Shown: positions 1 through 64,000 of the stretch, one piece after another
Layout of the letters: each line of letters opens with the position of its first letter
Position numbering within the stretch: the stretch's first letter is position 1
Assembly (NCBI GenBank): GCA_000002435.2
Contig: CM018793.1
Source of the DNA: Giardia intestinalis
Taxonomy: Eukaryota
Strand: one strand, 5' to 3'
Length of the DNA: 64,000 bases
Program-made: the position numbers and the translations under genes
The notes under the pieces: model-generated
Database searches by the model: none
The model's input: only the letters and a program-made list of their open reading frames with translations
What the model was told of the DNA's origin: nothing

Positions 1-1269
1 GATGAGCTGCTTGGACTTCCCTCGGAGCCGCTCCTTCTCCTGGGAGGACCTCTGCAGCGCCTCCGCGGTGCTCTTGGAGACGTCTATCAACGACGACCGG
101 AGCTCCGGGTACACCTTCAAGAGCTCCTCCCGCGTCAGCGAGTCGAAGGAGCGGCCCTTTCCGAGGATCTGCATGGCAGCATCTACGGTGGTGCTGGCCA
201 GAGAGGGCTGCCTGGAGTTCCCCGTGTTGCTGGGGTCTTCTGAAAGGTTTATCCCGCCAGCAAACTGTGGGGCGTCTGGGTCCCTTTCGTAGGCCAGCGC
301 GTAAATGCTAACATTGCCAGATGCGTGGCCTATGTAGAGCCGGGACCGTGCTTCGTGCCAGAACAGACACGTCCCAGGGGACTGGAGCCGGAAGGGATCG
401 GAGATGGCCATGTTTCCGGTGAGCGAAAAGACGATGAAGAGGGGCTCTCGCGTGCAAAGGACGATAAGCGGGAGAGGGGACATCCTGACAGAACACGTTA
501 TGGTGCTGGAGCTCGTTATCCGCTTGTTCTGCATGTCCTGGAGAATTGCTCGGCGGCTCGTGGGGGCGGCATCAGGCACGGCAGACAGGAGCGACTGCTC
601 TCTGACTGCATTTGCGTCTATGCCCATGGACTCGAGCCGCTTGTAGGCCTTCGCTTCAAGTCTTTCCTGCGCCCGCTGGTCCAACTGCACTTTGAAGAGC
701 TCCTCCGGGTTCCCCGCCAAGACAGAGGCCTTGGGCTCGAAGATGAGGCGCGGATACATAAACTGGGAATCCGCCATGTAAACACCAAGGTCTGTGACAA
801 GATAGTAGGCGTCCCCTATGATATACATGTTGAGGATGATGGACCCCTTCACGTCTGTGAGCTCGGCGTTATTTGGTATAGCCGACTCCACGGAGACTAA
901 AGACGTCTTCCCAGAAACACCTGTCGCTGTTCGCATCAGTGACTGGAAAATGCTCTTATCTGTGAAGTCCTTATGCTGTTCGACATCCAAGTGGGCGCTC
1001 GAGACCTCGGAATAAAACCCGATAAAGTCGTACCACGTAACGAAACCGTCAAGATCCGTGTCTAGCTCCTCGAAAAGATCTATCAGCGCCTTGGAGATCC
1101 CTTCGAGCGAGACCTGATTGCCTGTGTAGGAGCGCGGCACAAAAGTCTGAATGGTTCTGGAGAGAAAGTCGAGCGTCACCTTGCGCCCATAGAAGAGCTT
1201 GCGAATGGTCTCCAGGTCTGCGGGATCGATTAGCTTGACGAGGTCAAGGGCCGTCTCGACAAGTGCCAT
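1..1269 (-). CDS. Hypothetical protein, N-terminal 423 aa (gene runs off the 5' window edge); EF-hand-like loop DTDLDGFVTWYD; coiled-coil toward the window edge
   Basis: Manual reverse-complement translation from ATG at 1269..1267 is stop-free to position 1. The track omits it because there is no stop in the window. The plus-strand ORFs 2..292, 325..900 and 404..646 are its antisense shadows. Confidence 0.7.
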   Translation of the reverse strand, partial: MALVETALDLVKLIDPADLETIRKLFYGRKVTLDFLSRTIQTFVPRSYTGNQVSLEGISKALIDLFEELDTDLDGFVTWYDFIGFYSEVSSAHLDVEQHKDFTDKSIFQSLMRTATGVSGKTSLVSVESAIPNNAELTDVKGSIILNMYIIGDAYYLVTDLGVYMADSQFMYPRLIFEPKASVLAGNPEELFKVQLDQRAQERLEAKAYKRLESMGIDANAVREQSLLSAVPDAAPTSRRAILQDMQNKRITSSSTITCSVRMSPLPLIVLCTREPLFIVFSLTGNMAISDPFRLQSPGTCLFWHEARSRLYIGHASGNVSIYALAYERDPDAPQFAGGINLSEDPSNTGNSRQPSLASTTVDAAMQILGKGRSFDSLTREELLKVYPELRSSLIDVSKSTAEALQRSSQEKERLRGKSKQLI

Positions 1270-1643
1270 CGATTATGCACCCGGCTTTGCAAAGGGTTCC
1301 GATTTTGGAATAATTGCACATTTTTCTTCATTGAGCACTGAACCCAGGTCTCAAACGCGGCTTGGTGGGTAGATTGCCGCGCAGACTCGGATACCTGGCA
1401 GGGCTGTGACGTGCGTCTACTGCTAAACCGAGGCTACCATCGTAGTCCTCGATTTTCTTTGTGCAAAACTTTATGAATCATCCGAGCCCTAAATCTACAA
1501 AATAAATTATACGATTGTAAACGTCGGCCCCGCACTGAATGTGAGCTATTTCGCTATTTGTACTACTTTGGATGAATTTTAGAAAATACCTTTTTTCGAC
1601 GTTTACTAACTGTCTTGGCTTTTTATGACCTGGAAAAAATAAT

Positions 1644-2600
1644 ATGCCCTGCTACTGTGAAGATAATGGGGGGATGCCCCCTGACTACATTATTGCGGCT
1701 GCGTTTGGAGAGTGCAAGTATGGGAAGGGTGAAATAACTTCTGTGGTCTTCGGTTGGTTTTCAATCATATGCTGGATTATAGCGACGTATCCACAGATGC
1801 GTATGTCTTTTCTTCTTAAACGGTGTGAGGCTATATCGATTGCTTTCCTGATTCTCTGGTTCATCGGAGATCTTCTAAACCTCATCTCCCTTATCGTTAT
1901 AGACGGACTGCTTACGCAGATCGTTCTCGGAGCCCTTTGGCTTGCCATGGATTTCATCCTGAACGGACAGTACTTTTATTACCAGCACAAGAACAAGGGG
2001 AAGGATCTTCCGGACCAGGACGTCAAGGCGATCACGCGCTACCGCGTCCCAGAGATAGTTATCTACACGGTTCTTTCTGCGGCTGTAGTCACAAGCTTTC
2101 TGTGCTATGCAATCCCTGCTGGTAACTATGTGCGAGTAGCAAGGACGCTGAGCAACCACGACGGCCTTGGAAACTGCAGTGCCGGCTCATCTGTCAAGGC
2201 GTATGACGTTCGCTGGTGGGTAGGATCGGTGATGGCGTACTGTACCATCCCCTTGTATTGCTTCAATCGCGTCCTTCAGGTGATCAAGAATTGCAAGAAG
2301 AAGGAAGTGGACGATCTCAGCATGGGGCTCTTCATCCTGATTATGTGTGCAAATATCTTCCAGTCTATCTCGATCGTAGTTGCAGACCCAACAGCTTCGG
2401 GGTTAAAGTCGCAGGCCCCGTATCTCTTTGGGGCCGTCTTCCCAGTCGTGATGGACGCCCTGATCCTCAGTCAGATCCTTTACTACAATAAAAAGAATAG
2501 CAAGCAGAAGAACGGGGGAAAGCCTGATGCTACTGATCCCCCTAGCTCAGTAGAGATGTCTCCGGCCACCGGTACTCTTTCAATTCCTACCATTCAATAG
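1644..2600 (+). CDS. PQ-loop repeat membrane protein (cystinosin/PQLC-type lysosomal amino-acid transporter family), 7-TM
   Basis: ATG start; multiple hydrophobic helices; PQ motif in first repeat (IIATYPQMRMSF); second repeat around CTIPLYCFNRVLQ; basic C-terminal tail. Confidence 0.6.
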   Translation: MPCYCEDNGGMPPDYIIAAAFGECKYGKGEITSVVFGWFSIICWIIATYPQMRMSFLLKRCEAISIAFLILWFIGDLLNLISLIVIDGLLTQIVLGALWLAMDFILNGQYFYYQHKNKGKDLPDQDVKAITRYRVPEIVIYTVLSAAVVTSFLCYAIPAGNYVRVARTLSNHDGLGNCSAGSSVKAYDVRWWVGSVMAYCTIPLYCFNRVLQVIKNCKKKEVDDLSMGLFILIMCANIFQSISIVVADPTASGLKSQAPYLFGAVFPVVMDALILSQILYYNKKNSKQKNGGKPDATDPPSSVEMSPATGTLSIPTIQ

Positions 2601-2606
2601 AGCGCG

Positions 2607-2623
2607 TGTAAACAGTGTTTACT
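2607..2623. terminator. Shared palindromic poly(A) signal region (GTAAACaGTGTTTAC) serving the two convergent genes either side
   Basis: TGTAAAC follows the PQ-loop stop (2598..2600). On the minus strand AGTAAAC (2623..2617) embeds the Pescadillo TAA stop (2621..2619). This matches the diplomonad AGTRAAY consensus. Confidence 0.6.
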
Positions 2624-4364
2624 GTTCATCCTCGTTGGGCAGCGCAGGGGGTCGGAGATCCACGCCCATGGCCACCTTTGCCTTTTCCAGCTCGATGGTG
2701 TGCCGCAGCTCGTCGCGTCTGCGTTCGAGCTCTTGTCTGCGCCTCGCGATCTCCTCGTTCTCCTTGACCATTCGATCGTAGATGCGGGCCTTCGTTGCAT
2801 TGAGCATCGCCCGGCGCATCCGGGTCTCCTCGGAAAGCCTCTCTGCGTCCAGCGTCCGGGTGTCCTTGCGATAGAAGTCATCTGGGTTGATTTCTGAAGA
2901 CTCTGACTCGCTGGCCTCCTGCTCGTCGCAACCGAGGTTGAGCTCCTCTCTGAGGCTCGTTGCATGGGCCTTCGCTAGTTGCGTTGCCAGGCTGTCGACT
3001 GAGGACACCTTGGCGGCAGCCTCGTCCTTCGCCTCCAAAAGCCCGTGCTCCTGCAGTCCCTTCACCGCAGCGACAGAAAGAGTCGTGATATCGACCATAT
3101 TGTTTTTCTCGCGCACAAGCTGGTCGAGCTCCTTGACCCTGTCCGGCACGTATCCGTCTGCGTCAGCGGAGTCGTCATAAAAGGGAGAGACGTGGGGAGG
3201 CAGCACGGCCCCGGGCGCATACTCAGCGTGCGGAAGCGTGGTCCCCCAGTTGAGCGAGTCAAAGCACCACTGCGGTTGGAGGTACGCACAGCCATCTATT
3301 CGCGCGCCCACGACACCCTCTATGTTATGCGGCGGCCGATCTACTATAATATGCGTGGCCCCGTGAGGGGGACTTGAGTAAGTGAATACGTCTGCCCCGC
3401 CACTAAGAAGCACTAGTTCGAGGGGCTCGCGGGGAACCTCTCGGGAAATGGCGTGCTTCTGCCCAATAAAGGGCTTGACAGATGCCGGATTCAAGTTTCT
3501 AACCCCACCGTTCTTGTCACACGGTTCATCGCAGCCGTTGGGCCCGTAGATAAGAGAAAGGTCGACTTCGCTGGCAGTTGCATGTGCCCGAATATTCCCT
3601 ACGAGTCTGAGAATGTAATCTGCTTCTTCCTGGACAGCAGGGGGGTACTGGTACCCGTTGAGAAGGACGCTGTAGAGACGGTATAGGACGAAGCCAGCAA
3701 AAGTCTGATAGAACTCTACGAAGCTCTTAAGAACCTTGAAATCGACAACGTCTGGGACGTCGAGCTGGAAACGGTGGGGGACGAGCCACGTGACCTTCAC
3801 GCCCTGGACGACCGCTTGGTAGTAGTAACCCTTTGTCGAGACGAAGGCACGGACAAGACACCCTGTGGCTGCGATAAACGCATCCCACTCCCTGCAGAGA
3901 CGCTTGCAGTTGTCGATTATCTTTTGGGGTGCGTGTTCTGAGGACAACCTGGAGAACATGAAGAGGAGGCAAAGGGCGTCGTCGAAGTCGGAAAGAGCGT
4001 CCTTGAAGGTGGGATAGCGTTCCAGCACAACGTGATCCAAACTGATAATCGGCATCTGGGCCTGCAAGAGCTTTGCCTCGAGGACATTTGCTCGGGCCTT
4101 CATCCGCTTGATACGCTTGAGCTGCGCAGCAATCTCGCGAATCTTAGGAATGATGGGATCGTGGAATAAGTGGACGATATCCTTGCGCAGAAAGTATGAC
4201 GTGTCCCCTGCGAACTTCTTCGGAGGCACCTGAGGATAGATGCCCTTTATGATACAGACTCGGCGGAACTCCCCGAGGGTGAGCTGCAGCTTTCGACACG
4301 CCTTGTTGCGCGGCATGAACCGCATCTCCATGCTGTTGGGATCCTTACGCCTAACAAGCGGCAT
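2619..4364 (-). CDS. PES1: Pescadillo homolog (PES1/Nop7), 60S ribosome biogenesis, PeBoW complex
   Basis: N-terminal pescadillo domain (LQLTLGEFRRVCIIKGIYP; DHVVLERYPTFKDALSDFDDAL; GYYYQAVVQGVKVTW). BRCT-like segment (ISREVPREPLELVLLSGGADV). Acidic/coiled-coil C-terminus. ATG confirmed at 4364. Confidence 0.85.
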   Translation of the reverse strand: MPLVRRKDPNSMEMRFMPRNKACRKLQLTLGEFRRVCIIKGIYPQVPPKKFAGDTSYFLRKDIVHLFHDPIIPKIREIAAQLKRIKRMKARANVLEAKLLQAQMPIISLDHVVLERYPTFKDALSDFDDALCLLFMFSRLSSEHAPQKIIDNCKRLCREWDAFIAATGCLVRAFVSTKGYYYQAVVQGVKVTWLVPHRFQLDVPDVVDFKVLKSFVEFYQTFAGFVLYRLYSVLLNGYQYPPAVQEEADYILRLVGNIRAHATASEVDLSLIYGPNGCDEPCDKNGGVRNLNPASVKPFIGQKHAISREVPREPLELVLLSGGADVFTYSSPPHGATHIIVDRPPHNIEGVVGARIDGCAYLQPQWCFDSLNWGTTLPHAEYAPGAVLPPHVSPFYDDSADADGYVPDRVKELDQLVREKNNMVDITTLSVAAVKGLQEHGLLEAKDEAAAKVSSVDSLATQLAKAHATSLREELNLGCDEQEASESESSEINPDDFYRKDTRTLDAERLSEETRMRRAMLNATKARIYDRMVKENEEIARRRQELERRRDELRHTIELEKAKVAMGVDLRPPALPNEDEQ

Positions 4365-4440
4365 GCCCCTCAGACTGCAATTATTTAACCGAAGCCGAAT
4401 CAGTGCGAGTTCGTTTACATTAAAGATGCTCTAAACGGAT

Positions 4441-6159
4441 TCACACACATCTACCATCGCGACAGGCGCCAGTTCCGTAGCAGACCTTCCCATCATCTGT
4501 CAGGCACTCCGGAGAGACGCAGTCGTTCCCGATCAGGGTTCCGTCCCTGCGGCACTCACAGACGTGTGCGTTGCCCTTCTTGACGCATCTTCCGTAGCCG
4601 CTGCAAACGCGCCGCTTCCCGTCCTCGTATTCGGTGACGCACTCATCAGGCATGCAGCCCCAGCTTAGAACGTAGGTCTCTCCGCTCGGGCAGTCGTAAT
4701 CTCCACAAAAATCGCCGTGGAAACCCTTGTTGCACTTGCACTCGCCGTCCTGGCACACTCCGTTCCCATTGCACTCCTTGAAGGCGACGTCGTCGCTTAT
4801 GCAAGTATCGCTCACGCAGGTGGAAGAGTCCAACTGGGTATACCCGAACTTGCACTGGCAGATGTAAGTCACGTCTGCAGGGTCGCTGGACTCCCTGTAG
4901 GCCGTGCACGTCCCATGGTCGCTGCAGACAACAGACTTTCCATCAGGCCCCGTGGAGATGCAGTTGAGAGAGACGCAGCTGCCGTCCTCCATGGCCAAGG
5001 CGTCCTCGCTGCACTTCTGGCAATACGTTCCGCCGTAGAGTGGATTGCAGACGCAGCGCCTCTTGTCCATGTCGCAAGTGCCCTTGTTGGAGCAGAGCTC
5101 AGGGTAGCCGTAGTCAAACGTCGCGCTGATGCAGGAGTTGGGAATGCACTTATTCTCGAAGGCGGTGTACTCTGCATCACACTTGCAGTACGATTGGTTC
5201 ATGAAGACCGTGCACTCTCCATGAGGGCAAACTTCTCCGCCAACAAGACAAACCGCGGGCGTGCACTCAGCGGTGCCAATAAGCACATAACCAGGATCGC
5301 AGACGCAGGACTCAGTCTTGCACGAGCCGTGCTTGGCGCAAACGTGTCCATCCTGTGCAACGCACGTGTCCTTGACACACTGGCCCTCAGAATAGACGTA
5401 GCCATCCTCGCACTCGAAGACCTTGTACTGACAAACGTCTCCGTCATAGCCGTCATCACAGATGCACTTGCGCGTTTCGTCACAGTATCCGTGGCTAGAA
5501 CAAAAGACGTTCGGATTCTCGGCAGACATGCACGTAGCGGGTATACAGAGAAGGTCGACGTTGACTGTCCCAAAGTCACAAAGGCACGCGCTCTCATCAC
5601 CGAGTGGCGGAAGCCCATAGCAGAGCCCGAAGCCACCGCACTCGACAAGTTTGCCGTCGGAGCGCTCCGACAGACACTCGTTGGGGACGCAGCGGCCTTC
5701 ATACTCGGTTGCAATGTCGGAGCATTTCTCGCAGTGCTCTCCGGTTGCCACCTTGTCGCATCGGCAGTGAGGCTGGTCGTTCTCATCATAGACGCAGTCG
5801 CCGTAGTAGCTGCAGACGCTGTAGTCAACCATGCAGAAGGGGTGTATGCAATCGCTTCCAAGATTAATGTAGCCGTCCATGCAGTCACAGGAGTAGAGCT
5901 CTCCCTTCAGGGTGCAGGATCCGTGACGCCCACAGACATATTGTGTGCGTCTATCTGAGCAACCACTAGGGTAGCACCCAAGCTCCGTCAGCAAATAGTC
6001 ATCCTCGCAGTTGCACGTGCCCTCTCTACACGAGCCATGACCGTTGCAGACGGCGTCCTCAAAGACGCAAGTCTCCGGATAACAGGTTCCGTTTACATCC
6101 ACCTCGCCATCAGGGCAGACTATAGCTAAGGAAAAGCAGAGAAAGGCCGCGGCTATCAT
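4441..6159 (-). CDS. Secreted high-cysteine EGF-like repeat protein (tenascin/Notch-like 'high cysteine protein'); signal peptide, no C-terminal TM
   Basis: N-terminal signal peptide MIAAAFLCFSLAIVC. About 14% Cys with repeated CxC/GxC/CxCxxGY EGF-like spacing along 572 aa. Ends CRDGRCV with no hydrophobic anchor. Downstream TGTAAAC on the minus strand. Confidence 0.8.
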   Translation of the reverse strand: MIAAAFLCFSLAIVCPDGEVDVNGTCYPETCVFEDAVCNGHGSCREGTCNCEDDYLLTELGCYPSGCSDRRTQYVCGRHGSCTLKGELYSCDCMDGYINLGSDCIHPFCMVDYSVCSYYGDCVYDENDQPHCRCDKVATGEHCEKCSDIATEYEGRCVPNECLSERSDGKLVECGGFGLCYGLPPLGDESACLCDFGTVNVDLLCIPATCMSAENPNVFCSSHGYCDETRKCICDDGYDGDVCQYKVFECEDGYVYSEGQCVKDTCVAQDGHVCAKHGSCKTESCVCDPGYVLIGTAECTPAVCLVGGEVCPHGECTVFMNQSYCKCDAEYTAFENKCIPNSCISATFDYGYPELCSNKGTCDMDKRRCVCNPLYGGTYCQKCSEDALAMEDGSCVSLNCISTGPDGKSVVCSDHGTCTAYRESSDPADVTYICQCKFGYTQLDSSTCVSDTCISDDVAFKECNGNGVCQDGECKCNKGFHGDFCGDYDCPSGETYVLSWGCMPDECVTEYEDGKRRVCSGYGRCVKKGNAHVCECRRDGTLIGNDCVSPECLTDDGKVCYGTGACRDGRCV

Positions 6160-6370
6160 TTTATATTCAAATTGTTAATTTTTTTAGACTGAGTATAGGG
6201 GCAAGCTCTACTCTCCATACAAATTCACCGGTACTGCGTTAGGAGGACTGGTAGCTTGCCTTCTAAGACGTCTTTTCCAACTCGCAATACCTACTTCAAA
6301 GTGACACCCCTTTGAATGCTTAGTTGTAAAGACACAAAGGGATCAAATTTACGCAGAGCCATCAGTGCGC

Positions 6371-7636
6371 TCATATGAAGAAGCTAACTGAAAATTTCCA
6401 GATTCCGTCGTTGGGACTATAGCTGATAAGCTGTGCGTCTCTCTTCTGGGTCTCGTTCTTTATGATGGCTGTGAACTTCTGCACGCTTGGAAGGTCGTAC
6501 ACTCGTTCTCCTCTGTTGACTGGAAATATGTTGTAGAGGGTGATGATGGCCTCCTTGTTGAGCTTCTCGCCGCGGCGGTGTCTGTCCTTATAGGGAAGGG
6601 TATTGGGATACACGGTGGCGCTCTTGTGTCCAATGTCGACAATTCTATCTATATCTACGTCGGTAAGATCTGTCTCTCCAGGCCACAGAATCTCTCCGTT
6701 TGCCTCCGAGATGACCCGGAAATCTTTGATGGCTTGAAGCTCGTCGATTGACATGGCCTGCAGCTCAGAGATCGAAGGGACGGTGTGATAGTCGGTGCGT
6801 GTAAGGACAGGTTTGTGCGCAGAAGCCAAAGGGTAGTGAATTCCAGGGTTCGCTTCGCTTGCGCTCTCGTCCTCTTCCCGATAGCTTGGTATGTTGCATG
6901 CGGGTACTTCATCTTTGCCTATGCGGATAACTGTTGGATTTGCGAAGGGCGCAAACTGGTGCTGCGCTGACTCAGATGACTCTCTGGAGCCCCGCGGAAG
7001 CAAACCGACGGCTGCAGCTCTGGCTGCTGCTGCGCCAAAGGAGGATGTGCCGGACAGACCGAACCTGTTGTGGGCCTGGTCGTCCAAGAGCCGCAGGCTC
7101 TCCTGGGGGATGCCGGGCCTCCTCGTTGCAGCAGAGAGACGCACGGAGGCAGAGGCGGACGAAGTATTGGTTAAGATCTTCGAAAGGCTGGTTTCCAGTG
7201 CGGACGCTTCTGTCGCCACCGATGCCACTGAGGGCTGCGCCGCTTGGGGCTCCGGGGTGTCTGCCACTTGCCGTTTGATCATGTCCCCAATGAGGCTGAC
7301 TAGCTGCTGCGTGTTTGCACCTTGAGGCGGATGCTGAGCCGAAGCAGCGGTGTTAAAGCCCCCAAAGGTCTGCTGCGGCTGGCTAACTCCCTGGCCGAAA
7401 GCTTGCTGGCCGAAGGGTTGTCCAAGCCCGCCACCGAAGGTGTTCGTATTTGACTGTCCGAACGAAAATCCCGACTGCGGCTTCTGCTGGGTATTGCCGA
7501 GTCCAAACCCTGAGCCAAACCCCACTCCGGGCCCAGAATTGCCCTTGAACGTGCTCAAACTGGAGAATTGGCTCCCCTTATTCATGGACAAGTACAGCTT
7601 CTCAAGAAATGACGTCGCATCTTGTGCTATGTTCAT
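6371..7636 (-). CDS. Nup98/Nup145N-like FG nucleoporin: N-terminal FG/GFG repeats plus C-terminal nucleoporin autopeptidase (Nup98 APD / peptidase S59) domain
   Basis: FG repeats in the first ~100 aa (GFGSGFGLG, GFSFG, TFGGG, PFGQ, AFGQ, TFGGF). C-terminus aligns with the Nup98 autoproteolytic domain (SISELQAMSIDELQAIKDFRVI...; LTDVDIDRIVDI...; ISYSPNDGIWKFS|VSFFI matching TGTWVFRVEHF|S with a short tail). Confidence 0.7.
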   Translation of the reverse strand: MNIAQDATSFLEKLYLSMNKGSQFSSLSTFKGNSGPGVGFGSGFGLGNTQQKPQSGFSFGQSNTNTFGGGLGQPFGQQAFGQGVSQPQQTFGGFNTAASAQHPPQGANTQQLVSLIGDMIKRQVADTPEPQAAQPSVASVATEASALETSLSKILTNTSSASASVRLSAATRRPGIPQESLRLLDDQAHNRFGLSGTSSFGAAAARAAAVGLLPRGSRESSESAQHQFAPFANPTVIRIGKDEVPACNIPSYREEDESASEANPGIHYPLASAHKPVLTRTDYHTVPSISELQAMSIDELQAIKDFRVISEANGEILWPGETDLTDVDIDRIVDIGHKSATVYPNTLPYKDRHRRGEKLNKEAIITLYNIFPVNRGERVYDLPSVQKFTAIIKNETQKRDAQLISYSPNDGIWKFSVSFFI

Positions 7637-7697
7637 TCGAGACAGCAGTAGGGCGAATAGTGGGCGTGGTTGGTTTTTTATTCGGCCAATTTACTAG

Positions 7698-8624
7698 TTA
7701 AGGGTCAAAATCGTTGTGGGAGAAGTACGGGTGCTCGAGAGCGTTCTTCGCGCTAATGCGCTTGACGGGATCCATCTCGAGCATGGCAGTGAGGAGGTCG
7801 AGTCCTTCATCGTCAAGAAGAGCCCCCAAAACTCTCTTGAGAGTCTTCCCCCGGAACTTCGGGAAGCTCTGCTTCCAATCTGGGAGGGCCGTAACCCCAG
7901 GCCACGTTGTGTCGTCGGGGAGCCCGAGTACCTCAAATATCTTGAAAAGCTGGTCAATCTCACTGTCGCCGGGGAAGAGGGGTGTCTTCATCAGCATCTC
8001 GGCCCAGATGCATGCAATGGACCAAATGTCGACAGACGTGCTGTAGTGTCTGCTGCCAAGGAGGATCTCGGGCGGCCTGTACCAGAGTGTGATTATCTCG
8101 TGTGTGAACTGACGAATGGGAATGCCGAACGCTCTCGCCAGGCCAAAGTCCCCTATCTTCAAGACAGGGGTCTCGGACGCATCGCTGACGCTGAGGAGCA
8201 GATTCTGAGGTTTCAGGTCTCGGTGGAGGCAGCGTCTGCTGTGGCAGAAGTTGACTCCATTGATGAGCTGATACAAGAATGACTTGATCACGCGCATGCT
8301 TACATCAGGGTTCTTATCCATGTACTTCTTCAGGTCGTTCTCGGCATACTCGAAGATCAGATGGAGACGGTGATTGTGATGGATAACGGACTTGAGCTCG
8401 ATAATATTGCGGTGCTGGAGCTCCTTAAGGAGAGACACCTCCCGAATTGCAGTCCCTGGAACCCCCTCCTCTTCGTGCTCGAGCCGAATCCTTTTAATCG
8501 CCACGGTCTCATTCGTGACCGTATCAATCGCCTTGTAAACCTCTCCGTACGTGCCCTCCCCGAGCTTCGTAATCCGCCGATAGCGGTCGATTGAGGTAGC
8601 TGACGGGGCTGCAGACACGCTCAT
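7698..8624 (-). CDS. Cyclin-dependent kinase, Cdc2/CDK1-like (PGTAIRE cyclin-binding helix)
   Basis: GEGTYGEVYKA; VAIKRIRLE; EGVPGTAIREVSLLKEL; HRDLKPQNLLL; DFGLARAFGIP; WYRPPEILLG; full 11-subdomain kinase. AGTAAAT follows on the minus strand. Confidence 0.9.
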   Translation of the reverse strand: MSVSAAPSATSIDRYRRITKLGEGTYGEVYKAIDTVTNETVAIKRIRLEHEEEGVPGTAIREVSLLKELQHRNIIELKSVIHHNHRLHLIFEYAENDLKKYMDKNPDVSMRVIKSFLYQLINGVNFCHSRRCLHRDLKPQNLLLSVSDASETPVLKIGDFGLARAFGIPIRQFTHEIITLWYRPPEILLGSRHYSTSVDIWSIACIWAEMLMKTPLFPGDSEIDQLFKIFEVLGLPDDTTWPGVTALPDWKQSFPKFRGKTLKRVLGALLDDEGLDLLTAMLEMDPVKRISAKNALEHPYFSHNDFDP

Positions 8625-8675
8625 GTTTTTGAATTTTTGGAGGCCGGTCTCCAGTTTCCGAGATGTAGATACAAT

Positions 8676-11093
8676 TTATTCAAATTGGGCCATGCTCTCC
8701 GTCTTCTTTGAAACGCCTGCCATGCAAAAGTGCTGCAAGCAACTCGATAGCAGTGGAATATTCCATTCTTCTAACTCAGAAAGTTTGGAATGCAGAGGCA
8801 TATTGCTTCCAGCCAAGAGGAGCGCCAAAGAGCCCATCTCGATAGACAGTGGGATGGACTCTTCAAAGTGCCGCTGCAGCAGGGTCTGGGCCTCTTCCGC
8901 GTCTAGCTTGTATGTGTAATGGGGGTACAGTGCCCGGCAGACCAGAAGCTTCACTATGACGGCTCTGACCACGCGGCGCATGTGCGTCAGGGTGCTCACC
9001 TTGAAATTTTCGTAGCATCGCTTAATGATCGGGATGGTTTCCACGCCTACACACGGCTCCTCCGCCTCTCTGCTCACAAGGTGGCGATACTCTGGCTGTG
9101 TCCCCATGGTCAAACAAAGAAGCCTGATAACGAGTCGGCACTGCGAAATAGAGAGGTCTTGGAGGCGGCCACAGTATACTTCTATAACGTTAGTACAAAG
9201 AGCCGTCGTGGTAATCGTGCCGGAAAAGTATGTCTCTGTGATGCATAGGACTATTAAAAGCCATTCTTCGGGGGAGATCTCGACTGGTTTCCATTCGTAG
9301 GCCTTGTGGATGGAAGCTTGATAGGCCATCTCTCTACCCAGGTCTGTCAGGCACAAGCCATCGCCGGGGCCAAACCGCGTCACTGCTGCTGCGAGGGCAA
9401 GCGTGTCTAAGAGCTCCACATCCCCATAGAGCAGGGCTACCTTCTTTCTGGCCTCTTGGGAAAGCATCCCCGCGCCGACCACGTGTTCTGCCACTAGTCC
9501 TGTACTGTGGCCAATCCGTTTTGGGTGCACCGTTTTTCTAGAAAAGATGACGTCTAAGCCGTCGTAGAATCGTTGGAAGATGCCCTTTATGGTGCTGTAT
9601 ATGCTAGAATCGTTATAGAAGATCGTCACGTGTCTCAGCGCAGATCCTAGAGCATCTACTAAGACATGGAGTAATGACTCTGATGTAGCGCCGTTGAAGA
9701 GCAGCAAGCCCTCTGCAGCCGGAAGAAGCACCCTGTACTTCCGCATGTACAAGAGTATATCATTACTGCTTGAAAAGATGATGACCTTGTACTTGCACAA
9801 ATCGTCTTTAGCGCTAATCAAATCATGCAGCCTGTCCGGCCGGATGTGATAAAACTCATCTGCTGAAAGGACAGACAGTAGCACGTGTTGCAAGCTTTGT
9901 ACGTAAGAGCCTGTCAGACACGAAATATAGATGCAGCCGCTTGTGACTGTAACCAGGTTTCTGAAGTAGACTGTCATGGCTTGGTCAGATAACGGTGGAA
10001 CACAAAGCAGGGCAACCCGAGCCAATGGGGAAGAGACCGTCGAAAGAGGCACGGCGACGCTGCGCTTCCAGAGATAATAGTGATACGTAGATTCGTGAGT
10101 TGGTCGAAACAGCTGAGCTACCGCGCTTACTGAGAGGGAGCACGAGGCTGTATAGATGTTTATGCGCGTTAACCTTGTGCTTATATCTGCACTCATATCA
10201 TGATAAGCATACAGTAGCAAGAGTATGTCTGATGTGAATTCGGTCGGATTCGAACTAAGAGCACTTAAAGGGCTGAAGATAGGGTCAAAGAGTTGGAGTC
10301 TGGTGGGGCCCTGGCTCACGTTGAGGCATAGTTGCGCAGCGAGGGAATAGTACCCGAGGACAATCCTTAGAGCGCGTCCTTGCTTACGTGCACAATCAGC
10401 ATAATAATAAAGGTATGTGATAGAATCGACAGTGATAGAGCGGAACAGAGCCTCTAAGGAAGTTTGTTGGCTATGTGCAATGGGCGACGGAAGAGCAATC
10501 TCCATGGATTCGATACCGCCAGTATGCACAGCATCAATAAACCAGCGAGAGGAGAGCAACTTGAGATAGGTTTTTATCAAACGTGTACCCCGACGAGTCT
10601 GCGGAAACACAGCCAGAGTGCTTACTCTATGATCATTCCCCTCTAGCACGTCGTGTAGAAGTGCAGCTATTGCAGGAAACACAGGGTGTACACGGTTACC
10701 ATGATGGACCACTGAAACGTTGTCGCTTGCATGTAATGCTGTCAATTCCAGGACCTCATTGCTACACTCTTCTCCAAGGTCAATCAGTCCTGCTTCACAC
10801 ATGTCACTCAGAGCGCTGCACAGAGATGTATTGGCAAGCCATAAGTTCCGGGGGCAAGTATCTATATAACGATGGAGGGTGGCGGAGGGCCTATCTCCAT
10901 CAAGAAGCTTCAGTAAGATCTCCCACAAAGAGCAGTAATCCTTCAGAGCTTCCGTAACCAGGTTGGCCAGCGTTTGGTCGGACAAGGGCCAAGCTGTTAG
11001 GATGTCATGGAGAAGCCTCCTTCCTTTTCGAACAACCGCATAACTATAATTGTACCAGTCATCAATCAGTGCACTCCGAACGGCACCATCCAT
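8676..11093 (-). CDS. Hypothetical large protein (805 aa from first ATG), helical, no recognisable domain
   Basis: Long stop-free minus-strand ORF. The track start at 11111 is TTG. The first ATG (MDGAVRSAL) is 18 nt downstream, and an in-frame stop lies about 76 nt upstream of the TTG. Confidence 0.6.
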   Translation of the reverse strand: MDGAVRSALIDDWYNYSYAVVRKGRRLLHDILTAWPLSDQTLANLVTEALKDYCSLWEILLKLLDGDRPSATLHRYIDTCPRNLWLANTSLCSALSDMCEAGLIDLGEECSNEVLELTALHASDNVSVVHHGNRVHPVFPAIAALLHDVLEGNDHRVSTLAVFPQTRRGTRLIKTYLKLLSSRWFIDAVHTGGIESMEIALPSPIAHSQQTSLEALFRSITVDSITYLYYYADCARKQGRALRIVLGYYSLAAQLCLNVSQGPTRLQLFDPIFSPLSALSSNPTEFTSDILLLLYAYHDMSADISTRLTRINIYTASCSLSVSAVAQLFRPTHESTYHYYLWKRSVAVPLSTVSSPLARVALLCVPPLSDQAMTVYFRNLVTVTSGCIYISCLTGSYVQSLQHVLLSVLSADEFYHIRPDRLHDLISAKDDLCKYKVIIFSSSNDILLYMRKYRVLLPAAEGLLLFNGATSESLLHVLVDALGSALRHVTIFYNDSSIYSTIKGIFQRFYDGLDVIFSRKTVHPKRIGHSTGLVAEHVVGAGMLSQEARKKVALLYGDVELLDTLALAAAVTRFGPGDGLCLTDLGREMAYQASIHKAYEWKPVEISPEEWLLIVLCITETYFSGTITTTALCTNVIEVYCGRLQDLSISQCRLVIRLLCLTMGTQPEYRHLVSREAEEPCVGVETIPIIKRCYENFKVSTLTHMRRVVRAVIVKLLVCRALYPHYTYKLDAEEAQTLLQRHFEESIPLSIEMGSLALLLAGSNMPLHSKLSELEEWNIPLLSSCLQHFCMAGVSKKTESMAQFE

Positions 11094-11181
11094 CCCCGGG
11101 TAGAGTGTCAAGCCGCAGTGGGTGGATCCCGAGTCACTAAGAAAAGACGCGAATAAAAAACCAGAACAGCATTTAATTGGT

Positions 11182-13449
11182 ATGTCTCAGGAGCCCAGTT
11201 CTAGCTTCTCGGATGGATTCATGGAGTCCGACTTTTCACAGGGAAGTTTTTCGGCATCTGACGACGCCGAGTTGAGTATCCCGTCTGAGTTTGCGGAGTC
11301 CGTGGACGAGCTTTCGTCTTCCTCTGACAATGGGGATCAGGGCCAACCTTTAACCGAGCCCAACAATATCCCGATCGACGAAGACACCGTTTATAATATA
11401 TGGGGCCAAGTGGTCGGAACACGCCGTAAGGACATTGGGCCCGATGGTTCCAGCCTGGACATGTTTCTAGAGCGGCACAAAGACACAAACGAATTCTTTA
11501 GGACAGTATACGACCCTGCTAAAGGTTACAAGAGGGCAAATCTAACGCCAGAAGAAGAGGAGATGATCCGCAATGTTATGGTGTCCAGGCCTTACAACGA
11601 CGCCCCTGGATTATCCCGGATGAACATCCAGTCTACTCTTGTCAATAAAAACATCATGAGGACAGCTCTTACGTCGGACATTGTGGGTCCTAAGGAAAAG
11701 TATGCATCGAAGGCCATTGTGCGCAAGATTGAAAAGCTTAGGGAGGGAATTGAGCGTGGAGAAATAGTCTATGATCCAAATCGTTATAAGGTAGATGAGA
11801 ACAGGGGACTGGTAGTGGGCAATCGAGATCTTTGGGCAGACGTGGACGAAACAGAAGACCCGTCCATGCGCATACCAAAGGGGCGCGGAGAGATGTACAT
11901 GAACCCCACAAAGCCAAAGCTTCCTGGGCATGCCCTGAGCTACAACCCGCCGCTGGAATACCTTAACATTGACGGCGATGGATCCCAACAAAAGCTCCAA
12001 AGCCTGCGACAGATCAAGACATACACTAACTTTGTTAAGGATCAGTTCGATCGCTGCGTTACTCTCTACTTGAATCCGCGTCAACGGCTCCGGAAAGAGG
12101 AGGACATGGACAGCATGCTACCAACTCTACCGAACAGGTCGCTCCTGACACCGTACCCAACATTCTGCGCCATGACCATCCGGACGGGAACAAGACGCAT
12201 AAACGGGCTCACGTTCTCCCCCAAGGGAATGTTCTTTGCTGTGGGAGGGCGCGACTGCATTTTGAGAGTTTTCGAAACCTACTCCGGACGCCAAGTCAGA
12301 GCCATCCCTGTTCTATCCACAAAGAAGCTGGAGAAGAAAAGCATCAACTTTCTCAATCTGGAAATCAACTGCTGCAAATGGTGTCCAAGGACTGATGTGA
12401 GCATCATTGCTGTGTGTGCAGGGGACGAACTCATTTTCGTTGACGCTGGGATCTGCGAAAGTGGGAATTACAACGAGGTCAGGGAGCGAACACGCTTTCT
12501 TCTGAATGCTCGGCCCGAAACCACTCAGCCGTGCCCCCACATGGCTTGGGAGATGCATGCAGGTGTGACTTCAGGCGGAAAAAGCTACGCCTCTGGGTTT
12601 GTCACGCAGGTGTCTAGCAATGCGTACAACGAGGGCTCTGAGGACGACGACGCGGCCGAGTCGGCCCGCTTTAACGAGGAGCGCCACCAAAGGGGACACG
12701 AGGGCCAAATCGATGCAGACGTCTACACCGTGTATACTCGTCTCAATCAGTTTGTTTTACTGAGAATCCACCACACACATCTTGTCAGCTTCTGCAACTG
12801 GCACTTTCAGGGTGATTACATCGTCACAGTATGCACCGATGATAAAAGTCGTGCAAAGGTGACCCTTCACCAACTCTCAAAATGGCACAGCCTGTCTCCT
12901 TTTAATAGACTCAAGTCAAAGATTATAGGAGCACACTTTCGAACAAAGAAATCCGAGCTTATCGTTGTGTCAGAGCGGTCGTCGCGCATATACAACCTGC
13001 TGACGGGTGACAAGTTGTCCACGCTCTACCCAGGAGTAAAGCAAGTGACAGCCAGTGGCATGGGTTATGGAGACAACTTCATCACGGGGAGTGCCGACTC
13101 CCAGTGTGCCCTGTTTGCCAACGCTGCTGGGCCCGAGCCCACTGCAAAGCTCTGCTACCACACTTCAACAATCCGGAACATCGACGTCCACCCTTGCGGA
13201 GGCCTAGTAGCTACGTGCTCGGATGACGGAATTGTGCAGATCAGCCGTATCGTAGATGCGTCTCTTGTGAAGATGCATCCGGGGCAATTTGACGAAAAGC
13301 TGTACAATAGGATGATTCCATGCGTCGTCCTAAATCGACGGCGACAGGCGGCAGACGGGTCTGTAGGTATCAGTAGGGTCACGTGGCACCCAAGACAGCC
13401 CTGGCTCCTCTGCAGCGGGACAGACGGGGTCCTGCGCCTCTTCAAATGA
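11182..13449 (+). CDS. BOP1: BOP1/Erb1 ribosome biogenesis WD40 protein (PeBoW complex)
   Basis: BOP1NT domain (DEDTVYNIWG, FFRTVYDP, hallmark KLPGHALSYNPPLEYL). C-terminal WD repeats ending WHPRQPWLLCSGTDGVLRLFK. The track start 11122 is GTG; the first ATG (MSQEPSS) at 11182 is preceded by an AT-rich initiator. Confidence 0.85.
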   Translation: MSQEPSSSFSDGFMESDFSQGSFSASDDAELSIPSEFAESVDELSSSSDNGDQGQPLTEPNNIPIDEDTVYNIWGQVVGTRRKDIGPDGSSLDMFLERHKDTNEFFRTVYDPAKGYKRANLTPEEEEMIRNVMVSRPYNDAPGLSRMNIQSTLVNKNIMRTALTSDIVGPKEKYASKAIVRKIEKLREGIERGEIVYDPNRYKVDENRGLVVGNRDLWADVDETEDPSMRIPKGRGEMYMNPTKPKLPGHALSYNPPLEYLNIDGDGSQQKLQSLRQIKTYTNFVKDQFDRCVTLYLNPRQRLRKEEDMDSMLPTLPNRSLLTPYPTFCAMTIRTGTRRINGLTFSPKGMFFAVGGRDCILRVFETYSGRQVRAIPVLSTKKLEKKSINFLNLEINCCKWCPRTDVSIIAVCAGDELIFVDAGICESGNYNEVRERTRFLLNARPETTQPCPHMAWEMHAGVTSGGKSYASGFVTQVSSNAYNEGSEDDDAAESARFNEERHQRGHEGQIDADVYTVYTRLNQFVLLRIHHTHLVSFCNWHFQGDYIVTVCTDDKSRAKVTLHQLSKWHSLSPFNRLKSKIIGAHFRTKKSELIVVSERSSRIYNLLTGDKLSTLYPGVKQVTASGMGYGDNFITGSADSQCALFANAAGPEPTAKLCYHTSTIRNIDVHPCGGLVATCSDDGIVQISRIVDASLVKMHPGQFDEKLYNRMIPCVVLNRRRQAADGSVGISRVTWHPRQPWLLCSGTDGVLRLFK

Positions 13450-13516
13450 ATTCAAGACTAAAGTATATTAATTTGAATTCTCACTAAGCTGCAAAAAGCC
13501 AACAGAACTTGTCTTG

Positions 13517-13966
13517 ATGTCAGCTGCAGGAGAGCCCATGTATCCCAAGCAGGCGGGGAACCTGAAGAAGGGTGACTACATTGTCATGAAGGACGTTTTC
13601 CCCTGCAAGGTAACGGAGATTTCGACCTCCAAGACGGGCAAGCACGGTCACGCGAAGTGCTCCATCACCGCGGTCGACATCTTCACGGGAAAGAAGTACG
13701 AAGACTCGTGCCCCTCGTCCCACAACATCATGTGTCCGAACGTCTCCAGGACGGATTATCTGTTGATCAACATCGACGACGAGTACGCCTTCTACTTCGA
13801 CCAGAACGATGCAGAGCAGCAGGTTAGGCTCCCGCTGGAGAACGAGGAGCTGGTGGCAGACCTCCGCGCAGCCTTTGAGGCCGGGGACAAGACGATCATG
13901 ATCAACATCCAGAGGGCAATGAACACGGAGGGCATCGTTGCCTTTAAGACAGAGACGAATAAGTAA
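13517..13966 (+). CDS. EIF5A: Eukaryotic translation initiation factor 5A (hypusine-containing)
   Basis: Hypusination loop STSKTGKHGHAKC. The track start 13514 is TTG and the ATG is at 13517. AGTAAAC overlaps the TAA stop (13966..13972). Confidence 0.93.
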   Translation: MSAAGEPMYPKQAGNLKKGDYIVMKDVFPCKVTEISTSKTGKHGHAKCSITAVDIFTGKKYEDSCPSSHNIMCPNVSRTDYLLINIDDEYAFYFDQNDAEQQVRLPLENEELVADLRAAFEAGDKTIMINIQRAMNTEGIVAFKTETNK

Positions 13967-13972
13967 GTAAAC
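13966..13972 (+). terminator. Poly(A) signal AGTAAAC overlapping the eIF5A stop codon
   Basis: Exact AGTRAAY match beginning at the last base of the TAA stop. Confidence 0.6.
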
Positions 13973-13982
13973 AGTCACACCT

Positions 13983-16934
13983 TTACTGGTCTTGTAGGAG
14001 GGTGCTGCTGGTGTGCGCCACGTGTTCCGCCGCCCTACGAAGGACGGACGCTGTGCTCTGGGACGCCCTGTCTGTCGCTTCTGTGAGGAACTTGGATAGT
14101 GCAGCGCTTGATGCCTGGCGAAGCGCAACGGGCGTCCTTGTCAGCCCACAGTGGGCAACCGTTGCCACATCCGCCACAGCCTCAGGAGAAGCGTCCTTGA
14201 GGTCCTTCAGCGCAAGAAGAACCCTTCCTCCGAGCATATTTTGCAAAGCATGGAAGCGCCGGTTGGTCAAGTCCGCACCTGTTGCAGGCTGCTTTGGGAG
14301 TCTCTCGATAAGGAACCAAAGCTTGTGGCCCAGCATAGAGGAGGCATAGTCCGTGCACTTCTCTGGTTCTGTAGAGCGTAAGTTGGTGACGAAGTTGAGA
14401 AAAGCACGGATTGAGTAGGGATCCTTGTCGCAAAGAGCTTCAGGCTGCTCTTCAGCGTCCTTCTTTTCCATCTCTGAGTCTTTCTTTTCCTTAGACAATT
14501 CGTGATAGAAGATAACGCTCTTCCTGTACTTCTCAGTGAGCCCCTCTTCACAGGAGAGTATAACATCGCTAAGCCTCTTCATACGCTCGTCATCGAGCTT
14601 TAGGATGTATAGGACAAGCTCCAGTACAAAAAGTAACGCTTCTCTGGTGCTTGCTTGAGTCATGAGCTTCTTTTGGTAGTCCAGAAGTGCCCTCCAATAA
14701 GTAACAAGGTAGCCAACTCGTACTACATAATGGTGAAAGTCCAAGAGCTCGTAGTAGCTATCGAAGGCCAGCTCGGTCGTCGTAAGCGCGGCCTTAATTC
14801 TGGTGGCAAGCAACTCAACAGCATTTGACCCAGGCCTAGCGTCTATCTTTCCGTCGATGAAAGGGTCTACGAGCCTGGCAACCGAATCAGGATCCTGATA
14901 GTCTCGATACAGAAATCCCATGACCGAAACATCTTGAGTGTCTTGACAGACCAACCATGGGTCTGCCTGATAGATGAACTTTCCGTACATAGTATATGCC
15001 TCAGGAATGGCATTAACTTGCATGTGCATGTCCACAGCTATACGAGAGGCACTACGATCGCTGTTATCGATGATAGAAACCAGCTCAGACATGATAGAGG
15101 CTGAGCGCGGAAGACCCAAGATGTGGAGCATCTTTGCATAGAGGGTGAAGATGTCTGGATTAAGGCGTCCGGCAATTAGCTCTTCCGGACTCTTGAAGCG
15201 TAGTACGGTGAGACGGTCCGTTAGCTCTTGTGTGTACTCTTTCTTGAATGCATCAATCTGTTCTTGGGATGCATTATCATTCAGATAGCTTTTGCAGGCA
15301 CAGAGTTGCCTGGTGGAGTCCACGAGCGGTAGATTTGCGTCTTCAGTCTGGTTACAAGGCAAGAGCACCTTCTCTAGAATGCCACGGCATCGCAGAAGAT
15401 TACAGTCACCATCTCCGGGATTCAGCTGTGCAAAGGCATAGCTAAAGTATGCGTTGATGTAAGCGCTGTGCTGTACTGGGTAAGATCCACCAATCAAGTC
15501 CTCGTAGAGTTGAGATGCCACGTCCTTCTCTAGCTGGTTGACTAGCTTCGAGATATAGTGCAACAGCCCAGGAGATACACGCTTGCCGCTTAGAACAGTG
15601 TGTATCTCTGACTTGAAGGCTGTGTAATCTGAGGACATGAATGCCAGCTGTATGCAAAGAGTTCGGTCGAAGAAGGAGTTTCTGGAGGCATGACGCCCTT
15701 GCCGTGGTTTCTGTATTGGATCGAGAAGGTGGAAAAAGCACGCTGGAAGAGGCTTTGTACTACATGGGCACTCTATGGTTCCGGCGATAAATTGAGAGTA
15801 GGCGGAGTATAGGATGGCGTACTCGTTCGCTGTTGCCAAAACGCAGTCTCCTTCTGTCCGCCCTGTTAAGTTGACAACGCAAGTGATACCGTGGAGCTTC
15901 TCCAAGTAGAGCTCGAAAATCTTTTCATAGACGAATAAATCAAAAGGGGTGTAGCAGTATAGGCGGCGCAAAGTAAGCAGATACATGTCCTCGCAGGCCT
16001 TGTAGACAGTGAGACTTTGGCGCAATAGCTCTTCTCTATCATAGCGCTTTGTAGAACGGGTCTTTTTCAGTTGCACAGGAAACTCCTCCAGCTGCTGGTG
16101 GAACGCTTTAACGCTATTATTCTTGCCGCTTTCTGCTTTAAGTGCAAGGACACAATGCTCAGCTTGCAGGGCTTGCACATAGTCAAAGTAAAAACTCCTA
16201 TATAGAGACGCGTCACGGTGCGCTGAGCCGCCTTGGCTTACAGCCCCTGCTGCTGCCTTCTGAAGGATGCCCTTGAACTCCGCCGAGGAGGCCGCCGCAG
16301 CGTCCAGCCTGTTCTGGATCATGTTGCAGAGAAAGGACGTGAAAGCAAAGATTCGGGGCGCTTGAGAGGCCTTGGTAGATGACGCCATCGAAACAAAGGA
16401 CAAGAGCGACTGCTCACACTTCTTATAGTCCCCTGTATGCAAATATAGAATGGACAGCTCCTTATAGAAGAGAGAGTTGGACGGGGAGAGGGCAGAGGCC
16501 TTTTGCAAGTACTCTATGGCGGAGGCCTCAAGGTGCTCATGCCGCCTGATAATGCTTGCAATGTGGAATGGAATGTAGCTTTTCAACCCTTTCTCAGCTA
16601 CCTCGATTGCCTCATTGATTAGTCGCCAGCCCTCTGAACGCAGGAAGATGGGAATGCTGAGGCCCCCTATTTCCTCCGAAGAAAAGACTCCAGAAGCGTG
16701 CGAAATAGGAAGATAGTACGTTGCAGCGCCCTTCATTGCCATGATGTCTGGGTTGCTCGGAAGCCTGGCGATGAGGTCGTTACAAGTCGTAAAGCATTCC
16801 ACATACTTTCCGTTGTCAAAGTCTGTGTAGATGGTATTTATGGCTTTAGCGTCCTTTGGGCTAATGTCTGACGAGGCCTGGGTCGACTGTTTTTGGCCGT
16901 GACGCGCGTTTCCACGCCCTTTCTTGTACGACAT
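13983..16934 (-). CDS. TPR-like helical-repeat protein, possibly a NatA auxiliary subunit (NAA15/Nat1-like)
   Basis: 983-aa ORF with ATG. Repeated amphipathic helix pairs. The N-terminal region (AMKGAATYY...HIASIIRRHEHLEASAIEYLQKASALSPSN) resembles NAA15 TPRs 1-3. The functional assignment is weak. Confidence 0.4.
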   Translation of the reverse strand: MSYKKGRGNARHGQKQSTQASSDISPKDAKAINTIYTDFDNGKYVECFTTCNDLIARLPSNPDIMAMKGAATYYLPISHASGVFSSEEIGGLSIPIFLRSEGWRLINEAIEVAEKGLKSYIPFHIASIIRRHEHLEASAIEYLQKASALSPSNSLFYKELSILYLHTGDYKKCEQSLLSFVSMASSTKASQAPRIFAFTSFLCNMIQNRLDAAAASSAEFKGILQKAAAGAVSQGGSAHRDASLYRSFYFDYVQALQAEHCVLALKAESGKNNSVKAFHQQLEEFPVQLKKTRSTKRYDREELLRQSLTVYKACEDMYLLTLRRLYCYTPFDLFVYEKIFELYLEKLHGITCVVNLTGRTEGDCVLATANEYAILYSAYSQFIAGTIECPCSTKPLPACFFHLLDPIQKPRQGRHASRNSFFDRTLCIQLAFMSSDYTAFKSEIHTVLSGKRVSPGLLHYISKLVNQLEKDVASQLYEDLIGGSYPVQHSAYINAYFSYAFAQLNPGDGDCNLLRCRGILEKVLLPCNQTEDANLPLVDSTRQLCACKSYLNDNASQEQIDAFKKEYTQELTDRLTVLRFKSPEELIAGRLNPDIFTLYAKMLHILGLPRSASIMSELVSIIDNSDRSASRIAVDMHMQVNAIPEAYTMYGKFIYQADPWLVCQDTQDVSVMGFLYRDYQDPDSVARLVDPFIDGKIDARPGSNAVELLATRIKAALTTTELAFDSYYELLDFHHYVVRVGYLVTYWRALLDYQKKLMTQASTREALLFVLELVLYILKLDDERMKRLSDVILSCEEGLTEKYRKSVIFYHELSKEKKDSEMEKKDAEEQPEALCDKDPYSIRAFLNFVTNLRSTEPEKCTDYASSMLGHKLWFLIERLPKQPATGADLTNRRFHALQNMLGGRVLLALKDLKDASPEAVADVATVAHCGLTRTPVALRQASSAALSKFLTEATDRASQSTASVLRRAAEHVAHTSSTLLQDQ

Positions 16935-16954
16935 TTTTTGAAATATTAACTAAT

Positions 16955-17950
16955 TCACATAGAAATGACAGTTCCCACTCCGGCCTGAGAGGCTCTCAGG
17001 CAGATCTCGTGGCCTACTACGACGTCCTGAACAGCAGAACCTACGGTCTTGAAAACGATCACCTCGTCCTCGCTCTGGCGGCCACGGCAGCGGCCTGCAG
17101 CGACCTCGCCTATCTCTCCGATGACTCTGTCTGCACTAAAGACACCCTCTTCGATGGGTATTAAGAGGTCTCCAGCTTCGCTGAGTGCCCCGCTCCTAGT
17201 GTCTACGTAGACGGAGGCGTGCGCGATTAGATGCGAATCCACCTCGCGACAATTAGGAAGATATGCGCCTACACAGGAAACCAGGGCCCCCTTAGGCACT
17301 GCCTTGCCATCGAAGACGGGGACGCTGGAAGCAGTCGTAGTGACGATGATGTCTGCCCTGGCTGCTGCGGCAGTCCCCGCCTCGAACCCAGACCCTCCAT
17401 CGACGGTGGCGAGACCCAGCCTCTGAGAGGCCCAGGAAGCAATGGCATCGCGTGCCTCTTTAGTATTATCGACAAAGATGGCCTTCTCAATACTGGGGCG
17501 GGCAGCCTTGATTGCCTCCAGTGCGGCACGGCCTTGCATTCCACAACCGATAATCAGAACAGTCTTGGCGTTTGCTCGAGCAAGATGCTTGGCGGCAACT
17601 CCGGAGGCAGCGCCAGTGCGCAGGTAAGTCAGCGCAACTCCGTCGAGCAGGCCAGAAACAGCCCCTGTCGATGCGTCCACATCGCAATAAAGAGCAGGAA
17701 CCGTCGGCAAGCCGCGTGCTCGATTTCCCCCTCGAACAGACACGATTTTCACACCCACAGACTCGCCCGTAGAAGCAGGCATGAAGAGCGTTGAACCATG
17801 ATCTCCAACCTGGAGGCATGTACGTAGAGGTGTCTCGCACCCGCCCCGCGAGTATGCTACAAAAGCCGCCTCTGTGGCTTCGACGGCATCCTTCATCGGA
17901 TAGAGTCTGAATGCCTCGTCCTTCGAGATGACGCGCATAGAGCTGGCCAT
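16955..17950 (-). CDS. Ornithine cyclodeaminase / mu-crystallin family enzyme (bacterial-type)
   Basis: Rossmann NAD motif IIGCGMQGRAALEAI; OCD/mu-crystallin core (VKIVSVRGGNRARGLPT; GDLLIPIEEG); 331 aa. Only 20 bp separate its stop from the downstream gene's ATG. Confidence 0.8.
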   Translation of the reverse strand: MASSMRVISKDEAFRLYPMKDAVEATEAAFVAYSRGGCETPLRTCLQVGDHGSTLFMPASTGESVGVKIVSVRGGNRARGLPTVPALYCDVDASTGAVSGLLDGVALTYLRTGAASGVAAKHLARANAKTVLIIGCGMQGRAALEAIKAARPSIEKAIFVDNTKEARDAIASWASQRLGLATVDGGSGFEAGTAAAARADIIVTTTASSVPVFDGKAVPKGALVSCVGAYLPNCREVDSHLIAHASVYVDTRSGALSEAGDLLIPIEEGVFSADRVIGEIGEVAAGRCRGRQSEDEVIVFKTVGSAVQDVVVGHEICLRASQAGVGTVISM

Positions 17951-18095
17951 GAGGCTGAAACTTAGTGTCTAATCTTTAAATTTTTGAAAGTCAGTGTTCT
18001 AGTCCCGAGCCAATTCTGAGGACTGTTTGGACCGTGATCGAGTCGTGGCAGCATAGCTTGTCGCAGCGTCCTTAGGCGTTTTGTATAATTAAAAA

Positions 18096-19361
18096 ATGAC
18101 ATCTCAGCACCTTTCGGACACTTCAGAGTTTAAGCTTTTGCTAGAGGGTTTTAACCAGCTGCATGTGCGATCTGCGTCTTACACCCCCACTCAGAACGGC
18201 TATAGCCCACTTCAGAGACCCATTAGAGAGCATCTCAAGTACGGAGTCATTAATCTCGACAAGACTGCAGGACCCTCATCTCATGAAGTTGTTGCCTGGA
18301 TCCGCCGCATTTTGGAGGTGGAGAAGACAGGCCATTCAGGCACACTCGATCCGGGCGTCACGGGTTGTCTGCTTGTTTGTCTGGACCGGGCCACCAGGCT
18401 GGTGAAGTCCCAACAGCTCATGGGGAAGGAATACGTCTGCGTGCTCCAGTTCAAGGACCTGGCCGCGCTTAAGGACGAGGACGCCCGCAAGGCCTTTTCG
18501 GCCTGCCTGCAGCAGGCTCTTGCGACACTCAGGTGCGCCCAGCTGCAGCTTCCCCCCAAGGAAGGCTGTGCTGTGAAGCGTCAGCTGCGCGTCAGGGAAA
18601 TATATACCTTGGATTTATTAGAGTTCAACTTCAAAACGGGGCAAGCAGTACTGAGGGCGTCATGCCAGGCAGGGACATATATGCGCACCCTTTGCGTTCA
18701 CATAGGGCTTCTCGTGGGTCACGAGGCATACATGCTAGAGCTTCGCCGCGTCAGGTCCGGTGAGCTAACCGAGAAGACCAACATGGTTACGCTGCACGAT
18801 GTCCTGGACAGCTTCTGGTGCTGGAAGAACCTGGGCGACGAAAGCTATCTCCGAAAGGTCGTGATGCCTCTCGAATACTTGCTGAAGTCGTACAAGCGGA
18901 TTTTCGTCAAGGATTCGTCCATCAATGCGCTGACCTATGGGGCTCCACTCCACATCCAGGGCGTCTTGCGCTACGACCCTCGCATCAGCATCGGAGACAC
19001 GGTTGTCCTGGTTTCCACGAAGGGCGAGGCCGTGGCCCTGGGGACGGCAACCATGGGGGCCCAGGACATCATGGGCGTGAGTCGCGGGATCGTAAGCAAA
19101 GTCAAGCGCGTCATCATGGACAGGGACCTCTACGACCGCCAGTGGGGCCTGGGGCCGACCGCCCTTCTGAAGAAGCAGCTTATCAAGAACGGCCAGCTGG
19201 ATAAGTATGGAGGCATCAACAAGGACACACCGAAGGAGTGGGTGGAGAGGTTCCAGAACACGGAGGAGTTTCTAAAAACAGCGGGGAATACCTGCGGAAA
19301 CAGCACCGAGGGTGCGAACACTAAAGATGCAGATGGGCGCCAGCGGGGGCTCAAGAAGTAG
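18096..19361 (+). CDS. CBF5: Dyskerin / Cbf5, H/ACA snoRNP pseudouridine synthase (TruB family plus PUA domain)
   Basis: GVINLDKTAGPSSHEVVAWIRRILEVEKTGHSGTLDPGVTGCLLVC (TruB catalytic Asp motif); PUA domain; lysine-rich C-terminus; AT-rich initiator TAATTAAAAAATG. Confidence 0.93.
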   Translation: MTSQHLSDTSEFKLLLEGFNQLHVRSASYTPTQNGYSPLQRPIREHLKYGVINLDKTAGPSSHEVVAWIRRILEVEKTGHSGTLDPGVTGCLLVCLDRATRLVKSQQLMGKEYVCVLQFKDLAALKDEDARKAFSACLQQALATLRCAQLQLPPKEGCAVKRQLRVREIYTLDLLEFNFKTGQAVLRASCQAGTYMRTLCVHIGLLVGHEAYMLELRRVRSGELTEKTNMVTLHDVLDSFWCWKNLGDESYLRKVVMPLEYLLKSYKRIFVKDSSINALTYGAPLHIQGVLRYDPRISIGDTVVLVSTKGEAVALGTATMGAQDIMGVSRGIVSKVKRVIMDRDLYDRQWGLGPTALLKKQLIKNGQLDKYGGINKDTPKEWVERFQNTEEFLKTAGNTCGNSTEGANTKDADGRQRGLKK

Positions 19362-19437
19362 TCCCTTGGCCAGGCTAACCAAAAAAGTATATTAAATTTA
19401 ATTTCATTTTCCCCACGGTCTAAAAAGGGGCCTCGAG

Positions 19438-19887
19438 ATGCCGACCAGAATCAGGAAGTCACGCAAGCGCCGCGGCCACCGCCAGATGGGTTACGGTAGA
19501 GTCGGCGGACACAGAAAGCACCCCAGCGGCCGAGGGAAGGCCGGCGGTCTGCAGCACAAGCGCACGAGCTTCGACAAGTACCATCCCGGTTACTTCGGGA
19601 AGCTTGGCATGAGGAACTACCATGTCCGTAGGAACATAGAATACAACCCCACAATTAATATCGACAAGATTTGGTCCCTAATTCCTGAGGAGCAGCGCGA
19701 CGGGTTCCTGCAGCGCAAATCGACAACAGAGGCGCCGGTCGTCGACGTGACCCGCTTCGGCTTCTTCAAGGTGCTCGGCCGCGGGTCTCTTCCTCAGTGC
19801 CCGATAATTATCAAGGCGAGGTACTTCAGCTCCGACGCCGAGAAGAAGCTCCGCGAGGTCGGCGGCGTCCCGCTTCTGGTGCCCTAG
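19438..19887 (+). CDS. RPL27A: 60S ribosomal protein L27a (uL15)
   Basis: MPTRIRKSRKRRGH...GRGKAGGLQHKRTSFDKYHPGYFGKLGMR...IIKARYFS; 149 aa. AGTAAAC lies 15 nt after the stop. Confidence 0.93.
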   Translation: MPTRIRKSRKRRGHRQMGYGRVGGHRKHPSGRGKAGGLQHKRTSFDKYHPGYFGKLGMRNYHVRRNIEYNPTINIDKIWSLIPEEQRDGFLQRKSTTEAPVVDVTRFGFFKVLGRGSLPQCPIIIKARYFSSDAEKKLREVGGVPLLVP

Positions 19888-19901
19888 ACACAGCGCCGAG
19901 C

Positions 19902-19908
19902 AGTAAAC
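19902..19908 (+). terminator. Poly(A) signal AGTAAAC downstream of RPL27a
   Basis: Exact AGTRAAY match. Confidence 0.55.
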
Positions 19909-19996
19909 TGGAATTGACCGTGCGCTGATGCACGCCCAGGCCCGAAATCACTCCGTGTTCACTTCGCTTATTCTACTGGCTCCTCTTGCCGTGCAG

Positions 19997-21070
19997 TCAC
20001 TTGAGGTTATCCTGGACCCACTTAACGAAGAGCTTCCTCAGGTCCTCCTCCTTGGCAAGGTACTTCTTGCAAAAGGGCAACTTGAGGAGCTGTGCGGCAG
20101 TCATGCGCTTTGAGGGGTCTTTCTCGAGCATGGCGTTGACAAGGTCGCAGAGCCCCGGGCTGTACCCAGCATCCTCCTTCAACAGAGGGGGGGCTCCGTT
20201 GACGATGACGTTCATAGCATCCCAGAAAGAGTTCACGTTATCGTATGGATAGGAACCCGTCAGAAGCTCGACATATGTCAGCCCCATGCTCCAGACATCT
20301 GAAACGTACGAGTAAGGCTGGTTCTGGATGCGCTCTGGGGACATGTAGGACAACGAACCAACAAACGTCTTCATGGCAGCCTCGTCGTCGTTCGGCAGCA
20401 CGGATGAAGCGACCCCGAAGTCGGCGAGCTTACAGTAGCCGTGCTCGTCGATGAGGATGTTGGCAGACTTTATATCTCTGTGGATGATCTTGCAATTGTC
20501 GTGAAGATACGCCAGGCCGCGGAGTGTATCAATAATGAAAACAGCAAGGGCGTTTTCAGTGAGCTTCCCCGTCTTGAGCTTCTTAAGCATATCCTGAGAA
20601 GACCCGTACTTACAAAACTCTAGCAATATGTGAAGGATGGACCCTGGATGGGAATATATGTTGTACGTCTTGACCATGTACGGGTTGCACGAAAGGCTGA
20701 TGCTGGCCTTGATCTCCCTGTAAATGTTCTTCTGAGTCTGCTCCTCGTCGCTAATGCGGATCTCTTTCATTGCACAGAGCTGCCCGGTGGTCTTGACTTT
20801 TACTAGGTTCACCGTCCCGAAGGCGCCGGCTCCGAGGGGCTTGACGACCTCGAGGTCGCTCTCCTGGACGTTGAGGATATGCTCGGGGCTGCTGGTCTTT
20901 GTGATGCCGTGCGCCGATATTTGAAGAGACTCGTGTAAAGTATTGAGGGACCCCGAGTCGGTTATCTTGATGTACTGCGTGCCGCTGCCTCCTTTCTGGA
21001 CATCCTCCACGCCACCATCTGCGGAGGCGGTCGAGGCATCGAGCGTAAGAGCCATCGGGCGTCGCTTCAT
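19997..21070 (-). CDS. MAP kinase kinase (STE7/MEK family)
   Basis: LGAGAFGTV; AMKEI; HRDIKSANILI; DFGVAS; activation-segment GSLSYMSPERI, typical of MAP2Ks. ATG confirmed. Confidence 0.75.
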   Translation of the reverse strand: MKRRPMALTLDASTASADGGVEDVQKGGSGTQYIKITDSGSLNTLHESLQISAHGITKTSSPEHILNVQESDLEVVKPLGAGAFGTVNLVKVKTTGQLCAMKEIRISDEEQTQKNIYREIKASISLSCNPYMVKTYNIYSHPGSILHILLEFCKYGSSQDMLKKLKTGKLTENALAVFIIDTLRGLAYLHDNCKIIHRDIKSANILIDEHGYCKLADFGVASSVLPNDDEAAMKTFVGSLSYMSPERIQNQPYSYVSDVWSMGLTYVELLTGSYPYDNVNSFWDAMNVIVNGAPPLLKEDAGYSPGLCDLVNAMLEKDPSKRMTAAQLLKLPFCKKYLAKEEDLRKLFVKWVQDNLK

Positions 21071-21177
21071 GGATTTTTAATTTTGTAGGCCACCGGCGAT
21101 AAAGTGCCACGGGGCTTCATTTACATGGAAGAAAACCGGGTTAACGGTCGTGCCCGTAATCCACCAGCGGCGTCAGA

Positions 21178-22075
21178 CTAAAAGTTTGCAAACAGGAAGA
21201 TGCAGATTATGGCTGCAAAGAACCCGCCATGCACAATCCCGAACAGAAGACCCATGATCATAAGGTTCTTCTTTCCAACGTCCAGCTTCTTCAGGTACTT
21301 GATCAGCTGCACCACAAAAAATAACATGGCCCAGGCGCCCACAATTCCGAAGACGCCGCCCGCAATTATAGACCCTAGGTTTTCTGTTGCTGTGCCCTTT
21401 TCCCCGTCAGCAAGCCTGAAAAGGCCCAGCACTACGCAGAGGGGAACTAAAAGCGTGTAGGAGTAGCTATAAAGGCAGGAAATCACTGTGTATCTTAGCT
21501 CTGTAAATCCAATGCACTTGCACACGGCCCAAAAGATGAGCGGCACGAGACCTTGGTAGGCGGCGATCAATCCCGCGAGAGTAATAAAAGGGAGGGATCC
21601 TTGGAGAGATACGTTACCGTTTCCATTGATGTTGAAGACGATATCTATAGTCATTCCCAGAAAAAGAGCAAAGACCAATGTGATGGTGACCCAAATGGGG
21701 TACCAGAGGTCTACCGGCCCGTTGATAGCCTCGTTCAGAAAGTCTCCCTTGAAGATAAGAAGGCTTTGCCACACGCGCTTCATGATGTCGGACGTCTGAC
21801 ACGCAAACAAGGATCGATAAAACTCTATCTTGAAAACCTTCGTACACCCGGTAGGAATGCGGTCTCGTGCATACTGATAGGCCATCTGGCTCGTCATGTC
21901 GACGGTTGCGTTCGCTGCTTGCCTCTTCGTCTCCTCTATGTACGGATTGAAGGAGGGCGGAGGATCACTATTGGGTGAACGCCTGGCTTTCTTGCCCTCT
22001 GCTTTCCTTTCGTCCGGTGGCGGTGCCTGTTCTGTATTGATAGGCTGGGAGAATGGATCAAAGTTGAAGTCTGCC
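21178..22075 (-). CDS. Yip1-domain family multi-pass membrane protein (YIPF/Yif1-like, Golgi trafficking)
   Basis: Cytosolic N-terminus followed by 5 TM helices; DLWYPIW motif resembling the Yip1 DLxGPxW motif. The track start 22089 is GTG; the first ATG (MADFNFDPF) is at 22075. Confidence 0.5.
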
Positions 22076-22251
22076 ATGTTGGATCTCACAAGGCAAAGAG
22101 TTTTTACTCTGTTTTTTGATCTGATCCTTCAATCGTCGTTCGCACTCCAGGGCATCCTTCGTATCATTCCATGGAGACATTCGGGTTTTCTTATCTGCCC
22201 AATCAATGTCCTTTGCCCGGGTCCACCAAAGGTCGTTCAAAAAACTTGTAG

Positions 22252-25200
22252 ATGCTCTCTCTTTCCTTCGATGACTGGGCTACCCACGAGGTCCAGGTCA
22301 ATCCCCTTAATCCGCTTTCCTTACAAGACCCGCCCACCGATCGCACACGGCTGGCCTCTTTGTCTCGGTCTTTGATGTTTGGGCAGGAGCTCACAGACAG
22401 CGCCCTCCCCTCGCTATTCGTTTCCACAGATCTCCCCTTCTCCATGAAAAACACGCGCTTCGTGGCAATCTCAGCTGGCGTGGCTGCATATCTCGTCTGC
22501 GGATCCGAGAGCAATACCTTTATGCTGTATGACATTCAAACCGGTGAACTTGAGCTTGAAATGAACCCTGAGGTAGATGGCTTCCTTCTTGGTGGTATTG
22601 CATATGTAGTGAAGAAGAAAAGTGCTGCGCGAGTGGTCTTCATGGTTGCATATAGTGCTACGGCGCTTTGCTGCTATTACTACAAGGACAAGGTTCTTGA
22701 ACAGCAGAAGATCACTGCCTCCGTGCTTGGACTGAAGAACATTGCCACAGTCACGTGCCTGCCAATGGCGGATGCATCTTCAGAATCGTTGGACACTAGC
22801 AAAGGCACCATCAAAACCCACCAGCAGTTCTCCATTTTAGTCGCGGACACATCTGGAAACGTTGTACGCCTTACCATTTCTACTAAAACTGAGGCGTTCA
22901 AAACCACTATCATCCATGAAGCAGACACAGATGCTTCTTTCTTGCAATTGCACGCGGTAGCGGCTCCTCTTGCCATTGAGGGGCTTGACCTATATAAATC
23001 CAACGGCCCAGACTTCTCTGTTCTCATATTCATCGTTTTCAAAGACAAGGTAGTAATCAAGGCGTGCGGGACTATTCCGCAAACAGTCCTTTCGATGGGC
23101 GTGCTTGCTAGCCAATTCCTCCCTGAGGGGCTCTTGCTTAGTGCGATCACAGGGGTGGAAACGGGATCTACGGGCGGGTTTCAGACAGCATATAACCTCA
23201 GGATTCTTTTCACATCTGAGTCCGAACTGAGCGTTGCTTCGCTAGTGCCGTTTAGCTCGAAACATCAGGTTGCTCCAAGCGAAGTCAACTTTAAGCTGGA
23301 TCATAAGCAGAAGTATAGCCTTTTGGGCCTTCGTTCCGTCTGCTTTTTGGCGTCAGATATAGCAGTCTTCTTCTGCTCCAAAGCTTGGCATGCTGCATTT
23401 TTGATTACACCCATTGATGCTCTCGGCCATGAACCTGCTATCTCACATGTGCAGGAGATCGATTCTCACAGCTTGTCTGGGGATTTCAACATACTAGACA
23501 TTGATACCCCTTTCTTCACCACAGATCCCGTTTATGGGCCGCGCCTGCTTTGCACGCCAACAGCTCCAATTGCTAGTTGGCCTGCCAAAATCTTGACTAC
23601 AAAAACACTTGACTCCCTATGTACTGGGCACGCGGCTTCGCGTTCTCAACATCTCGCCTTACCACTAGTGTATAACTATGCTTACAGAGTTTTTGGTCTT
23701 GGACTACTAAAATCTGATATATTTGCGAATTCCCTCTCTGTCCCGTTTAACCCATTAGAGCTCTCGGCGTGCCTGTACATTCACGAAAGTAACCACAGAT
23801 CAACAGCCTGGACAAAGCATCTCGCCGGCTCCTTACAGGCTGCCCATCTTTCTAAGGATGGGCTCTCGACTGTTGATAAGCTGCTTAACTTAATAGTTAA
23901 GCTCTTCGAAGCACCTTTTCAGAACGATTCCCATGGCTACGTTGTGTCGGTCCATCTCTTGGCCCTTGCAGCTAGTCTCAACGCTCTTTCGGCGTTCTTA
24001 GGGTTGGCACTGAAGACTTTTGGCAGCAGTTATATCTCCGAAGCACCGCCGTACTTTCTTGCTGCCCTTGTCTTCCTAACACTTAACTTTCAGCTCGACC
24101 TTTCAATAGACGATCTTTCCGCGCTTTTGGATGTCCTTAAGACCCAATTGGCCTGCTCTAATACCTCTCACCAATTCACTTGTCCATTGATTCAAGAGCC
24201 CGAGTTCATTCTGCGCAGGGCCTTAGACCCAAACAAAGTCCTCGAAAACATCCAATCCATATGCTTACTGAACTCGTGCAACCGCCAGCAGTATGACGAT
24301 CTGCTGGCTGTGACTACAAATCGGAAACTAGAAGCTGCCCTTTTCTTCCTATATGTGCTTCGCGTCTTCGATGACTCTAAGGAGGGTGGCGAAGGCGTGC
24401 TTCGGTCAGATCCTTGGCCCGACTTTTTCAAAGAGATCAGAAGGCAACAAGATGCTGGCTCGCAGGAGGGTCTCTTTGCATACCATCAATTCCTACGACT
24501 TGTGCTCACTGACTTTACAGATGCAGCTACAACCATACGCACTGCTAATATTTGTCTCCGAACAACGTCGGGCCTTTCTCTACACTTGCCTGTCTACCTT
24601 GCTAACCAGGCCGTTGTCATTGACGCTTCTCGCGCGTCTTCGCTTTCATCCGGCTTTTACAAGACGCTACACAATAAAGTATTTACGGGCAATCCAAACG
24701 AGCTGGTCCTGGAGTGGATTAGCATAAGTTGTCGGGACTTCTGCCTAATCGCACTCTCCTCTGTAGCGGCAAAAGCAGCCGGCCTTGTGCGCAAGTCCAG
24801 CGGTTCCAACTCGAATTATCTCATGGAGTTCAATCACGTTCTTATTACCCTCCAGAATCTAGTCTTCGATACCTCATTTATCGAGAACCTGAAGAGCGTC
24901 GACTCGGTGGACAATCCACGGATCTTTAGGCGGAGCGTCACCACGGGAAGGCTGAACTTTGAGAGCCTGCTGTTGCTCAGTCACGTACTCTTTGATATTT
25001 CCATGATTGTCCTAGACATTATGAGGCACACTTCTCCTGGAACTCCCGTGCAGAACGAGGCGTTGAGGAAGCACGGCATTCTCCCGGAAATTGACAGGAT
25101 TGCTGCTTGCAAAATGTTATCGCGTCTTCCAGAGTGCTGCTGGATATACCTCCTACTTGTTCGCGCCATGGAAACACCAGAGCAACTCGAGGCGTGTCTG

Positions 25201-27201
25201 ACCACCGATACGGCTGACAACATATTCACAAAAGCATTCAGCTGCCAAAGTGCGCGGGAAATGTATGCGGATGCTGCGCTTCTTGTACACTTTCCTATGT
25301 TTTTTCTCCCAAAGTACCTGTCTGTTCGCTCGAGGCGCTTCTCATCCATATACACATTTCTACACTACGTTCCGTGGTATTTTCCGCTAGATCTTGCTAA
25401 GATCTACTGCTGCCTTACTGATCTTACCAGCGGGCATGAGGAATCGATCTCGCCCTTATCTAGATTTGACAGTGTGTCTGCTCAGCCTTTTGTTTCGACT
25501 GCCTCTCTCTTGATTACACCGCAGTATAGCCGACCCTTCCTATGCTCCACTCTCTTATCTGTGCTCCAAGATGGGCCGCTAGCCACTGTCGATGCTTTCG
25601 CGGCATCTGCTCTCACGCTCTTCTTTGCGACACCTCGTGGGCTAAATCTGTCGTTATTGTCGAGCCTGCAGCACCTCTTGCCTATTGATGCCGGTGCGCC
25701 TGTAGATGACTTAGTTTTTACATTAGCAAAAACCATCGACATTATCTTCTCTAACGTACTCCCTGGCATAGATGGCCTGGCTATTAATCCTGTTCAAGAG
25801 TCTTGCCATTTGACTAGGCTGCTTTCTGGAATAGACTACAAGAGTGTCCATGACTTTCTCAGTAACCCGTCGGAATTTGCAGCGACCATGCTTCGGATTT
25901 TCAGACACTCTCCGTACGACCTTTTAAGGGTGTACTTCTATAAACATTTCCCTGCCGCCCAGGCTCTTCCTGACGTGCCAGCAGAGAATAAACTATTAAA
26001 GGAAGCCTACATAAATACAGGAACGCGCTTTCTGTTCTCTATCCTCTTCCCAGATGATCTTCTTGATACTAAGGGCAATTCATCTCAACTAAACGGTCAG
26101 ATTAGGCGTGGCTGTTCGAAGATCTTGGGGACAGATATAGTGGGCCCGGAACTTTTGCTGTTTGGGCTCGACGATGACGGCCACCCCTCGCAGGACTGGA
26201 TTCACTTTACTAAGAAGAACTCCCTGACCCAAGAACAGAGAGGAATTGTTTTTTCCGTTAGTCAGTTTCTAATCATGAACTGCGCTGAGAATTCGTTGGT
26301 GAAGAAAGGCCAACGCGAGGCTTTGACATGGGTCTCTTATATCCTTCCCCTCATGGATGAGTCCATAGCCAAGAGGCTTGTCAGTGATGTCCTTGGTAAA
26401 AGTCCACTTGACGGGGAAGTGCAGTTCTTGCTCTCCTTGCAATTGGCGCAATTTTGCGACTCGGGGTCCATCTCGGTTCATTTTTATCAACGGTTCACAT
26501 ATCTTCTTCAGAACCACGAAGCTAAGCAAGCAGAGTTAGAATCCTTTATAGAAAAGACGCTTTCGCTTTATCTCTCACAACTTACTGGGGCAAACGGCGA
26601 GGTCGTCAAAGAGCTCTTTAAGGCCCTGTCGACTGTACAGGATGAACGCTCGTACTTTGACTATGCGCTAAAGACCCTTGCCACTCTCAGAGAAACGCTC
26701 TATGTAGATGCTGCAGATACTCTGGTTCTGCATCTAATGCAGCTTGGCGATACCTCACGGATATTGCAGCTAATTAAGCTCCTCTCCCGTCAGCTTAACT
26801 CCGATCTTATTACGCAGGATGCTATACTCAGCGCCGGGATTGCCGACCAGTCTCACTCTCTGAACATGCGCATTACCATGCTCAGACAGGGGACAACAAT
26901 TGGAGCGCTCAAATGCTTCATGTGTCAGCAGCCAGTTTACAAGGAGCCTGTCTATCCCAAATCGGTGATTACATCCATAGAGGCAGGAAAGAATGTCCAG
27001 CTCGAAAGGCAGATCTCTCCTTCAGAAGCAAAGACCACGCATGTCTTTTCATGTGGCCATGTATTTCATCATGCGTGCCTCAACGAGACTGAGGAAGGGC
27101 TGCAGAGGCGGGCTGACGTCCTTAACAGGTATCTTCTGGGGGAGATCACCACTTGTGAGTATCCAGCACACTACAAGATCGAATGCCCAGTGTGTAAATG
27201 A
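22252..27201 (+). CDS. Large (1649 aa) protein with C-terminal RING-H2-like zinc finger, of the Vps8/Vps11/Vps18/Vps41 (HOPS/CORVET) architectural type
   Basis: C-terminus CFMCQQPV...FSCGHVFHHACLNE...CPVCK matches the CxxC...FxCGHxFHxxCL...CPxC RING-H2 of class C Vps proteins. Beta-rich N-terminus followed by a long helical region. The family assignment is tentative. Confidence 0.4.
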   Translation: MLSLSFDDWATHEVQVNPLNPLSLQDPPTDRTRLASLSRSLMFGQELTDSALPSLFVSTDLPFSMKNTRFVAISAGVAAYLVCGSESNTFMLYDIQTGELELEMNPEVDGFLLGGIAYVVKKKSAARVVFMVAYSATALCCYYYKDKVLEQQKITASVLGLKNIATVTCLPMADASSESLDTSKGTIKTHQQFSILVADTSGNVVRLTISTKTEAFKTTIIHEADTDASFLQLHAVAAPLAIEGLDLYKSNGPDFSVLIFIVFKDKVVIKACGTIPQTVLSMGVLASQFLPEGLLLSAITGVETGSTGGFQTAYNLRILFTSESELSVASLVPFSSKHQVAPSEVNFKLDHKQKYSLLGLRSVCFLASDIAVFFCSKAWHAAFLITPIDALGHEPAISHVQEIDSHSLSGDFNILDIDTPFFTTDPVYGPRLLCTPTAPIASWPAKILTTKTLDSLCTGHAASRSQHLALPLVYNYAYRVFGLGLLKSDIFANSLSVPFNPLELSACLYIHESNHRSTAWTKHLAGSLQAAHLSKDGLSTVDKLLNLIVKLFEAPFQNDSHGYVVSVHLLALAASLNALSAFLGLALKTFGSSYISEAPPYFLAALVFLTLNFQLDLSIDDLSALLDVLKTQLACSNTSHQFTCPLIQEPEFILRRALDPNKVLENIQSICLLNSCNRQQYDDLLAVTTNRKLEAALFFLYVLRVFDDSKEGGEGVLRSDPWPDFFKEIRRQQDAGSQEGLFAYHQFLRLVLTDFTDAATTIRTANICLRTTSGLSLHLPVYLANQAVVIDASRASSLSSGFYKTLHNKVFTGNPNELVLEWISISCRDFCLIALSSVAAKAAGLVRKSSGSNSNYLMEFNHVLITLQNLVFDTSFIENLKSVDSVDNPRIFRRSVTTGRLNFESLLLLSHVLFDISMIVLDIMRHTSPGTPVQNEALRKHGILPEIDRIAACKMLSRLPECCWIYLLLVRAMETPEQLEACLTTDTADNIFTKAFSCQSAREMYADAALLVHFPMFFLPKYLSVRSRRFSSIYTFLHYVPWYFPLDLAKIYCCLTDLTSGHEESISPLSRFDSVSAQPFVSTASLLITPQYSRPFLCSTLLSVLQDGPLATVDAFAASALTLFFATPRGLNLSLLSSLQHLLPIDAGAPVDDLVFTLAKTIDIIFSNVLPGIDGLAINPVQESCHLTRLLSGIDYKSVHDFLSNPSEFAATMLRIFRHSPYDLLRVYFYKHFPAAQALPDVPAENKLLKEAYINTGTRFLFSILFPDDLLDTKGNSSQLNGQIRRGCSKILGTDIVGPELLLFGLDDDGHPSQDWIHFTKKNSLTQEQRGIVFSVSQFLIMNCAENSLVKKGQREALTWVSYILPLMDESIAKRLVSDVLGKSPLDGEVQFLLSLQLAQFCDSGSISVHFYQRFTYLLQNHEAKQAELESFIEKTLSLYLSQLTGANGEVVKELFKALSTVQDERSYFDYALKTLATLRETLYVDAADTLVLHLMQLGDTSRILQLIKLLSRQLNSDLITQDAILSAGIADQSHSLNMRITMLRQGTTIGALKCFMCQQPVYKEPVYPKSVITSIEAGKNVQLERQISPSEAKTTHVFSCGHVFHHACLNETEEGLQRRADVLNRYLLGEITTCEYPAHYKIECPVCK

Positions 27202-27619
27202 TTAGTACACAATCACTGATCCTGGCGAGAAGCAGCTGCGCACTTGCATTGTTCGCCGTGTTCTGTAGTAAAGCATCGGGGAGATCAGACCGAAGAAAGC
27301 CACAAGCTAGTCTTTACCTCATAATATTGTCGGGCGCATTTCCGGTGGAACCCTTCTCTGCTCCTACCAATTTCTACGTAATAAGAACTGGCCCTGGCTC
27401 GTTTCTAATGCTATCCAATAATGTCTTAAGCTCAAAATATTCTTATCAGCGAGAGCAGAAGAGCACCGTTTTCATAGACTCCAAGCTTCAAAGAGGATAT
27501 GGAAACTGAGGCATCAGTATGGAAGAAGATCCAGGCCTGACCCTAGGGCCATTCTTGGGGCATGAGTAGTGTCTTTGACGTCTAGATTCTCGGACTATCA
27601 CACACGCTTGTAATTCTAA

Positions 27620-28110
27620 AAGACGAGCCTCGACCAGAGATGCCTTACCTGCTCATCATCAAACAAGCCCTCGCCGGACGGGCAGACGTGCGTGTTTTCC
27701 AATACCAAGAAGAGTGGCTCTGGCCTTTTCACTGGGGCCATCGCGGGCACCGCCGCGGCTGCCGTCGGGCTCCTCTGCAGAGGCGAGACGCAGACCTGGG
27801 CGGCAGACACGCGGCCGGACTGGCCCGGGTCTGGCGGACACCGCGCCTCCGGGGGGCTTTTTGAAAAGGCTGGCGATCCGACCGGCGCCCTGCCGCCCGA
27901 GGGTCTGCGCTCCACCCCGGGCCCCGCCCCACGGCGCCCTCTCCCGCGCGGACTGGCGCAGCGCGTCCCCGGAGGAGGGCATCTCGGCGTGTGCAGGCAG
28001 ACTCGGCCTTGTGGCGGATCGATTTGATCCCGCTATACGCGGCGTCTGAGGACGGCTCAGCGGCGGTCCGCTCTTGTGCGCAAGCGACTGCCCCATGGAT
28101 TGCCCTTCTT
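27620..28110. other. GC-rich (~70%) block, stop-free in all six frames, inside a ~950-bp intergenic region; candidate structured ncRNA or GC island
   Basis: Six mutually overlapping 'ORFs' on both strands (27616..28220) with no protein motif. Composition differs sharply from the ~50% GC surroundings. Confidence 0.35.
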
Positions 28111-28159
28111 ATGTTTGCAACATACTGGCACATGACTGGCCCGGCCTTAAAATCACCGC

Positions 28160-31100
28160 ATGCTGATTCTCCTGTGTGCCGCTGCATGTCTCGCCGAGGC
28201 GTGCGGGACAGGACCTGCATGTGTTAACGGAGACTGCGCCTACGGGGACGGAGCACACTTCTGCCAGTGCAGGCGGGGCTGGGTGGGGGCTGCGTGTGAC
28301 GCCCCCCGCGCGGGGTTCCGCAAGATAACTACCAGTGGGCAGACACCCGCGGACAGGGCCGTCAACTACGCCTGCCTCGTGAACGGGACGGAGTGCACAG
28401 GGTCGAGCAAGTGCACCTACTACGCAGGGGCGTACTCGTGCGACCCCTGTCCTGCTGGCTTCGTGTCCTACGAGGGCGAGTGCCTGCCGAGGGGCTGCTT
28501 CAACACCGGCGATTACTCAGACCAGGAGGCAACGAAGGCCCCTTGCAACGGCCGCGGCCGCTGCCTCCTGAAGGACCCCGGGCTAGCAGGGATGGATGCT
28601 GACGACTACGCGTGCGACTGCTACCCGATCTACCGCGGGGGCCTCTGCCAGTCGTGCGACGACGCCAACGCGATCGCTGCGGGAAGCTCTTCGTCTGATG
28701 CCCTCCCTACGTGCAATGCGCGGGCCTGCCAGGACTCGGATGGCGTCGTGTGCTCAGGCCAGGGAACGTGCACCCTCGACGTGGGCCTCGATCGCGAATC
28801 ATATCACTATCGCTGCAAGTGCAATGATGGCTACACACGCGTTGGGCACAAGTGCGTCAGGACGGAGTGCGTGGCCACGATCGACGGGTCCCCGGTCGTC
28901 TGCGGGGGCTTTGGAGAGTGCACGGATAAAGATAGCCCCGGTACCTTCAAGTGCGTTTGCGATTCTAATGCAGTCCCGGTCGGTCAGTTTTGCACATATC
29001 CCGCGTGCACAGACAGCGCTGCTACTGAGATCTGTGGCGGAGTGGGCGCCTGTGTGCGTGACGGCGCTGGCTATAAGTGCGACTGCCGAGGGCTTGCCAC
29101 GGGCGACCTCTGTGATACTTGCACTCCTGGGAAATCCGCTCAGGTAGGCGACAAGTGCGTTCCAGTGGGGTGCCTCACCTCAAACAACCAGGAATCATGC
29201 AAGAACGGAGGAACATGCGTCAAGTCCGACGGCGAGTACCATTGCCGCTGCCCGGACATGCTCATTGCCGTCAGCGGAGAGTGCACGTCCCCCGCGTGCA
29301 TGGACGAGGAGCTGGGGAAAGTCTGCTCGGGACACGGCACGTGCAAAACGGACGACCCACAAGACATAAAGTGCACCTGTAGTTCTGAATACACGTACGT
29401 CGCCCCGGGGCGCTGCATCCTAACAGCCTTGATGGACGGCGACCGAATCTGCAGCGGCCACGGCCACGTTAGCATCGACACCTCGGATCCTCCCACGATG
29501 ACCTGCAGGTGCTCGTCGATCTACGAGGGGTCCAAGTGCGAGACCTGCAAGGCCTCTGTCGCCCAGGAGATCGAGGGCGAGTGCGTCCCAACCAAGTGCA
29601 TTGTGGCACCCCAGCCCGGATCGCGAGCCACCACTCCCAGGGTCTGCGACGACCACGGCCAATACACGAAGTTCGGCGACCCGAGCGACCCGTTTGCCAC
29701 GTGCACCCCCAAGGACCCCGACTCCGGGACCGTCTCCGCCTACAATGGCACCTTCCTTGCGAGGCCCGGGTGCGTGCATGTCAGCAAGGTAGACAGGACC
29801 AGGAGGTTTTACTGCGGATTCCTGCAGGGACTGACAGACAACTTGCAGGAAGGCGTGGTAACGTGCAATACACAGAACGAGGGATCTGTGTCTGTTGAGA
29901 CGTGCAATGGTTGCCCAGAGGGCTTTAAGCTTGTCCACTTCGGGGCAGAAGAGGGCTATAGAAAGACATGTATGCACGACAACTGCTACCACGGAACTGG
30001 CGCCAGCAGGATGTGGTACGACTACTGCGGCGGGACCGGCGACTGCATCAAAGAGGGTGACACGTACAGGTGCGACTGCGGCCCCAGTGCCACTTGGAAC
30101 GAGGGCCTGAAGGCGTGCGTCACCGAGGCGTGCAAGCTCAACAAAACGCTGGCCGGCCCAGAGGCGCCCGAGTACTGCGCAGCGCCATCTAGCCTTGCGC
30201 TCCACTGCACCGTCGGCCGGGACGCGGCCTGGCAGTGCGATTGCCCCCAGGGCGACTACCTCACGTACAACAGGACGTGCATCCTGAGGAGCAAGAGCGC
30301 CAGCCCCACGACCCACCGAGCAAGGGGGCTTTGCGGCGGCCCCGGGGCGGGCTTCCTGAGCGGCAGCGGGTCCTGCGTCTGCAACCCGGGCTTCCTCAAG
30401 ATCGACGACATGTGCTACAGCTATGACTGCCTGCCCGTGGGTGTGACGGCCGACACAAAGAGGTTGGACCTCAGCCCCCACGTCTGCTCCGGGAAGGGGG
30501 TCTGCGCGTACAACCAGCTGACCGGCCGATATGGCTGCGAGTGCGAAGCTGGTCTGGAGGCCTTCGGGGGCTACTGCACTCATCCCGGGTGCGCCGGGAA
30601 GGTGATCCACAACGGAGAGCTTAAATACGTTGAGTGCAAGGTCTACGACGGGTCCGTGGGCAGCTGCGTTCAGAGCGCAGACGGGGCCGCGTACTTCTGC
30701 GCCTGCAGCTTCCCGTACACATCTGTCGGCGGGCTCTGCGTCCATCAGCGCTGCGTGGTGAATGGCGAGTACTGCGGCGGCGACGCCCTGGCCTCGTGCG
30801 TGAGGGGCAGCGATAGCCTGTACGGCTGCGTCTGCTCCGAGGGCTACGAGCTGAGCGAGGAGCGGAGCGAGCACGGGAACAAGGCCAAGTGCGTCCCGAG
30901 CAGGTGCATGTACAGGCCGTCGGCAGGCGACCCCGCCATCGAGTGCAACGGGCTGGGCACGTGCGGCAATGGTGGCGGTGGGTCTCTGCTGAAGGACAAG
31001 AGGTGCGAGTGCAGCGGTGGAGCTCAGCTGCACACTCTTAGAGACGCAAGCGGGGAGCTGAGGGAGACGTGCATTCTGGACGCGTGCATCTCTAGCAAGG

Positions 31101-33235
31101 ACCAGGAGGTACCGGTGATCTGCGGGGGCTCCGGCAGGTGCGGGCCGAGCGGCTGCATCTGCAACCTGGGAACGAAGCTGTTTGGCAACGCCTGCGTCGG
31201 GATCAACTGCTTCATCAACGCCACGAATGACAGTGGAGGGGTTGCCGAGTCGGTGTGCGGGAGCGAGGCCGTCGGGGTGTGCACGAAGATAGCGTCCCAC
31301 GGCGACCGTCGAGATTACGCCTGCAAATGCGTGACGTCTCCCCCCGAGGGATACGAGGAGGTCGACGGGTTCTGCCTGCCAAAGTCCTGCGTATTCGCGG
31401 TTGGGACCCTCGACGGTCAGGACGCGAAGACGATGTGCGGCGGAAGCCACTTCGGGACCTGCGTGATCAGCACCAACCAGCAGACGAGCTCCTACTGCAG
31501 CTGCAAGAGCAGGCCCGACGTCGTTCAGCTCACGTCGGGGCAGTGCATGAAGCGGGACTGCGTCAGCGACGCCCTGCCCGGGAGCGCGTACCAGAGCATC
31601 GAGTGCTACGGCCACGGAAAGTGCAGGACGGGCGACGGCGTCACCTACGCGTGCAAGTGCGAGGAGGGATACAAGACGGTCAGGGGCGTGATCGGGACCT
31701 ACCTCTGCATCCCGCAGGCATGCGTCGTCTCGGAGACAGACACGGCCGCGGTCTGCAGCGGGCGGGGGACCTGCTCGGTGGACGAGAAGACATGCAAGTG
31801 CGGCACGGAGTATGCTGGCGAGAGGTGCGAGACCTGCGCGGCCGGCTACAAGGAGCACACGAACAGGCGGTGCTACCGCAGCAGCTGCCCGGAGGACGGG
31901 AATTGCGGCGTAGAGGACGGCGCCAGCCTGGGCAGCTGCCAGTTCGGCGGCAGTAGCTTCAGCTGCATCTGCGTCAACTCGAGCTTCGTCACCGACAGCG
32001 CCACCGGGACGTGCAGAAGGTCCAGGTGCGTCTGGGTGGACCCGTACGACCACGCGGAGAAGACGTGCTACGGCATGGGCTGGTGCAGCTACAGCGGGGC
32101 CACCGAGCAGTGCAGCTGCAACCCCAACACGGTCCCCGTCGGAGCGAGCGTATGTGTCTACGCGGCGTGCATGCCGAGTGGTAGCACCGATGACCCCAGT
32201 ATGATATGCAGGGGGCGCGGGACATGCGTAGAGGGCCCTGTCGCCGGCACGGGACTGTGCAGGTGCGACAGCAGCAGATACCGCACAGACAAGAAGACCG
32301 GCCAGTGCTTTGTCAAAGAATGCTTCGGGGCGCACGAGAGCATCCTGGCCGAGGTCTGCGATGGCGGTGGAACATGCAGTGAAGACACTAAAAAGTGCAA
32401 CTGCAACTCCTCCGGCTTCCAGAGCCTCGACGGCCAGAACGGCTGCGTGCACAGCAGCTGCGTCTCGTCGGACAACAAGCTCTGCAGCGGCTTCGGCGCC
32501 TGCGAGAAGACCGGCGACACCTACGGCTGCCTGTGTGCAAGTTACTATACTCTGGTCGACAAAGACTGCATCCCCACAAGGTGTCTCAAGGACGGGAAGG
32601 TCTGCAACGGCGGTGGCACATGCTCCGGCGAGGGATCCTCTGCTACCTGCAGCTGCAGCCAGGGCTGGACCCCCCACGGGACCCTCTGCTACCCATCGGC
32701 CTGCGTCTCCGGTGGGGCGCTCTGCGGGGGGAATGGCGACTGCCAGCTCTCCGACGGAGGCTCGTGCAGCTGCAGAAGCGGCTACGAGACCGTCTCCGGG
32801 GGGCTCTGCGTCAGCAGCCAGTGCGTCCAGCGCGGCACCGACGGCACCGTGACGATCTGCGGGGGCAACGGCAGGTGCGTGTCTGAGAACGGCGTGACTC
32901 CCAGCTGCGTGTGCAACGAGGGCTTCTCTCTCACAAGCGACTTCGTCTGCGGAGTCCCTGCTCCATCTAAAAAATCGTCTGCCGGCACGACGGCTGCGAT
33001 CGTGGTCGTCGTCCTCCTCGTCCTCGTTGCGGTGGCCGGCTTCCTTGTCTGGTGGTTCGTGATACGGCCCAGGAGAGGCGGCCCACTGAGGGAGCGCGTC
33101 CCGCAGAAAGGCTCCAAGTCTTCCAGCTCTTCTAGGTCCAAGCTCAGGCGGCAGGCGGACTCCAGCGTCTCGCTCCACGCCGACGTGCCCCTGCTGAGCC
33201 AGGCGTCCAACGTCAACTCCAGCATCCAGCTCTAG
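28160..33235 (+). CDS. High-cysteine membrane protein (HCMP), 1691 aa, EGF-like repeats, type-I TM with cytoplasmic tail (not a VSP)
   Basis: Signal peptide MLILLCAAACLAEACG. Dozens of CxC/GxC EGF-like units. TM AAIVVVVLLVLVAVAGFLVWWFVI followed by a ~70-aa basic/Ser-rich tail and no CRGKA. The 1293-aa minus-strand ORF 29420..33301 is its GC-driven antisense shadow. Confidence 0.85.
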   Translation: MLILLCAAACLAEACGTGPACVNGDCAYGDGAHFCQCRRGWVGAACDAPRAGFRKITTSGQTPADRAVNYACLVNGTECTGSSKCTYYAGAYSCDPCPAGFVSYEGECLPRGCFNTGDYSDQEATKAPCNGRGRCLLKDPGLAGMDADDYACDCYPIYRGGLCQSCDDANAIAAGSSSSDALPTCNARACQDSDGVVCSGQGTCTLDVGLDRESYHYRCKCNDGYTRVGHKCVRTECVATIDGSPVVCGGFGECTDKDSPGTFKCVCDSNAVPVGQFCTYPACTDSAATEICGGVGACVRDGAGYKCDCRGLATGDLCDTCTPGKSAQVGDKCVPVGCLTSNNQESCKNGGTCVKSDGEYHCRCPDMLIAVSGECTSPACMDEELGKVCSGHGTCKTDDPQDIKCTCSSEYTYVAPGRCILTALMDGDRICSGHGHVSIDTSDPPTMTCRCSSIYEGSKCETCKASVAQEIEGECVPTKCIVAPQPGSRATTPRVCDDHGQYTKFGDPSDPFATCTPKDPDSGTVSAYNGTFLARPGCVHVSKVDRTRRFYCGFLQGLTDNLQEGVVTCNTQNEGSVSVETCNGCPEGFKLVHFGAEEGYRKTCMHDNCYHGTGASRMWYDYCGGTGDCIKEGDTYRCDCGPSATWNEGLKACVTEACKLNKTLAGPEAPEYCAAPSSLALHCTVGRDAAWQCDCPQGDYLTYNRTCILRSKSASPTTHRARGLCGGPGAGFLSGSGSCVCNPGFLKIDDMCYSYDCLPVGVTADTKRLDLSPHVCSGKGVCAYNQLTGRYGCECEAGLEAFGGYCTHPGCAGKVIHNGELKYVECKVYDGSVGSCVQSADGAAYFCACSFPYTSVGGLCVHQRCVVNGEYCGGDALASCVRGSDSLYGCVCSEGYELSEERSEHGNKAKCVPSRCMYRPSAGDPAIECNGLGTCGNGGGGSLLKDKRCECSGGAQLHTLRDASGELRETCILDACISSKDQEVPVICGGSGRCGPSGCICNLGTKLFGNACVGINCFINATNDSGGVAESVCGSEAVGVCTKIASHGDRRDYACKCVTSPPEGYEEVDGFCLPKSCVFAVGTLDGQDAKTMCGGSHFGTCVISTNQQTSSYCSCKSRPDVVQLTSGQCMKRDCVSDALPGSAYQSIECYGHGKCRTGDGVTYACKCEEGYKTVRGVIGTYLCIPQACVVSETDTAAVCSGRGTCSVDEKTCKCGTEYAGERCETCAAGYKEHTNRRCYRSSCPEDGNCGVEDGASLGSCQFGGSSFSCICVNSSFVTDSATGTCRRSRCVWVDPYDHAEKTCYGMGWCSYSGATEQCSCNPNTVPVGASVCVYAACMPSGSTDDPSMICRGRGTCVEGPVAGTGLCRCDSSRYRTDKKTGQCFVKECFGAHESILAEVCDGGGTCSEDTKKCNCNSSGFQSLDGQNGCVHSSCVSSDNKLCSGFGACEKTGDTYGCLCASYYTLVDKDCIPTRCLKDGKVCNGGGTCSGEGSSATCSCSQGWTPHGTLCYPSACVSGGALCGGNGDCQLSDGGSCSCRSGYETVSGGLCVSSQCVQRGTDGTVTICGGNGRCVSENGVTPSCVCNEGFSLTSDFVCGVPAPSKKSSAGTTAAIVVVVLLVLVAVAGFLVWWFVIRPRRGGPLRERVPQKGSKSSSSSRSKLRRQADSSVSLHADVPLLSQASNVNSSIQL

Positions 33236-33449
33236 CCCGCTGCCCGCAAGGTGTCGGTATTGGTAAGTCGACGGCGCGGATCTGCATACGAATGTAAACA
33301 TGATTTACTTCGAGGTTAGTTTGTCAACTGCTGTCCGAACAGGTTTTCCATGTGAGCCATCGCTCTGGGCAGACCTCCCGCTCACCTTCCGAGACCCGAG
33401 AGCCGGATGTCCTAGATCCCCGTGGGAGAAGAAGAAGGTTTGCCTATCC

Positions 33450-33790
33450 TCTTGGAAGCTGCTGTGCTTCTCGCAGCGCCTTCTAGGACCTCCCCTTCCT
33501 CTGGCTGGTTGTGGGCAGCCAGGACTCGTTCGCTTCTGTCAGCCAGACACCCCAAGGATCCCATCTCTTGTCGAGGGATTCACATAGGTCACATGGTGAG
33601 TCCATCCCGATGAGCGTGGCAAGTGATCGGCGCCATTGCCAGCTGCAGGCTTTCAGTCGCCTTCTCTATCGCCTTGGAGGAGGAAGCATGAGGTTCTTCT
33701 TTTGTCATCAGAATGGTATGACGTCCGAACCTCGATTCCCTGACTTCAGATGATGAACAAGCAGGGAAGTTCTTTGCATGGCACTTGCAT
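33450..33790 (+). repeat. Direct repeat copy A (~330 bp, ~75% identical to 50825..51190) with a near-identical 36-nt core
   Basis: Core cccatctcttgtcgagggattcacataggtcacatg differs at 2 positions from copy B. Short ORFs in both copies end in ...PSLVEGFT / ...PSLAEGFT and share QGSHLLSRDSHRS / QGSHLLPRDSHRS. Confidence 0.7.
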
Positions 33791-33799
33791 GAGGGATTT

Positions 33800-36700
33800 G
33801 CTCAGACAGCAGCTACGGCGTCTGGCTACATGTTTCTCTTACGAGCCTGGTAATTGACCAGAGTTGCTTTACAGTCGCGGAGACACTGCTGCGTCTCTCT
33901 GAGTCTTTTAGAGAGACGATCCAGTTTAGTGTAGAAGAGTGAGGGCGATCCAGCCCCGTGCCTACGTGCTGCTCTGCAGTCTGCTGCTCCTGCTTTCTGT
34001 CTTCGTTTCCCTGAAAGCAGTCACGATGGCTCTCTGGAGCAATCGCTTGCATCCATCCGCAACCCTAGGCGTTACGGCTTGGAAGTCCATGTCACCGCAT
34101 AAGCTCTATGGAAGGCATTTACTAGCCATGGCAGATGGAGGTCGCCGCTTCTGGAGGCCCTGGTGCATGCCAGGCCTAGAAGACGCTGACTCCACTGGCT
34201 GCAGGAGCCCCCACCTACATGTGACAGCTTGAAGTAGCACCACTTCGAGGACAGAGGATATCCACAGCTCGAGAGGACGCGGCGGCAGAGAACAGACTCA
34301 GGCATAGCCACAAACAGACCCATCGATCCGGATGGATGAGGGCGGACACCTAATTGGCAAGCCGTTGGCTAGTCTATGTAGAATCGCACCCTCCAACGCA
34401 GGCTCTGACACACAAAGTTTAATGCAGACTATATGTACACAGCAGACGGGCAGAAGCCTGCTTCGTAGTGTGTGGAGGCTTTGATGAGGCAATCGCGGGC
34501 TTAATGAAGGCCGGGACCGGTAGCTCTAACAGAGGGCTTCCCAGCTTTGGAATACTTGCGATCACCATAGAGTCAATACAGTGAGTTATCTGCAGTAACA
34601 AACTTGTGGAGATAAGGGCAGAGTCCTATCAAACTAACTAGATACTAATGGATCCTAGCGTGAACTCGCAGTATAAGAACTTGCAGAAGGCACCGCATTC
34701 TACTCATCTGAGTAAGACGGCCAACTAAGTGGACCCATAGTGCAAAGACCACGAGGCCAAGGGCTCCTCCATAGCTTCAGAAGCCAACATCACAAGAGTC
34801 ACACTGGCTGCGGAGTGCTTTCTGATCCACTGAGGCTTAGCGGCATGGCTTCGTTTCCTAGTACGGCCAGACAGGCTTGAGACACGAGATACTCTGTCTG
34901 CTACAAAGCACACCTTCTGGCAGCGACTCTTGTCTATCGGGTAACTCTCGCATAGAGGAGGCAGATGGCTCTGAAGCGTCACTGCTCGCCTGATAGCTCT
35001 GGATCATAGCAGAGGAAGTTGTTTATGAGAATGCACCCCTAGTGTGTAGATCCACATTTTCGTGCGACGTGAGAAGACGTTTCTGGGTTGATCTGTCATG
35101 CCTCCATCTGCTCTAGCAAAATGTAACGCAACGCATGCACTATTGATCTATGTCGCCATGGCAGCCATAGTTAACTAGCCAACGAGACAATCGCTAGAGG
35201 AACCCTCGCACACTTATGAGCAGAGGCGCAGCCTGAGAGCAGTCCTCTGGCCGCTAAGTGATGGAGGAGCAGACATAGCGCTGCTCCGTGCAATCACACT
35301 CTCTTACCTTAGTAGCTATATGGGCAGCCCCGGTCTTGTGAGGTCTGTGGATAAGCTGCTTCACCCCATAAAACACTCAGAATTACTACAGGTGACACCT
35401 GCAAAATCTTACTGTTGGAGGCCATGCTCCACTAGAGACATGGCTCTGGAAACACATTGACTGATGGGAGCTCCCCTCTAGCGTTCTTAGGGGCGATGTC
35501 TGTCCACAATAGCTCTACACCCACTGCCTGTCTATGACCCAACTGTATCTTATTAGACCCCTATCTCCACTGAGTGGCTGATTCGAGGGTGATTGCCGTT
35601 ACCAGAATGATATCTTATATTGACTGCTAAGAGCTGTCTTTGCATATATTACGCTGCTTAGTACTGCACTCAAACGAAGTTTGCCATCGTTTCGCAGCTA
35701 TTGTGGATTGGAAGAACAGTTAGCACTCTCAGTAGTTCATGTGGTAATCGGAAGTCAGGGAAGTCTAAGTTGAGTGGGAAAGCTTGAAGAGGAAGTAGCA
35801 GCTCTTGTACTCCTCTGCTGGGTGATGCAGAGAACTGGCTCGTTTCTTAGCGTCGATAAGTTCTTCAGAATGCACGTTTCTTTGTATAAGGCCTGCATGC
35901 TTCGGATTGCCCTCTGTTGCCAGCAGAGCAGCCACCGCCCTGTGTGTCTCCTTCAGGCATATACCCATCTACGACGACGCCTCATGTATCCTCTCTGGAG
36001 AGGTATAACCGTCCCAATCCAGACACCTTGCTCTCAGCGCACACCTCGTATCTATCAAAGGCCAGGTGTTCGTCAACCATATCCCGTGAGCATCAGCGCT
36101 GTGCCACTATGTTACTTCCTGTCCTTCTTGAGGGGCGTGCTCTGACCATCTCAGTGTCTCTATGATAGGAGAGCTGTGGATCCGGAGGCTGCTGTGGCTT
36201 TCTGGCCCTCTCTGCTGTCCAGTAGACTGCAAGAGCGCCCTTCGGGAGTCGGTCCCCCAACCCTCTGTTCTCTCGGGGAAGTGGTCCTTGGATAGTGCTA
36301 CTTGGATGGTTCCCGAAGCCTCACTGCACGGGTGCTGCTTCTAAGAACTCCTGGAGCCTCCCTACAGAGTCGCCCAATGGCGCAAGTCTTACCCATTGTC
36401 AGCGGGGGTCTTGGCTCTCAAGGACATCTCAGGGACAGTACGTTTGACCCACGCCAGTGCCACTTCCTGGCAGAGGCATGCGGAAGATCTACTCCCTCTT
36501 GTGGATCCATCATTGGTATCGAAAGCACTGCGTCTGTTACCTTCGTTGGAGGTGTCGACAGATGGTACCCCGTATCTGCCCCATTGAAGAGTTGGAGGTC
36601 TGCTAAGGACAGCGAAGAGGATCCCATCAGGGCTGTGATCATATACCCGTCATTATGGCAACCATAGTGTAGATAAGACAACTGTCTGAGTCCTGTGACT

Positions 36701-39700
36701 CCCGGGGTGAGACGCCAGGGGCGTAGCTAATTCAAGCTGATGAAGGCTACCCTTGTCATAGCAGGCTTAGAAAATAGGGAGCGAGTGACGTACCTGGTGT
36801 CCATCAACGCACACATGCAGCCTGGAAGCCGTGTTCAAAGCACCAAGGCCTGCAGGGGAATGGCATCCGAACAGGCCCAACAGTTATGACTGTTTCTGAG
36901 GACAAGTCAGCGTGACTAAACGAGAACATGAGAACTCACAGAGACCCTCACAGTTTTGATGTCTGGGAGAACGTGGGGGCTGACCACTCCAAGGTTGTCC
37001 ATCTCATGAGCTGGCTTTCGATAGCAAACATAACAAGGAAGTGACCCCTAATTATACACAATCTCATGCCAGCCCATCGCAGGATAGACCATCATTGCCT
37101 GACCTACCAATCCGTCCATTGCTGTGATAGATGTAACAGTACTTCATCATCGGCCACCTTGCGGCTACACAGTCAGGGTATTATCCGTGACATTGCTTGC
37201 TGATGCTCTGCATAGGGCCCTGTCCTCGTAGAGTGACAGATGAGCCTCTCTGTATATGTGGATCTAATGATATGGCTCCTCTGGGACTTTCCACCTCTGC
37301 TTCTGTCTAGTATCTCACATCAATATGAAGTGGCCAGTGGCTGTTATTGGATCTTGCAGCATAACTATTACACATGTATGTGCCCATCAAGACTACCATA
37401 TAGGGTCACACAAGCCGGGAGCTCTGTCAGGCAATTATCGGACTCGATATCAAGATGGCACGGGGACAACACTCCCAGTGGTCGCTGAAGCATGAAGCAT
37501 TATATAGATCGTATAGCATACCAGCGGCAGCACAACGGCAGAGGACATACTTAGATGTAGATAGCGCCTACAGCAAGCGGCATGCTGTCGTTGTCGGTAC
37601 AACGGGCATAGTGGCTACTGGATCCACGCTTTGGTAGCCTCGATTGGAGCAATTGCACAGCGAAGGAGCAGAGCGAGGGGGCATGGAAACCAACCGGTCG
37701 AGCAACGTGTACATGTACGAGCACAGTTATAAGTCTCGCCCACACTAGTGGGTGGTGCTCTGCCTCAATGTGGACTCAGCGGGTTAGCTCTTATATCTAT
37801 GGTAGGGAGCAGAACACCACGCTGGTCATGTGATGAGAGGTCTTCATGCGGTCTTCCAACTAGCCTAGGCAGCACTTGGAAGCGACCAACCCTCTCGTAC
37901 CACGTCTCCTCTCCAAATAGGACTGAAGGCGCCCAGGGCGCTCTTCTAGGGCCTTAGTATCATGGAGCCCGTGCCAGGCAGGAAGGTTCTATATTACATA
38001 GCATGAGAGCCTCTATGACGTGTAAATACTTGCGTGGTTGTAGTGACGCGTCCTCATCAGCAAGTGTCAGGGCACATCAGTGGACAACTGTATAATAAGT
38101 CAGGCACTCTGTGTGCGATCATGCATCACAGCTCTCGTAACGGGCTACGGGCGACCTGAGGACTAGTACTCTATGGCAGCGCAATGTGAGGCGGTGAGCC
38201 TAAGGCAATCGCCGGATCGATGGCTTCAACGCGGCATCCAACAAGGTGCAGCAGGGCATCGAGCCAGCTGAGCATTGAACCAGGCCCTGGATAGGAGCTA
38301 AGAGCTCCTGTGCATGGCTGGGCTGCTCTCTAGATGGGAAAGGATGCACGTCGAGCTGGTCAGGTGCGATGCTGTAAGGTATCCACAGCTGTATCGATGC
38401 ATCTGGTAAGTCCACACTGGACTCCGGGAAGCACGCTGCCGGACAAGCCGAGGAGGCTCGAGGGATGATGGCGCCGTCTTGTTATCGCTATGCAGTGCTC
38501 CGTGGACATGTATACAAACCAGCATCTCCTGGTAGCCGAGGAGGGGGCAGAGCTAGGAGACGGCGAGTGTCCCATTATGAACGACTCCAGGCGCTACCCG
38601 ATCACTCCTTGGAAGGGCATATGCCTCGGCTAGGTTGCATCACATCCAGAGTAGAAGAGGAAGCTGTACTGTCCTATTTGTTTCTCAGGACAATGTGCGA
38701 ATAGAAAGCGGCCCAGCGACTGACACTCTGCACCGTCCTCCTCATCCGCGGCCTGAGCAGCCAGATGCCAGGCTCGATATGTAGGACGGAAGCTGCGAAG
38801 AATAAACTCACCACGGGGCCGATTGTCTGACACCAAAAAATCCAAAGGGACGATAGCGCCCACTGCCTCTTAGGAGAGCGCATCATGCACGATACCAGCC
38901 GTGCCAGCCTTGGCTTCTTAGGGGAGTAACCTGGGGACGTCCTGTACTAGCTTCGGCTTGTGAGGCGTTAAGACCTGTGAATAGCACAAAAGGAGGCAAC
39001 TGGGTGTACAGGCAGTGCATTGTGTTCGTGGAAGTGTACCGCAACTTCTAGGTGTATACAGCGGCACTAAGCCGGGCATCTCAACTGGCCTGCATTGGCG
39101 ACCCGCTTGCCACCGTGTTTGCTGTGATGAGAGGCTGTGTCTGTCCAACAGATTGAACAGGTATTGCACTTGCTTCTCTGGTGATGCATGCATGGTCATA
39201 TGTAGCTCTGGTAGGTAGCGTGGATACTATGATAGCTAAGCTGTCTGCCATCAGTAGAGAGTAGCAGTTAATCGCGCCAGAGACTCTTCCAGGTAAGCCT
39301 TCGGTCTTCGTGCCTGCTTCTCCACCAACTATAGTAATAACTGTATATCCAGAACAATGCCATGAAACGCTCCACTGCCTTTCAGAGTGAGACATGGACC
39401 TGCGTATAGGGCTAGAAATAGAACCCTGTACATCAACTGTTGTGCGCCTGGCGTGATGTCAGGTCTAGACCGCGGCACGATCTCTGCGTGCTTATGTGCT
39501 TGCGTGCATGCTCACTGCTATGTTGGAAATTGCAGCAAGGAGGTTGGCCTCTGAGTGCACCCACTCTACAGTGACTAGTCCTTAGCTGCACGTCTCAACG
39601 GAGGAGGGTGCTACTTGGGTGTGCAAAAGACTATCTGTGCACGGCGGCTCCTGGAGAGATGGTTCGCACAGAAAAGGTAGAGGCGACCAACAGACCAGGG

Positions 39701-42600
39701 AGGTAAGATCATCGCTAGAGAGTCTAGTTATAGATCTGGATTGCAACGAGGACACTTGTAATGCCTTTCTGGCCTCCGAACATAGAAAGATTGCAAGGCC
39801 TATAAATAGATCGGAGGCTACTTTTTGATTTTGTGCATTTGTAGCGGCGTAATATTTATTGGGAGCCAGTCTCGTCTGAAGCTGGGGAAATTCACTTTCT
39901 CTCCATATACAGGCGAAGATCTATTGTAGAGGCATACTGTACAGGCCGGTACCAGTCGGCGTGGTTGCTGTCCACAAATGTCTCACTTGCGTCCTCCCAC
40001 AACAGATGAATCGCCAAAGTGTCTCTTGGATTGCGTGATGTCCTACAGTGCATCTCTGTTTCGGCCAAAGATTGGCGCACGCGTTGTGTAGTTTAGATTG
40101 CTCATCCCCATGAGGATGTAATCCGCTCTCATCCTCTGCTTGTCTATCTCGTACGACCACTGCTGATGACCTTTCCAGATCAGTGGGTGCCTTCATCGGT
40201 CCTGCAAAGGCACGCATCATGTAGGTGACTACTGCAGACCAGAGTTCTGTCTACCAAGGAAAAGGGTCAATCTGTTTACCGCGTAGGCATTCATTGTGTG
40301 CCCTATATAGTCCAGCAGGTCTTGTGCTCTTTAACATTTTCTCAGAGCCCTGTCTGGAGCCTGCATGCATATCGTTACTGACGAGCACTTTAGATTCACC
40401 TAGTCACCTAGGACGTCAAATCCCTTACGCTGCATAATGGGTATGCTCAGTGTGAGAGATACGTAGTCAGCATCAGCCTTCTCGGCTCATTGTCTGGGCA
40501 ATACTACTGCTGTTTCTCATCCAATCCGCTGGCGCGAGGACCCAGCTCATGGCTAGCAAACCGAGAAAGGCCATTCCGGGAGGTCTTCAAGCGCGCTAGT
40601 ACCTCGTTAGCGGGTAGCTAACAGTGACCGTGGCGCGTACTTCCACCAAGCCATGGCCTCCTTGAGCGGGGGTGTGAAATGGGGCCCTGTTATCCTGCGG
40701 CCCTGCTGATTCCCCGGACAGCAGGGATCGGAGCAGCCCAGCTAGCGCCTCTGGGTCTCCTTCTGTCCTCGTTGTCTGAGATGCGCTTGACTCTATAAAC
40801 TTGAAAAGGTACTGTACTGTGCTTGGGTCTGCGAGGCTCAACTAGGCAGGGCTACCCTCTTGGAGACTACGCTGAGGTACCACACATCCCGAGGAACCTG
40901 TATGGAGTACCACAGCCCAAGGGCACCTTTGTCTGTCGAATGCAAGTTGTAGTTATGGCTTCATAAGTGCAGCCTTTCTTAAAATAACTGATCAACTACA
41001 GAATTCGCCTACTCACCCAGAGCCACCTGATGGAGGATGATATCAGTCTCGTCAGTCGTCTACAACGTACACCAGTCGAGTCTTACAGATGAACAAGGGC
41101 TACCCAGTCCGCAGCACTAGACATTAGCAGATATCCTTCACGACAAGGGGGATAAGCGACTGGTAGACCAAAATAGTCGTCTGCCCATTGAAGATCTTCC
41201 AGTCACTGACCTAGGCCAGCTTCCTACAAGATTCTTGGCGAGTTGTATCAGAGACGCATGCTTATGGAACTCCCAACTCAAGGTGTATGCTGCTGGATCC
41301 CACCTTTCATACCAGTCTATGTATAGCGGTGCTCCGGCCTTTAGTGAAACTACCCTGGAGACCACATAAAATATAATGCCCCAGTCGGGTATTATCAGAC
41401 TCCTACAGCTATGCAATGAGGTCTGCTTTTCGCATTACGCATCAGAGAAGTATGTTGGGCTGTAGTGGTGCAATTCCTCGTATGGTATGGTTCGTGAGTC
41501 CAGAGATAAGATGCTTGTATCAATCGATCTGTTTACCTAGGGCCAACCATAAGTTGGACTAACGGTGACAATCAGACGCTGCTCGACTTCCTGACAGCAG
41601 ATAGAGATCCGACTACCCTAGTACCTTACCTGAGACCACAGGGACGCTGATTACGGGTCTGATTAATAGCTGGCGGAGCGACACGACAGGCCTAAGTTTT
41701 TTCTGCCGAAGTAGCCCACCACAAGAAACTCTTTGTCGTTCATACCAACAGATTCAGGCACTGCAAGCAATCGTGGTTCTACTACCGCTACAATGGACAG
41801 CACCAGGATGATCCAAAAGGGGTAATGGGAGTCCTGGTTTCTTAGCTTAGGAGACAACGCGGTTTGGGCAGTGCTTCCTCCTTGTCCAAATGTAGAAGTG
41901 TTGGCCTGCGTTTCCTGAGCTCCAATTGAGTCTTTGTCGTGCGGTGAGGTATCTTAAAATATCCATTACAAAAAGCGAAGAATAGCGCCGTCCACGCTCA
42001 ACAAACCAAAGCGTCTCACGGGCTAATCTACACCGATTCACATCTTCCATGGACCTTAGCGACCACCGTAACCTTCTGCTAGAATCTCACGGGAGCTCGT
42101 CTTTGAGTCCAGCTCTCCTACAACAGTCAGAAGCCGCAAACATAATCTGATGAAGGAGAATGCTGCAAGGACTGAGAAGAGAGTGCCGGTGAATGGGGGT
42201 TCGCAGGGACCCGATCCGCGCAGGGAAGGCGCAGGGGCCAACACCTCGGGGACACAAGGGCGTTAGGAGAGGAGCCAGCAGCAAATCTGTGGCACAGCGG
42301 GGACACTCAGGGCGTCCTTTCATTGTCTGAAGGGCAGGGGAGAAGCAGGTGTGTGAGGCGGTCCAGCAGATTATTTTTGAGTTTCTGCCTCCCTGCGTGC
42401 TGCACGAGGATGAATTTCCTTGGAGGCCGCTTGCCCAGGCCCAAAGGGTCCCTAGGGATGGCTTATACAATAGACACATTTACTACCCACTAATTTGCAT
42501 CTCTCAAACAAAGGTATCATAGGAGATGGACTCTTGAGATTATCTGATATAGTATGATCAGGTAGAGTGCTTTAGCTTTGGATATCTTATTCTTGTCCAT
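33800..42600. other. ~8.8 kb region with no ORF >130 codons on either strand and no recognisable protein motif
   Basis: The six-frame track shows only short ORFs at random-sequence density. GC is ~50%. No tandem repeats were seen. An AT-rich promoter for the VSP sits at its right edge. Confidence 0.6.
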
Positions 42601-42623
42601 ATAATAAGCTAAGAAGGGCTTCA

Positions 42624-44534
42624 ATGTTATTGGTAGCTTTCTACTTCGTGCTGAGCGCTCTTACGGCAGCTTGTCAATCGGATGCCCAAATTGCTAAATG
42701 TACGCAGTGTGTAAAAATAAGTACAAGTGATACTGAGATCTGTACAGAATGCAAAGCTGAAGGAGACGTTCCTATCAACGGAGTATGCACACCAAAGGGG
42801 GATGCTACTGTCACAACTGCTGGATGTAAGACTGATGCTGGAGCTGAAATAACAACAGAAAAGACATGTGGGCAATGCGACGGGGCTTACTTCCTCCATA
42901 AGAACGGATGCTATGCAATTGGCGGGGACGTTGGACGCCTTATTTGCGCCGATGCCGCAGCTGCTGGTCGTGTGTCATCAAAAACTCCTGGCGTTTGTGA
43001 GGGTTGCGTAGTTGGCTATTTTAAAAACCCAAGTGCAGCTAACAATAAGGACTCTTGTATTGCATGCAATGATGCAACTGGAGTTGTGGATGGTGGAAAT
43101 ACGTATAAAGGAATTCTGAACTGTGCTACGTGTCAGCCGCCAGCCAGTGCTGGTGCTGCTCGCCAAGACAAGGTTGCCGTATGTGAGTCATGTCTTGAGG
43201 GGTTCTTTGTTGACAGCAATGGGGCAGCATGCACAGCATGCCAGGACAATAACTGTGCTAAATGCGATGCAGGAGCAGGAAAATGCACGAAGTGCAAGGC
43301 AACCGCTAACAAGCCATATCTAAAAAAGGGCGAAACCGAGGACTCTAATACATGTGTTGATAAAAGTGGATGTAATGATAACTCCCACTTCACTGATGAT
43401 GCTGACGATCCTACTAATGGAAAAATGTGTAAGAAATGCTCAGAAGGGATAGCAGACTGCAAAACGTGTGCTTTGAAGGATAATCCTGAAGGTACAATTC
43501 TCATCACGTGCTCTGCTTGTATAGCAGGTACTAATCAACCCAACGCCGACGGAACGAAGTGTGTACTATGTGATATACAGGATTGTATAAAGTGTAATGA
43601 AGAGAATATGTGTGAAGAGTGTACTGGAGGTAAAAGCCTAAGCCCCTTAAAGAACATGTGTATGGAGGGCTGTCCTGCAGGAACTCGTGATGTCAGCGGG
43701 ATATGTACTAATTGCCATAATTCTTGTGCAGAATGTGATGGTGATAGTGAAGCCTCCTGTACAGCTTGTTATCCTGGGCTTGTATTGAGCAAAAGCAATA
43801 CTGGAGCCACCGGCACATGCATCCCAGAGTGCACGGGAAGGTACGCAGAGAACTGCGAGGCTGGCCAGTGCACGGCCGTCGTTGGGGGCTCGAAGTACTG
43901 CAGCAGGTGCAAGGCAGGGTTCGCCCCGGTGGACGGCGTCTGTGTGTCGACAACGACAAGGGCAGTAACTGGATGCATGCCAAATGATAACAATGATGGA
44001 ACATGCAAAGCGTGTACAACCACATACTTCTTGCAATCTGGCGGATGCTATCAGTCGGCTGCATACCCAGGCAGCAACCTATGTAGCAATGCTCAGAATG
44101 GAAAATGTACGAATTGTGCTAATGGACAACAACCAGAAGCTAGCACTGGATCTTGTCCAGCATGTGCATCTGGTTGTAAAACATGTGAGGTAGCAAACAA
44201 GGAGGCATGCAAAACGTGCCTTCCGGGATACTATCTTGCCGGAGCAAAATGTGTGAAGTGCGACACCAATGATCCCAATGATGGTAGCCATATTGTTGGT
44301 GTCCCAAATTGCGTAAGCTGTGCCCCTCCAACTGGTGGCAATGGCGGTCCTGTCACCTGCTACGTCAAGACAGATGTCACTAACGATGGTGGTAACGATA
44401 ACAACGGCGGGAACACGAACAAGAGCGGCCTTAGCACAGGCGCCATAGCGGGGATCTCCGTCGCTGTCATCGTTGTTGTCGGCGGCCTCGTCGGCTTCCT
44501 CTGCTGGTGGTTCATCTGCAGGGGCAAGGCGTAG
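42624..44534 (+). CDS. Variant-specific surface protein (VSP)
   Basis: Signal peptide MLLVAFYFVLSALTAAC; >10% Cys, mostly as CXXC; GGCY motif (LQSGGCYQS); C-terminal TM GISVAVIVVVGGLVGFLCWWFI plus invariant CRGKA tail; AGTAAAC 13 nt after the stop. Confidence 0.95.
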   Translation: MLLVAFYFVLSALTAACQSDAQIAKCTQCVKISTSDTEICTECKAEGDVPINGVCTPKGDATVTTAGCKTDAGAEITTEKTCGQCDGAYFLHKNGCYAIGGDVGRLICADAAAAGRVSSKTPGVCEGCVVGYFKNPSAANNKDSCIACNDATGVVDGGNTYKGILNCATCQPPASAGAARQDKVAVCESCLEGFFVDSNGAACTACQDNNCAKCDAGAGKCTKCKATANKPYLKKGETEDSNTCVDKSGCNDNSHFTDDADDPTNGKMCKKCSEGIADCKTCALKDNPEGTILITCSACIAGTNQPNADGTKCVLCDIQDCIKCNEENMCEECTGGKSLSPLKNMCMEGCPAGTRDVSGICTNCHNSCAECDGDSEASCTACYPGLVLSKSNTGATGTCIPECTGRYAENCEAGQCTAVVGGSKYCSRCKAGFAPVDGVCVSTTTRAVTGCMPNDNNDGTCKACTTTYFLQSGGCYQSAAYPGSNLCSNAQNGKCTNCANGQQPEASTGSCPACASGCKTCEVANKEACKTCLPGYYLAGAKCVKCDTNDPNDGSHIVGVPNCVSCAPPTGGNGGPVTCYVKTDVTNDGGNDNNGGNTNKSGLSTGAIAGISVAVIVVVGGLVGFLCWWFICRGKA

Positions 44535-44546
44535 ATGTACTTAGGT

Positions 44547-44553
44547 AGTAAAC
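44547..44553 (+). terminator. Poly(A) signal AGTAAAC downstream of the VSP
   Basis: Exact AGTRAAY match. Confidence 0.55.
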
Positions 44554-44829
44554 GCGTTGCTGTATATGGATTATGTAGATTATGCTACTAGGCCCCGGCT
44601 GCTGGTGCGTCCAGACGTCCCACGGGTAAGCCTCACCCATGTCCTGGCCGTCTGGAGACGAGGGCTGGTTGTGGATAACATGCTAGGGATTCCTCTCTAT
44701 TAGCGCATCCAGAGCTTGGTGCGCCCCTCTGCCACTTCGCGGGCATGTACTCGATTTGAGTGTGCGCGTCCAGGGCCCTGGCCTTTTCGCAGACTCTCTG
44801 CTCTACCCGTGGCGCCTCTCCTTGGTCTG

Positions 44830-45100
44830 CCGTCCTGGTGGGTGAAGCTCGGGTCGCTGTCTTTTTTAGATGCCCCGTCTGTCGGGGGCTGCCACCAGGC
44901 TCTCTCACTGGCTGGGCCCCTCGGTGTCCGTCCGGCTGTGTCCCGGGCAACGCTCCCACAGTCCAGTCACCTAGGTCTCACAGTGGGCCGGCTGGTGGGT
45001 GAGGCGGGGTTGGTGGGGCGGTGAGGCCGGAGGGGACCGGGGGCGGTGTCTCTATGTGCCCCTGGGTCCGGTGGACCATTGAGGTGGTGGGTGATCCCCA
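44830..45100. repeat. Left arm of a long degenerate inverted repeat (pairs with 46620..46905)
   Basis: The reverse complement of the right arm aligns at ~80-85% (e.g. ggccggctggtgggtgaggcggggttggtggggcggtgaggccggagggg vs ...gaggcagggttggtggggcggtgaggccggagggg). Both arms give short ORFs ending GRLVGEAGLVGR, on opposite strands. Confidence 0.75.
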
Positions 45101-46619
45101 CTCTGTTTGCCAAGGTGGTTGTGTCTGATCTCCAGCCTTCGTTGCACTCCCGAGACAGAGGCACCGACGATCGTGTCGTGTCCCTTGACTGAGTGCCTCC
45201 CTTGGCCCCTGCATGTCTCAAGTAGTACTGCTGCTCTGTCTGGCTGGTGCGTGAGGGGTGAGGCAGACCATCGCAGCCCATCTTGATGCTCTGTGCGGGT
45301 CTGCTGAGCCTCCTGGCATGCCCTGTCCAGTGCCTCGACGGTAGTTCACCTCGGGCCAGCAGGGGTATGGACAACCCTGTGGATGGGATGGGGTTCTGTC
45401 ATGCCTCTAGTGTGATGGCCCAGAAGACTGGCACGGTGGGGCACTGGTGGCTGCACTGTCCCCGTGGCCAGCTGTGCTGCTCCTGGTAGATCCTTGTTGT
45501 GGAGCGCTGTGTGTTGTTCATAGGCAGGGGTGAGTCCTCCTTGGTCTCAGGATGCTCTACCATCAGAGAGGAGTACGCTGAGGGTCACCCAACATCACCT
45601 GCTGTGCCCTCGGGAGCTCCCGATGTGATCTATCAGGACCTTGACACCTCCTCGTGGCTCTGATGACCCCTCGGGGAGAGCCGGGGCACCCTATACTGAG
45701 GGGTGTGCACCCTCCTGCACGAGCCGGGTCACCCACTGCACTGCCCCCAAGGAGGTCTGCTATGAGAGGCAGTGGGATGATTGACAGCCCCTCAGAGTGC
45801 AGTGGAGGGTGCTCGTGGTCGTCTCTGTGACCGGGCATCACTCTGATGGTCGGCTCTGTGCCTTTGTGGTGCTCAGAGGTCACCTGTCCTCCATAGCCTG
45901 CCGGACAGCCGGGCCTCTTGTGGCATCCAAAGGCCTCCTCGCTCCTCTGGCTGCTGCCCCCTCGGGTCATCGGTGGAAGTAGTCGAGGCCAGCGGAGTCT
46001 TCGGTGGGTCGTGCCTGCCTGGGTGTCATGGGGGGCTGGCAGCTGTCAGGGCTCTGCCACTGCTCGCCTGCCTGGAGTGTGCCTCCCTTGGGCCTGCTGT
46101 GCTGTAGTGTTTGAGTCCTCTGGCTTCCTATCAGGCCCTTGGTTGTGAGGGTGACTTCACCTGGCCCTCTGATGCCCCTGTGGATGAGCACAGTAATGTG
46201 TCTGGCCGGGGATCTCTGGTGCCCGTGTCTGTCACTGCCTCTCGGGTGCTCGGGTGGTTGCCTGGGGCTCTCGTACGGGGCACAGTCAGCGTGTCCCGAG
46301 CAGACTCCAGTCCTCTCTGGGTCATGCACAGTCTGTCCGTGTGTGGATGGTCCTCCTGCACTCAGGTCCATCTGTGTGCACTGTCACTCAGTCTCGAGAG
46401 CAGACCAGTGCAGTCACCAGGGCTGCTGTCAGAGGGAGTCGTCTGCCACTACATCGCTCGAGCAGACCCTACAGCTCAGGCTGGCTGCTGTGCACCCTCA
46501 TGGTAGGGCTGCCTGACTCCCTTGGTCATCCTCTCTGTCCCGGTGTGCACGGCTCCTGAGGCGTTGTCTGGGTGGAGGCACTCACAGACCACGAGCCCAC
46601 AGAGGGGTGAGTCACAGAT

Positions 46620-46905
46620 GGATAGCCCCCAGTCACCACAGCTATGATCACCCCAGTCCACCGGATCCAGGGCACATACGAACACCGCCCCACCCGGTCC
46701 CCACCAGGAGCCCCTCCGGCCTCACCGCCCCACCAACCCTGCCTCACCCACCAGCCGGCCCGCCATGAGATCCAGGTGACCGCGACTGTAGAGCGCTGAC
46801 CCAGAACCACAGCCAGACGGACATCGAGGGGCCCAGCCAGTGGAGCTGGAGAGGTGGCGAGAGAAGATCTGCTTACTCACAGGGGAAGCAGCGACCGAGA
46901 ACAAA
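46620..46905. repeat. Right arm of the inverted repeat. The ~1.5 kb between the arms is GC-rich and stop-poor in all six frames.
   Basis: See the left-arm entry. The spacer 45100..46620 carries overlapping ORFs in every frame but no protein motif. Confidence 0.75.
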
Positions 46906-47571
46906 TAACGATGCCCCTTATAGCGAGCCAGAGACCTAATAGCTGCTGTCGTCGAGACAAGTGAAAGCATTGTTAAAAAGATAGTAGCAACCCATATCTA
47001 TCATCCACCATGAAGAAAGACCATGAAGCGAGGCACTACTCATAGACTACATGTGCTGGTGAGTAAGCTGAATCCAAGGCTGAGCGACGCCCACACATAG
47101 TCTGAGCACACACCCACAGAGCGACCGGGGAAGGTGCCAGGTTTTAGATACACTAATAGAGGGGACCCTCTAGTATGTTGTCTACAACCAGCCCTCGTCT
47201 CCGGATTGGCCAGGAATTGAGCGAGAATTTACTCGTGAGACTTCTGGACCGCGTGAGGCGAGGCTCCAGCAGCACAGTACCTATTTTGCTGCACAGGAGC
47301 TCACACTGGCACAAGATGGCTCCGTGCACTCAGATTGATGGACAGAAGGGGTCAATTCGTAAGATCTGTCTCACTAAGGGCGCTTTGGTTGCAATCCCAC
47401 GACTTCAGAGGCTTCTGTGCTGATTGGGATTGGGTAATGATGCGCGAGGAAAAGCGTTCGACCAGGAGGTAGCAAGGCTGAGGCTCACCGAATCCATGAT
47501 TGTTATCTACCCACAGATTCTGCGAAAATTGGACCCAGTACAGTAATTGTTAGTTTGGCGTAATAGAAAGC

Positions 47572-50190
47572 GTGAATCTAATTGCGCATGACATGGTCAG
47601 TGAAAGTCCCACTCGTGCTGCAGAGAGCGCTGGCAGTGGCCTCGATAGCATCCCCATGTTCAGTCCCGAAGGGCTGTATCAGCGCGAAGGCGAGCTGCTA
47701 GGTAAAGGGGGCTTCGGTGCCGTTCGCGCCATCGATGGGTGTCCAGGCCTTTCTGTGAAGGAGAGGATGATCAAGCGTAGTGAGAAGAAGCTCACAGAGT
47801 GCGAACTGAAAACTGTTACGAGACTCTCCCAGCCTGGCGTCATCAAGTATCACCAGGTGATCAGGAGCAACGACCCATCTTTGTCATCATGGACCGCCAC
47901 CACGGGGATCTCCAGAAATTTATCACTGCCTACAGGGCAGCTCGTAAACCCAGTCCCAAGGGGCTGATGTTCCCTCTCCTAGAGCAGATGGCTGACGCCC
48001 TCGCCTACCTCCACAACCCTCGCAAGGTGGCCGAAGACGGGAGCTTATCTTACAGCCTCGTCTACGGGGACCTCGGGCCCGCCAACTCTGATGAATAGGG
48101 ACGGCTAGCGCATCGTGCTCGCAGACTTTGGGCTCTGCAAGGACTCTCTGCATAGTGGAGGCACCTTTGCAGGAACGTCGGCATACATAGCCCCCGAGAC
48201 CTTCATACGAGACGAGCACCGCTTCGGATATCTGAGCCTCCGGAGTCGTCATGTATGAGCTTGCCGAGCTTCTCACACTTTGGGAGCCAGAGGATGCGAA
48301 AGCAGTCTTTGACAATGAGTGGAGGCCTGATTTGGGCGCCATCACAGATGAATTTGTAAGAACTGTCATCGAGAAGATATTATCCTGGACCCGGCAGAGC
48401 AGCTCACGACCAGAAAGATCATTGGCTTTTTCCAAACACTCAATAGCCCTGCAATTAAAGCGGAGGATCAACATAAGGAATCCGAACATCTTGCAGAACG
48501 CTCCACTCCGACAAATGTTACGGTTTCTTTAACTTCTTCTACGTCCATGAACATGTCTAAGCCCCCGCTTGTATATCCTTTCAGTGGTACAAGTGTTGAA
48601 GCTGCTGAAGAACACCTTACTGAGGAAGACAGTGGTATCGACCCTATTCATTGAAGAATAGAGGCTCCTTTTGTTACAGACGGGGGCGCATACAGCAAGA
48701 AGTATATGGCTCTTGCGCGGAGCATCCCAGCTCTGACTCCCTTCATTATGCGCGTGTCGTTATTCTTGACCAGTCATATAGCAGGTCAACCCTCTTCAAC
48801 GACCTCTTTGGAACATGCCTCAAGGCGTTGGACGAAGATGACGACTGACAAAAGACGACCAAGGGGCTTACAGCGGGATTCATCCCAGGTGCAGGATCCT
48901 ATCCGACCATACTACTACTCTATTGTAAGGGGTCCGAGAGCAAAGAGCGTGCCACAGAAAATGATCAGAATATTGAACGCTGTATAGGCGCTTTCGCATC
49001 TGCCATTGCCGACATTCTTATTGTTCATATTTTGCAGACAGATGTTAGTCGTGTAGAAGGATTCTGCGCCAATCTCCTCAAATCGATCTTCTCAGTCTAC
49101 TTCCAGCCCCGCAACGACGTCAAAATATATATCACAAACTTAGGCTGTTCATCGATATCCATCGGTGTAATGGAAAGGGAGAAGATCACATGAAGGAAGC
49201 ACTTAACAATGATATCAAAGGAATATATGAGAACTCAGTCCCTTCCAAATTGCGTAATAGCTTCCGTCGTTACATCGACTTCAGCTTCTGGTTCATTCGG
49301 GACACGTCCTGTGAGGACAAGAATGGTAACCAGGATGAATCGGACCTTTACAAACAACAAATAGAAGGTATCCGCAGAGACATACAGACACTTGTTGCCG
49401 AAGTCATCAATCAACTTGCTTCGAGTGAACGCTTGTTCCTCACCCTTGCTGATTCTGCTGAATTCTATAGGAAAATTTGGGACACAGTTTGCAACAATGA
49501 GAATTTTGATGCTCCTTTCATACAGATGGTCTTTCTAACAAAAATGCTAGATGACAATGGTGTTACTTCACTTATGAAAGTGGCTATGAAAGGTGACATA
49601 AACTCTGTGAGACTGCTGATACCAAGCCAGAAGGAACTGAAGGATAGGAAAAATCACAATGCTCTGTACTATTCTCTTAAAAATGGACATCTAGAAGTTG
49701 CTGAGATGCTTATATCTTATGAGGACCCAACAGATGATGATGGTATGACAGCACTTATGCGGGCTGTTATTAGGGGGGCGCAAAGCTAGTAGAGCTGCTT
49801 ATACCAGCTCATAATGGAATGAAGGACAAGGCTGGAAACACGGTGTTCATGCATGATCTTAAGAACAAGCACACAAGCATAGCTCTGCTTCTCCACAAAC
49901 ACGGGGCCTCATCCTAGACCCCAGTCATGTGCGCTTCCTTCGCCGGCGATACTGAAAGAGTTAAGAAGAACCTTTCTGATAAAGACAAGAAGAATGATGA
50001 TGGTGAGACTGCTCTCATGTTGGCAGCAGAAAATAACAGAAGACATACTCTTTTTTACCAAAGTCAACTTGCTAGTTGTTGTCTGAGTAAATATCCCTGC
50101 AAACCACCATTGCTCTGGGCAGATGGGCTTCTCACTTACTCTTGGGCAAAGTCCAAAATCCGAAATTCGGATGCCATCCAATCCTAAAGA
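47572..50190 (+). pseudogene. NEK-type protein kinase with C-terminal ankyrin repeats (Giardia NEK / protein 21.1 architecture), disrupted by at least 4 frameshifts and an in-frame TGA at a conserved Trp codon
   Basis: Kinase subdomains are spread over three frames: LGKGGFGAV (frame of 47572); IFVIMD...GDLQKF then a degenerate catalytic loop LVYGDLGPAN (47799); IVLADFGLCK...GTSAYIAPE then DI*ASGVVMYELA near 48230 (expected DIWSLGVVMYEL, TGG to TGA); MYELAELLTLWEP (48251). Ankyrin repeats sit in three further frames (49190..49789, ~49794..49915, 49927..50187). Confidence 0.6.
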
Positions 50191-50824
50191 AAAGAAGAAC
50201 TTTATGTTCATCCCTCCGGGAGCTGCTACTGTTCTTCGCGGTGCTTTTTGAGGATTCCTCCCTTCCCTTGGCCAACTACTGTCTGACGCTTGAGTGGGCA
50301 CCTGCTGTCTCGGGCCTTGCGTCGGTCACTGCGATCTGGCCCCCACAGAATCCAGGGCTCTGGTCTTCCGTGACGAAGATCGCGCCCCACGACCCCGGGT
50401 GTCCACCCCGTTCCTCGGGGTGCCTCTTCGTCTCCTCGTGGAGGGCACTATCTGTTCCATTATCAAGGGTGCGCTCCCCATGCACCTCTATCTTGGAGTC
50501 ATAGTACGCGTTCGTGGATGCCAGTGGACAGCTCCCATGCGTTGTGTCGGGGGAGAAGTATGGCCCTCCTATTCATGGATTGCGGTGCGCTCTTGCAGGT
50601 GCTCCGTCACCCAGCACGAGACCGTGTCGACGCTCACCTTGTGCAGCGTGTTTGGCTCAGTGACGTGTGGGCTGGTCCATCTGCACTGCACAGCACACCT
50701 GGGGGAATGATTCGGTCTGTCGAGGCGTCGGTCCAGGGCCACCTCTCTGAAGGGTGTCATCCGAAGCATCAGAAGCGATCAGGACCAGTTCATCGAGGTC
50801 GTCTCTCTCTACAACCGGCGCCCG

Positions 50825-51190
50825 TCTACTCGAGGGTGTCAGGCACTGCCAGCTGCTGCAGCAGACCCCAGGCAGGTGGCCCAGACCACCACTCTTCGGT
50901 ACGGTCAGGATCAATCCGCCTCTGTCAGCCAAGCACTCCAGGGCTCCCATCTCTTGCCGAGGGATTCACATAGGTCACGTGTGGGTCCATCTCGACTAGC
51001 GGGCGATGATCCTGGCCAGCGTTGGCCTAGTGCGGCGAGTGATCGGCGCATCCATCACCAGTTTCAGGCCCTCTATTGCCTTGGAGAAAGCACAAGGCTC
51101 TTCTACCAGGAGTGGACGACATCTGATTTTCAAATTTCAGACTCTAGATTTGGATCCCCGTTGATGAACGAGCAAGAGACACACCTACCT
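50825..51190 (+). repeat. Direct repeat copy B (pairs with 33450..33790)
   Basis: Same orientation as copy A; identical core cccatctcttgccgagggattcacataggtcacgtg; the similarity is patchy, with indels. Confidence 0.7.
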
Positions 51191-51278
51191 AGAATGGCGC
51201 TGCATCTTCTTGATTCAAGAAAACATTTACTAGCACATACTGCGAGATTATCAATGCAGATTATGCTATGATAAATAA

Positions 51279-53150
51279 CTAGTCAGTTTCATACTCCACA
51301 CATTCGGGGTTGGTGTCAACAGAGGTCGGTTCCATATTTTTCTGAGAGTTCATAAGACGAGTTTCTGAAGTAACATCGAGTTGTTGAGCTGGCTTACGTC
51401 GAAAAACGAAGAAGAGTCCAACACCAATACACACTAGGAGAACTAGGACAACGATCCCAACGGATGAAGCGAAAATCGTCTTCTTACTCATTCGCACAAT
51501 CTCCTTACATTGCCCATCAGTGGTCAGTTCTCCAGAAGAGCACCGTACGCATACTTCGGTGCTCTCTCCTGATGTAGAATCTGTGCGAAAGCTGCAACTA
51601 GAGCAATCACTAATTGTACAAGGATAGCAGAGAGCCCCCTGCATTCCATATCCAACGCCACAGGCGCTGCACTCACCAGTGGATTGATTGCAATCAATAC
51701 AGTTAGTATCTGGGCAAGCTACAACACAGGCCTTTTCATTTGCATTCCATAGATAGCCGCTAGAACACGTGGCACAAACGTCTCGGTTGTTGGCCAGGCA
51801 CACCAGGCAGTTTGAGATGCTGCAGGAGTCCACGTCTACGTCTGGGGAATTCAATACGCAAACGTCGACCGTCAACGTATAACCGTCCTCGCACGCAACA
51901 CAGATGCTTGCGCTCTTACAGTCGAGGCAGTTCCCGACACAACGTGCACACCTGCCCCCAACAACATAATATCCCTTTTGGCAACGCTTGCAAGTCTCTG
52001 TTCTCTCTGTGACGGTGCAGCTTCTGCAGTTGGGGCTCTGGCATCCATTGACAGGAACGCACTCCTTATTATCGAGCATAAAGCCTGCAGCACACTGAAC
52101 GCACGCTCCATCATCTCCACAGAATCTACAGTCGTCAACAAGGGCCAGTTGATCAGCTGTGCACTTTGTCCCCACACAGTTTGGCCCGCCTTTGCCATCA
52201 GGGCACGGCGTGCAAGAGCCCGTCTCATTGGGACCATAACCATCAATGCAGAGCTGGCACGTTGGTTCGCCTTCTGTACACGTATGGCAGTTATCGTAGC
52301 GGGTCCCAGAACACAACACCGCATTGCATGTAATCCCATCACTCAATCTATTGTCTGGACACGGTGTACAAGTAATGGAGTTACTAGACTCCTTGTAGTA
52401 CCCATCTTTGCAAACTTTGCATGCCCCTGGCTCCAAGATTGCATCTTCAGCTGAGTAGCAAGTCGCACAATTCTCGGATATCTTTCCATTGCATTTAGTC
52501 TTCTCGCAATTGTAGCCACCGGTATTCCCTTGACATTGAACACACTTTCCAAGCTCATTAGGATGAAAGTCGTCGTAACACCGGCTGCAACGATTCGTCC
52601 CAGAAAGACACTCGAGGCAATAGTCTCTGGTTGTGGCCAGACACCTCATCGAAATGCACTCTGGTCCGATTCGGCCATCGGGGCACGCTTCGCACTTATT
52701 GGTCTCTGGAATCAGCTTGTAAGAATCCTTGCAAACTGCACAGGTCCCCTCTGTTGCAGTATCACAAGTCTTACAATTCGTTAGTGCAACCCCATTACAG
52801 ATGAGGTCCTGACACTCATAGCCTCCGGTGCCTTCTGCACACGCACCACAGCCCCCATACCACGTCACATAGTACCCGTCTTCACAAGTCCAGCACCGGT
52901 CTGTGCTACTACATTCTAGACAATTGACACGTGTGGTAAGCCAGCACTTGCGTGTGGAACACCTGGGACCCCATGTACCCTTTGGGCATGGAACGCACTT
53001 GCCCGTTTCCACGTCTAGCTTATAGTCATCCTGGCATATCATGCAGTTATCGGGGTAGTCTGGGACGCACTCGGTGCAGTAGTCAACATCACAACTGGCA
53101 GATGTAGAAGACCGCACCAGAAGAAGCACGACTGACATAGACATCAACAT
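51279..53150 (-). CDS. High-cysteine membrane protein (HCMP), CXXC/CXC-rich ectodomain, single TM, short cytoplasmic tail
   Basis: Signal peptide MLMSMSVVLLLVRSSTSASC (the track start 53177 is TTG; the first ATG is at 53150). Repeated C-x2-C / CxC units. TM IVVLVLLVCIGVGLFFVF followed by RRKP... tail without CRGKA. Confidence 0.8.
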   Translation of the reverse strand: MLMSMSVVLLLVRSSTSASCDVDYCTECVPDYPDNCMICQDDYKLDVETGKCVPCPKGTWGPRCSTRKCWLTTRVNCLECSSTDRCWTCEDGYYVTWYGGCGACAEGTGGYECQDLICNGVALTNCKTCDTATEGTCAVCKDSYKLIPETNKCEACPDGRIGPECISMRCLATTRDYCLECLSGTNRCSRCYDDFHPNELGKCVQCQGNTGGYNCEKTKCNGKISENCATCYSAEDAILEPGACKVCKDGYYKESSNSITCTPCPDNRLSDGITCNAVLCSGTRYDNCHTCTEGEPTCQLCIDGYGPNETGSCTPCPDGKGGPNCVGTKCTADQLALVDDCRFCGDDGACVQCAAGFMLDNKECVPVNGCQSPNCRSCTVTERTETCKRCQKGYYVVGGRCARCVGNCLDCKSASICVACEDGYTLTVDVCVLNSPDVDVDSCSISNCLVCLANNRDVCATCSSGYLWNANEKACVVACPDTNCIDCNQSTGECSACGVGYGMQGALCYPCTISDCSSCSFRTDSTSGESTEVCVRCSSGELTTDGQCKEIVRMSKKTIFASSVGIVVLVLLVCIGVGLFFVFRRKPAQQLDVTSETRLMNSQKNMEPTSVDTNPECVEYETD

Positions 53151-53579
53151 TTTATTGCAATTTTCAGCAAGTAGCAACGTGATAATTTCCCTGTAATCTA
53201 TCGTTGGTTACTACGCGTGGTCTCCAGGGAGCCACCACTAAAGTGGTTGTACTTGTTGTTTACCCAAAACGTAGCCGAGTCTTACATTCTTCCAGTCAAT
53301 AAGTTTGTCAAAATAAAAGCACAACCCTGAAACGTACCGGCCTACTTACAAGCGCGTGCATAATGTGGTCGACGGAGAGCATATGAAGCATAGCTGATGT
53401 CTCCATGCGCGGATCTCTGCTTCGGCGTTAACTAATAACAGCCCCGTACTAAATGAAGGGTGGCCTACTTAACTCTACCAAGGCCAAGATAGCGACATAT
53501 CTCAGATTGGATTTCAGGTCGGAGAGCCGCCGGCGCCGTAGAGCCTGCGGCTAGCTTCTGTAGTGCTGCCTCTCCGAAC

Positions 53580-55176
53580 TATGGGGCACAAGCTGGAGCT
53601 AGGATCCTTATGCACGACAGTTGTCCGTACTTCACCGCAAGATCGAGAGCCGATTGGTCATTCTCATCAACCAAGCCCAGCTCGTAGGGGACGAGATACT
53701 TGACTATGTTTGGATGATCCCACGCCGCAGCGTGCATTAGCGCTGTCCAGCCTAAGAGTCCTGCTCGCCCGCCTCGGCACTTCGTAAAACTTGAACTGCC
53801 TCGACGTGCCCCACCTGCGCTGCAATCATGAGAGACGTCATCTGCTGCTTGATCTCTGTCATCTTTTTTTCATACTCGCCCAGCCACTTCAGGCATCGTA
53901 CGCTTTTCGCGACGATTGCCAGCATCAGTGCTACTGGCTTTCCGATCTCTTGCTTGTTGCTCAGGTGTATATTGCTGGATATGCGTATCCCCGACTCATG
54001 AGGCGCCAGGAGCCGGCATGCCTCTGCACTATCCTTCTCCGCAGCAATCATGAGCGCAGTTCGATCGTCCGGTCTCCGCATCCCCTTCTCACTGGCGATC
54101 AAGTGCTTGATTGCTGGGATGTTATTGCTATACACAGCGATCATCAGGGCTGTGCGTCCATCGTTTGTACGCCGGCGGATGCTATCCTTGTATTGCACCA
54201 GTGGCTCTGCAGAGCGCATTGCTACGGCTATCATCAGCTACGTAAAACCATCTTCCCCCAGCAGGCACTTTTCATGTGTGATAAGCAGCTTCAAGCACGC
54301 AACTCGACCCATCTCTATGGCGTAGCGTGAAGCGCACCAGCTCATACTATCGCGTCTTCCGGCCTGGTACGGTATCAGAATCTTTAATCACGCACAGTCT
54401 CCTTCCCGCGCAGCCAACATCAAGAGAGTTCTACCTGTTACAGATCCCTCGAGAATAGGTATTGGTAGGTCAGCTTCGTACTTACAGAGCCTTTCCATAA
54501 CATTTAGGTTCTTGTTCTCATATGCATGATAGAGGGCAGTCTTTCCTTTGAAGTCGGCAAGACCCTTCTCATAAGGTCCGAGGACATCAATGAGACGCAG
54601 TGACTGGCGGTCAATGCAGTACATAAGAGCGGTCTTCTGGAGAGAATCCTGGACTCCGTGTTCATGCCGTGCCAGGATCATTGCAATGTCGTAGTAGCTT
54701 TTGCGGAGCGCAAGCATAAGTGCTGTGTACCCCTTATCATTACGGCGTTTAGCGTGTGCTTTCCTTAACGAAAAAACAGCATCAGTATCATTATTAGCAA
54801 CTGCTTAGAACAGTGCATCCGGCCCAGGAGCAGAGATAGCCGTGTTCCAAAGTTTCATTATTGGGGCTGAGTAGATGCTGCGCTGTGACTCTCTTGACGT
54901 CGCCCTTGTTCGTCGACCCAGGCAACTAAAGAGTCCCCGAATCAAGAGCGCACTTGGCTCCGAAGGGTCAGGTTGGTCTAGACCGCGAAAATGGCGTGCC
55001 ACTAGTGACTGCGAGGACCTGCAGATGGGAGAATCCTTACCAGGATAAGACAATGGACGCACAATACTGACGCGCGCCCACGAGATTTGGAGATGGGCGG
55101 GCTCACGGGGGTCGATGAGAGAAGTAGCCTGCAACGGGCCAGCCCGCCCCCATTCACAGAAGGGCAAAGCTCGCAC
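53580..55176 (-). pseudogene. Ankyrin-repeat 'protein 21.1' family gene interrupted by three in-frame stops (TAA ~54805, TGA 54388, TAG ~54238) and one frameshift (~53752)
   Basis: Ankyrin consensus (G.TALM.A......) continues across each stop in the same frame, e.g. ...DKGYTALMLALRK, ...KTALMYCI, ...GKTALYHAYENKN, ...GRTLLMLAAREGDCA*LKIL...MGRVACLKLLITHEKCLLGEDGFT*LMIAVAM...GRTALMIAV...RTALMIAAEKD. It then continues in another frame (...TALMHAAAWDHPNIVKYLVPYELGLVDENDQSALDLAVKYGQLSCIRIL). Confidence 0.55.
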
Positions 55177-55661
55177 CAGAGGAGCGGTGTGGGCACAAGA
55201 AGCCCCGTCATGCGCGGGTCACGACGTCGGCTCCGGGTCGGCCAGGGCCAGACTTCGCGCGGCCTGCTGGGAGAGGGCTGGCAATGAAAGTTCAGTTTGC
55301 AAATGCTAGCACCTGTGAAATATAACAGATCACGAGACTTGTCGATATATTCCTAGAAAATAGAATGTGTAAATTTCATTACATTATATGGATCTGCACT
55401 GGTTTGTCTTGATGCAGATAAGTTACGTATATTGAGCCTATGTAAGCTCTTGCCCTGAAGCAACCGATTTCTCGTGGACATAATTCTACCCCAAAAAGTG
55501 ATGATATCATTCAAAATACCCTAATATTTAAAGCTAGCTTAGGATGGTATTGGTACTTACAAATACAATCAATTTTTTGAAAAACGATAACCCAATATTA
55601 TCTAGTGATGCATCCAATCAACAACTCTTGCAGTTTCATATACGCACGAGCTTATATTCAG

Positions 55662-57698
55662 CTACTCTAATTGTTGAAGCCACTCTGGATCATCCAGCTC
55701 GGTTGCATTGGTAATATTGATCTTATAATGCGCCAAAAGGCTCTTCTGGGAGTCTGGATCCACAGTTGTTCCTAGGAGCTCTCTAAGAAACTCTGTGGCA
55801 TATGCAGAAGAAGGTAACGAAAAGCGCAATGCTAAGGACCTATAATCAGTCTTACTATCGCTGATGGTTGAAAATGGTTCCATTGTAGGTACTTCCGAGA
55901 AAACATGGGGCTGTTTCCCTGCTAGAATGTCTATATCTGTTATTCCTAAAATGTCTGTAAGAGACGCATGCCCAATCCAGCACATTTCTAGATCTTTTGG
56001 CATCACTATTAACAAACGTATGTCTCCCACTGGTACAAATGCGCGAAGCAAAGAGGAAAGCTCTTTGGGGACGATGATGCGCCGAGTCATAGTGGAAAGA
56101 AAATCAAAAGACAACCCATTGGGGAGTAACGCATCCTTATATGCCTCGTAGACATCAGCTAGCAGAGACTGGGGAAATTTAGATGCAGCATCTGCTAGTA
56201 ACTGTGTTGTTTTGGTGCCCAATAGAGGAATGGCAAGATCATTAAGAGCATACGTTCCCTTGATAAGATCGTCCGTACTAACTAGGTGAACTTTGTCCCC
56301 TATTCTAGTTGTAGCGCTCCTGACGTATACGGGATCGTTCAGGAGAAGACAGTTTGTCTCCACTTTTCTCTTTCCATTGGCTATTTCATTCTTAATTCTC
56401 GTTATACAACGTGAAGTAGCCAGGTTAAACAGATATGCCTGAAATGCATGAATGTACATAGTTTGCATCGACCTGGGAACGTGCTTTAGAAGAGCTCTCA
56501 GCGGGTCTTTTGCCTCCTTCACTAGGCGAAGAGTCGAAGTAAAGGCACCCATAGACTTTCCAGCATCATCCAACAACTTTGGTAAGCTGTCCTCAAACAT
56601 CTTGGCGTCTTTATTAGCTATAGAGATCATCACATCCTTGAATGAGCTGCAGATAGTGACTGTAGATTTAAGCTTACACTCTATGGAGCTCTTGACTATC
56701 ATCCATAATGCATCGGAATACTGACCCGATAGAATTGCTGCTCCAATACGATGTGTTCCGGTGCTTCTAGAACCGAAGCGCTGATAGCCAAAGTAATTGA
56801 TAAATCCCTGTGATTTTAAGGTAGACAATCTACGACCAATATTTTCCGTTGCTGTGTGAGGAATCCCTCGCAATATCAATTCAAACGAATTGCCCAAATG
56901 AGCTCCTAAATGCAGAGGCTCCGAAGAAAAGGAGAAGTCCCCAACCTGCAGGTACATGCCAGAACTATTGATAGACGTAGCACTCAGTACAGATGGCCAA
57001 ACACCTTTTGCACAGACTCTCTGGACAGTCGCTCCACGCTTGTCCTTCGTGCCTCTGTATGTGAAGTCGTTCACCTTACACCGAAACTGCGGGAGCATCT
57101 TAGCTACCATGCTTATAATAGCTTGCATGGTATCTAGACCTGCTTTCTCCAGAACAAAATGGGTGTATTTCTCAGAAGGGCGCGGAACCCTTGGCTTCTG
57201 AGGCTGAATTTTCAATCTGTATGTTTGCTCTCCATCACCTTCCCCTGGGTCTATCACAGTACTTGTGGCAATGTCAATGCGATTCATACTATTTAGCATA
57301 TTGTGCACAGATCTTCTTGCCTCTTTGCTTGATGGCATGGGGAAGAAGCGTGGTGATGTGGTCTCTAGCGAAACGGAAGAGGGGGCGGAATAAATTGCTG
57401 CTAGCAGCTCGCGATTTTCTGCCGAGAGATAGTCAAGCTCAGGCGCAGTTTGTATGGCTGCAGATAGCTGAACACGTTTTACTTCCGGCTCTGAAAGATA
57501 GTAGTTGTATGCATCCAATTCTGGTTCAACCGGAACTGCTGTTTCCTTCAGCCTTACACATGTTCCATCTAGATCCAGTTCTCGAACGATGAAGTCACTA
57601 TAGTACAGCTTAATAAGGGCTGGAACAGGTGTTACCTGATCAGTTAGGAGGCATGTTACGCCTATGTCAGGTGCATAGGGGGTCAGATTTAGGGTCAT
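55662..57698 (-). CDS. PUS7: Pseudouridine synthase Pus7 (TruD family)
   Basis: N-terminal DFIVRE motif; catalytic TruD motif FTYRGTKDKRGATVQRV; 678 aa; ATG confirmed. Confidence 0.8.
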   Translation of the reverse strand: MTLNLTPYAPDIGVTCLLTDQVTPVPALIKLYYSDFIVRELDLDGTCVRLKETAVPVEPELDAYNYYLSEPEVKRVQLSAAIQTAPELDYLSAENRELLAAIYSAPSSVSLETTSPRFFPMPSSKEARRSVHNMLNSMNRIDIATSTVIDPGEGDGEQTYRLKIQPQKPRVPRPSEKYTHFVLEKAGLDTMQAIISMVAKMLPQFRCKVNDFTYRGTKDKRGATVQRVCAKGVWPSVLSATSINSSGMYLQVGDFSFSSEPLHLGAHLGNSFELILRGIPHTATENIGRRLSTLKSQGFINYFGYQRFGSRSTGTHRIGAAILSGQYSDALWMIVKSSIECKLKSTVTICSSFKDVMISIANKDAKMFEDSLPKLLDDAGKSMGAFTSTLRLVKEAKDPLRALLKHVPRSMQTMYIHAFQAYLFNLATSRCITRIKNEIANGKRKVETNCLLLNDPVYVRSATTRIGDKVHLVSTDDLIKGTYALNDLAIPLLGTKTTQLLADAASKFPQSLLADVYEAYKDALLPNGLSFDFLSTMTRRIIVPKELSSLLRAFVPVGDIRLLIVMPKDLEMCWIGHASLTDILGITDIDILAGKQPHVFSEVPTMEPFSTISDSKTDYRSLALRFSLPSSAYATEFLRELLGTTVDPDSQKSLLAHYKINITNATELDDPEWLQQLE

Positions 57699-57846
57699 TT
57701 TTCTTGGCTTTTTGAGTGACGGCTAGACATACAAAGCTCCTAGTGTCATACAAAGCCTAGAGTTTACATGGAAGGAGGTTATCATGAGATAAAGGAGAGC
57801 CCATAGAGCTCTTTCTGCTCTCTCCAGGGTTGACCAGCCAGATCAT

Positions 57847-59040
57847 CTAGAACATGTCATCTATCATATCTAGCATATTGTTGTCATGTAGCTCATCATT
57901 GTGGTCCAGCTCGATCAACTCCTTAGTTGTCTTGGCCTTTTTCTGGGCATAGCTCGGCAGAATATCTCCATGTGCATACGGATTGCCCCCATTGAGCAAA
58001 TCTAGGTTGAGATCTGTTGCCCGAGTCGCTCGCTGAAGGGCGTTCCGAGCTACACTAAGTCCCTCTGTACTGGCATCATCACCTCCCACGCCTGTAGTCC
58101 CAACGAAACTTGAGGACGCAGAAGCAGCAGCTGTTGTAGGGCATGTGTTGACAAACCACGGGTGCCGGAGACAATCCTGGGCACTGAGACGCTTATTTTG
58201 ATCAAACTCAAACATACGGGAGAGAAGGTTGATGCAGTCTTCCGTGACATTGGGGAATAGATATCGGAGTTTCTCCTGCCTAGACTGCGTAGCGCGCGGA
58301 AACTTGTATCCTATTCGCTCAGCCAATGCATATCCTGCAGGCCAATCCTCTCGCGTAGGTGACCCTAGTGTCGAGGTGATCAGATTGAGCATATCTATAT
58401 CGTTAGCCCCCGGGAACAGAGGCTTCATCAGCAGTATCTCGCAGAGAATGCACGCACATGCCCATATATCGTTCTTTGCGCTGTAGCTTGAATCTTTAAG
58501 GAAAAGCTCCACTGCTCTGTACCATCTTGTTCCCACGTAGACTGTATGTGGAGGACGCTCCAAGAGGGACTTGGCACATCCGAGATCCGCTATCTTGACG
58601 CATCGTGTCCCAGTACCGTCGTCCGAAACAAGAATATTCTCACACTTAAGGTCTCTGTGCATGTAATTATTGCGGTGGATATGCTCCAAGCCTTCTAGGA
58701 TCTGCCTAACTAGGTCCTTTGCTACTAGCTCACTTATCTTGATGCCCGCAGAGCGCTGCTGAACAACGAAGTCGAACAGGTTTCCCGAGTTTATGTACTC
58801 GAAGACAAAATAGAGATCTTCCTTTTGCCGCACGACCTCCATCAGTTTTACGATGTTAGGATGCTCCTTCATTCTAATCAAGGACTTAACCTCCTTGAGA
58901 GTGACACACTCTGACCATGATTTATATTTCTGCTTCATATGCTTGATGGCAACAAGGGTTCCCTTTTTGTTTTCACGCGCTTTGTAAACTGTTCCATAGT
59001 TTCCAGAGCCGAGCTCCGTGATTACAGTGTAGTTTTCCAT
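57847..59040 (-). CDS. CMGC-group Ser/Thr kinase with T-x-Y activation loop (MAK/ICK/RCK- or CDKL-like)
   Basis: LGSGNYGTVYKA; VAIKHMK; HRDLKCENILVS; DLGCAKSLLERPPHTVYVGTRWYRAVELFL (compare MAK PYTDYVSTRWYRAPEVLL); C-terminal non-kinase extension. Confidence 0.7.
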   Translation of the reverse strand: MENYTVITELGSGNYGTVYKARENKKGTLVAIKHMKQKYKSWSECVTLKEVKSLIRMKEHPNIVKLMEVVRQKEDLYFVFEYINSGNLFDFVVQQRSAGIKISELVAKDLVRQILEGLEHIHRNNYMHRDLKCENILVSDDGTGTRCVKIADLGCAKSLLERPPHTVYVGTRWYRAVELFLKDSSYSAKNDIWACACILCEILLMKPLFPGANDIDMLNLITSTLGSPTREDWPAGYALAERIGYKFPRATQSRQEKLRYLFPNVTEDCINLLSRMFEFDQNKRLSAQDCLRHPWFVNTCPTTAAASASSSFVGTTGVGGDDASTEGLSVARNALQRATRATDLNLDLLNGGNPYAHGDILPSYAQKKAKTTKELIELDHNDELHDNNMLDMIDDMF

Positions 59041-59108
59041 GAAGCTTCGCCTTGGAAATTCTAAATTTTAATTTCAGACAGCCTTTTTGAACTTATAAGT
59101 CACTTTTG

Positions 59109-61109
59109 ATGAGTAAGGCACACGCTCAACAGGCAACAAGGCAGCAACTAGATGAGCGTTCGCAGCAGGTGGAGGCCCTCATGGTTCTTTTGACGGAAAA
59201 AGATGATGAGATTTCACAGCTCAAGGGAAGGCTAGTTGACGCCGTTGCATCAGCCAAAGAAGAGCTTAGGTCTGAGGCAGAACAAAAGCTGCGGCAAAAA
59301 TTGGCCATAAAGCTTCATGCAGAGCTACGAGAAAAGATGGCACCAGACGTGCGTGCAGAGCTTAAGGAAGAGCTACGGGCCAATATTCTGACGCAGCTTT
59401 CAGAGCAGCAGATAATCAAGTATCTAGAGAGACCATTAGAAGAGCGCACCAGAGCCATTGAGGCCGAGATGGAGAATCGTATAGCAGAGCAAGTGGAGCA
59501 ACGTCTGCAGAAGGAAGTGGCGGCTCAGGTGGCAAAGGAAAAGGCTGTATTTAGGAATAAGCTCAACGAAGCAGCACGCCCCAAATCTAAAGAGTCAACG
59601 AAGGCCGAGGAACAACGGTTACGTGTGCAAATAGCTAGTCTGGAATCCAAGCATCTCTGTGAGATGCAGACTCTTACCCGCGAGGTCAGTAGCTTAAAAA
59701 AGCGCATTGCGGGGTATGAGACGACTATTGAGCTTCTTCGCAGTCAGAATACTAGTCTTGCAGCAGAACTAAGTGACACCCAGAAGGCACTGAAAATGGC
59801 TGCCGAGAGTCTGGCTGACCAGCATGAGCGAGAAGAACAGCTCAAAAACCAAATACGAACACAGCAGGCTGCGCAGCTTAATGAACCAAGTCCGATAAAT
59901 AACGATCCCCACCACGACTCCGTTGAAGAAGCAGCTTTGGCTGCTAGATCTGTCTCAACACAGGATGGTAACGAGGAGCAGTTCTATTTTATTCACAGTG
60001 CACACTCTGCCCCAGCTGCACCTGGCTTCACGTCTCTATCTCAGGAGTTGGCACCAGCGGTGGACTTGAATACAAACACCGTAGTCTATATTCCAGGAGC
60101 ACTGCATCAATCTTCCAATAACAGTTCTGATTTACCTCCTTCTGAAGAGCCCATTAAAAGAGCAGAAGAAATCTGGACCAGTGAAAACTTTGAGCAAACA
60201 AAGCAGGACATGGAGACAAAGTTACGTAACTCATGCACGAGCAGTAGAGCTGCAGATGAAGACGTTGCCTGCAATCCTGGAGATGAGCCTAAAACAGGAC
60301 CTGCCGAAACTTTTATCCTCCCATTAGTTTCAAATCTACCCGTCCATGTCTCGGGGGACATTGGGTTTAGTGCAGTGGGTGCAGTGAGCATGAGTAGCAG
60401 CACTGGTCTCGATGTTAGCTCTGGTACAAGCACGGGACCGATTGTGGAGCTTCAGCGAAGTGTTACTACTAGCGGCACATTTGGCCAAAGCAGCCTAGCG
60501 GAATACTTGCATAGCAATTCTCTTAACCATGATTCCGCTGGCTTGACCCATGAACCACCGTCTCTAGCCAAAGAACGGCCTGAAGATAAAGCTGTCACTG
60601 AGACGGTCTTGGAGAGGATTTCTCCTGACGTGGTGTTACGGAAAAACGCAGATATATCCGAGCTACAGGCAGCAATGGTTAGGCACTTCACCAACGAGCT
60701 TCGAGAGCAATCTAAGTTCATGGAGTCGTCGCCCTTGCAGATCCCGGACGGACAACTGGGGAGCTTGATCGAATCTGCGATTCAGTTCCTCTTTAAAGTA
60801 TGGGACTACATCGAGGAGGCGTTCGCCCTCAGAAATTCGTGTCTCAATGGAATACGGACTTGTTTAGACCAGGGGTCATTGGACAGCGCCCTGAAGTTGG
60901 CACAGGTTGAGCTTCTGAGATGCAGGAAAGTGAAGGAAGAATTTGGAGACATATTTGAGCTTGTTCGGGAGCGAGAGCTAAAGAAGGCCAACGAGGAGAG
61001 CACTTCGGACATTACCAGTACCCTCCAGGCAGTACTCGAAGATTGTAACACAGAACTGTTGTATCGTGGTTTTCCCTATAGCAACATAATACGTGCCGAA
61101 ACCTCATAG
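59109..61109 (+). CDS. Coiled-coil protein (N-terminal ~280 aa heptad-rich), hypothetical
   Basis: The track start 59106 is TTG and the ATG is at 59109. Long Glu/Lys/Gln/Leu-rich helical N-terminus. No enzymatic motifs. Confidence 0.55.
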   Translation: MSKAHAQQATRQQLDERSQQVEALMVLLTEKDDEISQLKGRLVDAVASAKEELRSEAEQKLRQKLAIKLHAELREKMAPDVRAELKEELRANILTQLSEQQIIKYLERPLEERTRAIEAEMENRIAEQVEQRLQKEVAAQVAKEKAVFRNKLNEAARPKSKESTKAEEQRLRVQIASLESKHLCEMQTLTREVSSLKKRIAGYETTIELLRSQNTSLAAELSDTQKALKMAAESLADQHEREEQLKNQIRTQQAAQLNEPSPINNDPHHDSVEEAALAARSVSTQDGNEEQFYFIHSAHSAPAAPGFTSLSQELAPAVDLNTNTVVYIPGALHQSSNNSSDLPPSEEPIKRAEEIWTSENFEQTKQDMETKLRNSCTSSRAADEDVACNPGDEPKTGPAETFILPLVSNLPVHVSGDIGFSAVGAVSMSSSTGLDVSSGTSTGPIVELQRSVTTSGTFGQSSLAEYLHSNSLNHDSAGLTHEPPSLAKERPEDKAVTETVLERISPDVVLRKNADISELQAAMVRHFTNELREQSKFMESSPLQIPDGQLGSLIESAIQFLFKVWDYIEEAFALRNSCLNGIRTCLDQGSLDSALKLAQVELLRCRKVKEEFGDIFELVRERELKKANEESTSDITSTLQAVLEDCNTELLYRGFPYSNIIRAETS

Positions 61110-61175
61110 GCTACCACAACTCAAGCTGCCTCCACTGGGCACAGCATTTGCAATTAATTGCAAAATTAAAACTGA

Positions 61176-64000
61176 CATGGCTCAATCTGTCCGGGTCAAT
61201 AGCCGCGGGGAGAGCCTGAAAGCGATTGATAAACGACTTACGACTCTCCTAAATTCGGGGTACGAGTCGTTTCAGCGCTCTCTCATAATTATCGTGGGGG
61301 ATGGGGGGCTTTATCAAGTCCCTAATTTATTTAGCATCCTGAAGATGACAAGGACCTCGCAGCTTTCTATCATGTGGTGTTATGATGAGATGCCGAAGCT
61401 TTCATCGAACAAGCGGAAACGCAACAAGGAGTTCCGACAACTTAAAAACCGTGGAGAGCTGCAAGAAGAAGAACTGTCCGTAGAGGCCCAGTTCTATGCT
61501 AATACAAATATACGCTACTTGCACTATCGAGACACAGAGCTGGCCTTGGGAACTACAGTCGACATGCTTATTCTCCAAGATTTTAAGGCCCTCACACCAA
61601 ATATCATTGGCCAGACCGTTGAGTGTGTGCGCGGCGGCGGGCTTATCCTGTTCTTACTCAATAATATGCATGACCTTTCTCAGCTCCACGCAGTAGTGAT
61701 GAATTTCCACTCACGCTTTTCAAACATCAATAATCGTGAGGTGTCAAATGACTTGCATATTAAGGCACGCTTTAACTCTAGATTTATTGCATTGCTGGAG
61801 TATCTCCCACGATTTCTGCTTGTTAATGACACGCTTGAGGTGATACAGATCACCGAGGGTATTCAGAATCTGATGACAAATTTGAGTGCACAAGATGGCA
61901 GCGTTGAAAAGCGTGTTGCTGCTTTCACGGCCTATAAAAACGAACATAAGTCGTCTTCACTACTCGCAAAAACGTTCATATCTCTCTGTGCTACGCTAGA
62001 GCAGGCTAAACTTGTTATCCAGGTCCTTGAAATGTTGGATAATGTGGATAGGATACGCAAACTAGCTGACAAGAATGCCATGCTCGAAAAGGAGCCTGTT
62101 GAACGTGATGGCAAAGGGCCACGGGAGCCATCCCGCAAGCGATACTTTGTGCGCGAGAAAGAGACGTATACTCGAGAGGATATCGCAGAAAGTAGTGTTG
62201 ACCAGGATGTTGACGCATCACTAGAAGAGCAGAACGCGGGCCACGAGCTGCTTCAGACCCTCACTCAAAATGCCAATGCGTTGGCGACTGCGACGCGTTT
62301 CCCCATCTGCTCACTTATTGCGGCCAGAGGACGTGGGAAGTCAGCATCGTTAGGCTTGATTGTGGCTTTGATGATTTTCCAGGGGTACAACCATGTTCTC
62401 ATCTCTGCTCCAAATCCCATCAATGTCCAGACCGTGTTCGAATTCTGTATTATCGGCCTCAAAGCTCTTGATTATCAAGAAGCACGGGATTACACTGTAA
62501 GACGTGCGGGCCCAAAGGCAACCGACCCTATCATTGAACTTCGAATCACACGCAAGGTAAAGCAAGTTATTGCGTATATAATGCCGTCCACATTGGCTAC
62601 TTACTGCCAAGCCAACGAAAGAGCATCAAGCTCTATATTGAATTTCATTGACGCCATTCTATTGGACGAGTGTGCAGCGATACCTTTAAAGTTAGTGAGA
62701 CAGATTGTGGACAACGTTGAGGCAAATATGCTCTGCTTTATCTCCAGTACTTGCTATGGATATGAAGCATCGGGACGTGCACTGTCTCTGAAACTCCTTC
62801 ACGACCTTGAAAGAAGCGGCTCTAAGCGAGGACAGGGGCTTGTGAAATTGTCGCTGAACGAACCCATACGTTATGCCCCCAATGATAGCATCGAAAAGTG
62901 GGTTAACCAGCTTCTTTGTCTGGACCAGGTGAATGGGCTGGTAACGTCTCTTGAAGAAGGCCCCGAAATCGCTGCGTCATTTCCACAGCCTCAGTCGTGC
63001 ACCTTATACCGCGTCAACAAGGATGCCCTATTCTCTGGGCTTCCGCAATCCGAATTATTTTTGCAGACCATCTGGAGCATATTTTCTGCTTCGCACTATA
63101 AGAATTCTCCCAACGACCTCATATTGCTCTCCGACAACCCTCTGCACGAGATTTTTGTCCTGTGCCCTCCAATCACAGACTCTAAGCGAATACCAACTGT
63201 ATTGTGTGCATGTCAAATCTGCTACGAAGGAAAACTGAAGCAGAACATCGTCAAGGAGGCGCTGAGCCAGCAGAAGCGCCTAGATGGTGACATGATTGCA
63301 TGGCTCCTCTCCCAACAATTCCAAGATGTTAGTTTCTCATCTCTCAGTGGCGCCCGAGTTGTACGCATAGCGACGAATGCTTCGTACATGCGTGGAGGAT
63401 ATGGGTCTCACACTCTAGAACTGCTCTCCTCCTTTTTCAAGGGAGAGCTTCTAAATCCCACCGAAATTAAAAGGTTGGAAGCGAAAAAGAAGGAAAGGAT
63501 AGAGAAGCTTGCTAAGCAGAAGGGAATTAGTATCAATGATGCAAAACAGGAGATTGAAGCCCTTACTCCAGCCCTTCTCCAGAACTGTGGCACAGTGTAT
63601 CCGTCCGATCTCACGTGGCTCGGCGTAGGATTTGGGATTACCCTCGACTTGCTAAACTTCTGGAGGAAAAATCAGTATCTTCCAGTGTACATCCGGCAGA
63701 CGCGCAATGAGACAACCGGGGAACACACCTGCCTTATGGTCCGTAGCTTAAAGGAAAATCCATTCATCAACAACTTTGCAACTAGTTTCCGTAGCAGATT
63801 TCTACGCCTCTTGCGCTATGATTTTGCAGAACTCCCTATTGAAATTGCCTTTAAGGTCAGCTGGCCTACTAATACCGTGGCGTTGGCCCACGATGCAGAT
63901 CAAGTAGCAATACGAGCTGCCCTAACAAAGCAAGACGTGGTTCGCCTTCGAGGCTTTGTTCGGCACCAGCTCGACTTCATGGCTGTTCGGGATTTGGTGC
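61176..64000 (+). CDS. NAT10: RNA cytidine acetyltransferase NAT10/Kre33 (partial, runs off the 3' window edge)
   Basis: Manual translation from ATG 61176 is stop-free to the window end. NAT10 hallmarks: LIIIVGDGG; NIRYLHYRDTE; LQDFKALTPN; Walker-A-like AARGRGKSASLGL; LDECAAIPL; GYEASGRALSLKL; SHYKNSPNDL; acetyltransferase motif RVVRIATNASYMRGGYGS; tRNA-binding tail. Confidence 0.85.

What the first reader, a model, noticed from the sequence alone, without database searches (positions are those of the whole stretch)
33300..51270. A ~17.4-kb gene-poor accessory island bounded by ~330-bp direct repeats, wedged between two convergent HCMP genes
In a genome where coding density is normally above 75% and spacers are tens of bp, this interval holds only one intact gene (a VSP). 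The rest is a frameshifted NEK-kinase/ankyrin pseudogene, a 2.1-kb palindromic GC-rich element and ~8.7 kb without any ORF. The interval starts ~100 bp after the stop of the 1691-aa HCMP (+) and ends ~100 bp from the 3' end of the 632-aa HCMP (-). It is bracketed by same-orientation repeats (33450..33790 and 50825..51190, ~75% identity). Homologous recombination between them would excise the whole island. This looks like a discrete insertion or lineage-specific rearrangement unit in a VSP/HCMP/NEK/21.1 variable region rather than ordinary intergenic DNA.
Basis: partly seen in the sequence, partly recalled or inferred. Interest (0 to 1): 0.65.

Follow-up and report, generated by a model that had tools for sequence, protein, structure and literature searches.

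The report
Gene-poor VSP variable region in Giardia
This is a real but ordinary stretch of the Giardia WB reference genome: a gene-poor, fast-rearranging patch around a surface-antigen (VSP) gene, made of duplicated fragments and dead genes, and not a discrete island that its weak flanking repeats could cut out.

Summary
The observation mostly holds. Coding density is 10.6% in 33236-51278 against 90-96% in the flanks. The interval holds one intact VSP, a frameshifted kinase/ankyrin pseudogene, a GC-rich inverted-repeat element, 9.4 kb with no coding signal, and two same-orientation repeats. The repeats are smaller and weaker than described: about 250 bp, 81% identity in a 116-bp core, 21 bp longest exact match.

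The window is Giardia intestinalis WB. Homology to other lineages stops at 33298 and resumes only at about 55632, so the variable block is about 22 kb and includes the right-hand HCMP. That HCMP lies in a partial copy (51199-55044) of a locus on another chromosome. VSP636 and this HCMP each have an identical second copy, in reversed order, further along the same chromosome. The left HCMP has a near-identical second copy. The "palindrome" has the size and layout of a spacer between tail-to-tail VSP pairs, but its partner gene is missing.

The direct repeats do not coincide with any breakpoint, and no mobility gene was found. This kind of region is already described for Giardia. Low interest.

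The parts
28160..33235 (+). HCMP EGF-like, 1691 aa (left flank gene); has a near-identical second copy on the same chromosome
   Evidence: Translation is identical to P0006 = KAE8304611.1 / XP_037902125.1 (Giardia WB). P0023 = KAE8304628.1 differs by 2 aa.
33236..33298 (.). Conserved 63-bp 3' flank of HCMP1691; left synteny breakpoint at 33298/33299
   Evidence: L004 (95.4% identical lineage) is collinear with window 19791-33298, then diverges. The 63 bp are 97% identical.
33299..42623 (.). 9.3-kb stretch with no coding signal, origin unknown
   Evidence: Codon log-likelihood is negative in all six frames. No Pfam family in any stop-free segment of at least 55 aa. Longest stop-free run is 130 aa, below shuffle expectation; GC 51.8%. 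No tandem repeats. No Rfam hit.
33520..33765 (+). Left copy of the direct repeat
   Evidence: Core 33520-33635 vs 50906-51018 is 81% identical, score 62 against shuffles 12.9 +/- 1.5. It extends with indels to about 33765.
42624..44534 (+). Intact VSP, 636 aa; an identical second copy exists on the same chromosome
   Evidence: Pfam VSP E 1.5e-79. C-terminal CRGKA. Equals KAE8304612.1 and KAE8304640.1.
44539..44555 (+). Extended VSP polyadenylation motif ACTTAGGTAGTAAACGC
   Evidence: Exact match, and the only one in the window at up to 3 mismatches. The motif is defined in PMC3091692.
44583..45076 (+). Left arm of the GC-rich inverted repeat; starts 49 nt after the VSP stop
   Evidence: blastn 44609-44709 / 47249-47147 (79%) and 44906-45076 / 46842-46656 (80%). 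The repeat finder I1 and I2. Outer ends.
45077..46655 (.). Unique 1.58-kb GC-rich core of the inverted-repeat element
   Evidence: 61% GC. No Pfam family and no coding signal.
46656..47275 (-). Right arm of the inverted repeat; no partner VSP beyond it
   Evidence: No VSP remnant in 47276-50900 (best tblastn E 0.38). No second poly(A) motif.
47593..50052 (+). Pseudogene of a NEK-like kinase / RHD3-Sey1-type GTPase / ankyrin protein, with at least 4 frameshifts or stops and an internal deletion
   Evidence: Collinear tblastn to P0219 (2044 aa): aa 1-661, then aa ~1240-1686. Corrected translation: Pkinase E 2.7e-19, RHD3_GTPase E 8.6e-17. Ank_2 E 1.6e-22. Frames read.
50906..51175 (+). Right copy of the direct repeat
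   Evidence: 99% conserved in the A2-type contig L001.
51199..51278 (-). 80-bp conserved 3' flank of HCMP group 6; homology to the ancestral locus stops at 51199
   Evidence: L002 is 87% and L003 is 74% identical down to 51199, and nothing matches beyond that point. L005 blastn ends at 51199.
51279..53150 (-). HCMP group 6, 623 aa; a paralogous copy with an identical second copy on the same chromosome
   Evidence: Equals P0028 = KAE8304613.1 and KAE8304639.1. 87% aa identity to KAE8303481.1, which lies next to B56 on the 2.76-Mb contig.
53474..55044 (-). Truncated, frameshifted ankyrin-repeat (ARP-1 / protein 21.1) pseudogene
   Evidence: Matches only aa 811-1336 of the 1337-aa assemblage-B-type protein, in two frames. 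The full-length WB parent is KAE8303482.1, 1399 aa.
55267..55632 (.). Right edge of the variable block
   Evidence: The A2-type contig L001 diverges from the window at 55267. Assemblage-B-type L007 is collinear with 64000-55632 only.
55662..57698 (-). tRNA pseudouridine synthase TruD; first conserved single-copy gene on the right
   Evidence: Pfam TruD E 4.4e-44. Equals KAE8304614.1.

Best explanation
The interval is the larger part of a roughly 22-kb (33299 to about 55300-55630) VSP-associated variable region of Giardia intestinalis WB. It lies on the 4.02-Mb contig, between the conserved genes GL50803_00114498/HCMP1691 and TruD. It is not a mobile or excisable unit. It is a patchwork left by repeated segmental duplication, inversion or deletion, and decay.

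Its components, left to right:
1. 9.3 kb of DNA with no coding signal.
2. One functional VSP with its normal 3' signal.
3. The spacer of a former tail-to-tail gene pair: inverted arms of about 0.5 kb around a 1.6-kb core, with arms decayed to about 80% identity and the partner gene lost.
4. A dead NEK-kinase/GTPase/ankyrin gene.
5. A partial copy (the 3' third of an ankyrin gene, plus HCMP group 6, plus 80 bp of its 3' flank) of a locus whose intact, syntenic version sits next to B56 on another chromosome.

The part holding VSP636 and HCMP623 exists twice on this chromosome, with the gene order reversed. I infer from this a large inverted segmental duplication kept identical by recent origin or by gene conversion. 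The two ~250-bp direct repeats are relics of an older local duplication (about 20% diverged). They play no boundary or recombination role.

Shown: the anatomy, the pseudogene identities, the breakpoints against four other lineages, and the second copies at the protein level.
Inferred: the DNA-level extent and orientation of the second copy, the loss of the tail-to-tail partner, and the inertness of the repeats.
For: Identity of the window: its proteins equal WB proteins KAE8304610-615 in consecutive order.

Second copies: VSP636 = KAE8304612 and 640. HCMP623 = KAE8304613 and 639, so the order is reversed. HCMP1691 has a copy, KAE8304628, differing by 2 aa.

Ancestral locus: in two other lineages the order is Ank759-Ank1337-HCMP-small gene-B56 (L002, L003, L005). 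In WB the same neighbours are KAE8303479/3481/3482 on the 2.76-Mb contig. The window matches that locus only over 51199-54871, and its ankyrin gene is truncated and frameshifted. P15 also has a truncated ankyrin (437 aa) next to an 87%-identical HCMP group 6.

Breakpoints: 33298, 55267 and 55632.

Assembly behaviour: short-read contigs of two other lineages end 270-530 bp after TruD.

Inverted-repeat element: arms begin 49 nt after the VSP stop and run to 542 nt; the element is 2.69 kb. Published tail-to-tail pairs have spacers of 2393-3222 bp and flank identity for 318-559 nt (PMC2996952), or spacers of 2526-2813 bp (PMC7000408).

General precedent: gene-poor regions around VSPs and duplications of up to 20 kb are reported for this assembly. 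Synteny breaks at VSP/HCMP/NEK/21.1/GTP-binding genes are reported in PMC3091692.

No mobility domains were found.
Against: The DNA of the second copy (around KAE8304628-640) could not be read, so the extent, orientation and identity of the duplication rest on protein accessions alone.

The origin of the 9.3-kb non-coding stretch is unexplained.

The relative that diverges at 33298 (L004) provides only 413 bp past the break.

No lineage with an 'empty' site (HCMP1691 close to TruD) was recovered, so accretion in place cannot be told apart from a single large duplicative insertion.
Confidence: 0.7

Rival explanations
1. Single-event model. The whole block 33299-55267 (about 22 kb) is one duplicated unit that was inserted, in inverted orientation relative to its sister copy, between HCMP1691 and TruD. 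Its mosaic content was already assembled at the donor site.
For: The two breakpoints found against close relatives (33298 in L004; 55267 in L001) delimit about 22 kb. This is close to the 'up to 20 kbp' largest duplications reported for this assembly. VSP636 and HCMP623 are both identical in the second copy and adjacent there. L001 (A2-type) shares 48356-55267 and then has a different flank, as expected for the sister copy.
Against: The extent of the second copy was not seen at the DNA level. The DH (A2) contig shows the TruD-ankyrin-HCMP623 junction as in WB, so any insertion predates the A1/A2 split. P15 already has the truncated ankyrin + HCMP pair, which suggests at least that piece is old. 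The position of HCMP1691' (KAE8304628) does not fit a simple two-arm picture.
Confidence: 0.2
2. First reader's model. A discrete 17.4-kb accessory island (33300-51270) was inserted between two HCMP genes. It is bounded by ~330-bp direct repeats, and recombination between them excises it.
For: Two same-orientation repeats do exist near both ends. The right one ends about 25 bp from the 51199 breakpoint. The region is lineage-variable.
Against: The left repeat begins 220 bp inside the 33298 breakpoint. L004 has no repeat copy in the 413 bp after its break. The 51199 breakpoint is the edge of a different duplicated block, which continues to about 55044. The repeats are 81% identical with a 21-bp longest exact match. 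There are only two copies in all DNA held and none in JGI metagenomes. No mobility genes were found.
Confidence: 0.05
3. The ORF-free DNA (33299-42623 and/or the GC-rich inverted repeat) is a functional non-coding element. Candidates are a chromatin or VSP-silencing element, a source of small RNAs, or a centromere-like region. On this view it is not decayed junk.
For: 9.3 kb with no coding signal is exceptional in a genome that is 81% coding. It lies directly upstream of a VSP, a gene class under epigenetic one-at-a-time control (PMC2996952).
Against: No tandem repeats. No Rfam family. No unusual base composition (51.8% GC). The left end is not conserved in a 95%-identical lineage. No expression or chromatin data could be consulted.
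Confidence: 0.04
4. Assembly artefact. The island results from mis-joining repeated VSP/HCMP contigs in the long-read assembly.
For: Both flanking HCMPs and the VSP are duplicated. Short-read assemblies break at both edges.
Against: An independent A2-type metagenome contig (L001) reproduces 48356-55267 at 97.7% identity, including the right repeat. The DH contig carries TruD, the ankyrin fragment and HCMP623. The 2007 WB annotation has the same order: VSP, then GL50803_10587, then HCMP623, then GL50803_135870.
Confidence: 0.02

Closest known systems
Gene-poor, non-syntenic VSP/HCMP/NEK/ankyrin regions ('chromosomal islands') of Giardia genomes (Jerlstrom-Hultqvist et al. 2010, PMC3091692; Xu et al. 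2020, PMC7000408)
   Same: It contains a VSP, HCMPs, a NEK-type pseudogene and ankyrin pseudogenes. Coding density is far below the genome's 81%. Synteny with other assemblages breaks on both sides. Parts are duplicated elsewhere in the genome. A GTP-binding domain gene is involved, as reported for synteny breaks.
   Different: The 9.3-kb stretch has average GC (52%), not the raised GC reported for such islands. This particular locus and its anatomy were not found described in the papers searched.
Tail-to-tail inverted VSP gene pairs with 2.4-3.2-kb spacers (Adam et al. 2010, PMC2996952; Xu et al. 2020, Table 2)
   Same: The inverted arms start 49 nt after the VSP stop and run to about 540 nt beyond it. 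The element is 2.69 kb, inside the published range. The core is non-coding.
   Different: There is no partner VSP on the other side. The arms are about 80% identical, not nearly identical. A similar arm follows an HCMP, not a VSP, in another lineage (L004).
Segmental duplications of the WB assembly (6.9% of the genome, up to 20 kb; Xu et al. 2020)
   Same: VSP636, HCMP623 and HCMP1691 each have an identical or near-identical second copy on the same contig. One of each pair carries a new-style accession, as for the duplicated genes newly resolved in that assembly.
   Different: The extent could not be measured here. In addition, the HCMP623-ankyrin piece is an older dispersed copy (87% aa) of a locus on another chromosome.
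Genomic islands or transposons bounded by direct repeats (target-site duplications, LTRs)
   Same: Two same-orientation repeats lie near the ends of a low-density interval.
   Different: The repeats are diverged, are not at the breakpoints, are not found elsewhere, and no mobility gene is present.

Membership tests
Giardia VSP-associated variable (non-syntenic, gene-poor) region | Contains members of the VSP, HCMP, NEK and ankyrin-repeat families | tested here: met
   VSP; HCMPs; NEK/GTPase/ankyrin pseudogene; ARP-1 pseudogene.
Giardia VSP-associated variable (non-syntenic, gene-poor) region | Coding density well below the genome norm of about 81% | tested here: met
   10.6% (33236-51278) and 16.9% (33236-55661), against 90-96% in the flanks.
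Giardia VSP-associated variable (non-syntenic, gene-poor) region | Break of synteny with other assemblages or lineages | tested here: met
   Homology ends at 33298 (L004), at 51199 and 54871 (L005), and at 55632 (L007).
Giardia VSP-associated variable (non-syntenic, gene-poor) region | Raised G+C and atypical codon or nucleotide signature | tested here: inconclusive
   The inverted-repeat element is 61% GC and HCMP1691 is about 65%. However, 33236-42623 is 51.8%, against 52.5% for the whole window.
Giardia VSP-associated variable (non-syntenic, gene-poor) region | Higher allelic sequence variation in mapped reads | not testable with these tools
   No read data were available.
Excisable island or mobile element bounded by direct repeats | Repeats sit exactly at the ends of a presence/absence polymorphism | tested here: not met
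   The left break is at 33298 but the repeat starts at 33520. L004 has no repeat after its break. The 51199 break is the edge of another duplicated block.
Excisable island or mobile element bounded by direct repeats | Repeats similar enough to recombine, or created by the insertion | tested here: not met
   81% identity over 116 bp; longest exact match 21 bp; several indels.
Excisable island or mobile element bounded by direct repeats | Mobility gene or remnant (reverse transcriptase, endonuclease, integrase, transposase) | tested here: not met
   No Pfam family in any stop-free segment of at least 55 aa in 33236-42623 and 44535-47560, nor in the ORFs of 44.6-51.3 kb.
Excisable island or mobile element bounded by direct repeats | Empty site with a single repeat in a relative | tested here: inconclusive
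   No contig spanning HCMP1691 to TruD or HCMP623 was recovered from any other lineage. Contigs end at the edges.
Tail-to-tail inverted VSP pair | Inverted 3' flanks that start just after the stop codon and extend 318-559 nt | tested here: met
   The left arm spans 44583-45076, that is 49 to 542 nt after the stop at 44534.
Tail-to-tail inverted VSP pair | Spacer of about 2.4-3.2 kb of non-coding DNA | tested here: met
   The element spans 44583-47275 = 2693 bp with no coding signal.
Tail-to-tail inverted VSP pair | A second (usually identical) VSP on the opposite strand | tested here: not met
   No VSP similarity in 47276-50900 (best E 0.38). No second poly(A) motif.
Tail-to-tail inverted VSP pair | Flanks nearly identical up to an abrupt divergence point | tested here: not met
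   The arms are 79-80% identical, with indels.
Segmental duplication of the WB genome | A second, near-identical copy elsewhere in the genome | tested here: met
   Shown at the protein level only: KAE8304612 = 640; 613 = 639; 611 vs 628 differ by 2 aa.
Segmental duplication of the WB genome | DNA-level extent and boundaries of the two copies | not testable with these tools
   The rest of the 4.02-Mb contig could not be fetched.
Giardia non-LTR retrotransposons (GilM / GilT / GilD) | Reverse transcriptase or endonuclease coding remnant | tested here: not met
   No RVT or endonuclease Pfam hit.

The most novel reading that the evidence does not exclude
The block holding VSP636 and HCMP623 (possibly all of 33299-55267) is one arm of a very large inverted repeat on this chromosome. 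The second arm lies about 25 genes away and is kept identical by gene conversion. Such arms could flip the intervening roughly 25-gene segment, or couple the expression state of two identical VSP genes. The 9.3-kb non-coding stretch upstream of the VSP could be a functional chromatin or small-RNA element of that system.
Probability: 0.07. Interest if true: 0.55.

Novelty: new member of a known kind. Interest (0 to 1): 0.2.

Why it matters
The result mainly prevents a misreading. The island is not a mobile or excisable element, and its flanking repeats have no boundary role. It is a worked example of how Giardia's variable regions are built: partial copies of loci from other chromosomes, orphaned spacers of inverted VSP pairs, dead NEK/ankyrin genes, and recent large duplications that carry intact surface-antigen genes. 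That is useful when annotating this part of the WB reference and when judging synteny breaks. It adds no new principle beyond what the Giardia genome papers already describe.

Tried and rejected
1. Exact-protein look-ups of the window's own genes and of P0006 found no contig. The rest of the WB chromosome, including the second copy, therefore could not be read.

2. I tested whether the small gene or B56 found downstream of the HCMP orthologue in other lineages survives in decayed form under the right repeat. It does not: tblastn E > 0.29 and no nucleotide match beyond 51199.

3. I tested whether the NEK/GTPase/ankyrin pseudogene derives from the 2044-aa gene near the ancestral HCMP locus (L005). 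Rejected: P0219 does not match that L005 gene. The equal length is a coincidence.

4. I looked for a retrotransposon or other domain remnant in the ORF-free DNA. There were 0 Pfam families and no motif hits apart from the kinase/ankyrin region.

5. I looked for VSP/HCMP-like remnants in the island using the window's own proteins. None were found outside VSP636.

6. I looked for codon-position periodicity in the mismatches between the direct repeats. The counts were 9/5/7, so there is no coding signature.

7. Scans of JGI metagenome contigs for the repeat core and for VSP636 relatives found nothing.

8. The literature search for these locus tags found nothing. The search for a Giardia centromere map returned six papers; I judged from titles and abstract openings that none maps Giardia centromeres, and I did not open them. 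No tandem repeats and no Rfam family were found.

9. I planned a 10.6-kaa concatenated six-frame query to the protein database. I dropped it as likely to be swamped by chance candidates.

Full report
**What the window is.** The 636-aa ORF at 42624-44534 is a Giardia VSP (Pfam VSP E 1.5e-79). The window's proteins are identical to Giardia intestinalis WB (ATCC 50803) proteins with consecutive accessions on a 4,018,654-bp contig:
- KAE8304610: GL50803_00114498, window 22252-27201
- KAE8304611: HCMP EGF-like, 1691 aa
- KAE8304612: VSP636
- KAE8304613: HCMP group 6, 623 aa from the ATG at 53150
- KAE8304614: TruD
- KAE8304615: CMGC RCK kinase

. The finding therefore concerns the reference genome of Xu et al. 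2020 (PMC7000408).

**Checking the observation.**

Gene-poor interval. Coding density is 0.106 in 33236-51278, against 0.905 and 0.961 in the flanks. The three spacers here are 9388, 6744 and 2511 bp, against 10-958 bp elsewhere.

The left 9.39 kb (33236-42623). It has no stop-free run longer than 130 aa, which is below what shuffles give (162 +/- 29). The codon-usage log-likelihood is negative in all six frames, whereas the VSP and control genes score +20 to +40. It has no Pfam family in any stop-free segment of at least 55 aa, no tandem repeats and no Rfam family.

The pseudogene. It is real, and it is a single unit at 47593-50052(+).
- Read across three frames, it shows GKGGFGAV, a degenerate HRDLKPxN (YGDLGPAN), DFG and APE.
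- The frameshift-corrected translation hits Pkinase at E 2.7e-19.
- It continues into an RHD3/Sey1-type GTPase fragment (E 8.6e-17, degenerate P-loop, one in-frame stop) and then ankyrin repeats.
- It is collinear with a 2044-aa protein, P0219, over aa 1-661 and then about aa 1240-1686. It therefore also carries a large internal deletion.

The 'palindrome'. It is an inverted repeat. The arms are 44583-45076 and 47275-46656, about 79-80% identical, around a 1.58-kb unique core. Total length is 2693 bp at 61% GC.

The direct repeats. They exist but are smaller than stated. The strict local alignment is 33520-33635 vs 50906-51018 at 81% identity, with score 62 against 12.9 +/- 1.5 for shuffles. 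With indels they extend to about 33765 / 51175. The longest exact match is 21 bp, and the mismatches show no codon periodicity. There are only two copies in the window and in all fetched loci.

**Comparison with other lineages.** The contig index did not return the WB genome itself. It did return relatives.

Left side. L004 is a metagenome contig 95.4% identical to WB. It is collinear with window 19791-33298, which ends 63 bp past the HCMP1691 stop, and then diverges. Its remaining 413 bp contain no copy of the direct repeat. Instead they carry a sequence related to the arms of the inverted repeat: 68% to the right arm and 60% to the left arm, starting 205 nt after the stop.

Right side. L002 and L005 are assemblage-B-type, because their proteins cluster with GS and BAH15c1 accessions. 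L003 belongs to a third lineage. All three share the order Ank759, Ank1337, HCMP, a 200-aa gene, B56, FYV7-like, Got1-like. The window matches this locus only from 54871 to 51199, which is 80 bp past the HCMP stop. None of the neighbouring genes is anywhere in the 64-kb window. The window's ankyrin sequence (55044-53474) covers only aa 811-1336 of the 1337-aa protein and is frameshifted.

The intact locus in WB. It lies on a different, 2.76-Mb contig: KAE8303479 (B56), KAE8303481 (HCMP group 6, 87% aa identity to the window's copy) and KAE8303482 (ARP-1, 1399 aa). The right-hand 'flanking' HCMP is therefore itself part of a partial, dispersed duplicate. P15 (assemblage E) has the same pairing of a truncated ankyrin (437 aa) with an 87%-identical HCMP group 6. 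The pairwise identities suggest this duplicate is about as old as the A/E split.

Where core synteny resumes. It resumes at 55632, 30 bp past the TruD stop (L007). The short-read contigs of two other lineages both end 270-530 bp after TruD. The variable block is therefore about 33299-55630, not 33300-51270.

**Duplication within WB.**
- VSP636 is also KAE8304640, and HCMP623 is also KAE8304639. Both are identical proteins, listed in the reverse order.
- HCMP1691 has a second copy, KAE8304628, differing by 2 aa.
- Old-annotation identifiers show the same local gene order, and they show two copies of the ankyrin ORF GL50803_135870.
- L001 is a metagenome contig whose ORFs are identical to DH (A2) proteins. 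It matches window 48356-55267 at 97.7% identity, including the right repeat at 99%. It then has an unrelated flank, as expected for the sister copy.
- The DH contig carries the TruD, ankyrin fragment and HCMP623 junction as in WB.

From this I infer a large inverted segmental duplication of at least the VSP636-HCMP623 segment. Xu et al. report duplications of up to about 20 kb and gene-poor regions around VSPs.

**The inverted-repeat element.** Adam et al. 2010 describe tail-to-tail VSP pairs. Their ORFs are 2393-3222 bp apart, and their 3' flanks are identical for 318-559 nt beyond the stop. In Xu et al. Table 2, all convergent pairs are 2526-2813 bp apart. Here the arms start 49 nt after the VSP636 stop, just past the exact VSP poly(A) motif (44539-44555; motif from PMC3091692). 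They run to 542 nt, and the element is 2.69 kb. No partner VSP or second poly(A) motif lies beyond the right arm, and the arms have decayed to about 80% identity. The best reading is the orphaned spacer of a former tail-to-tail pair. The arm-like DNA after HCMP1691 in L004 suggests this element family also follows HCMP genes.

**Verdict on the interpretation.** The specific model is not supported, for four reasons:
- The repeats do not coincide with any breakpoint.
- The relative that diverges at 33298 (L004) carries no repeat copy in the 413 bp after its break.
- The repeats are too diverged to recombine efficiently. This point is an inference from 81% identity and a 21-bp longest match.
- There is no mobility gene.

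The most likely history is stepwise duplication, inversion or deletion, and decay, of the kind already described for Giardia variable regions. A single 22-kb duplicative insertion (33299-55267) cannot be excluded and is listed as a rival. What remains unexplained is the origin of the 9.3 kb of non-coding DNA and of the ~250-bp repeats.

**Scores.** The region is real, and its anatomy is now clearer. It belongs to a known kind in a well-studied reference genome. Interest is 0.2.

Noticed in passing
window 47593-50052 (+); proteins P0219, P0220, P0221: The pseudogene belongs to a family whose intact members combine a NEK-like kinase, an RHD3/Sey1-type GTPase (GPQSSGKSTLLN P-loop), a long coiled-coil region and ankyrin repeats in one protein (P0219, 2044 aa). 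P0220 and P0221 have the GTPase without the kinase. Only 5 representatives were found at E <= 1e-10 among 1.84 billion, so the family looks restricted.
   Followed up: partly
window 53474-55044 (-): A truncated, frameshifted ankyrin-repeat (ARP-1 / protein 21.1) pseudogene lies just outside the finding's right edge. Its ORF 53752-54234 was annotated in 2007 as GL50803_135870, in two identical copies.
   Followed up: yes
L004 13484-13896; window 44583-44844 and 47275-47002: In a 95%-identical lineage, arm-like DNA of the inverted-repeat element sits 205 nt after the HCMP1691 stop. The shared core is GGAGACGAGGGCTGGT. This suggests a dispersed 3'-flank element family shared by VSP and HCMP genes.
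   Followed up: partly
L007 12038-12566; L008 12032-12298: In two other lineages the short-read contigs end 270-530 bp after the TruD stop. The L007 tail is 430 bp of AT-rich DNA followed by the GC-rich 3' end of an unidentified gene on the opposite strand. This suggests the position after TruD is also assembly-breaking (repeated or variable) in two other lineages.
   Followed up: partly
window 27659-28096 (-); L004 7870-8307 (-): A 145-aa ATG ORF lies in the 958-bp spacer between GL50803_00114498 and HCMP1691. It is also called, at the same length, in the 95%-identical lineage. It may be a small real gene. No Pfam family was recorded for it.
   Followed up: no
window 29420-33301 (-): A 1293-aa open frame runs antisense through the GC-rich (about 65%) HCMP1691 gene and 66 bp beyond its stop. 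It is most likely a by-product of composition and not a gene.
   Followed up: no
proteins P0028, P0029, P0030, P0032: HCMP group 6 paralogues within one genome (87% in WB, 84% in P15) are more alike than cross-genome paralogue pairs (78-80%). This hints at gene conversion between the dispersed copies.
   Followed up: partly
window 51018-51050: The right direct-repeat copy carries a ~31-bp insertion that looks like a local tandem duplication of the adjacent GCGG(C)GA(G)TGATC motif.
   Followed up: no

What the first reader, a model, noticed from the sequence alone, without database searches (positions are those of the whole stretch)
33800..42600. 8.7 kb with random-sequence ORF statistics on both strands in an otherwise compact genome
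No ORF exceeds 130 codons, none carries a recognisable motif, and short ORFs occur at the density expected for unconstrained ~50% GC sequence. It does not look like a recently decayed gene (no long frame-shifted ORF remnants as seen in the NEK pseudogene). I saw no tandem repeats and no retrotransposon (RT/endonuclease) remnants. Candidate explanations are a long non-coding transcription unit, structural chromosomal DNA (for example a centromere-associated or replication-related region), or an anciently decayed insertion. One weak internal hit: 36420..36480 resembles the conserved core of the flanking direct repeats (caagga-catctc...gggaca vs caaggatcccatctcttgtcgagggattcaca).
Basis: seen in the sequence. 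Interest (0 to 1): 0.55.

Follow-up and report, generated by a model that had tools for sequence, protein, structure and literature searches.

The report
Long non-coding spacer upstream of VSP gene
The 9.3 kb gene-free stretch is real, but it is an unusually long example of the non-coding DNA already known to surround Giardia's variable surface-protein (VSP) genes, and about half of it is an old duplicate that travels with the VSP gene.

Summary
Observation confirmed. Window 33305-42575 (Giardia duodenalis WB, chr5) has no stop-free run of 150 codons or more. It shows no codon-usage signal, tandem repeat, Pfam domain in six frames, Rfam hit, or similarity to the window's VSP, HCMP or NEK genes.

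The stretch is a composite lying between an HCMP gene and a complete VSP gene, inside a 28 kb variable island:
- **R (33312-33690):** a dispersed repeat. In another Giardia genome it sits 53 nt from a reverse-transcriptase relic.
- **B (33691-38153):** orphan non-coding DNA with no detected homologue.
- **C (38154-42623):** the VSP's extended upstream region.

C, the VSP and the downstream inverted-arm spacer together have a 71-85% identical paralogue in isolate DH. Since that duplication C has evolved as non-coding DNA. Mismatches are even across the three codon phases, and 45 of 49 indels are not multiples of three. The VSP control shows the opposite pattern.

The syntenic 10 kb in assemblage E lacks the stretch, and another A-like isolate has a breakpoint at 33.3 kb.

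Gene-poor VSP flanks and extended non-coding VSP upstream regions are already published. This is an extreme instance of an ordinary feature, and I found no evidence for a centromere or a structured RNA.

The parts
28160..33235 (+). High-cysteine membrane protein (HCMP, EGF-like, 1691 aa). Left neighbour of the gene-free stretch.
   Evidence: 100% identical to KAE8304611.1 on a 4,018,654-bp Giardia duodenalis contig. A second copy, KAE8304628.1, differs by 2 aa.
33312..33690 (-). Block R, a dispersed repeat of about 380 nt. Probably a 5'-truncated 3'-terminal fragment of a dead non-LTR retrotransposon; this origin is inferred.
   Evidence: 79.5% identical to DH locus L011 8361-8758, which lies 53 nt downstream (minus strand) of an RVT_1-matching ORF. 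Alignment A1. The similarity stops abruptly at 33675-33690. A core of about 125-170 nt recurs at 50906-51030.
33691..38153 (.). Block B, 4.46 kb of orphan non-coding DNA with no detected homologue.
   Evidence: No coding potential. No Pfam hit. No match to any fetched Giardia locus, including the DH retroelement relic. GC 0.516, CpG o/e 0.59 and TpA o/e 0.90 are almost the same as in block C. The ORF at 34072-34323 was the old annotation's GL50803_32736.
38154..42623 (+). Block C, the extended non-coding upstream region of the VSP gene. It is the distal part of a duplicated VSP module.
   Evidence: Homologous to DH L011 8338-4174 at 72.5% over 3147 nt plus 70.5% over 613 nt, or 71% over 4121 aligned columns. 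Mismatches by phase are 384/410/398 (p=0.62), and 45 of 49 indels are not multiples of 3. The 104-aa ORF at 39081-39395 is the old GL50803_107308. Its DH counterpart P0039 is 51% identical, as expected for neutral DNA.
40970..41270 (.). Best-conserved island inside block C. It reflects either constraint or a gene-conversion tract.
   Evidence: 80-93% identity per 100 nt, against 71% overall. 93 of 100 positions match at 41067-41166 (binomial P=5e-8). There is a 31-nt exact match at 41123-41153.
42624..44534 (+). Complete VSP gene (636 aa, CRGKA tail) with a canonical initiator, tCAATGTT, at the start codon.
   Evidence: ORF and translation. Equals KAE8304612.1 and KAE8304640.1, two identical loci. 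Initiator sequence. Coding-type divergence from the DH paralogue: mismatch phases 137/125/197 and 9 of 9 indels in multiples of 3.
44535..47250 (.). GC-rich non-coding spacer with inverted arms (about 44651-45076 and 46656-47205). It is part of the same duplicated module and looks like the spacer of a tail-to-tail inverted VSP pair that has lost one VSP.
   Evidence: Inverted repeats. 84.6% identical to DH L011 1-2351, where it lies between two VSP 3' ends. In P15 the flanks 44623-44669 and 47184-47275 are only about 250 nt apart. No Pfam hit in six frames.
50906..51030 (+). Second, shorter copy of the core of repeat R.
   Evidence: 83-84% identical to 33520-33630 and to L011 8572-8697.

Best explanation
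The stretch is non-coding spacer DNA of the kind known to surround Giardia VSP genes. This instance is unusually long because three unrelated pieces lie end to end.

The VSP-proximal 4.4 kb (C) is the gene's extended upstream region. It was copied as one unit with the VSP and its downstream inverted-arm spacer, and has since drifted as non-coding DNA. The leftmost 0.38 kb (R) is a dispersed repeat, probably the truncated 3' end of a dead non-LTR retrotransposon. The middle 4.5 kb (B) is old non-coding DNA of untraceable origin with the same composition as C.

The whole stretch sits in a 28 kb island (27.2-55.6 kb) between conserved core genes. This island is reshuffled between isolates by duplication, inversion and deletion.

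Shown here: absence of coding, the paralogy of C, non-coding evolution of C, the breakpoints, and absence from the syntenic assemblage E segment. Inferred: that the DNA has no sequence-specific function beyond being the long, transcriptionally quiet flank typical of VSP genes; that R derives from a retroelement; and that B is decayed filler.
For: - **No coding signal.** ORF lengths and codon usage match simulated sequence. There are no domains in six frames, and the method has a working positive control.
- **Context.** The stretch lies directly upstream of a complete VSP with the PyAATGTT initiator. HCMP and VSP carry consecutive protein accessions, so no protein-coding gene is annotated between them.
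- **Paralogy.** DH contig AHGT01000063 carries spacer, VSP, C and R in one block at 70-85% identity. Orthologous AI/AII divergence is about 1%, so this is a paralogous unit.
- **Non-coding evolution of C.** Mismatch phases are 384/410/398 (p=0.62) and 45 of 49 indels are not multiples of 3. The VSP control gives 137/125/197 (p=5.6e-5) and 9 of 9 in-frame indels.
- **Mutation spectrum.** The transition:transversion count in C is 921:271. This fits Giardia's strong transition bias (151:10 between AI and AII), unlike the VSP coding sequence at about 1.2.
- **Composition.** B and C are compositionally alike and CpG-depleted with TG/CA excess, as is the spacer.
- **Rearrangement.** In P15, synteny ends after the Vps-like gene, and the next 10 kb has no match to 33.3-42.6 kb. 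An A-like metagenome contig runs from the HCMP stop into the reverse of 47275-47086.
- **Literature.** VSP intergenic regions have median 1280 and mean 2131 nt, against 79 and 392 genome-wide. Neighbouring hypothetical ORFs are not transcribed, and retrotransposon remnants occur between VSP pairs (10.1101/2022.03.07.483299). An 'extended noncoding region upstream' is typical of vsp genes (PMC2996952). 'Regions around VSPs tend to be gene-poor' (PMC7000408).
Against: - At 9.3 kb the stretch is more than four times the mean VSP intergenic length, so 'typical VSP flank' alone does not explain the size.
- Block B, half of the stretch, has no identified origin.
- C is less diverged (29% mismatches) than the third codon positions of the co-duplicated VSP (48.5%). 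It also contains a roughly 300-nt island at 80-93% identity. This could mean constraint rather than neutrality, although VSP recombination or gene conversion explains it equally well.
- No transcription or chromatin data could be examined.
- No whole Giardia genome could be searched by nucleotide similarity. Copy numbers of R, B and C are therefore unknown.
Confidence: 0.7

Rival explanations
1. Regulatory DNA or a lncRNA. The long upstream region, or at least the conserved island at 40.97-41.27 kb, would be a cis-acting element or non-coding transcript. It would travel with the VSP and help control which VSP is expressed.
For: C is duplicated together with the VSP as a unit. C is less diverged than VSP third codon positions. 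One island reaches 93 of 100 identities. [quoted passage not shown]
Against: The 270 nt nearest the VSP start are the least conserved part, at 38-58%. There is no Rfam hit at E<=1 and no excess predicted RNA structure. VSP neighbours are reported as not transcribed. Conservation differences can arise from gene conversion, which is common among VSP loci. Only two copies were available, so covariation could not be tested.
Confidence: 0.12
2. Block B, together with R, is the body of a full-length but completely decayed non-LTR retrotransposon or another ancient gene. R+B is 4.84 kb, and GilM is 5.5 kb.
For: In DH, R lies immediately 3' of an RT relic (RVT_1 E=2.7e-6). In the window B occupies the position next to R where that element's body would lie. 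The size is about right (GilM is 5474 bp; PMC7000408). Retrotransposon remnants are reported near VSP pairs.
Against: Similarity to the DH element stops abruptly at the edge of R, although R itself is 79.5% identical. B has no blastn or tblastx match to the 2.9 kb DH relic. B has no RVT, endonuclease or zinc-finger signal at E<=1. It also has no residual codon signal.
Confidence: 0.15
3. Structural chromosomal DNA, namely a centromere or a replication origin.
For: It is a large gene-free block in an 81%-coding genome. I found no published map of Giardia centromeres to exclude it.
Against: There are no tandem or satellite repeats. There is no AT-rich or otherwise distinctive composition; GC is 0.52, as in the core genes. 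Half of the stretch belongs to a unit also present at another VSP locus. The stretch is missing from the 10 kb fetched downstream of the conserved anchor gene in P15 and is rearranged in another A-like isolate. The HCMP and VSP that flank it have second copies on the same chromosome.
Confidence: 0.03

Closest known systems
Extended non-coding upstream regions and gene-poor flanks of Giardia vsp genes (Adam et al. 2010, PMC2996952; Xu et al. 2020, PMC7000408; preprint 10.1101/2022.03.07.483299)
   Same: It lies directly upstream of a complete VSP that has the PyAATGTT initiator. It has no genes and sits in a synteny-break island with HCMP, NEK and ankyrin family members. Old short 'hypothetical' ORFs inside it have since been dropped from the annotation.
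   Different: It is 9.3 kb long, against a VSP intergenic mean of 2.1 kb and median of 1.3 kb. Only the proximal 4.4 kb is shown to belong to the VSP unit. The upstream 2 kb has GC 0.50, against the published average of 0.539.
Inverted (tail-to-tail or head-to-head) vsp pairs separated by 2-4 kb of non-coding DNA (Adam et al. 2010)
   Same: The module downstream of this VSP (44535-47250) is a 2.7 kb non-coding spacer with inverted arms. Its DH paralogue lies between two VSP 3' ends.
   Different: In the window only one VSP remains. That spacer lies outside the reported interval and is not homologous to the 9.3 kb stretch.
Dead non-LTR retrotransposon relics of Giardia (GilD / Genie 2 type; recalled from Arkhipova & Morrison 2001 and Burke et al. 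2002, which I did not read here; relics near VSP pairs are mentioned in 10.1101/2022.03.07.483299)
   Same: In DH, repeat R is contiguous with an RT relic that is flanked by a partial inverted copy of R. A review notes that Gil elements have unusually long 3' UTRs (PMC5537684).
   Different: No RT, endonuclease or zinc-finger remnant is detectable anywhere in the window's 9.3 kb. Only about 380 nt (R) is related to the relic-bearing locus.

Membership tests
VSP-associated extended non-coding / gene-poor region | Lies immediately next to (upstream of) a complete VSP gene with a signal peptide-like N-terminus, a TM domain and a CRGKA tail | tested here: met
   The VSP at 42624-44534 ends ...FICRGKA. 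It is identical to the annotated VSP KAE8304612.1.
VSP-associated extended non-coding / gene-poor region | The VSP carries the initiator/Kozak-like PyAATGTT at its start codon | tested here: met
   The sequence tCAATGTTa spans the ATG at 42624.
VSP-associated extended non-coding / gene-poor region | No protein-coding gene in the interval, and a length well above the genome's mean intergenic distance (392-477 nt) | tested here: met
   9271 nt with no ORF of 150 codons or more and no codon signal. HCMP and VSP have consecutive accessions.
VSP-associated extended non-coding / gene-poor region | Raised GC in the 2 kb upstream (published average 53.9%) | tested here: inconclusive
   The upstream 2 kb has GC 0.504 and all of C has 0.514. 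Both are below the published mean, but that figure is an average and not a criterion.
VSP-associated extended non-coding / gene-poor region | Lack of transcription of the flank | not testable with these tools
   No expression data are accessible here. Only the general statement in 10.1101/2022.03.07.483299 is available.
VSP / HCMP (cysteine-rich) pseudogene | BLASTx/tblastn similarity to Cys-rich proteins, or VSP/EGF domain remnants in some frame | tested here: not met
   tblastn of the window's VSP, HCMP and Cys-rich proteins gives no hit better than E=0.59. There are no PF03302 or EGF hits at E<=1.
Non-LTR retrotransposon relic (GilD / Genie-like) | Reverse-transcriptase, endonuclease or zinc-finger remnants | tested here: not met
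   There are none in six frames at E<=1. The same method detects RVT_1 in the DH relic.
Non-LTR retrotransposon relic (GilD / Genie-like) | Nucleotide similarity to a known element copy | tested here: inconclusive
   Only R (33312-33690) matches sequence contiguous with the DH relic, and B does not.
Centromere | cenH3 occupancy, usually with satellite or otherwise distinctive repeats, at one locus per chromosome | not testable with these tools
   There are no tandem repeats. Part of the stretch is a multi-locus unit. ChIP data were not available.
Structured non-coding RNA gene | Match to a curated RNA family, or folding energy beyond that of shuffled sequence | tested here: not met
   Rfam gives 0 hits at gathering thresholds and at E<=1. 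There are no tRNAs. The mean fold z-score is 0.11, against 0.31 in the coding control.

The most novel reading that the evidence does not exclude
The VSP-proximal block C, and especially the island at about 40.97-41.27 kb (up to 93% identical between 71%-identical paralogues), would be a conserved cis-element or non-coding transcript. It would be co-inherited with VSP genes and would take part in silencing or switching of VSP expression.
Probability: 0.08. Interest if true: 0.7.

Novelty: already known. Interest (0 to 1): 0.22.

Why it matters
How Giardia expresses only one of roughly 130-300 VSP genes at a time is still unresolved, and the long non-coding VSP flanks are candidate control regions.

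This analysis shows that one such flank is inherited as a unit with its VSP. It has evolved without protein-coding constraint since the duplication. It also sits at a breakpoint that differs between isolates.

That helps with annotation: the old short ORFs GL50803_107308 and GL50803_32736 are not genes. It also identifies one short conserved island that could be tested.

Otherwise the stretch is an ordinary, if extreme, example of a published genome feature.

Tried and rejected
- **Decayed VSP/HCMP/NEK gene.** Rejected: no tblastn or tblastx similarity and no domains.
Rejected as chance.
- **Hidden small gene at 39081-39395** (old GL50803_107308, with a 51%-identical ORF in DH). Rejected: mismatches show no codon phase (windows 39054 and 39354), and 51% amino-acid identity is what about 70% identical neutral DNA would give.
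- **B homologous to the DH retroelement relic.** Rejected by sensitive blastn and tblastx.
- **Structured RNA.** No support.
- **Assembly artefact.** Rejected.

Dead ends:
- A 4898-aa concatenation of all stop-free segments found nothing in the search for homologous proteins. It also failed to recover ORFs known to be in that database, so the result is uninformative.
- The exact HCMP, VSP and second-copy HCMP proteins are not indexed for contig retrieval. The WB paralogous copies therefore could not be fetched.
- A metagenome scan for a 24-mer from the conserved island found nothing.
- Searches for the SRA run numbers and old gene IDs in the paper library found nothing.
- No Giardia centromere map was found.
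- Arkhipova & Morrison 2001 is not held in the library.
- The first RNA-fold scan timed out.
- The exact look-ups of 33939-34232, 34725-34982, 40596-40841 and 41138-41416 used GTG/TTG-start ORFs given as DNA. They may have failed only because of the first residue.


Full report
**Source and setting.** The window is Giardia duodenalis (intestinalis) WB, assemblage AI. The HCMP at 28160-33235 is 100% identical to KAE8304611.1 on a 4,018,654-bp contig. The ORF at 42624-44534 is an annotated VSP, KAE8304612.1. The two accessions are consecutive, so the current annotation places no protein-coding gene between them. Pfam annotation of the neighbours shows conserved core genes on both sides: a Vps-like RING protein at 22252-27201 and TruD at 55662-57698. 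Between them lies a 28 kb island holding the HCMP, the gene-free stretch, the VSP, a non-coding spacer, a NEK remnant, an ankyrin protein and another Cys-rich gene.

**Checking the observation.** No frame has a stop-free run of 150 codons or more between 33305 and 42575 (9271 nt). The next such gap in the window is 1880 nt. The longest run is 130 codons, slightly shorter than Markov simulations of the same sequence produce (means 151 and 170). The number of runs of 100 codons or more is 11, which is in the simulated range. A codon-usage log-likelihood scan trained on the window's genes gives at most 0.045 anywhere in the stretch. The null gives 0.067 +/- 0.020, and genes score 0.1-0.35.

The other screens were all negative:
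- No tandem repeats.
- No internal repeats.
- No Rfam hit at gathering thresholds or at E<=1.
- No tRNA.
- No excess predicted RNA structure: mean z is 0.11, against 0.31 for a coding control.
- No Pfam family at E<=1 in six-frame translations with stops masked. The same procedure recovers an RT remnant in a related locus, so it is not blind to relics.
- No significant tblastn or tblastx match from the window's own VSP, HCMP, NEK and ankyrin proteins.

The sequence is real. Contigs assembled independently from five sequencing runs match 39019-42924 at 99.2-100%. Two short ORFs inside the stretch were 'hypothetical proteins' of the 2007 annotation.

**Anatomy of the stretch.** A HMMER search of 1.84 billion representative proteins used the 125-codon stop-free segment 39084-39458(-). 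Apart from the segment itself, it found a 97-aa ORF with 51% identity. That ORF lies on contig AHGT01000063 of assembly GCA_000498715.1, locus L011. I recall this assembly as isolate DH, assemblage AII.

Nucleotide comparison of L011 with the window gives these matches:

| L011 | Window | Identity | Feature |
|---|---|---|---|
| 1-2351 | 44498-46845 | 84.6% | Inverted-arm spacer |
| 2724-4034 (VSP, minus strand) | VSP | 75-78% | VSP gene |
| 4174-4778 | 42402-41796 | 70.5% | Block C |
| 5277-8338 | 41262-38154 | 72.5% over 3147 nt | Block C |
| 8361-8758 | 33312-33675, opposite relative orientation | 79.5% | Repeat R |

Orthologous AI/AII sequence differs by only about 1% (L008, 98.95% over 15.5 kb). 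The DH locus is therefore a paralogue, not the orthologue. This divides the stretch into three blocks: R (33312-33690), B (33691-38153) and C (38154-42623).

**Block C is non-coding and co-duplicated with the VSP.** I aligned 38100-44560 globally with the DH paralogue. C is 71% identical over 4121 aligned columns. Its mismatches fall evenly on the three phases (384/410/398, p=0.62). Of its 49 indels, 45 are not multiples of three, and most are 1-2 nt. The adjacent VSP coding sequence in the same alignment serves as a control. Its mismatches concentrate in the third phase (137/125/197, p=5.6e-5), and all 9 indels are multiples of three. C has therefore evolved without protein-coding constraint since the duplication. 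This also disposes of the old ORF GL50803_107308.

The transition:transversion count in C is 921:271. AI versus AII core sequence gives 151:10, and the VSP coding sequence gives about 1.2. C thus carries the organism's mutational signature rather than a selected pattern.

Conservation along C is uneven. It is about 80% at 38.19-38.89 kb and 80-93% at 40.97-41.27 kb, where 93 of 100 positions match (P=5e-8). It is only 38-58% in the 270 nt nearest the VSP start. The island may reflect constraint or a gene-conversion tract, and two copies cannot distinguish these.

**Block R.** In DH, R lies 53 nt downstream, on the minus strand, of an ORF matching the C-terminal part of RVT_1 (E=2.7e-6, motif AYTDGILIF). 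A C2H2-like finger scores only weakly (E=0.48) further upstream in another frame, and a partial inverted R copy lies at about 11672-11741. In the window the similarity ends abruptly at 33675-33690. A shorter core recurs at 50906-51030. The simplest reading is that R is a 5'-truncated 3' fragment of a dead non-LTR element. This is inferred, not shown. A review notes that Giardia Gil elements have unusually long 3' UTRs (PMC5537684).

**Block B.** The 4.46 kb between R and C matches nothing. That includes the 2.9 kb DH relic (sensitive blastn and tblastx), every other fetched locus, and Pfam. Its GC (0.516), CpG o/e (0.59) and TpA o/e (0.90) are nearly the same as those of C (0.514, 0.65, 0.93) and differ from those of the core genes (0.52, 0.88, 0.72). 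This composition fits long-term neutral non-coding DNA. Its origin is unknown.

**Comparison between isolates.**
- *P15 (assemblage E).* Gene order is conserved up to the Vps-like gene. It is followed by a different arrangement: a VSP, a 5' fragment of the HCMP (83% to 28100-28855), short pieces matching 50.4 and 51.1 kb, the two outer flanks of the window's spacer only about 250 nt apart, and then an intact NEK kinase. Nothing in those 10 kb matches 33.3-42.6 kb.
- *An A-like Giardia contig from a gut metagenome* (97.6% identical in the core). About 140 nt after the HCMP stop it continues into the reverse complement of 47275-47086. The VSP module is therefore either inverted or the 33.3-44.6 kb segment is missing.
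- *Short-read assemblies of AII-like and B-like isolates.* Their contigs break 0.5-1.5 kb after the Vps-like gene.
- *Within WB.* The HCMP and the VSP each have a second, nearly or fully identical copy on the same chromosome.

The stretch therefore lies in a rearrangement hotspot, and its left edge is a breakpoint.

**Comparison with what is known.** Xu et al. [quoted passage not shown] Adam et al. [quoted passage not shown] They also describe inverted vsp pairs separated by 2-4 kb of non-coding DNA (PMC2996952). A 2022 preprint measures VSP intergenic regions at median 1280 and mean 2131 nt, against 79 and 392 genome-wide. It notes that neighbouring hypothetical ORFs lack transcription and translation, and it reports retrotransposon remnants and 'gene-free subtelomeric'-like sequence between VSP pairs (10.1101/2022.03.07.483299). 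The VSP in this window has the canonical initiator tCAATGTT. The finding is therefore an instance of a published feature. It is extreme in length because an orphan block and a repeat fragment are appended to the VSP's own 4.4 kb upstream region.

**Verdict.**
- *Shown:* real, non-coding, composite, partly paralogous, and rearranged between isolates.
- *Inferred:* functionally inert spacer (confidence about 0.7).
- *Rivals:* a regulatory or lncRNA role (0.12), B as a fully decayed retroelement or gene (0.15), and a centromere or origin (0.03).
- *Not testable here:* transcription, chromatin state, and the genome-wide copy number of R, B and C.

Noticed in passing
window 44535-47250: A GC-rich (0.61), CpG-poor (o/e 0.47) non-coding spacer with inverted arms: 44902-45076 vs 46845-46656 at 92%, and outer arms at 70%. 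Its DH paralogue lies between two VSP 3' ends. In P15 its two outer flanks are only about 250 nt apart. It looks like the spacer of a tail-to-tail inverted VSP pair that has lost one VSP. There is no Pfam hit in six frames.
   Followed up: partly
window 28160-33235 and 42624-44534: Both flanking genes have second copies on the same 4.02 Mb chromosome. The HCMP copies are KAE8304611 and KAE8304628 (2 aa differences). The VSP copies are KAE8304612 and KAE8304640 (identical). This implies a very recent segmental duplication whose extent I could not determine.
   Followed up: partly
L010 13484-13896 vs window 33298 / 47275-47086: In a Giardia contig from a human gut metagenome (ERZ28660572), the HCMP is followed after about 140 nt by the reverse complement of the spacer's right flank. 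This is a structural difference (inversion or deletion) starting exactly at the left edge of the gene-free stretch.
   Followed up: partly
L011 8759-11741 (DH contig AHGT01000063): A dead non-LTR retrotransposon relic on the minus strand, with RVT_1 at E=2.7e-6 and only a weak C2H2-like finger (E=0.48). It is bounded by repeat R and a partial inverted copy of R, next to a VSP module.
   Followed up: partly
window 12252-27742 vs L008: Mutation between sub-assemblages is extremely transition-biased: 151 transitions and 10 transversions in 15.5 kb of AI versus AII-like sequence.
   Followed up: no
window 33312-42623, 44535-47250: All non-coding blocks are CpG-depleted (o/e 0.47-0.65) with TG/CA excess (1.17-1.45), against 0.88 in the core genes. 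The CpG mismatch rate between AI and AII is about 1.6 times that of other G/C sites. This suggests CpG decay in neutral Giardia DNA.
   Followed up: partly
window 41786: Three independent read-set assemblies (SRR17450161, SRR32129102, SRR5468953) all have A where the window has G. This could be the second paralogous copy or an allelic variant.
   Followed up: no
window 50518-50973: A 151-codon ORF overlapping the second copy of repeat R has no codon-usage signal (0.02), is not in the protein collection and has no Pfam hit. It is probably not a gene, so 49.8-51.3 kb is also non-coding.
   Followed up: partly
window 53200-55660: This interval has a moderate coding-like signal on the minus strand (0.12-0.19) but only a 160-codon ORF (53752-54234). 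It may be a pseudogene upstream of the Cys-rich gene at 51279-53177.
   Followed up: no
L007 15792-18959 (P15): Assemblage E has a VSP directly after the Vps-like gene and only a 280-aa 5' fragment of the HCMP (83% to window 28100-28855). The HCMP is therefore truncated or decayed there.
   Followed up: partly
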